From: an uncultured Gammaproteobacteria bacterium
GTDB lineage: Bacteria; Pseudomonadota; Gammaproteobacteria; JABCZS01
Direction: 5' to 3'
Assembly: GCA_963848305.1 (NCBI GenBank)
Contig: CAWKDC010000004.1
Span: 1-51,504, forward strand
Length of the DNA stretch: 51,504 bases
Below the pieces are notes generated by a model, which was not told where the DNA came from, did no database searches, and saw only the letters and a program-made list of their open reading frames with translations. Shown here in pieces: positions 1 to 51,504 of this stretch. Both the position numbers and the translations under genes were made by a program. Every line of letters begins with the position of its first letter. The stretch's first letter is position 1.

Positions 1-2443
1 ATGCCAGCAAGCGGACATGTTGTATCCGGCTGACCGATTTTGAGGAAGACATGAGTGCGTCTTCCCCTATTGAGCAGTACATGGTCTCAGTGCTCAATGG
101 TGATTGGTTGATGCCTCGGTGGTATCAGTGGTACCACAGTATGACCCAGGCAGAAATTGACCGGTATCTGCTCAGAACCTTTATGTTGTTTCGTGATAAA
201 AAGGATGCGCCACTTACAACATTTCGCCCAGGCGAGCAAGCAGTCATTGCGTTATTAGCACAAGGGGCATATTCACCCATCATGGGTTGCATTAATGCAG
301 TCAATCCAATGGGGGATATTGTTACGGAGAATTCTTATAGACAAAAACAGCGGTAAGACACCAACATGGTTTTCTCAGTTGATGAGAGGGTTTAGCGCGT
401 TAACGCGCTGGATATCGGATGATAAGCATAAACCAACCAATGTGACCGTGACCTCAGAAGGGGACATCTATCACATCAAGCATGGTGATAAACCACCCGT
501 AACTCACCATCGACTTATCGAAGCGAAGCAACAATATGCGGAGACATCCTGGTGGCAATTTTTCAAGAAACGGGCTTTAAGAAGAGATTACCCTTTTGAT
601 GTTCCCACACTGAGCCGTGCCTGGGATTGTTATTGGGTAGAGCAAGAGGAGGAATTGATGAAAGGTCAACGGTAAAGAAGCAAACGACGCAGACATGGCT
701 GCCAAAAAAAGGCGCGATGAGATGACAATCGTGCTTCGCACAGAAACATATTCAATGGGTGTTCTATACGACCATCATTTTCAGCCAAATTCACCAAAAC
801 ACCAAAGAGCTGGAAACAATTGTCAAAGATGAAAATAACTTTGTTCGTTTCAAGGAGCGGGTAACCGCTGTCAATGGGCGATGGAAAGCAAGGATGGAGG
901 AAATCCAGCAAATCATTGCTATTCTAAAGGCCAGAGCAAAGAGTACCCCTAAGGAAGACAGGCCTGCCAAGAGAACATCACACGATTTGAGAATCTATAC
1001 GAGCGCTCTGTAGATGGTGCATATCGCAAAGCTATGGAAAGCGCCGAAGAGAAGTTGGCACAAAATCCTCGGGCAGTACCGAACATTGTGCATGAGTGGC
1101 ATGGGGTGCAGAGGGAAATCTCAAAATATCTGGCCATATCTACAGAAAGGGTTTTGCATGCAGAAGGTAATGCCATTTTCACAGAGTATTATCGTTTGCT
1201 GGGATTGCTCAGTAAAATCCGAGCCTTGTTAGGGGAGAACAGTGCTAGCCCCTATACTCCAGCAAGTTACGGCTCAGGAAAGTGGGCTTGGAGAACATTA
1301 CAATAAATTAAATCAGGCACGAAGCATAGCCATTTCTGTCGGAACACAAAATTTTCAGTATTTGGGCGTAAAAGCAAATGATGAAATGCGTGCACTATTT
1401 GACAGCATGGCAGGACTCAGCGACATTAGCATCGAGCTTTTTGAACAGAATGCGGATGCTATTGTCAACAGATTCATATTGGAAACTCAACGGATCTGCT
1501 CAGGCGATGTGCCAGAGCTAGCGAAAGAAAGGGGTAATATCATCGAAGCGCTGAATGCGATTCAGCTGGAATACTCCAATCAATTAAAGGAACGTTTAAA
1601 AGAAGGGCAGCGAGCAGTAGTTGTGCTGGCCTCATCATCAGCTCGCCCTCAACCGACACGAGCCACTATCAACGCTGGTGAGATACCGCTAGAATTTCGT
1701 CAATACTCTTATGTTGCACTGGAGGCATATAAAATACTGGGTATTGACCCGGGGGCGCCAAGGGAAACCCTGGGCAGTATATATCGACACAAATCAATAT
1801 ATGTCCACCCGGATAAGTGCAATAATAACAGTGATGCTCATCATGAGTTCACGAAATTACAATGGGCGCATTTGTATTTGACCGAAAGCGAAGATTCAGT
1901 ATTGTATGACGATAAGCGTCATCCTTCATTGGCATTTATGTTAAGGAATATCGAAGAAACAGAAGAGTTTTTGGGAAAGAAGTTTGTATATCTGGAAGAG
2001 TCGATTGCGAAACTTGGCGAGAAACGGAGAGAGATTGCTGAGGAGCTGAGCGAGAATGCTGAGAGATGAGGAAGAATGCTGAGCAAAGCCAGGCCAATGG
2101 AGCATTATTAAGCGAGATCATTCTCTCGGGAGATGTGACGATCAAAGAAGTTTCCAGGGAAGTCAGGTCGCTTCGTGCGATGGTGGAGTTGTACATTGCG
2201 CAGCAACAATCAGGGGCGCCAAAAGCAGCCAGTGTGCCGCAGAGTCCTCATGCTGCTGACGATTCCCACACCGCACCAGAATTAGACACATCAAATACCA
2301 CAACAGATACTGCATCAACTGCGTCGAGCGGAAGAAATTCAATAGGTTCAACAAACGAACCGTTCACTATGATGTATGCAGGTGCTGGCAAGCCAACTGC
2401 GGATGCAGATCCTGACAGTACGATGGCAGCTGCGCCTACATAA
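1..2443 (+). CDS. J-domain (HPD) coiled-coil protein, array copy 1; 5'-partial and broken by several single-base frameshifts (probably sequencing errors)
   Basis: ORF fragments 51-356, 295-675, 759-1013, 1034-1306, 1242-2069 and 2066-2443 tile onto copy 2. Nt 1-1405 are near-identical to about 2530-3930. J-domain YKILGI...VHPDKC...FTKLQWAH. Same C-terminal tail (...STMAAAPT). Confidence 0.8.
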
Positions 2444-2456
2444 CGCAGGAGACTTT

Positions 2457-5180
2457 ATGTCACAAAGCCCACAAGAGATGTTTGAGCGTGTTGCGGGGAA
2501 GCTGAGTCAAGATGCTGAGTTTTCCAATATATGCCAGCAAGCGGACATGTTGTATCCGGCTGACCGATTTGAGGAAGACATGAGTGCGTCTTCCCCTATT
2601 GAGCAGTACATGGTCTCAGTGCTCAATGGTGATTGGTTGATGCCTCGGTGGTATCAGTGGTACCACAGTATGACCCAGGCAGAAATTGACCGGTATCTGC
2701 TCAGAACCTTTATGTTGTTTCGTGATAAAAAGGATGCGCCACTTACAACATTTCGCCCAGGCGAGCAAGCAGTCATTGCGTTATTAGCACAAGGGGCATA
2801 TTCACCCATCATGCGCTGCATTAATGCAGTCAATCCAATGGGGATATTGTTACGGAGAATCTATAGAGAATACTTCAGCAGTGAGACACCAACATGGTTT
2901 TCTCAGTTGATGAGAGGGTTTAACGCGTTAACGCGCTGGATATCGGATGATAAGCATAAACCAACCAATGTGACCGTGACCTCAGAAGGGGACATCTATC
3001 ACATCAAGCATGGTGATAAACCACCCGTAACTCACCATCGACTTATCGAAGCGAAGCAACAATATGCGGAGACATCCTGGTGGCAATTTTTCAAGAAACG
3101 GGCTTTAAGAAGAGATTACCCTTTTGATGTTCCCACACTGAGCCGTGCCTGGGATTGTTATTGGGTAGAGCAAGAGGAGGAATTGATGAAAGGTCAACGT
3201 AAAGAAGCAAACGACGCAGACATGGCTGCCAAAAAAAGGCGCGATGAGATGACAATCGTGCTTCGCACAGAAACATATTCAATGGGTGTTCTATACGACC
3301 ATCATTTCAGCCAAATTCACCAAAACACCAAAGAGCTGGAAACAATTGTCAAAGATGAAAATAACTTTGTTCGTTTCAAGGAGCGGGTAGGTGCTGTCAA
3401 TGGGCGATGGAAAGCAAGGATGGAGGAAATCCAGCAAATCATTGCTATTCTAAAGGCCAGAGCAAAGAGTACCCCTAAGGAAGACAGGGCCTGCCAAGAG
3501 AACATCACACGATTTGAGAATCTATACGAGCGCTCTGTAGATGGTGCATATCGCAAAGCCATGGAAAGCGCCGAAGAGAAGTTGGCACAAAATCCTTGGG
3601 CATTACCGAACATTGTGCATGAGTGGCATGGGGTGCAGAGGGAAATCTCAAAATATCTGGCCATATCTACAGAAAGGGTTTTGCATGCAGAAGGTAATGC
3701 CATTTTCACAGAGTATTATCGTTTGCTGGGATTGCTCAGTAAAATCCGAGCCTTGTTAGGGGAGAACAGTGCTAGCCCTATACTCCAGCAAGTTACGGCT
3801 CAGGAAAGTGGGCTTGGAGAACATCACAATAAATTAAATCAGGCACGAAGCATAGCCATTTCTGTCGGAACACAAGATTTTCAGTATTTTGGCGTAAAAG
3901 CAAACGATGAAATGCGTGCACTATTTGACAGCATGGGAGAGCTCAGCGACATTAGGATTCAGCTTTTTGAACAGAAAGCGGATGGCATCATCAACAACTT
4001 TATATCAAGAACGATGATTATCTGCTCAGGCGATGTGCCAGAGCTAGCGAAAGAAAGGGATGATATCATCAAAGCGCTGAGCGAGATTCAGCGCTCATTA
4101 TCTAATAAATTACAGAAACGAATAGCTGCATCGAGGGTAGCGGTTGTGGGTGTTTCGGCTCCGGCGCCTCTGCCAGCAGCCCCAAGAGCTGCTTCCAATG
4201 AAAGCATTGAAGAGCGAGTATACAGCTTCGATGCGCAGCGTGCTTATAAGTTGTTGGGTGTTGCTCCGGGTGTGCCTAAAAGTGCACTAGACAGCGCCTA
4301 TCGGAAAAAAGCATTAACATGCCATACAGATAAAAACTCGACAACAGGTCAGGACTTTCTTGACTTGAAAGAGGCACATCTTTTTCTGACAGAAAAAGGT
4401 GGGGATTTGCAATATGTGCATAAATCACAGGCAAATAGCTATGCATTTTGCTTAAGAAATGAGTTACAGAGTGTGGCATGGGATCGGGAAATGAAGCGGA
4501 GGAATAAGCAGACTCTGGAAGAAATCAAGCAAATTAATCGGTTCGGCGAAGCGCAAAATGCTGAGACTATTGGAATATGGCAGAGGATTTCTGAACAGCA
4601 AGATAAAATTGCAGCAAAGTGGAGGGAGATTGGTGCGGGATGGAGGAATATTGGAGAGACGAGTGCTGAAACCGCCAGGGACAGGAGAGAGTATTATGGG
4701 GAAGCATTTAAAAGACTAGATGCAATGCATCAGGATAGTCTGGAAACTGCTAAGAAAATTGAGGAGATCCAGGTGGTATCAAAGACCTGTCAAGATTTTG
4801 ACGAGCAACTGCAACAGGAGATCGTGCAAAATAGGCAGCAATTGCAGCAAAGCAGGCAAGAACTTGATGCAATCAAACAAGCAATAGTCTCAAACCTTGA
4901 ATTAGTGTTGGAAGACCACAATAAGGATAAAGACCCTGCGCAGCAGCTTCATTTCAGCTTGCCTTGTATGGTTCATGACCCAGACGACTCTCACACCGCC
5001 ACCGCACCAGAATTAGACACATCAAATACCACAACAGATACCGCTTCAACTGCGTCGAGTGGAAGAAATTCAATAGGTTCAACAAACGAACCGTTCACTA
5101 TGATGTATGCAGGTGCTGGCAAGCCAACTGCGGATGCAGCAGATCCTCATGACAGTACGATGGCAGCTGCGCCTACATAA
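2457..5180 (+). CDS. J-like-domain (HTD) coiled-coil protein, array copy 2 (907 aa), putative secreted effector
   Basis: Intact ORF. AGGAG RBS before ATG 2457. AYKLLGV...AYRKKALTCHTDKN...FLDLKEAH matches the J-domain pattern with HPD changed to HTD. Heptad-rich C-terminal part. Confidence 0.85.
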   Translation: MSQSPQEMFERVAGKLSQDAEFSNICQQADMLYPADRFEEDMSASSPIEQYMVSVLNGDWLMPRWYQWYHSMTQAEIDRYLLRTFMLFRDKKDAPLTTFRPGEQAVIALLAQGAYSPIMRCINAVNPMGILLRRIYREYFSSETPTWFSQLMRGFNALTRWISDDKHKPTNVTVTSEGDIYHIKHGDKPPVTHHRLIEAKQQYAETSWWQFFKKRALRRDYPFDVPTLSRAWDCYWVEQEEELMKGQRKEANDADMAAKKRRDEMTIVLRTETYSMGVLYDHHFSQIHQNTKELETIVKDENNFVRFKERVGAVNGRWKARMEEIQQIIAILKARAKSTPKEDRACQENITRFENLYERSVDGAYRKAMESAEEKLAQNPWALPNIVHEWHGVQREISKYLAISTERVLHAEGNAIFTEYYRLLGLLSKIRALLGENSASPILQQVTAQESGLGEHHNKLNQARSIAISVGTQDFQYFGVKANDEMRALFDSMGELSDIRIQLFEQKADGIINNFISRTMIICSGDVPELAKERDDIIKALSEIQRSLSNKLQKRIAASRVAVVGVSAPAPLPAAPRAASNESIEERVYSFDAQRAYKLLGVAPGVPKSALDSAYRKKALTCHTDKNSTTGQDFLDLKEAHLFLTEKGGDLQYVHKSQANSYAFCLRNELQSVAWDREMKRRNKQTLEEIKQINRFGEAQNAETIGIWQRISEQQDKIAAKWREIGAGWRNIGETSAETARDRREYYGEAFKRLDAMHQDSLETAKKIEEIQVVSKTCQDFDEQLQQEIVQNRQQLQQSRQELDAIKQAIVSNLELVLEDHNKDKDPAQQLHFSLPCMVHDPDDSHTATAPELDTSNTTTDTASTASSGRNSIGSTNEPFTMMYAGAGKPTADAADPHDSTMAAAPT

Positions 5181-5193
5181 CGCAGGAGACTTT

Positions 5194-7935
5194 ATGTCAC
5201 AAAGCCCACAAGAGATGTTTGAGCGTGTTGCGGGAAAGCTGAGTCAAGATGCTATGTTTTCCGATATATGCCAGCAAGCGGACATGTTGTATCCGGCTGA
5301 CCGATTTGAGAGAGACATGAGTGCGTCTTCCCCTATTGAGCAGTACATGGTCTCAGTGCTCAACGGTGATTGGTTGATGCCTCGGTGGTATCAGTGGTAC
5401 CACCGTATGACTCAGGCAGAAATCGACCGGTATCTGCTCAGAACCTTTATGTTGTTTCGTGATAAAAAGGATGCGCCGCTTACAACATTTCGCCCAGGCG
5501 AGCAAGCAGTCATTGCGTTATTAGCACAAGGGGCATATTCACCCATCATGCGCTGCATTAATGCAGTCAATCCAATGGGGATATTGTTACGGAGAATCTA
5601 TAGAGAATACTTCAGCAGTGAGACACCAACATGGTTTTCTCAGTTGATGAGAGGGTTTAACGCGTTAACGCGCTGGATATCGGATGATAAGCATAAGCTA
5701 ACCAATGTGACCGTGACCTTAGAAGGGGACATCTATCACATCAAGCATGGTGATAAACCACCCGTAACTCACCATCAACTTATCGAAGCGAAGCAACAAT
5801 ATGCGGAGACATCCTGGTGGCAATTTTTCAAGAAACGGGCTTTAAGAAGAGATTACCCTTTTGATGTTCCCACACTGAGCCGTGCCTGGGATTGTTATTG
5901 GGTAGAGCAAGAGGAGGAATTGATGAAGAAAGAGAGTGGAAAATTAACTTACAATCATGAAGCAGCAAAGCCCCTCCGAGATAAGATGAGAATTACGATT
6001 GGTTTGGAAGAATATCAGGTGGGTGAACGGTATCAGCATTATTGCTCTGAGCTCCATCGAATCCTCAAGGAACTGGATGGCATTCTTAATGAAAATAGGC
6101 GCGTCCGATTCGACGAAAGGTTGGAGTGCGCTGTAGAAGCATGGAATGAAAGCATCCTGGGGATCCAGCAAATCATTGCTATTCTCACAGACATACAGGC
6201 TTCCGGCGCCGATCAAAGTAAAGTTAAAGCATGTCAAGATAATGTGGTGCTTTTTGAAAGTTTGCGTGATTATGCGGAAGGTCTCCTGGTGCCCGCAAAA
6301 GCAAAGATACGTGAGAGGTTAGCCCAAGACCCTTGGTCACTACCCAATATTGTCAGTGAGTTTTCCGCAATAGAGAAGTCTATCAATGCATATCTCGCAA
6401 TATCGCATGACCGTCTTTTGCATGAGCATGCTGATTCAATGAATAAAGAGTACATTCGTCTAGTGTTGTTGCTGCAAAAAATGAAGGACTTACTTGGGGA
6501 TGGTAATACCAGCCCCATCCTCAGTGAAAAGATAATCGCACACGAACTCCAATTAGAGAAGAGGTACGAAGAATTGAAACAAGCGCGGGCGCTAGCCATT
6601 GCGGTCGCACGACAGGATTTTCAGGCTTTGTCTGTAACAGCAAACGATGAAATGCGTGCACTATTTGACGGCATGGGAGAGCTCAGCGACATTAGCATCG
6701 AGCTTTTTGAACAGAAAGCGGATGGCATCATCAACAACTTTATATCAAGAACGATGATTATCTGCTCAGGCGATGTGCCAGAGCTAGCGAAAGAAAGGGA
6801 TGATATCATCAAAGCGCTGAGCGAGATTCAGCGCTCATTATCTAATAAATTACAGAAACGAATAGCTGCATCGAGGGTAGCGGTTGTGGGTGTTTCGGCT
6901 CCGGCGCCTCTGCCAGCAGCCCCAAGAGCTGCTTCCAATGAAAGCATTGAAGAGCGAGTATACAGCTTCGATGCGCAGCGTGCTTATAAGTTGTTGGGTG
7001 TTGCTCCGGGTGTGCCTAAAAGTGCACTAGACAGCGCCTATCGGAAAAAAGCATTAACATGCCATACAGATAAAAACTCGACAACAGGTCAGGACTTTCT
7101 TGACTTGAAAGAGGCACATCTTTTTCTGACAGAAAAAGGTGGGGATTTGCAATATGTGCATAAATCACAGGCAAATAGCTATGCATTTTGCTTAAGAAAT
7201 GAGTTACAGAGTGTGGCATGGGATCGGGAAATGAAGCGGAGGAATAAGCAGACTCTGGAAGAAATCAAGCAAATTAATCGGTTCGGCGAAGCGCAAAATG
7301 CTGAGACTATTGGAATATGGCAGAGGATTTCTGAACAGCAAGATCAAATTGCAGCAAAGTGGAGGGAGATTGGTGCGGGATATACCGAAATTTCACAGGG
7401 GTGGGGAGATATACGAGAGATGCGCGCTGAAACCGCCAGGGACAGGAGAGAGTATTATGGGGAAGCATTTAAAAGACTAGATGCAATGCATCAGGATAGT
7501 CTGGAAACTGCTAAGAAAATTGAGGAGATCCAGGAGGTATCAAAGACCTGTCAAGATTTTGACGAGCAACTGCAACAGGAGATCGTGCAAAATAGGCAGC
7601 AATTGCAGCAAAGCAGGCAAGAACTTGATGCAATCAAACAAGCAATAGTCTCAAACCTTGAATTAGTGTTGGAAGACCACAATAAGGATAAAGACCCTGC
7701 GCAGCAGCTTCATTTCAGCTTGCCTTGTATGGTTCATGACCCAGACGACTCTCACACCGCCACCGCACCAGAATTAGACACATCAAATACCACAACAGAT
7801 ACCGCTTCAACTGCGTCGAGTGGAAGAAATTCAATAGGTTCAACAAACGAACCGTTCACTATGATGTATGCAGGTGCTGGCAAGCCAACTGCGGATGCAG
7901 ATCCTGACAGTACGATGGCAGCTGCGCCTACATAA
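5194..7935 (+). CDS. J-like-domain (HTD) coiled-coil protein, array copy 3 (913 aa)
   Basis: Intact ORF with the same RBS spacer. N-terminal and C-terminal parts near-identical to copy 2; central ~240 aa divergent. Confidence 0.85.
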   Translation: MSQSPQEMFERVAGKLSQDAMFSDICQQADMLYPADRFERDMSASSPIEQYMVSVLNGDWLMPRWYQWYHRMTQAEIDRYLLRTFMLFRDKKDAPLTTFRPGEQAVIALLAQGAYSPIMRCINAVNPMGILLRRIYREYFSSETPTWFSQLMRGFNALTRWISDDKHKLTNVTVTLEGDIYHIKHGDKPPVTHHQLIEAKQQYAETSWWQFFKKRALRRDYPFDVPTLSRAWDCYWVEQEEELMKKESGKLTYNHEAAKPLRDKMRITIGLEEYQVGERYQHYCSELHRILKELDGILNENRRVRFDERLECAVEAWNESILGIQQIIAILTDIQASGADQSKVKACQDNVVLFESLRDYAEGLLVPAKAKIRERLAQDPWSLPNIVSEFSAIEKSINAYLAISHDRLLHEHADSMNKEYIRLVLLLQKMKDLLGDGNTSPILSEKIIAHELQLEKRYEELKQARALAIAVARQDFQALSVTANDEMRALFDGMGELSDISIELFEQKADGIINNFISRTMIICSGDVPELAKERDDIIKALSEIQRSLSNKLQKRIAASRVAVVGVSAPAPLPAAPRAASNESIEERVYSFDAQRAYKLLGVAPGVPKSALDSAYRKKALTCHTDKNSTTGQDFLDLKEAHLFLTEKGGDLQYVHKSQANSYAFCLRNELQSVAWDREMKRRNKQTLEEIKQINRFGEAQNAETIGIWQRISEQQDQIAAKWREIGAGYTEISQGWGDIREMRAETARDRREYYGEAFKRLDAMHQDSLETAKKIEEIQEVSKTCQDFDEQLQQEIVQNRQQLQQSRQELDAIKQAIVSNLELVLEDHNKDKDPAQQLHFSLPCMVHDPDDSHTATAPELDTSNTTTDTASTASSGRNSIGSTNEPFTMMYAGAGKPTADADPDSTMAAAPT

Positions 7936-7948
7936 CGCAGGAGACTTT

Positions 7949-10255
7949 ATGTCACAAAGCCCACAAGAGATGTTTATGCGTGTTGCGGGGAAGCTTAGTC
8001 AAGATGCTAAGTTTTCCGATATATGCCAGCAAGCGGACATGTTGTATCCGGCTGACCGATTTGAGGAAGACATGAGTGCGTCTTCCCCTATTGAGCAGTA
8101 CATAGTCTCATTGCTAGGCGGTGGCTGGCTCATGCCATTTTGGTATCGGTGGTACCACAGTATGACTCAGGCAGAAATCGACCGTTATGTGGTTAGAGCG
8201 CTCTTACTGTTTCGTGATAAAAAGGATGCGCCGCTTACAACATTTCGCCCAGGCGAGCAGGCATTGATAGGGCTTTTGGGCGGAAGTGTATATTCACCGA
8301 TAGTACACTTCCTCAATGCCATGAACCCTATTGGCATACTATTGCGCAGAGTATGCTCAATCTATGGCCGTATCAGCCGCGAAACTGCAGATTGGTTTTG
8401 GCAAGTAAGTAAACAGCCATCCACGAGCAATGCGATAGTACCGATGCCTAACCAAAGACAGGAAGAAATACCTTGGTGGCAAGTATTCAAAAAACGGGCA
8501 ATAAAACAGGCTTGGGACGATTACTGGTCTGGGCAAGAGCATGCCTCTTTTCAAAAAAGCGATGTGGAGGAGCAAAAGATGAAAAACACTGAGAACGAAT
8601 TAACCTGAACCGGAACTCAATTTATCGCTATTGACAATGAGCAATATGAGATTGGCCAATGGATTAGCCAAATCAACCACGCCACACAAGCCGCAATCTC
8701 TCAGCTTGAAAAATTGGTGAATGAGGATGATAGGGATGTTTTTTGGGAGCAAGTTACACTTGCCCATCAATCCTGGGAAAAGTGCTGTGAAAACCATCAG
8801 AAAACTGTAATCTCCCTGCGTGCAATGTCCCAACCAGACAATGCCATGCAAGAAGGTTTAGACAATTTGCAGGTTTTATTCAAGAGAGCAAAAGAACGCT
8901 GGGAAGCAGTGAATAGAAAGATAGAGCAGAAATTGCGACAAAACCCTTGGTCACCAGAAAGTATAGAAGCTCAGTGGGAAACAACGAAAGAAGCTGTGCG
9001 TTCCTATCAGTCCGATAAGCCAGATGGTTGGTTTTTGAGCGAAGGTGTTGAAGCCGTTAAGCGTGAGTACGAAGAATTAATGTCTGCATTCAAGCGGATC
9101 AAAGTGCTTCTTCGGGGAAACAGTGCAAGCAGCATACTCGATGAAATGGATGAGTGGGGTAAGGCAGTCAACGCCTGTTATCGTTTGCGCAGTTTTCAGA
9201 TATTGCTCAAAGCAAGTCAGGCAGAAAAGGAGTTTTATGCTCTGGCTCAAGAAGTAGTCAGGAAAATGAAAGGCGAATATGATGCAATGTTGAATTGTAA
9301 AAGGGTAGATATATCGGTTTATCTTGAAAAATCAAACAAATTAATCGCTGACTTTATTAAAAAGACCAGGGAAATAAATCCAGCTTGCTTGCAAAAGCTT
9401 GACGAAAGGAGAAAATGGCTTGAAGGTATGCTCAAATCTTTTCAAGAAAAATACTGCAGGCATTTAGAGGAACGATTAGTTGAAATCGATGCAGAAAGAA
9501 CAGCCCTTGCCACCGTACCTGCGCCCGAACCCACGCCAAGATCACAGATCTCTTCTGCAGAAGCTTCGGATGAAATATCCCTGGAGCATCGAAAATATTA
9601 TTTCATGGCAGAGCACGCATATCAAGTACTGGGGATCGAACTGGGGGCGCCCAAAAATAAATTAGAGAGTGCATATCGAAAACAATCATTAAATTTTCAT
9701 CCTGATAAAAATTCAGACTGCGCTGATGAATTCATGAAATTGAAATGGGCGTTGTTACATTTAACGACAAACGATAAAGAAGCATTGTATGTTGACAATC
9801 GTAATATCCCGCATGAATTTTATATAAAAGATGCACTGGAAACGGAGGAATTTAAAAGGGAAGGCTGCATTTATATTAAAAACGCCATTGCTGAAATATC
9901 TGCAAAGCATAAAGAGCGCGCAAGGGCAATCAAAATTATGGATGCGGAGATAAAGGCACTTGAGGAAGGGGCCAAGATCAATGGAGAACATCAACAGAAA
10001 AATGACGAAAAACTAAAAAACATTGTTAATCGAATGGACATCTTGTTTGAAAAGCTAGCGCTTTATGAAGCGCAACAAGCAACTGGCGCTGAGCCTTTAG
10101 TACTTCAGACATCCAATGTCGCCGAAGAGTCGCGTGATACAACGCCATCTAGCGACAGTTTGAGCGTAGGATCACCACCAATTACATTTGCATACAAAGC
10201 AGAAACATTACAAATACCAGTCTCCGAAAACGAGGCAAGGTTTGTTCCTGAGTAA
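7949..10255 (+). CDS. J-domain (HPD) protein, array copy 4, interrupted by one in-frame TGA at 8606-8608
   Basis: ORFs 7949-8608 and 8714-10255 share one frame and 8609-8713 is open (TGTQFIAIDNEQYEIGQW..., aligning with ITIGLEEYQVGERY of copy 3). J-domain AYQVLGI...FHPDKN. Confidence 0.8.
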
Positions 10256-10285
10256 GATGCTCTAAGTAACACCGCAGGAGAATCC

Positions 10286-10486
10286 ATGTCCTCACCAACG
10301 CCGCAAGAAAGATTCAAGAGGGTGGCGAACCTGTTGGGACAAGACTTGGCATTTTCCAATATATGCCAGCAAGCGAACATGGTGTATCCGGCTGACCGAT
10401 TTGAGGAAGACATGAGTGCGTCTTCCCCTATTGAGCAGTACATGGTCTCAGTGCTCAATGGTGATTGGTTGATGCCTCGGGGCTAG
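10286..10486 (+). pseudogene. Truncated array copy 5 (N-terminal 66 aa only)
   Basis: CGCAGGAGA RBS. Nt ~10352-10479 are near-identical to the start of copy 2 (FSNICQQA...DWLMPR), then an abrupt stop. Confidence 0.8.
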
Positions 10487-10534
10487 ATCAGACAGACTAA
10501 GTCAATAGAGTGTGTTCAGCAGATGAAATGCTAT

Positions 10535-10636
10535 CGCGCTTTCAGCGCTACCATATTCTTTCTATATTTTACCTGGGGTTACGATGCGCTGCGCGCATCT
10601 CACCCCAGGCTATTTCCTTTGGAGGCCTACGGCCTC
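10535..10636. repeat. REP-like multi-hairpin palindromic element
   Basis: GCGCTTTCAGCGC; CCTGGGGT..GATGCGC-TGC-GCGCATC..ACCCCAGG; GAGGCC-TAC-GGCCTC. Confidence 0.6.
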
Positions 10637-10804
10637 GGTCAGTGTTGACCTGCCCTGGGATTTTCAAACCAAGATAAATTCTAGATAATGGTTCATGTTA
10701 TGTGGCTGGACAAACAGTGCTGTTTGGTTGGTCAATTGGGTTGGAAATTTGTACGACAAGGCCATATAGCCCATAGAGTAAATGAAAAAGCACCACATAA
10801 GGGC

Positions 10805-10834
10805 TTGAATATGCTGTCACCTAGGCGGTATATT
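10805..10834 (+). promoter_or_regulatory. Putative sigma70 promoter
   Basis: TTGAAT-N18-TATATT. Confidence 0.45.
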
Positions 10835-10840
10835 CATCTA

Positions 10841-10918
10841 CGCAGCGTGGCTGCATAGCTGGTTCGGTTTTAGGGGGCAATTCCACCTTCAAAAAAAACC
10901 GCCTTTCGGCGGTTTTTT
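10841..10918 (+). ncRNA. Candidate ~80-nt small RNA of unknown family
   Basis: Lies between a promoter-like motif and an intrinsic terminator. 5' hairpin GCAGC-GTG-GCTGC. No plausible ORF. Confidence 0.4.
10891..10918. terminator. Bidirectional intrinsic terminator
   Basis: AAAAAAAACCGCC-TTTC-GGCGGTTTTTT. Confidence 0.85.
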
Positions 10919-10945
10919 ATACAACGTTGGTACAACATGTTTTGA

Positions 10946-11659
10946 TTACATGAAGCGATAGAACAAGCTAGCGCCAATGATATCAGAAATGTAGTAGTCT
11001 TCTTGGTTGTTGAAGTTAGGCGCAACAACGGTATACTCACCACGGATACCAAACTGTTCATAGCTTAACTCAAGACCAGCGCCGTATGTCAGAGCAAAGG
11101 TGCTCAACTCAGGATTTGGATCTGGGTATTGGGTAGATAATCCGCCATCAAGGTCGGTGGTGTTGACATAGTAAGCGATACCGCCTTTAGCGAATACATC
11201 GAAATAGTCGCCAATCGGCCACTTAACAAGACCTACACCGTGTACATTCCACTGATTTACCTGAGCTGTTTGTGTACAGATGTCTTTGCAACCTGGGATC
11301 CCAAGATCATAACCAGTTGAGCGAAACTCTTGTTGACCTAACCAGGTATAACCGACTTCAAATGCAAAATGGTTGCTGACTTTGCGACCAACGTAAACAT
11401 CGAAGCCTGTGCCATTCTCAGATTTTTCAAACGAGGTGACGTGGCCATATTGGCTCTCATCCCAAGGCATGTCAACAGTTGGTAATTTAGCGCTTTGAGA
11501 TGCATCCCAATTAGCGCCAGCGCCGATGTACCAGCCTTCAGCCCAGTTACTGTTGTAACCATGATGGCTGTAGGAAGGTGCGTTTTGTCCACCAGCAGAA
11601 GCCGTTAAGCACAAGGCCAGCGTGGCAGCTGATGACAAAGTTAGTTGTCTTATGTTCAT
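10946..11659 (-). CDS. Outer-membrane beta-barrel protein (OmpA transmembrane-like), paralogue A
   Basis: Signal peptide; GWYIGAG; FAFEVGY; FAKGGIAY; YGAGLE; C-terminal YRFM. Confidence 0.85.
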   Translation of the reverse strand: MNIRQLTLSSAATLALCLTASAGGQNAPSYSHHGYNSNWAEGWYIGAGANWDASQSAKLPTVDMPWDESQYGHVTSFEKSENGTGFDVYVGRKVSNHFAFEVGYTWLGQQEFRSTGYDLGIPGCKDICTQTAQVNQWNVHGVGLVKWPIGDYFDVFAKGGIAYYVNTTDLDGGLSTQYPDPNPELSTFALTYGAGLELSYEQFGIRGEYTVVAPNFNNQEDYYISDIIGASLFYRFM

Positions 11660-11813
11660 ATTATTCCCCTATTACGTGATAGTTGTATGCCGGGTGCAGA
11701 TCAGTTTCAAGCTCATTCTTCTTGACAGCAAACTTATTTGCGGTTGGGCTAGGATTTGATAAAACAACGGCTCTTTTATGAAATTCTATTCGGTTGCCCG
11801 ACACAATATTTCG

Positions 11814-11842
11814 AGTATAGAAGGGGATTTTGATGTTTTCAA
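11814..11842 (-). promoter_or_regulatory. sigma70 promoter of OMP paralogue A
   Basis: TTGAAA-N17-TATACT on the minus strand. Confidence 0.65.
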
Positions 11843-11887
11843 GTGGAAAACTAAATAAATTGTTCAAAATTTGAACAGGTCAAAGAT

Positions 11888-11915
11888 AAAAAAAGGCCAC
11901 CCGAAGGTGGCCTTT
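11888..11915 (-). terminator. Intrinsic terminator of OMP paralogue B
   Basis: AAAGGCCACC-CGAA-GGTGGCCTTT hairpin with a minus-strand U tract. Confidence 0.85.
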
Positions 11916-11941
11916 CATTGACTCAGCGTCACTATCCCTTC

Positions 11942-12652
11942 TTAGATGAAGCGATAGAACAAGCTAGCACCTACCAATTGGGAGATGTAGAATGCGTTTT
12001 GGTTTGCTTGTGTCGTGGCCAAGCCTGTGTATTCGCCACGAACGCCAAAGCGATCGCTGCCAATTTCAAGACCTGCGCCATAAACGAAGGCAAAGGAGCT
12101 CAGCTCGTTATCACCAATGAAGTATGGAACACCGTCATCGTCTCCTGAGAACTCAGTTTTATTGGAGTAGTAAGCTGCGCCGCCCTTTGCGAATACACTG
12201 AAGTATTCTGCAACTGGCCAGTAAGCCAAGCCTACAGCATGAATATTCCATTGTTCGACTTTACCATAAACGGGGTCTTTAGGATCGCCGCCGTCGGTGA
12301 AACCTTGGAATTTCTGATCGCCAACCCAAGAGTAACCCAATTCGAACGCAAAGTGTCTGTGGACTCTTTTGCCGACATAAATATCGAAGCCGACATCGTT
12401 GTCTTCAAGTTCGAAATTATATGTGTCTTCAAAGCTTCCATAAAACCAAGGCGCATTGGCATAGAGCGTTTCGTTTGTGTTGGCGACATCCCCGTTCACA
12501 CCTGCACCAACGTACCAGCCTTGAGCCCAGTTATCGTGATGATGTTTACGGCCTTCATGGCTATAAGAAGGATTATTAACGCCGCCAGCAGATGCAGTCA
12601 CGCACAATGCCAGCGTTGCAGCTGTTGCTAAACATACTTGTTTCATATTCAT
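11942..12652 (-). CDS. Outer-membrane beta-barrel protein, paralogue B
   Basis: AGGGG RBS before MNMKQVCLA signal peptide; OmpA-type strands; C-terminal YRFI. Confidence 0.85.
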   Translation of the reverse strand: MNMKQVCLATAATLALCVTASAGGVNNPSYSHEGRKHHHDNWAQGWYVGAGVNGDVANTNETLYANAPWFYGSFEDTYNFELEDNDVGFDIYVGKRVHRHFAFELGYSWVGDQKFQGFTDGGDPKDPVYGKVEQWNIHAVGLAYWPVAEYFSVFAKGGAAYYSNKTEFSGDDDGVPYFIGDNELSSFAFVYGAGLEIGSDRFGVRGEYTGLATTQANQNAFYISQLVGASLFYRFI

Positions 12653-12781
12653 CAGTTTTCCCCTATTACGTAATAGATAGAATGCCCGCAAAACAAATAA
12701 ATGCTTTGCTATACGCAGAGGATTTGATAAGAGAATGAGGCTTAGCAAATCCGTTTGCAGTATTTTTGACATGTTGGAAAG

Positions 12782-12810
12782 ATTATAGGACGAGTGTTTG
12801 ATATTTGCAA
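12782..12810 (-). promoter_or_regulatory. sigma70 promoter of OMP paralogue B
   Basis: TTGCAA-N17-TATAAT on the minus strand. Confidence 0.75.
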
Positions 12811-12852
12811 GGAATTTGATACAAAAGATTAAAAGTAAGGTATTTAAAATGC

Positions 12853-12882
12853 AAAAAGGTGCCCTTTGCAGAGCACCTTTTT
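12853..12882 (-). terminator. Intrinsic terminator of OMP paralogue C
   Basis: AAAAAGGTGC...GCACCTTTTT. Confidence 0.8.
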
Positions 12883-12895
12883 GGCACGTTCAGGC

Positions 12896-13603
12896 TTAGA
12901 AGCGGTAGAACACGCTAGCACCTACCAATTGGGAGATGTAGAATGCGTTTTGATTTGCTTGGGTTGTGGTCAAGCCTGTGTATTCACCACGAACACCAAA
13001 GTGATCAACGCCGATTTCAAGTCCTGCACCATAAACGAAGGCAAAAGAATCCAATTTGTTTTCGCCATCGTAGTAGCCAGTTCCCTCGTCAATTTCAGTG
13101 AACTCAGTTTTATTGGAGTAGTAAGCTGCACCACCCTTCAAGAAAACACTGAAGTATTCTGCGACTGGCCAGTAAGCCAAGCCAACGGCATGAATGTTCC
13201 ATTGTTCAACTTTAGCTTTGTATATATAAGCGCTATCATTGTAGTATAAGCTTTGGAATTTCTGATCGCCAACCCAAGAGTAACCCAATTCAAACGCAAA
13301 GTGTTTGTGGGTTCTTTTACCGACATAAATATCGAAGCCGACATCGTTGTCTTCTTGCTGGAAGTCCGCACCATCAGAGCCAAAGCTATATAAATACCAA
13401 GGCGCAATGGCTTCGATTTGTTCGTTTGTGTTGGCGACATCTCCGTTCACACCTGCACCAACGTACCAGCCGTGTGACCAGTCATGGTGATGATGCTCGT
13501 GTCCTTCATGGCTATAAGAAGGATTATTAACGCCGCCAGCAGATGCAGTCACGCACAATGCCAGCGTTGCAGCTGTTGCTAAACATACTTGTTTCATATT
13601 CAT
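12896..13603 (-). CDS. Outer-membrane beta-barrel protein, paralogue C
   Basis: Same signal peptide and strands as B; C-terminal YRF. Confidence 0.85.
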   Translation of the reverse strand: MNMKQVCLATAATLALCVTASAGGVNNPSYSHEGHEHHHHDWSHGWYVGAGVNGDVANTNEQIEAIAPWYLYSFGSDGADFQQEDNDVGFDIYVGKRTHKHFAFELGYSWVGDQKFQSLYYNDSAYIYKAKVEQWNIHAVGLAYWPVAEYFSVFLKGGAAYYSNKTEFTEIDEGTGYYDGENKLDSFAFVYGAGLEIGVDHFGVRGEYTGLTTTQANQNAFYISQLVGASVFYRF

Positions 13604-13732
13604 CAGTTTTCCCCTATTACGTAATAGATAGAATGCCCGCAAAGCAAATAAATGCTTTGCCATACGCAGAGGATTTGATAAGAGAATGAGGCTTAGCAAA
13701 TCCGTTTGCAGTATTTTTGACATGTTGAAAGG

Positions 13733-13761
13733 ATTATAAGACGAGAGTTTTGTATTTGCAA
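13733..13761 (-). promoter_or_regulatory. sigma70 promoter of OMP paralogue C
   Basis: TTGCAA-N17-TATAAT on the minus strand. Confidence 0.75.
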
Positions 13762-13803
13762 GGAATTTGATACAAAAGGTTAAAAGGAAGGTATTTAAAA
13801 TGC

Positions 13804-13833
13804 AAAAAGGTGCCCTTTGCAGAGCACCTTTTT
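13804..13833 (-). terminator. Intrinsic terminator of OMP paralogue D
   Basis: Identical to 12853-12882. Confidence 0.8.
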
Positions 13834-13846
13834 GGCACGTTCAGGC

Positions 13847-14542
13847 TTAGAAGCGGTAGAACACGCTAGCACCTACCAATTGGGAGATGTAGAATGCGTT
13901 TTGATTTGCTTGGGTTGTGGTCAAGCCTGTGTATTCACCACGAACACCAAAGTGATCAACAGCGATTTCAAGACCTGCGCCATAGACGAAAGCAAATGTA
14001 CTCAGCTCATTGTTGCCCCAGAAGTATTCATCGCCAGCATCATTTTCAGAGAATTCAGTTTTATTGGAGTAGTAAGCTGCACCACCCTTCAAGAAAACAC
14101 TGAAGTATTCTGCGACTGGCCAGTAAGCCAAACCAACCGCGTGAATATTCCATTGTTCCACTTTGGCATAATTGATCCGATCCTCTGAGTATAGCGATTG
14201 GAATTTCTGATCGCCAACCAAAGAGTAACCCAGTTCAAACGCAAAGTGTTTGTGGGTTCTTTTGCCGACATAAATGTCGAAACCAACATCGTTGTCATTT
14301 AATTGAAATTCACCCGAATCAAAGGATTCTAAAAACCAAATAGAGTTTGCATAAACAGTTTCGTTTTCATTTGCCACGTCACCATTCACACCTGCACCAA
14401 CGTACCAGCCGTGTGACCAGTCATGGTGATGATGCTCGTGTCCTTCATGATTATAAGAAGGATTGTTCACGCCGCCAGCAGATGCAGCCACGCACAATGC
14501 CAGCGTTGCAGCTGTTGCTAAACATACTTGTTTCATATTCAT
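13847..14542 (-). CDS. Outer-membrane beta-barrel protein, paralogue D
   Basis: Near-identical signal peptide and strands; C-terminal YRF. Confidence 0.85.
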   Translation of the reverse strand: MNMKQVCLATAATLALCVAASAGGVNNPSYNHEGHEHHHHDWSHGWYVGAGVNGDVANENETVYANSIWFLESFDSGEFQLNDNDVGFDIYVGKRTHKHFAFELGYSLVGDQKFQSLYSEDRINYAKVEQWNIHAVGLAYWPVAEYFSVFLKGGAAYYSNKTEFSENDAGDEYFWGNNELSTFAFVYGAGLEIAVDHFGVRGEYTGLTTTQANQNAFYISQLVGASVFYRF

Positions 14543-14665
14543 CAGTTTTCCCCTATGACGTAATAGATAGAATGTCCGCAAAACGGAATTGTTTTGCCAT
14601 ATACAGAGGATTTGATAAATGAGGCTTAGCAAATCCGTTTGCACTATTATTGACATATTCAAGCC

Positions 14666-14694
14666 AGTATAAAGGCTGTTTTTGATATTTGCAA
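14666..14694 (-). promoter_or_regulatory. sigma70 promoter of OMP paralogue D
   Basis: TTGCAA-N17-TATACT on the minus strand. Confidence 0.7.
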
Positions 14695-14863
14695 GAAAGT
14701 TTGATAAAGAACGTTCCATTTTTAAAATGAAAGGAGGGCGCGTTAGGTGCAACTGACTAATAAAAAATAAATTTTTTGGTGATACCGTTTCTCGACAAAT
14801 TGAATTACAATGTTACAACGACGCGCCATATTACGCGGCGCATCACGTTATCAAGGAGGATAT

Positions 14864-16822
14864 ATGTCGTGTTTCTTACGTAGTGTCAGTGCGCTTAGCT
14901 TGACATTCTCATGTCTGCTGACAGCATATGCAGACAACGCATCGGTTGATGCATCCATGTTGTGTATTCAAGGTATGACCGGATGCGGTATCGCTTATGA
15001 TACTCCTATCGAATCTACCCCTACGCCCATGATTCTGGGGAATACATACCAAACAAGTTACACGATTGATAATCAAAGTGGCAATACAGTGAGCATTGTA
15101 CTGAGTCTGGAAGAGCTGGACGTACTCGGTGACACCGGAGCGGTTACCATTGATGGAAGTACCACTTGCCCACTCGATGGCGATCTTGACTCAGACACAT
15201 CCTGCAATATCGTGCTTGATTTTCAACCTACTATCGCTGGTGACTTAAGCTGGACGTTCACAATTACCCCAGACACTGTGCAACTGCCTTTAGTGTTGCC
15301 GCTACAAGCGACTGTGCAATCGTTAGCCATCATTTCGGCTGCTGGTGGTTATTACAGCGATGGTGCTAATACCTACCCCCTGCTTGCTATCTCAACAGAT
15401 GGCGGTGACTGGGGCTATTCGCTTGATGGTTCAACATCCCCCCTGCCTTATGGTTTGGATTCCGGGTCATCTGCAACCATTACTTCAGTGAGTTGTTCAT
15501 CCCTTGCTTATTGCGCTGCGGCCGGCCAATATTCAGTTGCTTATTCTCTCTATCCCTTTGCCGCCTCCTATAATGGCGTAGATAGCTGGGCATACACATT
15601 TGACTACAACACTGTTCAAACACTGATCACTGACGATTCTTTTGACTATAACGGTTATGGCGGTTTTAACGCTGCATTCTGTTTAGGTGATGTTTGTATG
15701 TTGGGCGGATCTTATGTAAATACCTCCGAATACACCTACCCCATGTTGGTGACCAGTGTGAGTGGTGGAGACTGGGCGTTAGATGTCTCTAGTGCGGAGA
15801 ATCTTCCTGAAGATATAACAACCAGCTCGACCCCATATCAAGGTATATTCGGCTTGAATGGTGCTGGCAGTAACTTTGTGTTGTCCGGGTGGTATACCAA
15901 TACCAGCAGTGCGGCAGTTCCTTTATTAGCCTACAGTGATGACAATGGCAGCACGTGGACATATCCTTCACCTTCGGATATTGCTGGCTTGCTACCAAGC
16001 GATTACAACTCTAATGCTGAACTTCTTGCTCTGGACTGCAGTGGCAGTATTTGTATAACTTCCGGAAGCTATATCAATGGTTCTACCAGCCAGGGGCTCG
16101 CCTACATGAGCTTTGACCAAGGCGAAACCTGGCCCCTGACCTACTCAAGCGATAGCCCCCTCGCTCCATCCGATTGGGCAGGATCCGGTAATGGCGCCCT
16201 TTATGGTGTCAGCTGCAACGAGTATGCATGTGCAATCGCTGGAGGCTATTGGATTGGTTATCCAGCCCCCTACATGGCTGTCGCTGTATTCAGCGATGAG
16301 TATCCTTGCACCGACTCGAGTAACTGTAATTGGGTTGTTGCGATAAATTCTAGCACCAATCTTCCGAGTGATGATTCTAGTAGCGCCTCATTCAACAATG
16401 TCGCTTGTGCGCAAACAACCTGTGTTGCCGTTGGATCCTATGTTAGTTCAATCGATGGCAATGTATACCCGCTCGTTGGCACATATGATCTGGCGCTTGG
16501 CACGGTGTCATATACGGTTGATCAAAGCAGTATCAACACGACCATCGATGCAAATGATACACCGCCTGATTATTATCTCTCAGGATCCTCATATACAAAC
16601 TTGTTGCAAGTCGATTGTTCGTTAGCATCCTGTGTTGCATCAGGTTATTATTCTAGCGCGGAAAACACTGGCTCCACTTCCTACCCATTCTTGGTGACAA
16701 GCACTGATTCGGGAAACACGTGGAGCTACGCCATCGATGGCGACCCATCAACACTTCCTTCATCATTCGCTTCGGGAGTGTTCAAGTCGGATGGCATCAC
16801 ACCACCTACATTGAAAAAGTAA
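14864..16822 (+). CDS. Secreted Cys-rich Asp-box/BNR-repeat protein (probable Ig-like domain plus beta-propeller), copy 1
   Basis: GGAGG RBS; signal peptide ending AYA-D; Asp-boxes SDDNGSTW, SFDQGETW, STDSGNTW; repeated Cx4-5C..GxY...YP units. Confidence 0.75.
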   Translation: MSCFLRSVSALSLTFSCLLTAYADNASVDASMLCIQGMTGCGIAYDTPIESTPTPMILGNTYQTSYTIDNQSGNTVSIVLSLEELDVLGDTGAVTIDGSTTCPLDGDLDSDTSCNIVLDFQPTIAGDLSWTFTITPDTVQLPLVLPLQATVQSLAIISAAGGYYSDGANTYPLLAISTDGGDWGYSLDGSTSPLPYGLDSGSSATITSVSCSSLAYCAAAGQYSVAYSLYPFAASYNGVDSWAYTFDYNTVQTLITDDSFDYNGYGGFNAAFCLGDVCMLGGSYVNTSEYTYPMLVTSVSGGDWALDVSSAENLPEDITTSSTPYQGIFGLNGAGSNFVLSGWYTNTSSAAVPLLAYSDDNGSTWTYPSPSDIAGLLPSDYNSNAELLALDCSGSICITSGSYINGSTSQGLAYMSFDQGETWPLTYSSDSPLAPSDWAGSGNGALYGVSCNEYACAIAGGYWIGYPAPYMAVAVFSDEYPCTDSSNCNWVVAINSSTNLPSDDSSSASFNNVACAQTTCVAVGSYVSSIDGNVYPLVGTYDLALGTVSYTVDQSSINTTIDANDTPPDYYLSGSSYTNLLQVDCSLASCVASGYYSSAENTGSTSYPFLVTSTDSGNTWSYAIDGDPSTLPSSFASGVFKSDGITPPTLKK

Positions 16823-16955
16823 TTCGGTCAATGTAAAAAGTTGTGATGACGCGACAAGGGGCATGAAAATTTTCAAGCCCCTTGTTTTTTATAAAGTAAA
16901 CACTATTTACTTAGTAGGCTATGATTATAGCATGCCAGATTATCAAGGAGGATAT

Positions 16956-18905
16956 ATGTCGTGTTTCTTACGTAGTGTCAGTGCGCTTAGCTTGACATTC
17001 TCATGTCTGCTGACAGCATATGCAGACAACGCATCGGTTGATGTATCCATGTTGTGTATTCAAGGTATGACTGGATGTGGTATCGCTTATGATATCCCTA
17101 TCGAACCTACCCCTACATCTATGAATACCACCACTACATACCAAACAAGTTACACGATTGATAATCAAAGTGGCAATACAGTGAGCATTGTACTGAGTCT
17201 GCAAGAGCTGGACTCACTGGGTGACACTGGGGCAGTTACCATTGATGGAAGTACTACTTGCCCACTCGATGGCGATCTTGACTCAGATACATCCTGCAAT
17301 ATCGTGCTTGATTTTCAACCATCCATCCCTGGCGACTTAAACTGGACGTTCACAGTTACCCCTGACACTGCGCAACTGCCTTTAGTGTTGCCACTACAAG
17401 CGACTGTCGTAGGCTCAATCACTTACGCGGCTGCTGGTGGTTATTACTCAAATGATACTTATACCTATCCTTTGCTTGCTATCTCGGCAGACAATGGCGC
17501 CTGGGGCTATCCGATTGATGATGAAACATCCCCCCTGCCTTATGGTTTAGATATCGAATCAACCGCACCCATTGTGTCTGTGAGTTGCTCACTTCTTGGC
17601 TATTGTGCTGGGGTTGGGCAATATAGCTATGAAGGGGGTGACTATCCTTTTGCTACTACTAATAACGGGATAGACAGCTGGGCATACACGTTCGACTACA
17701 ATTCTGTTCAAACGCTGAATACTGATGATTCTTTTGACTATAGTACTTATGGCAGTTTTAATATCGCATACTGTTCTGGTGATGTTTGTATGTTGGGCGG
17801 ATCTTATGTAAACACCTCCGAATACACCTACCCCATGTTGGTGACCAGCGTGAGTGGCGGAGATTGGACGATAGATGTCTCTAGTGCGCAGAATCTTCCT
17901 GAAGATATAACAACCAGCTCTACTCCATATCAAGGTATATTCGGCCTGAGTGGCACTGGCGGTAACTTTGTATTATCCGGGTGGTATACCAATACCAGCA
18001 GTAATGCTCTGCCTTTGTTGGCCTACAGCGCTGACAATGGGGGCACATGGACATATCCCAGCCTTTCATTGCCGGGAGATTACGTTGGCCATGCTGAACT
18101 TTATGAATCAAGCTGCAGCGGTAATATCTGTATGTCTTCTGGATCCTACAACAATGGCATTAGTCAGCTACCACTTGCGTACACGAGCTTTGACGAAGGC
18201 GAAACCTGGAGCCTAACGTTTGACAGCCTTAGTCCTGCCGGACTTATTCCAGGAGATTGGAATTACGGTAATGATGGCGATATTAATAGTGTTAGCTGCA
18301 ACGAGTTTGCGTGCGCAGTATCAGGGGGATATTACAATGGTTCCCCAATTCCCTACCTGGCTGTCGCTGTATTCAGCGATGAGTATCCTTGCACCAACTC
18401 GAGTAACTGCAATTGGGTTCTAGGAGTTGATTCTACTACCAATCTCCCAAGTGATGATGCTAATTACGCTGCGTTCAGCGATGTTGCTTGTTCGCAAACA
18501 ACCTGTGTTGCCGTTGGAGCCTATCATAGTTCAATCGATGGCAATGTATACCCGCTCGTTGGCATATATGATCTGGAGCTTGGCACGGTGTCATACACGC
18601 TTGATCAAAGCAGTATTAATGCGACTATCGATGCAAACGATACACCGCCAGATTTTTATCTCTCAGGACATGCACATACAACCTTGACGCAAGTCAATTG
18701 TTCGTTAGCATTTTGTGTTGCATCAGGTGTTTACTCCAGCGAAGAAGACTCTGGTACCACTACCTACCCATTTGTGGTAACATCCCGCGACTCAGGTCAC
18801 ACATGGAGCTATACCATTGATGGTGATCCATCAACACTTCCTCCATCATTCGTGTCAGGGGAGTTCGTGTCAAGTGACATCACGCCACCGACGTTGAAGA
18901 AGTAG
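16956..18905 (+). CDS. Secreted Cys-rich Asp-box/BNR-repeat protein, copy 2
   Basis: Paralogue of copy 1 with identical RBS and signal peptide; SADNGGTW, SFDEGETW, SRDSGHTW. Confidence 0.75.
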   Translation: MSCFLRSVSALSLTFSCLLTAYADNASVDVSMLCIQGMTGCGIAYDIPIEPTPTSMNTTTTYQTSYTIDNQSGNTVSIVLSLQELDSLGDTGAVTIDGSTTCPLDGDLDSDTSCNIVLDFQPSIPGDLNWTFTVTPDTAQLPLVLPLQATVVGSITYAAAGGYYSNDTYTYPLLAISADNGAWGYPIDDETSPLPYGLDIESTAPIVSVSCSLLGYCAGVGQYSYEGGDYPFATTNNGIDSWAYTFDYNSVQTLNTDDSFDYSTYGSFNIAYCSGDVCMLGGSYVNTSEYTYPMLVTSVSGGDWTIDVSSAQNLPEDITTSSTPYQGIFGLSGTGGNFVLSGWYTNTSSNALPLLAYSADNGGTWTYPSLSLPGDYVGHAELYESSCSGNICMSSGSYNNGISQLPLAYTSFDEGETWSLTFDSLSPAGLIPGDWNYGNDGDINSVSCNEFACAVSGGYYNGSPIPYLAVAVFSDEYPCTNSSNCNWVLGVDSTTNLPSDDANYAAFSDVACSQTTCVAVGAYHSSIDGNVYPLVGIYDLELGTVSYTLDQSSINATIDANDTPPDFYLSGHAHTTLTQVNCSLAFCVASGVYSSEEDSGTTTYPFVVTSRDSGHTWSYTIDGDPSTLPPSFVSGEFVSSDITPPTLKK

Positions 18906-18926
18906 TGCGGTGAAAAAATGCAGCGA

Positions 18927-18960
18927 CAAAGGGACTTGGGTAGCCAAGTCCCTTTTGTTT
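18927..18960. terminator. Intrinsic terminator
   Basis: AAAGGGACTTGG-GTAG-CCAAGTCCCTTTTGTTT. Confidence 0.85.
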
Positions 18961-18992
18961 TAGAAAAAGTATTTGCTGATGAATTGCTGTTG

Positions 18993-19065
18993 TGCCCCGG
19001 GCAGGAATCGAACCTGCGACCTTCCCCTTAGGAGGGGGACGCGCTATCCACTGTGCCACCGGGGC
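18993..19065 (-). tRNA. tRNA-Arg(CCT), CCA not encoded
   Basis: Reverse complement GCCCCGGTGGCACAGTGGATAGCGCGTCCCC-CTCCTAA-GGGGAAGGTCGCAGGTTCGATTCCTGCCCGGGGCA folds as a cloverleaf. Confidence 0.95.
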
Positions 19066-19092
19066 GCTTGACTATTATACGCAATTATTCAG

Positions 19093-20475
19093 CTAGGGGG
19101 ATAGGAGTTGTCGCATCAATGCGATTTCAAACGCGCGCATGGTGTCCTTTTTTAACGTGGTTTGATTCACCATCACCACCACTATCCAAGGACTTGCTTC
19201 AGGTGATTTGAACAAATATCCTGCAATATTCGTGATGTGCCCCATGGCACCGGTTTTGCCGACAAACTTGCCGACCAAATCTTTCGTGGCCATGCGTCCT
19301 GCCAATGTGCCAGATTGACCTCCGCGGGGCAGGGTTTTCATGAAAGTATCTCGAATGAGGGTGTCAGCATATGCACTTTTCAAAACGACGGCGAGTGACT
19401 CAGGCGTTACCATATTATAATTTGATAAACCTGAGCCATCATACAAATTAATGCTGTTGGCCGGCAGTTTTAAGGTATCATACACCAAACGCTCTACTGC
19501 ATAGGCGCCTGCTTGAAAAGTGGCGCGTTGATATTGCTTCAGTCCGACTTGTTTGATCAGTGCATCTGAATAAAGATTATGTGAGCGTTCCAATACGGGT
19601 TCTAATAAGGTGGCCAGCGGATCTGAAACATGTTCTGTGATTAATTGCGCGCCAGCAGGGGTTTTTCCTTCATGAATACCGCCAACGAAAGTGATTTGCT
19701 GCGCCTTCAATTGCGATTCTAGAATTTGTGCCACTCGTTTTGCCGGATTAGCGAGGGCGACCTTCAATGTCACTGGCCCCTTGGTGACGGGCCAACAGCC
19801 GTACAAGGTGAGGTGATTGTTTGCATCCATTGAGGCATTGAATTGACAAAGATTGTCTGATTCAGCATACGACGCAGTTCTTAAGTAGGAAGTGACTGGC
19901 AGGGGAGGGTTGCTTGGGATTTTCCCTTGAATGGCTTTATTGACTTCTGTTGTTGTCAATAATTGTAAACCGACCCAGTTTTCATCAATGATTGCGGCAC
20001 TCACTGGCGCGCCATAATACCATATCAAATCATCTTGCCCCCAACCACGCCCATAAAACGGGGCTGGTACCGTGGTGGTGTCTAACACAATAGGGCCATC
20101 AATGCGGGTAATGCCCGCTGCCTTGATGGCTTTGATGAATGCATTTAAGTCACTGCTTTTGAGGGTTGGGTCGCCTGAGAATTTAATATAAATAGATTTG
20201 TTATCTCTGTAGACGCCTGTTTTAAATGTGAAGTCCGGCCCCAGTGTTTTCAAGGCAGCATAAGCAGTGAAGACTTTGGTTGTACTGGCGGGCGTAAAAT
20301 GTTGCTTGCCATTGATGTTCACCAGCACTTGGCCCGTATCTGCGCGCTCGACCAACACACCGACATGGGCATCGGGAAAGTATTTATGGATCAGCTGTTG
20401 AATGGCGGCTGTGTTCGGAGCGGCGTGGGTGAGGAGGGCGGTGCAGGCAAGGCTTAACATAAACAAAATACGCAT
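19093..20475 (-). CDS. dacB: D-alanyl-D-alanine carboxypeptidase/endopeptidase (PBP4, peptidase S13)
   Basis: PASTTK (SxxK), SHN (SxN), KTG, SGDPTL, DGSGLS. Confidence 0.93.
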   Translation of the reverse strand: MRILFMLSLACTALLTHAAPNTAAIQQLIHKYFPDAHVGVLVERADTGQVLVNINGKQHFTPASTTKVFTAYAALKTLGPDFTFKTGVYRDNKSIYIKFSGDPTLKSSDLNAFIKAIKAAGITRIDGPIVLDTTTVPAPFYGRGWGQDDLIWYYGAPVSAAIIDENWVGLQLLTTTEVNKAIQGKIPSNPPLPVTSYLRTASYAESDNLCQFNASMDANNHLTLYGCWPVTKGPVTLKVALANPAKRVAQILESQLKAQQITFVGGIHEGKTPAGAQLITEHVSDPLATLLEPVLERSHNLYSDALIKQVGLKQYQRATFQAGAYAVERLVYDTLKLPANSINLYDGSGLSNYNMVTPESLAVVLKSAYADTLIRDTFMKTLPRGGQSGTLAGRMATKDLVGKFVGKTGAMGHITNIAGYLFKSPEASPWIVVVMVNQTTLKKDTMRAFEIALMRQLLSP

Positions 20476-20553
20476 GACAAAATCCCTTTGATGACGAGCA
20501 TCTAAGGTTACGCCTTCCCCCAGTTAATTTCAAGTATGTTACAATCGCGAACC

Positions 20554-21927
20554 ATGAAGACGATTAAATCACGATTTGCCCCCAGCCCGACTGGCGCCCT
20601 GCATATTGGCAGCGTGCGCACAGCTTTGTTTGCCTATTTGGCGGCGAAACACCATCAAGGCCAGTTTGTCTTGCGGATTGAAGACACGGACGGTGAGCGT
20701 TCCACCAAAGCTTCTGCGGATGGCATTTTAGAAGCCATGGCTTGGTTGTCTCTGTTGCCCGATGAAGGTGCCTGATTATCAGTCTGATCGATTAGCTCGC
20801 TACCGCGAGATTGGCGATGAGTTGCTCGAGAAAAATTTGGCGTACCGCTGCTATTGCAGCAAAGAACGTTTAGAAGTGTTACGGGAAGGGCAGATTGAGC
20901 GCAAAGAAAAGGCCCGTTATGATGGTTTGTGTCGAGACTTGAAAGGTGACAGCTCGGCTCCCCATGTCCTGCGTTTTAAAACACCTGCCACAGGTGCTAT
21001 TACGTTTGTCGATTGCGTGCGTGGGCCTATCACGGTGGACAATCAAGAACTAGATGATCTCGTGTTGATCCGTCAAGATGGTATGCCGACGTATAATTTT
21101 GCAGTGGTCGTGGATGATCATGACATGGCGATCACACACGTGATCCGCGGCGATGATCACATCAATAATACACCCCGTCAATTGCATTTGTTCAAAGCAT
21201 TGGGTTGGAATGAACCCATTTACGGCCATATCCCGATGATTTTGGGGGAAGATGGTAAACGTTTATCCAAGCGTCACGGCGCACTGAATGTTTTAGAATA
21301 CCGCGATGCAGGGTTTTTACCGGAAGCTGTGTTGAATTATTTGGTGCGTTTAGGTTGGTCACATAAAGATCAAGAAATATTTAGCTTATCTGAGATGGTC
21401 AACTTGTTTGATATGAATCATTTGTCTCATTCGCCTGCGGCATTGAATATGCAAAAGCTAGAGTGGCTGAATCAGCATTATATGCGCAGCATGCCGCTTG
21501 ATGAATTGGCACGGCGTGCGCGGCCCTTCTTTAAAGTATTGGATTTGAATGTGGCACAAGGCCCCGCATTGGTCGATGTGCTGGCTTTGCAAGTCGAACG
21601 CTGCAAAACATTGAAAGAGTTGGCTGATCATTCACGGTTCTTTTACGAAAAACCTGTTAGGGATACGGATGCTCAGGCGAAACTGGATAACCCTAAATCC
21701 CCTGAGATTTTGTCTGCTGCTTTGGCTGTGTTCCGGGATACAGATTTCACCCCTGATGCCTTGAAGGCGGCCTTGTCAGCCCTGTGCCAACAGCTGGGCA
21801 TGAAGATGGGCGAGGTGCGCCCGTCTTGCGTGCGGCCATCACGGGTACCTTACATTCCCCCTCGTTGGATAAGACGCTGGCGCTGTTGGGGAAGGATGAG
21901 GTCTGTCGGCGTTTGACGCATCTTTAA
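20554..21927 (+). CDS. gltX: Glutamate--tRNA ligase (two apparent frameshifts at ~20770 and ~21820)
   Basis: [31 protein letters not shown]; the C-terminus continues in another frame as [15 protein letters not shown]. Confidence 0.95.
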
Positions 21928-21976
21928 TCTGCTGCCCTACCACATTATTTTTTTTACGTTTTTCGCTTTAAACCGC

Positions 21977-22005
21977 TTGACACGTGCTTGGATGCTGGAT
22001 AAAAT
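21977..22005 (+). promoter_or_regulatory. sigma70 promoter of the tRNA pair
   Basis: TTGACA-N17-TAAAAT. Confidence 0.8.
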
Positions 22006-22017
22006 GGGCACGTTTTC

Positions 22018-22090
<73 letters not shown>

Positions 22091-22145
22091 GTGAGTGAAA
22101 ACTCGAAAACATCGCGTCTCGATACAAAGGAGCGATTTAAACGAC

Positions 22146-22221
22146 GTCCCCATCGTCTAGAGGCCTAGGACACTGCCCTTTCACGGCGGTAACAGGGGTT
22201 CGAACCCCCTTGGGGACGCCA
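22146..22221 (+). tRNA. tRNA-Glu(TTC)
   Basis: GTCCCCATCGTCTAGAGGCCTAGGACA-CTGCC-CTTTCAC-GGCGG...GGGGACGCCA. Confidence 0.97.
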
Positions 22222-22342
22222 ATCTAATTTAACAAATATAAGTAGATTGGCGCTTAGCGTGCAAAATGTCACTTCTTCCCATTCTCCTTATCCCTTTATG
22301 CCATCTTATGCTACATTTATCTATGAGCAAGGAGGCCATTCT

Positions 22343-22486
22343 ATGTCCACACAAGCACGGGTCAAACGCTTAAAGACAGCTATCGCCGAAGGGAAGCATC
22401 CGCTACAACAACCAATTGAAAAACGGCAAAAACGCGCTCAGCAAGTCGCTGATAAAATCATTGCGCTTGCCCAAAAGGAAAAATAA
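22343..22486 (+). CDS. flgM: Minimal FlgM-like anti-sigma28 factor (47 aa)
   Basis: [20 protein letters not shown]...VADKII resembles the FlgM C-terminal motif (RVxxLKxAIxxG...IADKL). Two genes upstream of fliA; TAATG overlap with the next gene. Confidence 0.65.
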
Positions 22487-23505
22487 TGAGTTTTATTCCA
22501 AGTCTGATTGAATCCTTTTTGGTGGGACAAACACCCATCATTGAAGCCACCCGCCGATTGATTGCCCAGGTTGCCAAGACCGAAGCCACGGTTCTTATTC
22601 TAGGAGGGTCTGGCACCGGCAAAGAAATGGTCGCGCGTGCGATCCATGCGTCTTCATTGCGCAAGCAGGGTCCATTCATCGCAGTGAATTGCGGTGCGAT
22701 TCCAGCTGAATTATTAGAAAGCGAATTGTTTGGTCATGAAAAGGGTGCATTCACCGGCGCTCATGCTGCCAGAGCGGGTCGATTTGAGCAGGCTGAAGGC
22801 GGCACATTGTTTTTGGATGAGATTGGCGATATGCCCTTGCCCATGCAAGTGAAGCTACTGCGTGTTTTGCAAGAAAGAAGTTTTGAGCGCGTTGGCGGCA
22901 ACAAGACTTACAGCGCAAACGTCAGAATTTTGGCGGCTACGCACCGGAATTTGGAAGAAAAAATTGCTGATGGTTTGTTTCGTGAAGATTTATTCTACCG
23001 CCTGAATGTTTTCCCCATCACATTGCCCTTATTGCGCGATCGTTCGAGCGATATCCCATTATTAATCAAAACATTCTTAGAAAAATATCAAGAAGAACAT
23101 CAAGTTACCGTGACGTTGACTGACGCTGCCCTGAGTGCGCTTTGCCAGTATTCCTGGCCCGGCAATATTCGGCAGTTGGTGAATGTGATGGAACGTTTGA
23201 CCATTTTGTATCCTAATCAACCGGTTGATGCGAAGGATTTGCCGGAAGATATTCAAGGAACCTGGGTGCCGGCCGATTCTCCGTTATTATCGAAGAACTT
23301 CCAAACGGTCATTCAAGCCTTTCCTGATAAAGGACTTCACTTGAAGGAGTACTTAGAAGGGCTAGAGGTGCATTTTATCGTTCAGGCGCTGGCTTTATCG
23401 AAAGGTGTGGTAGCGCGCGCGGCAGACTTGTTAAACATGCGTCGCACAACACTGGTTGAAAAGATGCGGAAATACCACATAGATCGGCAACGCAATATTT
23501 TATAG
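22486..23505 (+). CDS. fleQ: FleQ/FlrA-like sigma54 enhancer-binding protein lacking the N-terminal domain
   Basis: [38 protein letters not shown]; FleQ-type [27 protein letters not shown]. Confidence 0.8.
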
Positions 23506-23531
23506 TGATTAGCTTAACAACTTTCTCAAAC

Positions 23532-23602
23532 ATGGCGTCAATAAAACGACGCCATTTTTTTAAATCAGATAATTAGCCGAGTCACTCAGTCAAAATGATG
23601 GC
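23532..23602. promoter_or_regulatory. Two putative FleQ-type upstream activator boxes
   Basis: ATGGC-GTCAATAAAACGAC-GCCAT palindrome (23532-23555) and GTCAAAATGATGGC (23589-23602), resembling the GTCA-N6-TGAC FleQ box, 65-135 bp upstream of a sigma54 site. Confidence 0.55.
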
Positions 23603-23667
23603 GCTCTCGCCATGGATATATCCTTCAACGAGATCTTTAATCATGTAAAACAAAAGATTGCACAGTG

Positions 23668-23683
23668 TGGCACACTTTTTGCA
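23668..23683 (+). promoter_or_regulatory. sigma54 (-24/-12) promoter of fliA
   Basis: TGGCAC-ACTTT-TTGCA, a consensus match. Confidence 0.85.
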
Positions 23684-23709
23684 TGTATATCAAGTGGAGG
23701 AATAATACC

Positions 23710-24408
23710 ATGAACGATGTACAATCTTTTGACTTTGTGGCCCAATATGAGTCACTCGTGAAGCGCATTGCCTATCATTTGACGGGCCGCTTGCCCTCTC
23801 ACATTGCTGTGCAGGACATGATCCAAGCCGGTATGATCGGTTTGCTGGAAGCGCGAAGTCATTTTCAAGCGGATAAAGGGGCGAGCTTTGAAACCTTTGC
23901 CAGTATCCGAATCCGTGGCGCGATGCTAGACGAGTTACGACGCGGCGACTGGGCGCCTCGCTCTGTGCACCGTGCGGGCAGAGAGATTGCGGAAGTGATC
24001 CGCCAAATTGAACAAAAAACTGGACAAGATGCCAAAGACGGTGAGATTGCCCGTGCGTTAGGCATGACGCTTGGTGAGTATCATCAATTGCTGACGGATA
24101 CGATGAATGTGCGTGTCATTTCATTTGATGAAGATGGCGCGAATGAAGACAACATTGCCCGTGGCCTGTATGCGAACCTGATGGCACCGCATGAATGTGT
24201 TGCCAAGACCCGTTTTCGTCAAGATTTGGCTGAGCAAATTGCGAAGCTGCCTGAACGTGAGCGTTTGGTGATTGATATGTATTATCAAGAAGAATTGACG
24301 TTGAAGGAAATCGGCGAAGTGTTGTCGGTGACCGAGTCGCGCGTGTGTCAGATCCATGCAGCGGCGATATTACGCTTGAAGGCGAGATTGGTAGACTGGA
24401 CAATATAA
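23710..24408 (+). CDS. fliA: RNA polymerase sigma factor FliA (sigma28)
   Basis: LVKRIAYHL, DMIQAGMIGLLEA, RIRGAMLDELRRGDWAPRS, LTLKEIGEVLSVTESRVCQIH. Confidence 0.95.
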   Translation: MNDVQSFDFVAQYESLVKRIAYHLTGRLPSHIAVQDMIQAGMIGLLEARSHFQADKGASFETFASIRIRGAMLDELRRGDWAPRSVHRAGREIAEVIRQIEQKTGQDAKDGEIARALGMTLGEYHQLLTDTMNVRVISFDEDGANEDNIARGLYANLMAPHECVAKTRFRQDLAEQIAKLPERERLVIDMYYQEELTLKEIGEVLSVTESRVCQIHAAAILRLKARLVDWTI

Positions 24409-24426
24409 TAAGCAGCCTTCAAACGT

Positions 24427-24469
24427 GTCATCCCGGAAAAACCGCCTTCTAGGCGGTTTTATCCGGGAA
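24427..24469. repeat. GTCATCCCGG-family REP-like palindrome, probably also the terminator between convergent genes
   Basis: TCCCGGA-AAAACCGCC-TTCTA-GGCGGTTTT-ATCCGGGA; same outer stem as 29980-30020. Confidence 0.65.
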
Positions 24470-24476
24470 CCAGGAA

Positions 24477-24737
24477 TTAGTTTTCATGCGGGGTGATCGC
24501 AACAATACTCAACGCATGAATCTCTTTCCCAATCATCCCTCCGACCACGGCATAGACTTTTTGATGTCGCGCCACACGGGATAAGCCTTCAAACTCGGGT
24601 GATACAATTTTAACGTCAAAATACCCACCGCCGGTGTTTCCACGGTGACCAGCATGGGCAGCGCTTTGATCAATGACTTCAATCGAGGTAGTGTTGATGT
24701 GTTGCGCTAGGCGTGTTCGCAATTGATCAGCTGTCAT
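24477..24737 (-). CDS. bolA: BolA family protein
   Basis: DQSAAHAGH, IVSPEFEGLSRVARHQKVY, IHALSI. Confidence 0.92.
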   Translation of the reverse strand: MTADQLRTRLAQHINTTSIEVIDQSAAHAGHRGNTGGGYFDVKIVSPEFEGLSRVARHQKVYAVVGGMIGKEIHALSIVAITPHEN

Positions 24738-25273
24738 TTTGTGCCTCCTGATTTCAGGTGCGATGCAAGCCATAACCCTTGCAAAACCAAAAACAACAGC
24801 AACAATGACATCATGCCAAATAATTTAAAATAAACCCAAGTATCTGTGCTAAACGTATAAGCCACCAACAAGTTTAACCCTGCAACACTCAGGAAAAACC
24901 CGCACCAAAGGTAATCGAGCTGGCTCCAGATCCGGGCGGGCAACTGAACCGCATGTCCCAATAATTTTTGCATGGCAGAAGATTTTGTCCAGGTGCGTGT
25001 GATAACAATAGCCGCAGCAAATAAGACGTAAATCACGGAAGGCTTCCATTTGAAAAAGAGTTCATTCTGAAAAACCAATGACATGCCGCCCAAGACGACG
25101 ACAGAAAAGTAGGTGAGCAGTTCAAGCTTAGTGATCGGCTTGCGCAAGTAAAACATCACCAGCAATTGGGCTGTATAGAGCACCATGGCGACGCCGATGG
25201 CGACATACATGCCCTCAAAATAGTAGGCCAGGAAAAAAATGACCAAAATACACAGTTCTGCAACCAATTTCAT
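24734..25273 (-). CDS. yciB: Inner-membrane septation protein A (YciB/IspZ)
   Basis: FFKWKPSVIY, WVYFKLFG, five hydrophobic segments. Confidence 0.9.
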   Translation of the reverse strand: MKLVAELCILVIFFLAYYFEGMYVAIGVAMVLYTAQLLVMFYLRKPITKLELLTYFSVVVLGGMSLVFQNELFFKWKPSVIYVLFAAAIVITRTWTKSSAMQKLLGHAVQLPARIWSQLDYLWCGFFLSVAGLNLLVAYTFSTDTWVYFKLFGMMSLLLLFLVLQGLWLASHLKSGGTK

Positions 25274-25347
25274 GTATGCCGCCTTAGGTGAATGCCCGAA
25301 TGGGAACATTATATATGATATAATCCCGCCCGGGTAAGGAGAAAATC

Positions 25348-26349
25348 ATGGCGAAAAAAAGGGTGTTATCGGGCATGCGTGCCACAGGGTCAATGCACCT
25401 GGGTCACCTGCATGGCGTATTAAAGAACTGGGTTAAGATGCAAGAAGAGTACCACTGCGTCTTTTTAGTGGCAGACTGGCATGCGCTGACCACCCACTAC
25501 GCTGACCGCCTTGATCTCAACGCCATTGTGAAAGACATGTTGCTTACCTGGTTATCCGTCGGGATTGATCCTTCCAAGGCTCATATTGCCGTTCAATCCT
25601 TGATTCCTGAACATGCCGTTCTGCATGTGCTTTTATCCATGATGACGCCGCTATCCTGGCTGGAGCGTGTCCCGACATATAAAGATCAACAACAAAAGCT
25701 TCAGGACAAAGACTTGTCGACATATGGCTTTTTGGGCTACCCCTTGCTTCAAACCGCTGACATCTTGATTTATCAAGCGAATGCCGTGCCTGTCGGGGAA
25801 GATCAAATCCCCCATATCGAATTTTGTCGTGAAGTGGCTCGCCGATTCAACTATATATATGGTGAAGGCACGTTGATTGAACCGCAATACATGCTCACGA
25901 AGGCGTCCAGAATGCCAGGCTTAGATGGTCAAAAAATGTCAAAATCCTATCACAATACGATTTCGCTGAAAGCCACACCTGACGAAGTGGCCCATGCCGT
26001 CAAAACCATGCCGACTGATCCGGCCCGTGTGCGCCGCAGTGATCCTGGTACCCCTGAAAAATGCCCGGTTTGGGCCTTTCATCAAACTTATTCTGATGAC
26101 AAAACGCAAGCTTGGGTTCAGCAGGGCTGTACGACCGCCGGTATTGGTTGCTTAGAATGCAAGCGCCCTGTGATTGATGCCATCAATGCTGAATTGGCAC
26201 CTATTCAGGCGAAGCGAGCTGAACTTGAAGCGCAACCAGATCGACTGAAGGCCATCGTTGCGGAAGGCACTGCATCAGCCCGTGCGATTGCGCAAGACAC
26301 CTTAAAGAAAGTCAATCACGTGATGGGCCTTGATTATGCCGAGTTTTAG
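25348..26349 (+). CDS. trpS: Tryptophan--tRNA ligase
   Basis: SGMRATGSMHLGH, YPLLQTADIL, VPVGEDQ, KMSKS. Confidence 0.97.
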   Translation: MAKKRVLSGMRATGSMHLGHLHGVLKNWVKMQEEYHCVFLVADWHALTTHYADRLDLNAIVKDMLLTWLSVGIDPSKAHIAVQSLIPEHAVLHVLLSMMTPLSWLERVPTYKDQQQKLQDKDLSTYGFLGYPLLQTADILIYQANAVPVGEDQIPHIEFCREVARRFNYIYGEGTLIEPQYMLTKASRMPGLDGQKMSKSYHNTISLKATPDEVAHAVKTMPTDPARVRRSDPGTPEKCPVWAFHQTYSDDKTQAWVQQGCTTAGIGCLECKRPVIDAINAELAPIQAKRAELEAQPDRLKAIVAEGTASARAIAQDTLKKVNHVMGLDYAEF

Positions 26350-26364
26350 CTATACTGGATCACT

Positions 26365-27171
26365 ATGATAGATGGAAACACCGAACTTACCCCAGTGAAC
26401 GAATTTCATGTCCGTGTGAAAGGGCAGGTATTCGTTGACATGCCAAAGGATTTGTACATCCCGCCGGATGCGCTTGAGGTTTTTTTGGATGCATTTGAAG
26501 TGCCCCTCGATTTATTGCTTTATCTTATTCGGCGTCATAACTTGGATATTCTTGATATTCCTATTGCACAAGTCACCGAACAATATTTAAAATATGTCGA
26601 TGTCATGCGCACATTCCAATTGGAATTGGCGGGAGAATATTTGGTGATGGCGGCGATGTTGGCTGAAATCAAATCACGCATGCTCTTGCCGCGATCGCCT
26701 GATGCGGAAGAAGAGGAGCACGATCCCCGTGCAGAACTCGTTCGACGCCTGCAATTGTATGAACAATTCAAACAAGCTGCACAGGATTTAGACGATTTGC
26801 CCCGCTTAGATCGCGATACATTCCCCGCCAAAGCATTGATGCCGGAATTCAGCGCGCCCAAACAGCATCCGCCGGTTGCCTTGCAAGAATTATTATTTGC
26901 GTTAAGTGATGTATTGAAACGTGTCGACATGAACAGCCAGCACCATATTCAATTCGAAACGCTCACGGTGCGTGAAGCGATGGCATTTGTGTTAGATGCT
27001 TTGAATCCGCAAGATTTTACACCATTCGAGCAGTTGTTCCGTCCAGATACCGGGCGCCTGGGCGTGATTGTCACATTCCTAGCCTTGCTTGAATTGCTGC
27101 GTGAATCCATGATTGAATTGGTTCAAGCAGAAGCATTCGGGCCTATCCATGTGAGGGCGATTCAATGTTAA
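26365..27171 (+). CDS. scpA: Segregation and condensation protein A
   Basis: PLDLLLYLI, EYLVMAAMLAEIKSRMLLP, TFLALLEL. Confidence 0.95.
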   Translation: MIDGNTELTPVNEFHVRVKGQVFVDMPKDLYIPPDALEVFLDAFEVPLDLLLYLIRRHNLDILDIPIAQVTEQYLKYVDVMRTFQLELAGEYLVMAAMLAEIKSRMLLPRSPDAEEEEHDPRAELVRRLQLYEQFKQAAQDLDDLPRLDRDTFPAKALMPEFSAPKQHPPVALQELLFALSDVLKRVDMNSQHHIQFETLTVREAMAFVLDALNPQDFTPFEQLFRPDTGRLGVIVTFLALLELLRESMIELVQAEAFGPIHVRAIQC

Positions 27172-27758
27172 CGTTAACCGCAGAGAAAATTCAATTTATT
27201 TTAGAAGGCGCTTTATTTGCTGCAGACAAACCACTGACGATCGCACAGTTGTCGACATTGTTTGAAGAGCATGAACGTCCTGCCGCATCTGAAATTAAAT
27301 CAGCCCTCGATGTGTTAACAGCAGAATATCAGTCTCGCGGTGTGCGTTTACTGTCTTTAGCGGAAGGTTTTGTATTCCGGGTATGTCCTGATTATGCGCC
27401 TTGGGTCAGTCGCTTGTGGGAAGAGAAACCCCAAAAATACACACGTGCTTTTTTAGAAACCTTGGCGATCATTGCGTATCGCCAACCCGTGACGCGCGGC
27501 GAGATTGAGTCAATTCGTGGTGTCGCCGTCAATCCCAATATTTTAAAAACATTGATTGAGCGTGAGTGGATCCGCGTGGTAGGCCATAAAGATGTGCCTG
27601 GCCGCCCTGAATTATTGGCCACCACGAAATCATTTTTATCGTATTTTAATTTAGACAGCCTCAATGCCTTGCCTCCTTTATCTGAAGTGCAAAATTTAGA
27701 TGAAGCAGCACTGGCGCTTGAGTCTCTTGAACCTCCTGAAGTCGTTGAACAATCATAA
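27165..27758 (+). CDS. scpB: SMC-Scp complex subunit ScpB
   Basis: LETLAIIAYRQPVTRGEIESIRGV, PGRP. Confidence 0.95.
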   Translation: MLTLTAEKIQFILEGALFAADKPLTIAQLSTLFEEHERPAASEIKSALDVLTAEYQSRGVRLLSLAEGFVFRVCPDYAPWVSRLWEEKPQKYTRAFLETLAIIAYRQPVTRGEIESIRGVAVNPNILKTLIEREWIRVVGHKDVPGRPELLATTKSFLSYFNLDSLNALPPLSEVQNLDEAALALESLEPPEVVEQS

Positions 27759-27771
27759 GGCAGTTTTTCTG

Positions 27772-28506
27772 ATGTCCATCAAAATCCAAAAATTCCTGGC
27801 TGATGCCGGCGTGGCCTCGCGCCGTGAAATCGAACGCATGATAGAGGCGGGGATGATCACGGTCAACCGTGAACGCGCACACGTTGGGCAACGCATCCAT
27901 GGGGATGAAAAAATCGCCATCAATGGCAAGCCCTTGCGAACAGAATCATCTGATAAAACAGAAGTGATTTTGTACCACAAGCCTGAGGGTATTGTGTGCA
28001 CGCGCAAAGATGAAGAGGGTCGTGAAACGGTGTTCGATCATTTGCCGCGCCCTAAGTCAGGGCGTTGGATCATGGTGGGGCGATTGGATATCAATACATC
28101 AGGTTTATTGTTGTTCACAAATAATGGGGATTTGGCAAACCGTTTGATGCATCCATCTTCAGACATTGAGCGTGAATATGCTGTGCGTGTGTATGGTCAA
28201 GTCAGTGATGAAATTTTGCAGCAACTCGTCGATGGTGTTGAATTGGAAGATGGTTTCTCTCGATTTATTCGCGTATTCGATGCTGGCGGAGAAGGGCGTA
28301 ATCATTGGTATCACGTGGTGTTGAACCGTGGTCGTAACCGTGAAGTGCGTCGTTTGTGGGAATCGCAAGGCGTGGCGGTCAGTCGTTTGATCCGCGTCCG
28401 TTTTGGTGTGTTTGTCCTGCCTCCCCGATTAAAGAAAGGGAATTGTGTGAGATTTACTGAAGATGACATGAAAGAGTTGCGCGAAATGTTGGATGGTCGT
28501 AGATAA
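27772..28506 (+). CDS. rluB: 23S rRNA pseudouridine synthase B
   Basis: S4 domain QKFLADAGVASRRE; VGRLDINTSGLLL; GRNREVRR; follows scpAB. Confidence 0.92.
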   Translation: MSIKIQKFLADAGVASRREIERMIEAGMITVNRERAHVGQRIHGDEKIAINGKPLRTESSDKTEVILYHKPEGIVCTRKDEEGRETVFDHLPRPKSGRWIMVGRLDINTSGLLLFTNNGDLANRLMHPSSDIEREYAVRVYGQVSDEILQQLVDGVELEDGFSRFIRVFDAGGEGRNHWYHVVLNRGRNREVRRLWESQGVAVSRLIRVRFGVFVLPPRLKKGNCVRFTEDDMKELREMLDGRR

Positions 28507-28578
28507 TACATATTGCTTTTAAAAATAAAATCTGCAAAGATACTCCCTGTTGGAGAATATTAAAACCGGGAGTGTTGC

Positions 28579-29820
28579 ATGAATAAGTCTTTATCGAAAT
28601 CCTTTCTTACCGCTATCAGCAGTGTCGCTTTATCACTGTCTGCATCCGCTTTTTCTCTCGGCTCCGCTGATGTAGGGGGGTTGCTCCAATTCGATGCAGC
28701 CACATTCAGCGGTGATAAACAAAATGTTTCACGCTCCAGTGCCGATGTCCGTCGCGCAGATTTGTGGATCAAGGGAAATTTGCCTGAAGAATGGAGTTAT
28801 CAACTAGGCTACGATGCTCGCTATAATTTATTGAATGCTTCTTGGGTTGGTTACGGCGGCATTGATTATTTTTGGTTAGCGATGGGTTATGTGGATGTTC
28901 CGCAAAGTTTAGATTACTGGTCTAGCTACACTTACGGTACCTTCATGGAAGATGCGTCACCTGTCACCGCCATGAAACCGCACAAAGGCTTGGGTTTATA
29001 CGCTGATGCGATGGCTTTCCACAATTTGCTGAGCTATCAAGTGGCTTTTTATACCCCAGATATTTATGAAGAAACAATGGTGCAAATCCGTACTCGTTCT
29101 GACGTGATTGGCAGTGCAACTGATCCGTGGGGCATCGCAGGTCGCGCTGTGTTTCGGCCAGATGTCAATCTTGGGGATGTCTTTCACGTGGGTGGGTCAG
29201 GTCGTTACGAAGGTGTTTCTGAAACCAATATGATTAACGCATTGGTCACCACACCCGGTGTGCTAGGTCGTGATAATTCGACGAGTAATGCAGACAATAT
29301 TTTTGTGACCAGTATGCAACCTGACGAAGGAGCGCTCAGTGCCATCACTGCATGGGGCGTTGAGTTGGCAGAACTTTGGGGACCCCTCACTGCGCAAGGC
29401 GAATATTTAGGCACTTTTTGGCAAGGTCGCGGTGATAACGATTCACTGAATTTCTGGGGCTGGTACGCGCAAGTCGCTTACGTGTTGACGGGTGAGTCTC
29501 GCCATTACGATACCTATAGTGGCACAATTGGCAATGTTCATGGCATCAATCATCAGTATGGCGCGTGGGAGCTTGCCTTGCGTTATGCTTATACAGACTT
29601 GAATGATAAAGCTGATGTAGGGTATTCTGAAATGAATGACACTGATTTCTTGAAGAAGCGCGGCACTCAAAACGATTGGACCTTGGGGTTGAACTGGTAC
29701 GTGATTGAGAACGTGAAGCTTCAGGCGAACTTTGTCTATGCCACGGCTGACTATGCTGAGGAATCCCAAGGTAATCCTAACATCAAGGCCCTGGCATTGA
29801 GAGGGCAAGTCGATTTCTAA
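28579..29820 (+). CDS. OprO/OprP-family porin
   Basis: Signal peptide; VRRA; GWYAQVAYVLTGESR; GAWELALRY; TLGLNWY; C-terminal F. Confidence 0.85.
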   Translation: MNKSLSKSFLTAISSVALSLSASAFSLGSADVGGLLQFDAATFSGDKQNVSRSSADVRRADLWIKGNLPEEWSYQLGYDARYNLLNASWVGYGGIDYFWLAMGYVDVPQSLDYWSSYTYGTFMEDASPVTAMKPHKGLGLYADAMAFHNLLSYQVAFYTPDIYEETMVQIRTRSDVIGSATDPWGIAGRAVFRPDVNLGDVFHVGGSGRYEGVSETNMINALVTTPGVLGRDNSTSNADNIFVTSMQPDEGALSAITAWGVELAELWGPLTAQGEYLGTFWQGRGDNDSLNFWGWYAQVAYVLTGESRHYDTYSGTIGNVHGINHQYGAWELALRYAYTDLNDKADVGYSEMNDTDFLKKRGTQNDWTLGLNWYVIENVKLQANFVYATADYAEESQGNPNIKALALRGQVDF

Positions 29821-29840
29821 AGGTGATTTGTAGGGGGTTT

Positions 29841-30052
29841 CCCCCTGGCCTCGTCATCCCGGAAATTTCACGTATTGTCGGGCTCCCCTGGCCTCGTCAT
29901 CCTGGAAATTTCGCGTGTTGTGGCCCCCCTGGCCTCGTCATCCCGGAAATTTCGCGTGTTGTGGCCCCCCCCTGGCCTCGTCATCCCGGAAATTTCGCGT
30001 AGCGAAATTATCCGGGATCCATCAACACACCAACCCGCAACCGGTTCCCGGA
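29841..30052. repeat. Four tandem ~40-44 bp copies of a REP half-unit ending in a complete REP hairpin plus an inverted partial copy
   Basis: CCCCTGGCCTCGTCATCC(C/T)GGAAATTTC(G/A)CGT x4. The last copy closes as TCCCGGAAATTTCGC-GTA-GCGAAATTATCCGGGA; GGTTCCCGGAT at ~30043. Confidence 0.85.
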
Positions 30053-30110
30053 TCGCGCGTGATAAAACATTCAAGATCGCCCATTTCAAGCCGACACATG
30101 TATTGAGAGA

Positions 30111-30932
30111 ATGACAAAGAAGGATAATGACGTGAAATCATCACTATTTTCAAGCCGTAACACCCTTGCCCGGGGATTGCGTGTCATTATTTTGACGGCC
30201 CTGCTGCCTTGCCTGTTTGGCTGTGCTTCACAAAAAATGGTTCAAAAAAATCCCAATGATCCTTTAGAATCTGTTAACCGTCCCATTTTTGCTGTTAACC
30301 GCGCCCTTGATAAAGTATTTGTACGTCCACTTGCCGTTGCTTACACGTTTGCGACACCTAAGCCCATTCGTGCGGGGGTGAGCAACTTTTTTGCCAACAT
30401 TGATGATATTACCATCACCATCAATAAAGTATTACAAGGTGAAATGAATAATGCCATGAAGGTGTCGGGGCGATTCCTCATGAATTCAACCTTGGGCCTT
30501 GCGGGTACATTTGACGTTGCTAGTCGAGTTGGCCTGAATAAACAGCGTGCTGATTTTGGGATGACCATGGCCAGCTGGGGTTATAAAGAATCAACCTATA
30601 TCGTATTGCCACTTTTTGGACCCAGCACCGTGCGTGATGGCACAGGCCTATTGGTCGATTTCTTGATGAGCCCTTATCCTTATATTCCTGAAGACATTGG
30701 CTATTATGTCTTTATGGTGGATCTCTTGAATATCCGCGCGAACTTATTAGAAGATGAATTCTACTTTGACTATGCTGCGCAAGATCCTTACACATTCATG
30801 CGCGACGTCTACATGCAACACCGCCGATCACAACTTGGTCTTTCGAATGTTGATCAAACAGCGGATGCACAGTGGAATGAGGAAAATTTAGATGATTGGA
30901 AGACACCTACGCCTGCAAAACAAGGGAGTTGA
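30111..30932 (+). CDS. mlaA: MlaA/VacJ family lipoprotein (start may be GTG 30132)
   Basis: Lipobox LFGC; DPLESVNR; RFLMNSTLGLAG; DFGMT; LPLFGPSTVRD. Confidence 0.93.
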   Translation: MTKKDNDVKSSLFSSRNTLARGLRVIILTALLPCLFGCASQKMVQKNPNDPLESVNRPIFAVNRALDKVFVRPLAVAYTFATPKPIRAGVSNFFANIDDITITINKVLQGEMNNAMKVSGRFLMNSTLGLAGTFDVASRVGLNKQRADFGMTMASWGYKESTYIVLPLFGPSTVRDGTGLLVDFLMSPYPYIPEDIGYYVFMVDLLNIRANLLEDEFYFDYAAQDPYTFMRDVYMQHRRSQLGLSNVDQTADAQWNEENLDDWKTPTPAKQGS

Positions 30933-30933
30933 T

Positions 30934-31266
30934 ATGAAAAAGTATTGCTTGATTGCATTGATTGTGTTGCTCACAGCGTGTGCCAATGATCCTGCAGGCC
31001 CGAAGTATGCCTTGCCAGGGTATTATCAACCTGCGCAAGCACAATCACCGTATGTCGCTGCTGGTTTCAGCGATGACATGGGGAATTACCATCCGCCCAC
31101 ACAGCAAGCGGGTGGTGTGCAATATGGCCGTTGGTATCGTCCTCAACCCGGTCATCAAGTCGATATTTCACCGAATGCAGTGCATGCGAGAAAGAACCCT
31201 GATGCGAATTATTATTCGGAAGTCGCGAACATGTCGTCAGATGGGGATGTGGGAACGGCGTATTAA
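30934..31266 (+). CDS. Hypothetical small lipoprotein
   Basis: GGGAG RBS; MKKYCLIALIVLLTA-C lipobox. Confidence 0.7.
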   Translation: MKKYCLIALIVLLTACANDPAGPKYALPGYYQPAQAQSPYVAAGFSDDMGNYHPPTQQAGGVQYGRWYRPQPGHQVDISPNAVHARKNPDANYYSEVANMSSDGDVGTAY

Positions 31267-31998
31267 CATCTCCCAAATCATCTCCAATACATCACTTGGC
31301 AACGCAGGTATCTCAGGACATTTCCCAGACTGAAGCCCCGCTATCAATGCCTCACGAATCTCAGTGGCGTTAATGGCTTGTCCATTCAATGTTTCAAGAA
31401 CGACAGGCTCGACTTTAAAATCATATGGACAAGGCGAATCTGCCTGTAGAAAATGCACGATATCTTCAATCAACTCGACATACCGTTTTACCGCATGGTC
31501 TTTGACGCAAGCAAAAAAAGTCACAGTTGGTCTCGCACTCTCTGGATGCTGGACAACATAGGCATTAACAATCTGATCAAGTAACGTTTTCAAATGCACA
31601 GCCCAAGCGAAATAAGTATCAGAGTAGGTTAATCTCCTTTCACGCACATGCACCTGAAATGCACCTCCCTTCACAAGCTGCAAAGCAGATATTCTCGCTT
31701 GTTGCAGTTCTGGGGTATCAAACAGCGCTTGAGGATCAGAAAAGTCGGGGAGGGGAATGCATTGAAAAGGCGTGCCTTGAACGCGATGGGCAAGGCACTC
31801 GGTGAGAATCTGAATGCGTTCATCGGTCGTTAATATATTCAAACTGCCAGCGGAAACGCTGATAGGCACATTGGATGAACTGACAAAATGGATTAATTGT
31901 CCCCGGTTACTGACAGCACGTGCCGCCTCAACGAGCATGTGAAAATGCGCTTGATGGGGCGGCTGGGTACGCCCGAGTGTCATGGCAATGTGTGTCAC
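31237..31998 (-). CDS. HIGH-family nucleotidyltransferase, NadM/NMN adenylyltransferase-like (divergent)
   Basis: GRTQPPHQAH (cf. GRFQPxHxGH), N.LTTDERI, IPLPDF, INATEIR (cf. ISATxIR). Confidence 0.65.
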   Translation of the reverse strand: MTHIAMTLGRTQPPHQAHFHMLVEAARAVSNRGQLIHFVSSSNVPISVSAGSLNILTTDERIQILTECLAHRVQGTPFQCIPLPDFSDPQALFDTPELQQARISALQLVKGGAFQVHVRERRLTYSDTYFAWAVHLKTLLDQIVNAYVVQHPESARPTVTFFACVKDHAVKRYVELIEDIVHFLQADSPCPYDFKVEPVVLETLNGQAINATEIREALIAGLQSGKCPEIPALPSDVLEMIWEMLIRRSHIPI

Positions 31999-32099
31999 AT
32001 GAAATCCTTTATCAAAAAAATATCATAACGTATTGTCTACAGTTTTTCCATGACAAATTGGTCTATCATAATAGGGATATCATTGAAGGAGTTTCAAAC

Positions 32100-33360
32100 A
32101 TGCTAAAGCGCTATTTCAACCGTCGTCTGCTCATCATGGTGACCTTGGGTTTTGCCTCCGGTCTTCCACTCAGCTTGGCGGGAAGCACGCTGGATGCATG
32201 GTTCACCGTGGCGGGGCGCAGCTATGTACAAATCGGGCTGCTCGGATTACTCGGTTTACCTTATACATTAAAATTTATATGGGCGCCTTTCATGGATCGA
32301 TTCGGTCGCCATCTCTCATTCGGCTTGCGCCGTTCGTGGATGCTGGCCACACAAGTCGGTTTGGTGTGTTTTTTAGTGGCCATGTCATTTGGCAACCCCA
32401 TGTCCGCTCCCCTTTATTTAGCCGGTTTGGCTTTATGTATCACGATTTTCTCTGCCACCCAAGATGTGGCGATTGATGCCTATCGAGCAGAAATATTGCA
32501 GCCTGAGGAACGGGGTTTGGGCGTCGCGGCATTTGTGGCTGCGTATCGTGTGGCATTATTGATTGCTTCTGGCATTGCGATGATCATGGCCGATACTTGG
32601 GGCTGGGCGATGATGTATCGTGTGATGGCGGCATTGATGTGTATTGGGATCGTGACCACATTGTGTGTGACAGAGCCCCCACATCCTGAGCGGCATGATC
32701 ATTCTTTTTCTGCATTATTCTGGATCCCTGTCAAAAATATTTTAAACCGTGACATGGCTTGGTGGATATTGGCCTTGGTGCTTTTGTATAAATTCGGCGA
32801 TGCATTCATCGCGAAAATGACCACACCGTTTTTACTCCGAGAATTACAATTTACCCTCACACAAGTAGGTACTGTCAATAAAATGGGCGGCTTGATTGCA
32901 ACGATAGTGGGGATGTTTATAGGTGGCGCATTGATGACCCGTTTATCGCTCTATCGTGCGCTGTTATTATTTGGCCTGGCACAAGCATTTTCTAATTTAA
33001 TGTTTTTATGGTTGGCCTATATGGCCCGCAGTTATGGGCAATGGTCGTTACGCTGATGGTTGAAAATTTCTGCGGTGGATTGGGTATGGCAGCATTTTTG
33101 GCATTGTTAATGGGATTGTGTGATTCGCGATACACTGCTTTTCAATTCGCGTTGTTTTCAGCATTCGCATCATTGCCGCGTGAAATATTGGCCCCGTGTC
33201 GGGCTATTTGGTTGAGCATGTGGGCTGGATCCCTTATTTCACGATCACTTTCTTTACGTCGTTCTTTGGGTTATTCTGTTTGTGGAAATTGCGCGATCAA
33301 ATTGGCAAACATCGGCAGTATGAAGAGCCAACGATGACGGATGTTTTGGAGAAGGGGTAA
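32100..33360 (+). CDS. ampG: Muropeptide MFS transporter AmpG (apparent frameshifts at ~33038 and ~33197)
   Basis: LGFASGLP, PYTLKFIWAP, RRSW, SATQDVAIDAYR, YTAFQFALFSA. Confidence 0.92.
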
Positions 33361-33368
33361 AGAGGATC

Positions 33369-34400
33369 ATGCACACACTCACCATCACCGCACCGGATGA
33401 TATGCACGTTCACCTACGTGATCATGAAGCATTATCATTCACAGTTCCTGCCACCGCACATGTTTTCGATCGTGCGATCGTCATGCCGAATCTTCGGCCT
33501 GCAGTGACATCTCTCGAACAAGCACTCGCTTACCGTGATCGGATTTTAGGGTATGTTCCCCCTGGACGTCATTTCACCCCACTCATGACATTGTATATGA
33601 ACAGCTCATTAACCATTGATGAGATCATCAAAGCACGTGAACATATCATTGGCATTAAGCTATATCCACAGGGTGCAACCACGCATGCTGATCAAGGCGT
33701 TTCCGATCTCTCTCACATATATCCTCAATTAGAAGCCATGCAAGCTGTGGATCTCCCTTTATTAATCCATGGCGAAGCTGTTGGAAAAGACATTGATATT
33801 TTTGATCGCGAAAGTATTTTCATTGAAAAACAATTGAAGCCGTTGATGCAGCATTTCCCCACTTTACGTATTGTACTCGAACACATCACAACAAAAGATG
33901 CCGTTGAATTTGTCATGCATGGTCCAGCAAGATTGGCGGCAACCATCACCGCTCATCATTTAATGTATGATCGAAATGATATGCTGGAAGGAGGAATCAA
34001 TCCTCACTTATATTGTATGCCTATTTTAAAAAGAAACATTCACCGTCAAGCATTGATTCAAGCAGCCATCAGCGGAAAACCTCGTTTCTTTTTGGGAACT
34101 GACAGCGCTCCCCACGTGCGCAGTCAAAAGGAATCGCCCTGCGGATGTGCTGGCGTGTATTCTGCACCGAATGCATTGGCTTTTTATGCAACAGTGTTTG
34201 ATCAGGCTGGCGCGTTGGATAAATTAGAAGGTTTTGCCAGCCATTTTGGCGCTGATTTTTATCGATTACAGCGCAATACAGGTACCGTCACATTGGTGAA
34301 GAAAGAACAGAGTATTCCGAGCTCATTGCCATATACTGGAGATGAAACGATTGTGCCCATGGGTGCGGGTGGACATGTTGGGTGGCATTTCACGTATTAA
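33369..34400 (+). CDS. pyrC: Dihydroorotase (homodimeric type)
   Basis: PDDMHVHLRD, VMPNL, KLYPQGATT, EHITT, FLGTDSAPH. Confidence 0.97.
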   Translation: MHTLTITAPDDMHVHLRDHEALSFTVPATAHVFDRAIVMPNLRPAVTSLEQALAYRDRILGYVPPGRHFTPLMTLYMNSSLTIDEIIKAREHIIGIKLYPQGATTHADQGVSDLSHIYPQLEAMQAVDLPLLIHGEAVGKDIDIFDRESIFIEKQLKPLMQHFPTLRIVLEHITTKDAVEFVMHGPARLAATITAHHLMYDRNDMLEGGINPHLYCMPILKRNIHRQALIQAAISGKPRFFLGTDSAPHVRSQKESPCGCAGVYSAPNALAFYATVFDQAGALDKLEGFASHFGADFYRLQRNTGTVTLVKKEQSIPSSLPYTGDETIVPMGAGGHVGWHFTY

Positions 34401-35119
34401 TTCGACGACACATACTTTTCCCGACGCACATTCGCTGCGCTGAAACCGAGTTCGGTCAGCTTCGTATACGATGCATCGATCATGTTGGGGTTGCCGCATA
34501 AAAAGACCATGTCATTCGCAGGATCCAAATGTAACCCCTCGAATTGATCTTGCACATAGCCGTGTCGAAGATATGGCGCTTCAGTGTCGGCACGTGAACA
34601 GCAACCGATGAATTGAAATGCAGGGGTTGATTGTGCCAGTTCGACAAAAATATCTTTGTACAATAATTCTTTCGGTGTTCGTGAGCCTAACAATACGACC
34701 ACCTGTGTTCCTTGTGAGATGCGTTTAAGCAACTCATCTCGCATTGACAGATAGGGCGTCACCCCAGTGCCTGTGGCCACCAGAATATAACGCTTGGGCG
34801 TTTCTTCTCGCAGGGTCAAGCGCCCGAATGGGCCGCTGGCTTCAATCGTATCGCCGACATTCAGCCCAAACAAATGTTGGGAAGCCTTGCCACTGGTAAT
34901 ATAGGACAAGGCAATCGCCAAGGTTTTTTCGCCAGGAGTATTGGCGAGTGAATAGCTGCGCTGCACCATGGCGCCTTCAAACTCGAAATGCAGGTTGATG
35001 AATTGCCCCGGGATAAAGTTGAAGGGTTGACCATCAGCCCGCTCAAACACAAAATGGCGAACCTGAGGCGCAATTTCAGTTTGAGACAACAAAACAAGAT
35101 TGAACTTTTCACGTGACAT
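34397..35119 (-). CDS. Ferredoxin--NADP reductase family FAD-binding oxidoreductase
   Basis: RSYS, GKAS, ATGTGVTPY, FLCGNPNMI, REKY. Confidence 0.88.
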   Translation of the reverse strand: MSREKFNLVLLSQTEIAPQVRHFVFERADGQPFNFIPGQFINLHFEFEGAMVQRSYSLANTPGEKTLAIALSYITSGKASQHLFGLNVGDTIEASGPFGRLTLREETPKRYILVATGTGVTPYLSMRDELLKRISQGTQVVVLLGSRTPKELLYKDIFVELAQSTPAFQFIGCCSRADTEAPYLRHGYVQDQFEGLHLDPANDMVFLCGNPNMIDASYTKLTELGFSAANVRREKYVSSN

Positions 35120-35299
35120 AATCAATTCCTACCCACCAAGATGTATTCATTATAGGGGTTAAATGGCCCGAGGGGAAGGGCTGATCTAATGATTTAATAA
35201 TCAATATGTTAGAGAGCGTTTGTTGACATTTTGTCACAATATAATCCGGTCTGCCTTCGGTTATTTTGCTATGCTATCGGTTGGAAAGAGGAGAAGCAC

Positions 35300-36454
35300 A
35301 TGGGCGAAACAAGTGATGGCAGTTCGGGGACGCCCCCAGGCCGAGTCACGCCCCGAAAAACCTCTGCGACATACCGCCCCTGGTTCAACCTCCATGCACC
35401 TACAGAAGGGGCGCTGCGCCTAGCTTGGGTATCGACTCAGCTCACCGTCATGAAACGCGATCCAAAGGAAATATTGGATGTTGTTTGGTATGTGGTGGGC
35501 AAGAGGATTGATCAAGAGATATCGGAAAAATTAAAGAAACCCATTGGATTCAAACAATTACTGGTTGATATGATAGAAAAGGATAAAGATCTAGTCAATA
35601 ATGTTCGTCTGTTCACTGATACAATCAATACTGCTGATGATCAGACATTGCAAGAAGTTTCACGTCCCATTCTATTGAAAAATCACCAGAAACAGCAATT
35701 AAGATCGTTCATTGCAGGCATGACGCGTAAACAGTTTATTTTGAAAAATGACTGTATAAAAATTAAAAAGGAATTGGACGCCATGACAAGAGAGGATTTT
35801 AGGACATTTCTGCTTAAGAAAGAAATGATCAAGAATGATGTAAGCTTTAATCAGTATAATGAAACTCAATTTGAACAGGCGAAAAATAAAATATTCGACG
35901 CCTGGGTGGCCAACAGAGGAAAAGAGTTGTCGTCTGCCTCAAATGAAGATATAAATAACCGGCATGAGAAATATAGAAAAGTATTGAGTGATAGTATTAA
36001 GGACGATGGGTTCAGCGAGTGTTTTCCTGATCCTTCATTTTTAAAACATATTGTTTGTCGTATGGGGTCAGAAGATTTCAAGATCTTATTGAAAGAAATA
36101 GATACGCAAGCAGCAAATAATACCGACTTCAATGTGACATTCAATAATCGCTTTTTTCAGTGCCTCTCGAAGAGAAACAATATTTCAAAACGTTGGTGGC
36201 AAGCAGATCTGATATTCATGGCGCTCTCAATTTGCATGCTGTCGATATCATTCACTAGCTTTTCAGACACGAGAAAAGAGAAGGTCAACCTTTGGTTTGA
36301 AGGGCCATTCAATGGATTGGAAATTCATGATCCTATTTTCCGGGGTGTTGGATTTGGACTGTTTGCACTGTCAGTGATCACGACTTGGTTACTACATCCT
36401 GTCGATCAAAAAGCGCTTGATTTGGCAAACGAGAGAATCAAAAATTTATCCTGA
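35300..36454 (+). CDS. Hypothetical Lys-rich protein with two C-terminal TM segments
   Basis: GAGGAG RBS; long AT-rich ORF; hydrophobic LIFMALSICMLSISF and GVGFGLFALSVITTWLL. Confidence 0.7.
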   Translation: MGETSDGSSGTPPGRVTPRKTSATYRPWFNLHAPTEGALRLAWVSTQLTVMKRDPKEILDVVWYVVGKRIDQEISEKLKKPIGFKQLLVDMIEKDKDLVNNVRLFTDTINTADDQTLQEVSRPILLKNHQKQQLRSFIAGMTRKQFILKNDCIKIKKELDAMTREDFRTFLLKKEMIKNDVSFNQYNETQFEQAKNKIFDAWVANRGKELSSASNEDINNRHEKYRKVLSDSIKDDGFSECFPDPSFLKHIVCRMGSEDFKILLKEIDTQAANNTDFNVTFNNRFFQCLSKRNNISKRWWQADLIFMALSICMLSISFTSFSDTRKEKVNLWFEGPFNGLEIHDPIFRGVGFGLFALSVITTWLLHPVDQKALDLANERIKNLS

Positions 36455-36470
36455 TATTCGCAATCTCATT

Positions 36471-36519
36471 TGTAGGGGCGCGTCTTTAACGTGCGCGAGC
36501 GGGAGTACCCGCCCCTACA
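36471..36519. repeat. GTAG-type REP doublet
   Basis: TGTAGGGGCG...CGCCCCTACA inverted ends. Confidence 0.7.
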
Positions 36520-37144
36520 GATGAATATAATATTGACATAAACTATTTACCACGCAACTTTCGCATAACGGCGCGCGTGCTTTGCATACATAGCGTCCAT
36601 GTAAAATCAACCAATGATGCGCGTTGCTGCGATATGCTGCTGGAACATTGTTGATCAATCCCTGTTCAACCGCCAGCGGTGTTTTGCCTGGTGCAAGTCC
36701 TGTGCGATTACAGACGCGAAAAATGTGTGTATCGACAGCAAATGTTTCTTCACCAAATGCAATACTGAGGACCACGTTGGCCGTTTTACGACCGACGCCT
36801 GGCAACGATTCTAACGCTTCGCGGGTGGTCGGCACTTGGCTGTTAAATTCATTAATTAATTTTGAGCAGGTTTTGATCACATGTTTGGCTTTTGTGGGAT
36901 ACAGATTGATCGTTTTAATATAAGATGCGAGTGTTTCCTCGCCCATTGCCAAGATCGCTTCCGGTGTATTTGCGATTTTGAATAATGGCCTTGTGGCTTT
37001 ATTGACGCTAGCATCTGTTGCTTGTGCGGACAACATCACTGCGATCAATAATTCAAAGGGTGTTGAATAGTGAAGTTCTGTCGTCGGCGAGGGGTTTTGC
37101 GCTTTGAGTCGCTCAAAAAATGCTTCAATATGTGCTGGTGTCAT
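36515..37144 (-). CDS. nth: Endonuclease III
   Basis: LSAQATD, LPGVGRKTANVVL, AVDTH, C-x6-C-x2-C-x5-C cluster. Confidence 0.97.
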   Translation of the reverse strand: MTPAHIEAFFERLKAQNPSPTTELHYSTPFELLIAVMLSAQATDASVNKATRPLFKIANTPEAILAMGEETLASYIKTINLYPTKAKHVIKTCSKLINEFNSQVPTTREALESLPGVGRKTANVVLSIAFGEETFAVDTHIFRVCNRTGLAPGKTPLAVEQGLINNVPAAYRSNAHHWLILHGRYVCKARAPLCESCVVNSLCQYYIHL

Positions 37145-37812
37145 GGTAATGCCCAATCGATTGTTGATAAACCATTTTCTTGGAGTATATGATTTGCTTT
37201 TGAAAAATGCCTGCAACCTAAAAAACCGCGGTGCGCTGACAGCGGGGAAGGGTGTGCAGCTTTCAATATCACGTGTCGCTTGTCATCGATAAGATGGGCT
37301 TTGCGTTGCGCAGGATTTCCCCATAATAAAAATACAACAGGATGTTTTGATTTTTCACTCAATAATCGAATGGCCTGATCCGTGTAAATTTCCCATCCTT
37401 GATTGGCATGGGCATGTGCTTCACCCTCGCGTACCGTTAAAACGGTATTCAATAATAAAACACCTTGTGTCGCCCAGTGCGTTAAATCGCCTGTTGTCGG
37501 ACGTTTGATGCAAAGATCAGTTTCCAATTCTTTGAACATATTTTGCAGTGATGGGGGTAATTTCGCACATTGTACTGAGAATGCTAAACCGTGTGCTTGC
37601 CCTGGGCCGTGATAAGGATCTTGTCCCAAAATCACGACTTTTGTTTGTTCAAAGGGGGTCAGACGAAAGGCATTGAAAATCTGATTTTTTGGCGGAAAAA
37701 TGATTTTTTCTGCGGCAGCTTCGTTCGACAGAAACTGCATCAGTTTGCGATAGTATGGCTGATGATGCTCAGGCTTTAACAGCAATTCCCAGGTGAGCGA
37801 TGGTTCGGACAT
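37141..37812 (-). CDS. ung: Uracil-DNA glycosylase (family 1)
   Basis: GQDPYH, PPSL, VLLLN, HPSPLS. Confidence 0.97.
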   Translation of the reverse strand: MSEPSLTWELLLKPEHHQPYYRKLMQFLSNEAAAEKIIFPPKNQIFNAFRLTPFEQTKVVILGQDPYHGPGQAHGLAFSVQCAKLPPSLQNMFKELETDLCIKRPTTGDLTHWATQGVLLLNTVLTVREGEAHAHANQGWEIYTDQAIRLLSEKSKHPVVFLLWGNPAQRKAHLIDDKRHVILKAAHPSPLSAHRGFLGCRHFSKANHILQENGLSTIDWALP

Positions 37813-38966
37813 TGTGACTCCTGATATTGTTTCCATGCATACACAGCTACGCATACAGCTGTCAAGGCTGCGACGATGCTGATCATGACGACAAAGCTTT
37901 CCGATCCGATGTAAGATTCCGCAGGCATTTCCTGCGAAACTTCTTCTGAAGAGAAATTGGATGATGTTGTTGGTTTGGGTTCATTCGGATGTGCAGCAAT
38001 CCATTCGTTGATTTTTTTGCGAAACTCTGCTAAAGATGCCTTTTGCTCTCGCGTGAGCCCGGTCCATTCTGGTATTAAAGCTAATTTTTCGTGAATCAGT
38101 CTGGAGGTAAATAGCACGCAAATGGTGGCGCCCGCCGCACACAAGATGGCAATGCTTTTGTAGAGATCTTGGCTTTTTTTATGTGCGATAAGTTGATCGT
38201 TTAATTCCTCTGGTTTGTATATGTCTTTTGATAAATACCGTATAAATCTGCTGAGTACTGGGATGTCCATCGTTCTGTCTGGCTTTGAGAGCATGGTATA
38301 GCGATTTGGATTGCCTGTGTCCTGTTTTCTAAACCCAACCTTTCTAAATTCCTCGAGGCGTGTGGGAAGCCAATTATCTTTGATACGGGCAAAATTTCTC
38401 CTGATGAGATTAAACAGCGGTTCAATCTCTCCCTGTTTTCCAGGGAATGCCTTTGAAAATAATTTCTCCATTGTCGTTTTATATTCATTGAAGGCATCAT
38501 CAATATCTTTTCTCCACACTGTTCTCATCTTAAAGATAAAGTATGCGGCATAAGATATCACGACAAAACCGAATATTGCGCTGCCGAAAAATGTGAGAAA
38601 AATATCTGATGACCAATCGATGTCTTTTTGACCGATGTGAATTAAAAATTCCACCAATGCTGCCAATGTGCTGGGCAAGCACATGATATTCCAAATGACA
38701 AACTCCGCTGTTTTGTAAGCTTGGGTAAATTTGTAGGATTCTTCTAACGCCAATGCATCAGTGTCTGCGCGCGCTTTCAAGCTGTTAATCTCTAGTTGCT
38801 TTTTGAGCTCTGCACATGTGACAATTACTTTTGCATCACTTTCGCTCAACGTTTCATCTGAGAACAAAAGGTCAATCATCGTACGATGAGAGATAAATGG
38901 ATTATTTTCATCTTTTCCATTATTATAACTTTGAAACTTTTCGAGAAAAGGGACGGTTGTGGCCAT
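37776..38966 (-). CDS. Hypothetical multi-TM protein
   Basis: 396-aa ORF with about four hydrophobic segments in two pairs. Confidence 0.7.
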   Translation of the reverse strand: MATTVPFLEKFQSYNNGKDENNPFISHRTMIDLLFSDETLSESDAKVIVTCAELKKQLEINSLKARADTDALALEESYKFTQAYKTAEFVIWNIMCLPSTLAALVEFLIHIGQKDIDWSSDIFLTFFGSAIFGFVVISYAAYFIFKMRTVWRKDIDDAFNEYKTTMEKLFSKAFPGKQGEIEPLFNLIRRNFARIKDNWLPTRLEEFRKVGFRKQDTGNPNRYTMLSKPDRTMDIPVLSRFIRYLSKDIYKPEELNDQLIAHKKSQDLYKSIAILCAAGATICVLFTSRLIHEKLALIPEWTGLTREQKASLAEFRKKINEWIAAHPNEPKPTTSSNFSSEEVSQEMPAESYIGSESFVVMISIVAALTAVCVAVYAWKQYQESQCPNHRSPGNCC

Positions 38967-38969
38967 GGG

Positions 38970-39455
38970 TTATTTATTCCTCGCGCCACGGTGATTGCGT
39001 TGATTTTGTTGATGATAACAATAGGCTGACATCGCCAAGCCTCCGAGAATCACGACTGCAGAAAAGGCTATCATCACCCAGAACTGACTGGGAAATTCTG
39101 TGAGATCGTGTAGGGATTGTGTCGACAAGAAGTCGGAAGATTGATCGGGTGATTCAGGGAGTCGCATTGAAACAGGTTCACCTTCCTGTTGTGATATCCA
39201 TTCATTCAACCATTCTAAAATTTCTTTCATTTCCTCTTGAGTGGGTGATTCAGGGATTGGGAAGGGTAATGTCTCGTCTTCATGTTGAGACATCCACTCA
39301 TTCAGCCAATTGAGAATGGCATCCATCTCTTCACCTGTGAATTCGGGGAATACGGGTTCTTTGTAGATTTCGTTTTTTTGTGTCAAACCAGCCGTCAACC
39401 CGATGCCGAGTCCGCCTACGAGCACTGCGCCAGCCTTAGTGTATGAGAATAACAA
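38970..39455 (-). CDS. Hypothetical acidic membrane protein with an internal 32-aa duplication
   Basis: GGGGG RBS before TTG start; N- and C-terminal hydrophobic segments; T.EEM..IL.WLNEW.SQ.E.E......PESP twice. Confidence 0.65.
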   Translation of the reverse strand: MLFSYTKAGAVLVGGLGIGLTAGLTQKNEIYKEPVFPEFTGEEMDAILNWLNEWMSQHEDETLPFPIPESPTQEEMKEILEWLNEWISQQEGEPVSMRLPESPDQSSDFLSTQSLHDLTEFPSQFWVMIAFSAVVILGGLAMSAYCYHQQNQRNHRGARNK

Positions 39456-39504
39456 GCAACGCCCCCTTGAGATTAGTTCGTTTCCAAACGGTGCAGTCTA
39501 CCAT

Positions 39505-40299
39505 TTACTTGGGTGATGCGCTACTGCCCGCCAAAATACCCCCATCGAGCGTGATCTCTGCGCCCGTGACAAACTTGGATTCATCAGAAGCCAAATACAA
39601 TACAGCATACGCCACGTCGAGCGGCTCTCCCATATGTCCTAATGGAATGCCGGCAGCGACTTTAGCAATCGCTTGATCGCGTGATGCGTGACGCCTTAAC
39701 ATCGGATCCCATAGGGGCGTTAAGATAGCACCAGGATGAACTGAATTGCAACGTATGCCATATTTTTGCTCTGCGCAATAGAGCGCGACAGATTTCGTGT
39801 GGTTACGCACGCCCGCTTTGCTCGATGCGTATGCTGATGCATCGGGCACACCCACTATTCCTGAACGCGAAGACATGTTGATGATAGACCCGCCATTTTT
39901 TTTCATCAATCCAATGCCATAACGACAGCCTAAAAAGACACTGTCGAGATTAATGCGGTGAATGCGATGCCAAGTGTCAAGTGAAGCATGCTCAGGATCT
40001 TGCGAGGGATGCTCAGCTCCCAATCCAATGATGCCGGCGTTGTTGAATAAAATATCCAAGCGACCAGGATGTTGTGCAATGTCTTTGAACACACGTGCCC
40101 AATCCGCTTCTTGGCTCACATCGAGATGGTGGTACACGGCATGATCAGCACCTAATTTTTGTGCCAATGCTTTGCCCGCTGCATCATTAATATCAGCCAG
40201 GATCACAAACGCGCCTTCTGCCACAAACAGTTCAGCCGTGGCTGCGCCAATGCCACTAGATGCACCCGTAATCAACGCTATTTTGTCCTTAACACGCAT
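39505..40299 (-). CDS. Classical SDR-family oxidoreductase
   Basis: TGASSGIG, NNAG, YASSK, NSVHPG. Confidence 0.93.
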   Translation of the reverse strand: MRVKDKIALITGASSGIGAATAELFVAEGAFVILADINDAAGKALAQKLGADHAVYHHLDVSQEADWARVFKDIAQHPGRLDILFNNAGIIGLGAEHPSQDPEHASLDTWHRIHRINLDSVFLGCRYGIGLMKKNGGSIINMSSRSGIVGVPDASAYASSKAGVRNHTKSVALYCAEQKYGIRCNSVHPGAILTPLWDPMLRRHASRDQAIAKVAAGIPLGHMGEPLDVAYAVLYLASDESKFVTGAEITLDGGILAGSSASPK

Positions 40300-40312
40300 C
40301 AAGACTCTCCTG

Positions 40313-41761
40313 TCATTTATCCGGTAAATCGAGGCTTTTACGGATCCGCTTTTGCTTCTTCAGCAGCTCTTCATTCTCTTTGATTTTTGCTTCAATCAAA
40401 GACTGATAATAGGGCGACTTAGGCGGTTCCTTTTCCGCAGATTTTAGCGAAAACATGGCGCGCTCATACATGTGTAATGACATAGCATAATCGCCTTTTG
40501 CCAAATAAGCCAATTTATTATCCCCTAAATCAGTATAGGCGCGTGATAAGCGTGCGTAAAAATCAGGATCATCGGGGGATCGCAACAATGCATGGCGCAT
40601 GAGCATTTTAGCGGATTCGGTTTTTTTATTCTCCAAATAAAGATCTGCTAATTCAATCGTAAGACCCTTATCATCTGGGGATTGTTGTTGGGTAGCAACG
40701 GCCAATTGCAAACCGCGATCCACTTCACCTGTTTTGGTGAGCAGTTTCGCTTGTAGCATCGCCACGGTGGCGGGCATGCCTGGTTTGACAAGCGGCGACA
40801 GCATCTGGCGTGCAGCGACTGGATCGTGCGCCACGCGCAATAACATCATGGATTTGCCGTATCGAACACTGTCATCAGCGAGATTGGCTTTTGAATAATA
40901 TGCGCGCAAGTCATTGGCAGGGACACAGATGGCGCGCAAACGCTCTTTCATGAACGCATAAAGACTGGATTCATTGATCACTTGATTGGGATAACGCCCG
41001 GCACGACTTTGCGCATCGGCCATACGGTTGGTGGACACGGGGTGAGTTCGTAAGAATTCGGGGAGGTGGCCGCTGTCATTGTAACGAGATAATTCTTGCA
41101 TACGACCAAAAAAACCTGACATGCTGTTCACGTCAAATTCAGAGTGGGCGAGGGTATCAATCCCGATGCGATCAGCTTCCTCTTCATTGTGGCGGGTGAA
41201 ATTGATCGCAGCTTGTTGCGAAGCCGCCATGACGCCCGCAATGGCCGCCGACCCTATGCCAGGGACTGCAACCGCTACCGCAGCCGCGCCGATCAATGCG
41301 GCAATACTGGGAATAGACATTTGTTTGGCCCTTTCAAACATGCGCGAAATATGGCGCTGTGAAACGTGCGCGACTTCATGGGCCATGACGGCGGCTAATT
41401 CGCTTTCTCGGCGTGTTTGAAGGATGAGCCCTGCATGGACACCCACCCAGGCACCGGGGAGTGCAAATGCATTGACATGTGATTCATCGACGATGAAAAA
41501 ATGATAGGCGCGGTCGGGATCGTCGCTGTGCTTGACGAGTCGGTCTCCGAGAGACTGTATATAGTTGGATAACTGCGGATCATTGACGATGGCTTGCTGA
41601 TTTCGTAACTGTTCCATCACAAAATCCCCTAAAGCATTTTCTTGGGCGGCCGACAATGCCTGGGTGGCACTTGAACCCACGTCTGGCAAAGGCGTATCCG
41701 CTCCCGATGGAAGTGAGATCGCTGTGAGCAGCAGTATGGTAGATACCCAACGAATTTGCAT
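40313..41761 (-). CDS. bepA: M48 metalloprotease/chaperone with TPR-like repeats (BepA/YfgC-like)
   Basis: LPDVG, NAFALPG, HEVAH, EEEADRIG, FLRTHP. Confidence 0.88.
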   Translation of the reverse strand: MQIRWVSTILLLTAISLPSGADTPLPDVGSSATQALSAAQENALGDFVMEQLRNQQAIVNDPQLSNYIQSLGDRLVKHSDDPDRAYHFFIVDESHVNAFALPGAWVGVHAGLILQTRRESELAAVMAHEVAHVSQRHISRMFERAKQMSIPSIAALIGAAAVAVAVPGIGSAAIAGVMAASQQAAINFTRHNEEEADRIGIDTLAHSEFDVNSMSGFFGRMQELSRYNDSGHLPEFLRTHPVSTNRMADAQSRAGRYPNQVINESSLYAFMKERLRAICVPANDLRAYYSKANLADDSVRYGKSMMLLRVAHDPVAARQMLSPLVKPGMPATVAMLQAKLLTKTGEVDRGLQLAVATQQQSPDDKGLTIELADLYLENKKTESAKMLMRHALLRSPDDPDFYARLSRAYTDLGDNKLAYLAKGDYAMSLHMYERAMFSLKSAEKEPPKSPYYQSLIEAKIKENEELLKKQKRIRKSLDLPDK

Positions 41762-41876
41762 TCTATAGCCTGTTCCTAAATCGTTAGTATATGGCATGGA
41801 TTGATAAATTGTGCTAGACCTATAATCAAAGTGTTGTTAAATACGAATAAGCTAATTAACTAAAAAGGAAACACCC

Positions 41877-42776
41877 ATGTCAGATCGTCGATTGCAGGTA
41901 TTCTATGAAGTCGCTCGCCAGCTCAGCTTTACCAAGGCTGCAGATACCCTTGAAATGACACAGCCCGCTGTCACATTTCAAATCCGTCAACTGGAGGAAG
42001 AATTCAAAGCCCGTTTTTTTGACCGTTCCCATAATCGCATTGATTTAACAGATGCGGGTCGCCGTGCTTTTCAATATGCTGAGCGTATATTTGAAATTTA
42101 TCAAGAAATGCAAAATTCTTTGCAAAATGTCACAGGTAAAATCACCGGGACTTTGCGCATTGGAGCAGGTTCAGCATGTTCGCAATATATGCTGGTGAAA
42201 CTGTTGACTGAATATCAGCAGAAATTTCCTGAGGTGAATATTCAAGTGTTGGTGCGCCACGCGCAAAATGTTGTCAGCATGGTTGAAAACAGCGATGTCG
42301 ATATTGGCATTATTGAAGATTTTGTCGGCACCAAACAATTGAAATCACAACCTTATGCGAATGAACGCTGGCAGTTGGTGGCATGTCCGACGCATCCGTT
42401 GGCAAATGCGACCAATATCACGCCTGAAAAATTGAGGGCGCAGGCTTGGATTTTATCGGAAGATGGTGGATCAAATTCGGATGTGATGAATCATTTCTTG
42501 AAACATTTAGGATTGGCTGAGCATGATTTGAATGTGATCATGCAGATCAGCAGTCTGGAAGCGGTGAAATGTGCCGTTCAGTCCTGCCAGGCCTTAGCGA
42601 TTTTGCCGACAGCAGCGATTGAAAAAGAATTGGCGTCCGGCCATTTAGTGACCATTCATGCCGGTCCTGCTTATGTTCGCCAAGTAAAATTCTTATTCAA
42701 AGAGCAAAAATATCCTTTGCTCATTGTCGAAGAATTGCTGTCAATGGCACGTAGAACCTTGGAAGTCCCTGCATAG
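41877..42776 (+). CDS. LysR-family transcriptional regulator
   Basis: SFTKAADTLEMTQPAVTFQIRQLEEE, LTDAG. Confidence 0.93.
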   Translation: MSDRRLQVFYEVARQLSFTKAADTLEMTQPAVTFQIRQLEEEFKARFFDRSHNRIDLTDAGRRAFQYAERIFEIYQEMQNSLQNVTGKITGTLRIGAGSACSQYMLVKLLTEYQQKFPEVNIQVLVRHAQNVVSMVENSDVDIGIIEDFVGTKQLKSQPYANERWQLVACPTHPLANATNITPEKLRAQAWILSEDGGSNSDVMNHFLKHLGLAEHDLNVIMQISSLEAVKCAVQSCQALAILPTAAIEKELASGHLVTIHAGPAYVRQVKFLFKEQKYPLLIVEELLSMARRTLEVPA

Positions 42777-42788
42777 CAGTGTCGTCAA

Positions 42789-44200
42789 CTACATTTTATC
42801 GGAGGCATAGTCGGCCAATCTGGATCTTTCCCCGCGGCGCAACGTGATGTGTGCGCTGTAGGGCCAGTTCTGGAACGCGTCCACGACGTTGGCTAAGCCT
42901 GAGGTTGTCTCCGTTAAATAAGGCGTGTCAATTTGTGACAGGTTGCCCAAGCAGATGATTTTGGTGCCAGGGCCTGCACGTGTTAACAGGGTTTTCATTT
43001 GTTTCGCGGTTAAATTTTGTGCTTCATCAATGATGATGTACTTGTTTAGAAATGTGCGGCCACGCATGAAGTTCAATGATCGAATTTTGATCCGTGAACG
43101 CAGTAAATCTTGTGTGGCGCCCTGGCCCCATTCACCGCCAAATTCATTGCCAGTCAACACTTCCAAATTATCCATCAAGGCACCCATCCAAGGTGTCATT
43201 TTTTCCTCTTCTGTGCCCGGTAAAAAACCGATGTCTTCGCCGACTGGAATCGTGACACGGGTCATGATGATTTCACGGTAAATATTTTTATCCACCGTTT
43301 GCAGCAAACCTGCCGCGAGGGCTAATAAGGTTTTACCCGTGCCCGCGCCAAGCAACGTGACCATGTCAATGTCTTTGTCGAGTAAGAAATTCAAGGCAAA
43401 ATTTTGTTCTTGATTCCGTGCTTTGATCCCCCAAACAGCATGCGCACCTGAACGATAATCGTTGGCGATCTCAATCAATGCGCTGTCTCCTTCAACCGAT
43501 CGCACAATCGCTAGGAAATTTTCATCGGTATCACTGTATAAACACAAGTTGGTTTGCCACTTTTTGGTGATTGGGCAGCTTTGATGCGATAAAATGTATG
43601 TCCTTTTTCTTGCCAGGAATCCAATCCTTGGCTGTGTGTTTCCCAAAAGTCTTCAGGGAGTGAGAATAAACCACTGTACAATAAATCAGCATCTTCAATC
43701 ACGCGATCGTTTTGGTAATCTTCTGCGTGAATACCTAACATCGCCGCTTTGATGCGCATGTTAATGTCTTTCGAAACAAGTGTAATGCCGTGAAATTGAT
43801 TGCTTTTTTGTAAAGCAATCACCACCGCCAAAATACCATTGTCTGCCGTGCGCCCGGGTAGCTTTAATGTGGATTCTTCTGGAAATATTTCAGTTTGTAA
43901 GAAGATCCGTCCAGCAGGCAACTCATCATCTTTATGTGTCTTAAACGCGGGAATAGGAAGACCTTGTTTGATTTGTTCGCGTGTTGCTTTGCCCACCATG
44001 TCGCCTAAAAAGCGGCTGACTTGACGCGCATTGCGTGACACTTCAGACAATCCCTTTTTAGATTGATCTAATTCTTCGATCACAATCATGGGTAAATATA
44101 AATCATGTTCTTTGAATCGAAAGAATGCGGAAGGATCATGCATGAGTACGTTGGTGTCGATGACAAAAAGCCGTTTGCTACCATCTTGGGGAAAATTCAT
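42789..44200 (-). CDS. PIN-PhoH fusion protein (PhoH2-like; apparent frameshift at ~43570)
   Basis: PIN VIDTNVLMHDP...LVSKDINMRIKA; AGTGKT, GFLPG, RGRT, IIDEAQN. Confidence 0.9.
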
Positions 44201-44325
44201 AGGATATCCTTTCCTGAAAACTTATTTTTAGTTTAGACCAGTTTCTATTTTTATGGTATCTTTATGCTCTTAATTATTTTTGTCAGGTGCAGCATGCTAC
44301 ACTTTGACAACGAAGAGGAGTGTAC

Positions 44326-45201
44326 ATGTTAACAGGAAGCATCGTCGCGTTGGTCACCCCTTTTACCCTCGAAGGTCAGATTGACCTTGATGCCTTGCAT
44401 CGTTTGGTAGACTGGCATTTAGCAGTTGGCACGGATGGAATCGTGGTGGCTGGTTCGACCGGTGAAGCTGCGACGCTCACTGTTGATGAACGCGCAGCAT
44501 TGTTGTCAGCCGTGGTGAAACAGGTCAGGGGACGCGTGCCTGTTGTGGCGGGCACGGGGACAAATTGTACACAACAAACCATGGAATTGACCCGACAAGC
44601 TGCAACACTGGGTGCGGATGCTGCCTTGGTTGTGGTTCCCTATTATAATCGTCCAACGCAACAAGGTTTGTTCCTCCATTATGAATCCGTTGCAACGGTA
44701 GGGTTACCAGTCTTCTTGTATAATGTGCCCGGACGCACCGCCTGTGATTTGTTGCCTGAAACAGTGGTCGCATTGTCATCAATCCCGCATATTGTGGGCA
44801 TCAAAGAGGCCTCATCACATGAGCGCTGCATGGCTTTGTTGAACAGTTGCGCAGAATCCTTTTGTATTCTCACAGGCGAAGATGCACAGGCAAGGCTGTC
44901 GGTGATGTCGGGCGTGGCGGGGGTGATTTCTGTGGCAGCGAATGTGGTTCCAGCCGAGATGCATTTGTTGATGCGTTTCTCAGCGCAGGGGGATGCCGCT
45001 CAGGCGAACCCATTAGATGCCCGTCTTCAGCCGCTGTTTAGTGGTTTATTTTGTGAATCGAATCCCATTCCAGTTAAATGGGCGCTCAGTGAGATGGGGC
45101 TCATCAATCCGACCCTTCGGTTGCCTTTGACATTGCTTAGCGAAGAAAAACGTGTCACTATAAGGCGCCTTTTGGAAGAGACAGGAGTGGTTCGTGATTA
45201 G
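44326..45201 (+). CDS. dapA: 4-hydroxy-tetrahydrodipicolinate synthase
   Basis: ALVTPF, GSTGE, PYYNRP, LYNVPGRT, GIKEA, ESNPIPVK. Confidence 0.97.
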   Translation: MLTGSIVALVTPFTLEGQIDLDALHRLVDWHLAVGTDGIVVAGSTGEAATLTVDERAALLSAVVKQVRGRVPVVAGTGTNCTQQTMELTRQAATLGADAALVVVPYYNRPTQQGLFLHYESVATVGLPVFLYNVPGRTACDLLPETVVALSSIPHIVGIKEASSHERCMALLNSCAESFCILTGEDAQARLSVMSGVAGVISVAANVVPAEMHLLMRFSAQGDAAQANPLDARLQPLFSGLFCESNPIPVKWALSEMGLINPTLRLPLTLLSEEKRVTIRRLLEETGVVRD

Positions 45202-45481
45202 ACAATGTATTTTGATAGGGATGTGCTTATTGTTAGCGGGCTGTGGCTCCCTGAAAAAACAATGGATAGAATTTGCACCAGATCGCGACACCGTTTATCT
45301 TGATGCCGAGGTTTCACCCACACTGGCGATGCCAGATGGCCTGGCCATGAATAAAGCTTATTTATCGGATCCTTACCCGGTGCCGAAGGGATCATTGCCT
45401 GGTCATCAGGCTGAACCTGTGGACATTTATCCCCCGACTTTGAAGGAGACGTCTGATGTCGACGCAACCCACACGAATTAA
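45194..45481 (+). CDS. Short BamC/NlpB-like lipoprotein (N-terminal region only)
   Basis: LLAG-C lipobox; YLDA...L.MPDGL...YPVP...DIYPP; located between dapA and purC. Confidence 0.6.
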   Translation: MIRQCILIGMCLLLAGCGSLKKQWIEFAPDRDTVYLDAEVSPTLAMPDGLAMNKAYLSDPYPVPKGSLPGHQAEPVDIYPPTLKETSDVDATHTN

Positions 45482-46172
45482 ATTATTGTCCCAAGGTAAA
45501 GCGAAGGACATGTACACGAGCGATCAGCCTGGCCAACTTGTCATGGTTTTCCGTGACGACATGACTGCGTTTAATGGCGAAAAGAAGGAAGCATTTGAAG
45601 GGAAGGGTGCGGTCAATCATCGCATCACGCATCATTTAATGAATCATTTGGAGAGCATGGGGATTAAAACCCATTACCGAAGTTATGTGGATGAGACCCA
45701 GTGTTTGGTCTCTGCCTTGAAAATGCTGCCGATTGAATGCGTGATCCGCAATGTTGCTGCAGGTGGTTTTGCGAAACGCTTTGGTGTGCCTGTTGGTGAA
45801 GTCTTGAAAACGCCGATTTATGAATTGTTTTATAAACACGATGGCTTGGGCGACCCTATGATACGCGATGAGCATGCGCTTTATTTTGGCTGGGCGACAG
45901 AACAACAATTGGCAGACATGAAGGCTATCACCTTCCGTGTGAATGCGGTATTATCTGAACGGTTCCTAAGTTGCGGCATGACATTGGTTGATTTTAAACT
46001 GGAGTTTGGTTTGTTGGGCAATGAATTGTTGGTGGCGGATGAAATTTCGCCCGATAGCTGTCGCATTTGGGACAATAAAACCCAAGAGATCATGGATAAA
46101 GATCGTTTCCGTAAGGACTTGGGTGGGGTGGTTGAGCATTATCACAAGATTGCGCAACGGCTGGGTGTGTAG
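45456..46172 (+). CDS. purC: SAICAR synthase
   Basis: [41 protein letters not shown]. Confidence 0.97.
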
Positions 46173-46190
46173 GGGCGCATATTTGCGCCC
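46168..46190. repeat. GTAG-type REP
   Basis: TGTAG-GGGCGCA-TATT-TGCGCCC. Confidence 0.65.
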
Positions 46191-46210
46191 GTCATATATG
46201 GGGAAAAATC

Positions 46211-46810
46211 ATGTTTAAGTCAATGCTACGTTATGTTATGATGTTCGCGGTGCTTGGGGTATCAACCCAGCCACTGTTTGCTGCAAAATTATCAAAGGAT
46301 GTTACCATGGCTCATAAAACTGTTGTATTACACACGAATAAAGGCGTGATCAAGATTGAACTGGATGCGGACAAAGCGCCCATCAGTGCTGAGAATTTCT
46401 TAAAGTATGCGAATGAAGGCTTTTATAATGGCACGATTTTCCATCGTGTGATTCCTGGCTTCATGATTCAGGGCGGCGGCTTTGATGGGAATTTTAAACA
46501 AAAAGAAACCCACAAGCCGATTAAAAATGAAGCCGCGAATGGTCTCAAAAATTTACGTGGGACGGTGGCCATGGCGCGCACTTCTGTGGTGGATTCTGCC
46601 ACGGCACAATTTTTCATCAACCTCAAGGACAACGATTTCCTCAACTACACTGCCCCTAACTCTCATGGGTATGGCTATGCAGTATTCGGTCATGTCACTG
46701 AAGGCATGGACATTGTGGATGCGATTGCGAAAGTCAAAACGGGGCACAAGCATGGGCATGCAGATGTTCCCGTGGAAAATGTCGTGATTGAAAAAGTCAC
46801 TGTTGAATAA
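46211..46810 (+). CDS. Cyclophilin-type peptidyl-prolyl isomerase with signal peptide (possible second start at MAHK)
   Basis: [34 protein letters not shown]. Confidence 0.95.
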
Positions 46811-46821
46811 ACCGACAGCGC

Positions 46822-47184
46822 TTAACCATCGGCATGCTTGATCAGTAGCGCTTGCACCTGGAGTTTCTCTAAAGGTTTTGCCAAAAACCCTGTCATTCCA
46901 GCGGCGAGCGCTTCTTCGCGTGTTTCGCGGTCAGTGTGCGCAGTGAGTGCATAAATCGGAGTTTTGATGGCGTTGCTGCGCATCTTTTTGCTGACCTCAA
47001 TCCCATGCGCATCCGGCAAGTCAAGATCCATGAAGATCAGGTCATATACTTTCGTTTTGACTTTTGTCATCGCTTCCTCGGCGGTAGACGCGAGGTCGAC
47101 ATCGCAATGATCTCCCAGTATGCATCGTGCAATTTTCCCTGCCAATAACAGGTCTTCAACCAACAAAACTTTCATCGATTTCAT
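46822..47184 (-). CDS. Single-domain response regulator (CheY-like)
   Basis: LLVED, DLIFMD, ALTA, KP. Confidence 0.9.
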   Translation of the reverse strand: MKSMKVLLVEDLLLAGKIARCILGDHCDVDLASTAEEAMTKVKTKVYDLIFMDLDLPDAHGIEVSKKMRSNAIKTPIYALTAHTDRETREEALAAGMTGFLAKPLEKLQVQALLIKHADG

Positions 47185-47226
47185 GACATATCTCCTTTGT
47201 GATACATCTTCATCATAGATCGAAAA

Positions 47227-47769
47227 TCAACGCGACACAAACTGTTTATTTTTCAATTCTTTAGTTAGCCAAGCTCCACGCTCGTATTCGCGCTCGAGGG
47301 CTTTGAAATTATTTTCCATTCTGTTCAGGTATTGCTGAACAGCCTGCAGGGTGTGGGGATGTAATGTCAGTTCGTTAATATGGGCTCTGAGGGTTTTTTT
47401 TTGGATGATAATGTCAGTCAATGTTTGTTGTGTGGAGGCGTCCATTTTGACCTCCTTTTGGCTCGTATTGATGATCAGGATGTCAAAGGCTTGCTGAATA
47501 GCGGCCCTAAAATGGTGAAGGTGTTGTTGTAGATGGCCATGACTCAGGGCGAATTGCACAAAGTGATGATGGGTTAGCTCAGCATGGGCAGCCTGTTCTG
47601 GGGCGATCAGATGATCAACATCTTGCAAAATGTTTTTTTGTATTTCATTGATTTCTTTGAGCGAATCTGCAAGCGCCGCAGGAGTGGGCGTTATTTTTTC
47701 TTGTATTTCATCTGTGTTTTCAAAGACCTTCCAGGGTGCTTCTCCCAACAATTGCTTCCAAATCCACAT
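47227..47769 (-). CDS. Hypothetical helical protein
   Basis: 180-aa ORF preceded by AAGGTGG. Confidence 0.6.
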   Translation of the reverse strand: MWIWKQLLGEAPWKVFENTDEIQEKITPTPAALADSLKEINEIQKNILQDVDHLIAPEQAAHAELTHHHFVQFALSHGHLQQHLHHFRAAIQQAFDILIINTSQKEVKMDASTQQTLTDIIIQKKTLRAHINELTLHPHTLQAVQQYLNRMENNFKALEREYERGAWLTKELKNKQFVSR

Positions 47770-47904
47770 GATGCCACCTTACTTCAGTTACTACGTTAAA
47801 TGAGTATAGACACTGAAGTAAGCTAACACCAATCTATATAATTAATGGCGACAATAAATGACTTTGTGGATGTGCCGGAAGGCTTCGTGCCTGATGACGT
47901 CACT

Positions 47905-48900
47905 TTATACCAATGCGAGATGGTCGTGCGTGGCGAAAACCTTCAATCGATCTTCAAAATGGGCGAACATGGCAGTATGGTCGGCATCAAAGCAAACCTT
48001 CACTTTCGGCAAGTCTGTCCATTCGTGGGGGTGTGACCAGCGGGCGCGATCGTCCATGATCATGTGACCCCGTAATAAACCTTCGCCGCCCACGACATGA
48101 ATGCCCCCCTGGCGGAAGGTGAACAGTTCAGGGTGCGTGAGATAGACGGCAGTGTGTAAGTCGTGGGGCAGAATCCCATCAACCGGTGCGCCTTTGTAAT
48201 CGCGCCAGCGGCAAAATTGCTGATAAAACTGCGAGATTTGGTGCAGATATTCGCCAATGTGGTTATGTTGCGCAAAACGATTCACTTGGCTGCGGGGGAT
48301 GACACCTCGTAAGGTGACATCGAGTGGGAATAGCGTGACGGGCCAGGTGGCTGAAAAGACTTTTTGTGCCGCTTCGGGATCGTTGTAAATATTGGCTTCA
48401 GCAGCAGGGTTGATATTGCCATTGACCTGAACGGCGCCGCCCATGATCACCACTTCTTTGACCAGCTCGACAATACCTGGGTCGTGGTCGAGGGCTAATG
48501 CAATATTGGCCATGGGCGCAATGGCGATGATCGTTATTTCACCCGGATTTTCGCGGATGATATCGCACATCATGACATGAGCGGGACGAGGATCATTTTG
48601 GCCAATGTTCTTAGCTTGAAACGTATTGCCTAACCCATCTTTGCCGTGCACAAAATCAGCACAGATAAAGGCAGGACGCTGGTACGGCTGATGGCTGCCT
48701 TCCGCGACAGGAATATGGTCTTGTCCAAAGCGATGGCACAGGTAACGCGCATTGAAAGCGGCCTGGGGGGTGGGCACATTGCCCAGCATGGTGGTGATGC
48801 CAACAACCTCAATTTGGGGGTGGGTTGCAAGGTAGAAGAGGGCGTAGGTATCGTCCACGCCAACATCGGTGTCAATGATAACTTTTTTGCGTTTGATCAT
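47905..48900 (-). CDS. Nucleoside hydrolase (IU-NH family)
   Basis: IIDTDVGVDD, VHGKDGLG, AEANIYNDPEAA, PLDVT, PHD. Confidence 0.93.
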   Translation of the reverse strand: MIKRKKVIIDTDVGVDDTYALFYLATHPQIEVVGITTMLGNVPTPQAAFNARYLCHRFGQDHIPVAEGSHQPYQRPAFICADFVHGKDGLGNTFQAKNIGQNDPRPAHVMMCDIIRENPGEITIIAIAPMANIALALDHDPGIVELVKEVVIMGGAVQVNGNINPAAEANIYNDPEAAQKVFSATWPVTLFPLDVTLRGVIPRSQVNRFAQHNHIGEYLHQISQFYQQFCRWRDYKGAPVDGILPHDLHTAVYLTHPELFTFRQGGIHVVGGEGLLRGHMIMDDRARWSHPHEWTDLPKVKVCFDADHTAMFAHFEDRLKVFATHDHLALV

Positions 48901-48901
48901 G

Positions 48902-49895
48902 TCAGTAACTCCGCGAAATCGCATAGTGAGCTAAGTCAATCATTCCTTGACGGTGTATTGTATCAGGAAATGCCTCAATTGCCGAGATCGCTTGGAGAAT
49001 ATATTGTTGAGCCAGGGCACGGGAATAAGTGAGCGCGCCCGTTTTGTTTAAAATGTCTTGAATATCAGGGAGATCCTGCTCGTTTCCGCCACGAATGGCA
49101 TTCGCGATAAAATCCTTTTGAGCGGGTGTGCCGTGTTCGAGGGCGTAAATCAGTGGGAGGGTCAGGCTCCCATCACTGAAATCATCCCCGAGGCGCTTGC
49201 CCAGGGTGTCGGTATTGCCTTGATAATCGAGTACATCATCAATCAGTTGGAAACCAATACCCAGTTGCATTCCGTAGGCGGCCAAGTGCATCAAGGGTAG
49301 AGTGATTAGCGCCTGCGATGATACCGGCCATCACGGCGGCTACCTCAAAGAGTTTGCCTGTTTTTTCAGACAGAATCGTCATGTGTTCTTCAATGGTCAG
49401 ATTCAGGTTTCCCCGTTGCGCCAATTGCATGAGCTCGCCCTGGGCGAGTGTGCGGGTGGCATTGGCCATGCATTGGGTGACCGCGATGTTTTCACAACCT
49501 GCCAATAGACCAAAGCTTCTGGAATAGAGATAATCGCCTACCAGGACGCTGGCAGGATTGCCCCAAATCTGCTTGGCCGTTGGACGGCCGCGACGCAGGG
49601 GGGAGTCGTCGACAACGTCATCATGCAGCAAAGTGGCTGTATGAACCAGCTCAATCGCCGTGGCCAAGTCAATATGGAAGGGACCTTCATAGCCCAAATG
49701 GCCAGTAACCAGCAATAAAACAATGGGGCGGAGACGTTTTCCACCTGCTTCAAGTACATGGGAGGACACATCAAGGGCGAGGCGGATATGTGGGTCGTTG
49801 TCTTGTAGCAGGGCTTCAACTTGGGCAAGGGCAGTTGCCACCGGGCGGCGGATGCTCTCGAGGGTAGGAATGTGGGTTTTTGCCTTCATGGGCAT
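48902..49895 (-). CDS. ispB: Octaprenyl-diphosphate synthase (apparent frameshift at ~49285)
   Basis: [32 protein letters not shown]; divergent from rplU. Confidence 0.92.
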
Positions 49896-50019
49896 GATAA
49901 TAGTCGGGATGGGGAGCAGGGTCAAAGGGTTTTGGGAATGCAGGGTTTTTTTAAAAAGGGCTTGCTTATTGGGGAAAATTCCTTTAAAATCCGGGTCTAG
50001 TTCAAAAGGGAGATGCACT

Positions 50020-50334
50020 ATGCATGCTGTAATTAAGACAGGTGGCCGGCAAATTAAGGTCGCTGTAGGGGATACCTTCAAAATCCACAAAATGCCTGTT
50101 GACACAGGTAACGAAGTGGCGTTTGATGAAGTGTTGCTTCTGACAGACGGCGCCGGTAATGTAACAATCGGTCAACCATTAGTCAAAGGGGCAAAAGTAC
50201 TTGCAAAAGTATTGAGTCATGGTCGGGGGGCTAATATCCTGATCCAAAAGTTCAGACGTCGTAAACATTACGATAAAATCCAAGGTCATCGTCAAGATTT
50301 CACTGAAATTGAAATCGTGGGCATCAACGTTTAA
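50020..50334 (+). CDS. rplU: 50S ribosomal protein L21
   Basis: [24 protein letters not shown]. Confidence 0.97.
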
Positions 50335-50347
50335 GGAGTAGTGCAAA

Positions 50348-50617
50348 ATGGCAACAAAAAAGGCCGGTGGTAGCACACGAAATGGTAGAGACTCCGACCT
50401 AAATATTTAGGGGTGAAGCGTTTCGGTGGCCAAGTCGTGAAGGCGGGTAATATATTGATCCGTCAACGCGGCACACGTGCATGCTGGGTTGAACGTCGGT
50501 GTGGGCCGTGATCATACGTTATTCGCGTTGGTGGATGGCGTGGTCACATTCAAAGGGGCGGCGAACATTATCGTCAATTCGTCAGCGTATTCCAGTTGAA
50601 ATCAAGCTGCAGAATAA
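50348..50617 (+). CDS. rpmA: 50S ribosomal protein L27 (frameshifted by sequencing errors; end approximate)
   Basis: [16 protein letters not shown]; LGVKRFGGQ; ILIRQRGT; [13 protein letters not shown] in shifting frames. Confidence 0.93.
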
Positions 50618-50632
50618 TTCGGCTTGTAAACT

Positions 50633-50655
50633 TGTAGGGGCGCAAATTTGCGCCC
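50633..50655. repeat. GTAG-type REP
   Basis: TGTAG-GGGCGCA-AATT-TGCGCCC, nearly identical to 46168-46190. Confidence 0.65.
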
Positions 50656-50675
50656 TTTCATTTTGGGTGTATCTA

Positions 50676-51504
50676 ATGCGTTTCGTCGATGAAGTTAAAA
50701 TAACAGTACAAGCTGGCGATGGCGGTGACGGCAGCGCCAGCTTTCGTCGTTAAAAATACGAACCTATGGGCGCCCAAGCGGCGGCGACGGCGGCAATGGG
50801 GGCAGCGTTACCTCGAAACTCATCCCAATATCAACACCTTACTACATTACCGTTATGCACGTCTTCACCGTGCCAAACGCGGCCAAAACGGCATGAGCAG
50901 TGAATGCACAGGCCGCAGCGGTGAAGATCTTATCCTTAAAGTCCCGTCGGCACACTCGTCTATGATGATGACACCGGCGAATGCTTAGGTGATCTCAATC
51001 AACCTAATCAACGTTTATGCGTCGCACAAGGGGGTAGAAAGGCATCGGCAATATTCACTTTAAAAGCTCTACAAATCACGCCCCGCGTCAATGGACCCCG
51101 GGCAAGCCGGGCGAACAACGTCAATTGCGTCTAGATTACAAGTATTAGCGGATGTGGGATTGTTGGGTTATCCCAATGCAGGTAAATTCACGCTTATTTC
51201 TAAAATTTCGGCTGCACGCCCCAAAATTGCGGATTATCCTTTCACCACGCTATATCCTAATTTCGGCATGGTTCGTTCAAAATATGGCAAAGATTTCGTG
51301 GTTGCTGATATTCCCGGGTTGATTGAAGGCGCGAGCGAAGGCGTTGGGCTGGGGACTCATTTTTTAAAGCATTTAAAACGAACGCGATTATTGTTGCACA
51401 TTATCGATGTCATGCCTGTTGATCAATCCGATCCTGTTACCTGTGCAAAAGCATTGGTTCAGGAATTGAAAAAGTACGACGAAGATCTCTATGAAAAACC
51501 TCGT
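50676..51504 (+). CDS. obgE: GTPase ObgE/CgtA, 3'-partial, several sequencing errors
   Basis: [18 protein letters not shown]; [13 protein letters not shown]; IADYPFTTL; [10 protein letters not shown]. Confidence 0.95.

Follow-up and report, generated by a model that had tools for sequence, protein, structure and literature searches.

A mosaic tandem array encoding lineage-restricted J-domain proteins, probable Hsp70-recruiting effectors, in an uncultured gammaproteobacterium with a Dot/Icm system

The first 10,486 nucleotides of the stretch analyzed here (the window, 51,504 nt of an uncultured gammaproteobacterium) belong to a tandem array of J-domain protein genes whose copies are mosaics of one another. 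Taken as a whole, the evidence makes it fairly probable that this array was shaped by recombination between paralogues and encodes lineage-restricted effectors, likely injected, that would recruit Hsp70. Synonymous divergence differs about 50-fold between adjoining parts of the same genes, an unusually clean case of natural segment re-assortment.

Organization of the array

Positions 1-10486 hold four gene units of about 2.4-2.8 kb and a 66-codon stub, arranged head-to-tail. Their parts are an N domain, an M segment, a linker (L), a J domain, a coiled coil and a tail.

1-2443, + strand: copy u1; M1 + linker L1 + J1; HPD motif at 1806-1814
2444-2456, + strand: spacer CGCAGGAGACTTT, 13 nt, with AGGAG ribosome-binding site; repeats at 5181-5193 and 7936-7948
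2457-5180, + strand: copy u2, intact, 907 aa; M1 + L2 + J2
2457-4058, + strand: first segments of u2; N 2457-3191, M1 3192-3899, conserved block 3900-3929, L 3930-4019, conserved block 4020-4058
About 4221 onward, + strand: 3' part of u2; J about 4221-4397, HTD 4323-4331, tail from 5004
5194-7935, + strand: copy u3, intact, 913 aa; M3 + L2-like linker + J2
5194-6798, + strand: first segments of u3; N 5194-5928, M3 5929-6639, block 6640-6669, L 6670-6759, block 6760-6798
6799-7932, + strand: 3' part of u3; pre-J 6799-6960, J 6961-7137, HTD 7063-7071, coiled coil 7138-7764, tail 7765-7932
7949-10255, + strand: copy u4; N-b + M4 + J4; HPD motif at 9698-9706; in-frame TGA at 8606-8608, at the N/M boundary
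10286-10486, + strand: stub u5, alternative start MSSPTPQERF; right-hand end of the array
10891-10918, no strand assigned: G+C-rich hairpin, 11-nt arms, 4-nt loop, with an A run on one side and a T run on the other

The original prediction, made from the letters alone, had the first four copies joined by one 13-nt spacer and the fifth reduced to an N-terminal stub. The spacer is indeed identical at the u1/u2, u2/u3 and u3/u4 junctions, and the 66 codons of the stub are N-domain codons. The window begins at the first base of its contig, C4, so copy u1 is truncated at its 5' end. At the end of a second contig, C3, the same array continues with three further copies and the start of a fourth (copies A, B, C and D); the array is one of at least eight full genes and a stub, lying across the gap between C3 and C4. 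Every copy carries a start and a Shine-Dalgarno site of its own and is a gene of full length. Complete frames with ATG and an AGGAG site are seen in u2, u3 and A, and in other assemblies in C, D and u1. The alternative start of the stub also heads full-length copy C and P0015.

Since the spacers between the genes are short, we take the array genes to be probably co-transcribed. The terminator scan found no + strand terminator between copies. The hairpin at 10891-10918, situated between the array and the first gene for an outer-membrane protein, resembles a two-way terminator; it was missing from the list of terminators produced by the pattern scan. Promoter and terminator counts showed no excess over shuffled sequences (16 vs 18.3; 9 vs 10.2), and no sequencing run recorded as RNA contains the stretch.

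Mosaic structure of the copies

That the copies are mosaics, not uniformly diverged duplicates, was the central claim of the original prediction, and it is borne out by an identity scan, per-segment identities, synonymous divergence and the maximum chi-square test. In 60-nt windows, u1 and u2 are about 100% identical over N and M, about 45-60% over J and the coiled coil and 94-100% over the tail. Copies u2 and u3 are 95-100% identical over N and 40-68% over M; from the linker onward their identity is 100%. The first and second copies therefore share M and differ in J, as per-segment protein identities also indicate, whereas the second and third share J and the coiled coil and differ in M, both as originally described. 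Protein identity is 40% between M1 and M3 and 49% between J1 and J2. Copy u4 is diverged in all parts (protein identity to the other copies about 65% in N, 19-26% in M and 47-53% in J), in keeping with the third M and third J assigned to it.

Per-segment protein identity sorts the segments into M1 (A, D, u1 and u2), M3 (C and u3) and M4 (B and u4); linkers L1 (A, C and u1) and L2 (D, u2 and u3); and J1/J1' (A, u1, C and D), J2 (u2 and u3) and J4. Of the eight M x linker x J combinations that are possible, the array contains five, the B/u4 type being left out of this count. The segments exchanged between copies are homologous to one another and keep a fixed order; they are not unrelated domains. 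Synonymous divergence (dS) is 0.049 between the N domains of u2 and u3 and saturated elsewhere, reaching 2.7 for M in the same pair and 2.5 for the J region of A compared with u2. The near-identical parts are the N domain, a stretch of about 130 nt between M and J, and the tail with the spacer; between saturated segments lie islands, 30 and 40 nt long, without a single nucleotide difference. Across the identical stretches, old and deeply diverged variants of the M and J/coiled-coil segments have been re-assorted.

Breakpoint analysis, which had been proposed with the original prediction, located the switches. In u2, 326 of 344 informative sites left of position 3930 are u1-like, as against 3 of 344 to the right, and in four triplets submitted to the maximum chi-square test none of 500 permutations each was as extreme. 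The switch lies at 3930-3937 in u2 and at 6700-6717 in u3; in copy D it falls at the 40-nt block, and the breakpoints on C3 are at 241605-241660 and 236733-236759. Four short shared blocks, each occurring three times (once in each of u1, u2 and u3), had been named as the switch points, but the breakpoints are not limited to these blocks. Breakpoints differ from copy to copy and are scattered over the conserved stretch of about 130 nt, which argues for ordinary homologous recombination instead of a dedicated cassette mechanism. The mosaics arose by homologous recombination between tandem paralogues, that is, by unequal crossing-over and gene conversion.

Data beyond this assembly

Seven single-base indels in homopolymers (at 38, 311, 671, 778, 960, 1249 and 2063) break copy u1 into six ORFs. 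An intact equivalent of 813 aa, P0003, is found on a contig of another assembly, and Logan contigs lack the indels at 671, 778, 960 and 1249 (run X3) and at 2063 (runs X1, X2 and X3); the frameshifts in u1 are probably assembly errors. Copy C also has many homopolymer indels absent from other data. The assembly contains indel errors or decay elsewhere as well, with gltX, a PIN-PhoH gene and dotH frameshifted. The other assembly, which may derive from the same sample, carries intact equivalents of C, D and u1 (P0015, P0017 and P0003) on a contig of 26,660 nt, and a further record, P0001, holds M3+J1.

Logan contigs from four runs in four studies cover M1, M3, M4, J1, J2 and J4 at 95% identity or more. 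One of these contigs links M1+L2 to J1, as in copy D, and one spans a tail-spacer-next-N junction. The J2 of u3 is without differences in contigs of X1 (6770-7232) and X2 (6770-7344), which include its HTD region. The M1+L2+J2 junction of u2 and the M3+L2+J2 junction of u3 are present only in the assembly analyzed here; a bridge from L2 to J2 is absent from the Logan contigs, which end at the 40-nt shared block as short-word assembly would give, so that this absence is uninformative either way.

Copy B on C3 is the twin of u4 and carries the same TGA. As both have the premature stop, these two of the eight copies may be dead. A split gene with restart was also considered for them; the first in-frame start after the stop (TTG at 8714) has no Shine-Dalgarno site.

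Two other accounts of the mosaics were weighed against recombination among paralogues. In the first place they could be chimeras that arose when a repeat was mis-assembled or polished in a metagenome assembly from noisy long reads, a danger recognized in the original prediction. The array sits at two contig ends, u1 and C are rich in indels missing from other data, housekeeping genes are frameshifted as well, and no short-read contig bridges the u2 and u3 junctions. However, each M or J segment is 700-1200 nt long, identity between types is only about 50%, and only about 130 nt lie between M and J, so any read of a few kb links the two. In addition, u2 and u3 are intact frames of 907 and 913 codons, and the combinations M1+L1+J1, M3+L1+J1' and M1+L2+J1' are intact in other assemblies, one of them being seen in a short-read contig. 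We therefore regard chimerism as highly improbable.

The original prediction had itself favored a recombination-driven cassette system, of which the recombination between copies is supported and the dedicated system is not. Such a system would switch frequently, by programmed or hot-spot recombination, and make new effector combinations in a population, in the manner of antigenic-variation loci. The five combinations and the islands of complete identity amid saturated segments are what it would give, and a hint of more arrangements comes from one joint and some loose ends in other samples. At the pilE/pilS, vlsE and msp2 loci, one expressed gene is fed by silent partial cassettes. The array resembles these loci in that segmental recombination between repeats yields mosaic coding sequences, but the copies here are all complete genes arranged in series, each with start and Shine-Dalgarno site, and there is no one expression site fed by silent, promoterless partial copies. 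Nor do the scattered breakpoints mark a fixed switch site, and no recombinase family match was found among the neighbors scanned (36 window ORFs of at least 150 aa and four ORFs upstream on C3). Finally, the same copies C, D and u1 were found again in another assembly. A dedicated switching system is, in our judgment, very unlikely.

Architecture of the proteins

The array encodes large cytosolic J-domain proteins, restricted to one lineage. They are 770-913 aa long, have no membrane-spanning segment, and are built in a fixed order: first comes an N domain of about 245 aa without known fold, then three-helix bundles, a Pro/Ala-rich spacer, an internal J domain (residues about 590-650), a coiled coil of about 200 aa, and finally an acidic, disordered tail with many Ser, Thr and Ala residues. 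In the predicted structure residues 260-565 are confidently folded as helical bundles, and the M segment with its linker is modeled as three three-helix bundles. We infer that M may bind clients.

Searches of Pfam, NCBIfam, PDB sequences and folds, and the ESM Atlas gave no family match, and the statement in the original prediction that the family was not recognized can be kept. With the full model, the Foldseek match was confined to the J domain, and no match attained an E-value of 0.001 or better. Searching PDB sequences with an N+M profile gave nothing significant (best E 0.02), and the ESM Atlas no usable match for residues 1-590 or 1-245. For the N domain alone (VIA-align), the best Z of 4.8 at a model pLDDT of 69 indicates neither a new nor a known fold. 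Spectrin repeats 14-17 and plectin plakin repeats can be aligned to residues 264-565, at a Z of 10.5-11.7 across 264-281 residues; this is a likeness to spectrin-type three-helix-bundle repeats in arrangement only, since the best spectrin matches (Z 10.8-11.7) are below the chance level of about 13 for helical bundles and the rmsd is large (16-20).

The J domains are genuine. Pfam PF00226 matches u1 at 44.2 bits, u2 at 29.0, u3 at 29.1 and u4 at 39.8, all above the cut-off of 27.8, and Foldseek aligns the J fold, modeled at a pLDDT of 61-84 in this stretch, to the solved J domain 2lo1 with probability 1.00, target TM 0.72 and rmsd 1.4 over 57 columns; 2och, 2m6y and 1hdj match similarly. The HPD motif is present in J1 of u1, J1', J4 of u4 and the distant relatives P0009, P0011 and P0014. 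In J2 of both u2 and u3 the motif reads HTD and not HPD. Judged by this substitution, the J domain of u2 and u3 is possibly inactive, or else it may bind Hsp70 and leave it unactivated.

Distribution of the family

The family is very rare, with 11 matches in 1.84 billion proteins. It is new and, as far as searched, confined to one uncultured species, from soil and wetland, and a few metagenome fragments. It is absent from 399 other sampled gammaproteobacterial genomes and from the two congeners searched, and because both congeners lack it, the family is not core to the biology of the lineage. With copy u3 as query, no relative was found in genome or metagenome contig collections, from which the window's own genome and near kin were possibly excluded; an exact 24-nt pattern likewise had no match in metagenome contigs, subject to the same possible exclusion. 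A tblastn search of plasmids with N+M gave no match.

Among the distant relatives, P0009 and P0011 match PF00226 at 50 bits and P0014 does not match it; two are labeled "curved DNA-binding protein CbpA" by a source. The distant relatives keep the N-M-J-coiled-coil order. Membership in a characterized family of fixed architecture had been put forward as the finding that would tell against the original prediction; the order of parts is indeed fixed, but the family is an uncharacterized one.

Dot/Icm context and possible function

As the original prediction proposed, the genome was searched for Dot/Icm genes, and a type IVB cluster was found on contig C1. It contains homologues of TrbI (DotG), DotH, DotI, T2SSE (DotB), T4SS_TraI (DotC), DotD, IcmS, DotM_C and TraG-D_C (DotL), with dotH split into two frames. 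Neighbors of the array include other large orphan proteins, one with a weak ankyrin match. Dot/Icm translocation signals are marked by small, polar and acidic residues in about the last 30 amino acids; in the last 60 residues of the array protein, 40 of 60 are S, T, A, G or P, and there are 7 D+E vs 2 K+R.

Because the genome has a Dot/Icm system, injected effectors that recruit Hsp70 are the likeliest reading of these proteins. Most likely they would be injected through this system into a eukaryotic host, probably a protist; there, host Hsp70 would be recruited by the J domain, and the variable N-terminal and helical parts would set the place or the client. The main competing view is that the proteins stay inside the cell as specialized co-chaperones of the bacterium's own DnaK, like CbpA, DjlA and other class C J proteins, the array being a paralogue expansion without a host-directed role. 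J domains are universal and also act inside bacteria; among the PDB matches of J1, E. coli DnaJ (E 9e-6) comes close to eukaryotic DNAJC5 (E 2e-6); the CbpA label of the two distant relatives points the same way, and secretion of the array proteins is putative.

However, the proteins do not have the features of DnaJ or CbpA. They share with DnaJ, CbpA and DjlA the common J domain, but it is internal instead of N-terminal, and they lack the G/F region, zinc finger and DnaJ C-terminal domain (no Pfam DnaJ_C match). Only the J part matches class A/B co-chaperones, with NCBIfam scores of 15-34 bits vs cut-offs of 150-619. All of the top ten PDB matches of J2 are eukaryotic, although the PDB itself is biased toward eukaryotes. 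Rapid paralogue turnover, absence from related genomes, coiled coils, a disordered acidic tail and orphan or ankyrin-like neighbors in a Dot/Icm genome are typical effector traits. The array, with its paralogue turnover, its absence from congeners and the 399 genomes, and its neighborhood, displays them. A role confined to the bacterium's own DnaK thus seems unlikely.

If the proteins are injected, they provide matched natural chimeras with which the part that sets the target can be told from the part that handles Hsp70, and a natural HPD-to-HTD variant is available for testing. We also considered, as a quite doubtful extension, that the array serves as a standing combinatorial library, in which identity islands between M and J keep yielding new pairings of targeting with Hsp70 handling, strains of the population differ in their pairings, and the set includes both activating HPD forms and a non-activating HTD form that holds or blocks Hsp70. 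If true, an intracellular bacterium would thereby have a novel means of diversifying its use of a host chaperone.

Comparison with other effectors

Paralogous effector families of the Legionella type, and gene-conversion mosaics of tandem families, arise by lineage-specific expansion, with conserved parts homogenized and variable parts retained. The array, an expansion to ten or so large multi-domain proteins in a Dot/Icm genome, resembles them; a J domain and the re-assortment of three segment types in one array were not found described for such families in the literature searched. J-domain effectors are known from the type III system of a plant pathogen, and literature searches found none described among Dot/Icm effectors; "J domain" does not occur in the main text of an atlas covering 368 L. 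pneumophila effectors.

The plant-pathogen example is HopI1 of Pseudomonas syringae, described in PMC4617103 as a type III effector of 432 aa with P/Q-rich disordered repeats and a J domain in its C-terminal region, which binds host Hsp70, stimulates its ATPase and relocates it. By analogy, this mode of action would be the likeliest working model for the array proteins. They differ from HopI1 in belonging to a recombining tandem array in a Dot/Icm genome, whereas HopI1 uses type III secretion, a distinction drawn by description and not by sequence. They are also larger, at 770-913 aa vs 432 aa, with folded helical bundles and, after the J domain, the coiled coil and tail.

Organization of the array

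The window opens with a tandem array of J-domain genes, u1 to u5, the last of them a stub.

J-domain gene copies in the window
1-2443, +, u1, J-domain gene unit
2457-5180, +, u2, uninterrupted frame of 907 codons
5194-7935, +, u3, uninterrupted frame of 913 codons
7949-10255, +, u4, J-domain gene unit with an in-frame TGA at 8606-8608
10286-10486, +, u5, stub

The true start codons of u2, u3 and u4 are ATG at 2457, 5194 and 7949. The identical spacer CGCAGGAGACTTT precedes each, as had been predicted for the junctions of copies 1-4, and the four shared blocks quoted in the original prediction each occur three times, once per u1, u2 and u3. ORFs called mechanically from 2376, 5107 and 7868 begin inside the tail of the preceding copy. 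The open frame between tail and next start (MQVLASQLRMQ..., 2376-2456, 5107-5193 and 7868-7948), which adds 27-29 codons to these ORFs, most likely follows from the repeat alone and is no real extension. Pfam searches placed a J domain above cut-off in u1, u2, u3 and u4, and no other family. Directly past the stub lies an element of about 100 nt (~10531-10635) with three copies on contig C1 at 75-79% identity, possibly a small dispersed repeat.

The 1.89-Mb genome is in four contigs. The window starts at base 1 of contig C4, and the array continues on the final 7.7 kb of contig C3. Below, M, L and J with a number denote sequence types of the helical segment, the linker and the J domain plus coiled coil.

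Gene copies at the end of contig C3
copy A, intact, 824 aa, M1+J1
copy B, u4 twin at 96% identity, sharing its in-frame TGA
copy C, u5-like start, then M3+J1', frameshifted
copy D, first 302 nt only

The related record P0017 places a full copy D between C and u1, and C3 and C4 therefore have no simple overlap. Two distant paralogues occur in the same genome. One, of 1030 aa, lies on C3 upstream of the array (locus L004, 3515-6607) and shares the N and helical parts; close to the C-terminus it has a J-like stretch with APDKN in place of the HPDK of family J domains. The other is shorter and lacks the J domain (C1 750638-751906; P0010, 386 aa).

Mosaic structure of the copies

In 60-nt windows, u1 and u2 are ~100% identical over N and M, 45-60% over the J domain and coiled coil, and 94-100% in the tail; u2 and u3 are 95-100% identical over N and 40-68% over M, with full (100%) identity beginning at the linker. 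By maximum chi-square against u1 and u3, u2 resembles u1 at 326 of the 344 informative sites before position 3930 and at 3 of 344 after it; none of 500 permutations matched this result, nor did any of 500 in each of three other triplets. For u2 vs u3, synonymous divergence is 0.049 in N and 2.7 in M; for A vs u2 it is 2.5 in the J region. A silent-site contrast this large within one gene pair reflects different histories, not different constraint. The mosaic structure is thus real: as predicted, u1 and u2 have a common M with different J, and u2 and u3 a common J with different M.

Sequence types of the copies (all by per-segment protein identity; L is the 30 residues between the two conserved blocks)
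N-a: A, C, D, u1, u2, u3; N-b: B, u4
M1: A, D, u1, u2; M3: C, u3; M4: B, u4
L1: A, C, u1; L2: D, u2, u3
J1: A, u1; J1': C, D; J2: u2, u3; J4: B, u4

The third M and third J expected in copy 4 are M4 and J4. With the B/u4 type left out, five of the eight possible M, L and J combinations are present. What the copies have exchanged are homologous variants, always in the same order, and not unrelated domains.

The alternative that the mosaics are assembly chimeras draws on visible noise in the sequence. Six single-base homopolymer indels separate u1 from u2 in otherwise identical sequence, with a seventh at 2063, and housekeeping genes of the window (gltX and a PIN-PhoH gene) are frameshifted as well, as is dotH. 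We compared the array with Logan contigs of at least 95% identity from four runs, X1-X4, of four studies (soil 2024 and 2025, wetland 2017); the u1 indels at 671, 778, 960 and 1249 are absent in X3, and that at 2063 in X1, X2 and X3. Hence the breaks in u1 and C are probably errors near contig ends rather than decay. Chimerism is unlikely, however, to explain the mosaics themselves: the segment types are long, only ~50% identical and ~130 nt apart, and the frames of u2 and u3 are unbroken. Logan contigs cover every segment type; one from X4 links M1+L2 with J1 across the 40-nt block, the arrangement of D, and one from X3 (1833-2555) spans the junction of tail, spacer and next N. For the join of L2 to J2 in u2 and u3, other data sets gave no confirmation; their short-word contigs end at the 40-nt block. 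Another assembly, possibly from the same source sample, has a 26,660-nt contig with intact equivalents of three copies, and a further record, P0001, encodes M3+J1.

Equivalents on the 26,660-nt contig
P0015, 854 aa, copy C
P0017, 852 aa, copy D, M1+L2+J1'
P0003, 813 aa, u1

Frame-broken genes lie at window ~20480-21916, 42789-44200 and 49239-50105 and at C1 920666-921368; at these sites gltX, the PIN-PhoH gene and dotH/icmK are broken by frame changes and a polyprenyl synthase is cut short. Indel error in the assembly is the apparent cause, with decay as the alternative.

Breakpoints and origin of the mosaic

Breakpoints
3930-3937, u2 switch
6700-6717, u3 switch
C3 241605-241660, C switch
C3 236733-236759, A switch
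40-nt block, D switch

The breakpoints are not at one site, and all fall inside or border the stretch of conserved sequence that separates M from J. The N/M and coiled-coil/tail borders are mere ends of long homogenised regions (N; tail, spacer and next N). The pattern is the expected product of homologous recombination between tandem paralogues, in which identity allows exchange between copies and exchange then preserves that identity. Of the recombination-driven cassette system originally proposed, recombination between copies is upheld by the chi-square and synonymous-site results. A dedicated, programmed switching system has little support, since all copies are complete genes and recombinase families had no match in the 36 window ORFs of at least 150 aa or in four upstream C3 ORFs.

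Both u4-type copies carry an in-frame TGA at the N/M border (window 8606-8608; L004 12406-12408). Past it, the reading frame remains open over the next ~550 codons, with a dN/dS of 0.25 from 9+9 changes, and P0008, a fragment from another assembly, has a frame change at the same place. These copies may represent a dead gene, a gene split in two, or a case of read-through.

Protein architecture and possible function

An AlphaFold2 model of u3, built from 12 aligned sequences (mean pLDDT 65.9), confidently predicts three three-helix bundles in residues 260-565; these match spectrin-type repeats at Z 10.5-11.7, within chance level for helical models. The modelled J domain is a good match to solved J domains and is followed by a predicted coiled coil of ~200 residues and a disordered tail. 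The N domain alone (pLDDT 69.4) gave no fold match (best Z 4.8), and no membrane-spanning segment was found in the protein. Small residues make up 40 of the last 60, which are net acidic. The HPD motif, required for Hsp70 stimulation by J proteins, is present in J1, J1' and J4. J2 has HTD instead, also in the short-read contigs of X1 and X2, and may accordingly be impaired or work in a different way.

The search for Dot/Icm genes suggested by the original prediction found a cluster in the genome that carries this recombining tandem array of J-domain genes. The DotB of the cluster shares 75-91% identity with records titled uncultured Gammaproteobacteria (one titled Legionellales) and about 57-61% with MAGs titled Legionellaceae, Coxiellaceae or Francisellaceae. 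We somewhat favour the view that the proteins are injected effectors that would recruit host Hsp70, with the N and helical parts giving place or client. The model is HopI1, a J-domain effector that recruits host Hsp70 in plants (PMC4617103). A role as internal co-chaperones is also conceivable.

Large orphan proteins lie upstream on C3; one of them gives a weak ankyrin hit. Downstream, the window continues with two further sets of genes:

10946-14752, -, four OmpA-like outer-membrane beta-barrel genes in tandem (237, 276, 275 and 301 aa), directly past the J array
14810-18905, +, adjacent 670- and 680-aa proteins

The barrel genes form a second paralogue array. The 670- and 680-aa pair share 75% identity and both have a hydrophobic stretch at the N-terminus; neither matches a Pfam family except for a weak BNR-like hit.

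Distribution of relatives

The family is rare. A search with u3 among 5.8 billion clusters returned four proteins, and an N+M profile among 1.84 billion representatives returned 11, several from this same genome. Across an even sample of the class, the profile matched none of the 399 other genomes scored (one more was left unscored). Among 12 genomes of the window's order (one family, four genera), N+M parts occur in this genome only, the other matches covering J positions only. P0009, P0011 and P0014 are distant relatives, 18-22% identical, that keep the order of N, helical, J and coiled-coil parts and the motif I-P-L-E-x-R-x-Y-S immediately before the J domain. Soil and wetland metagenomes of 13 studies contain parts of the array.
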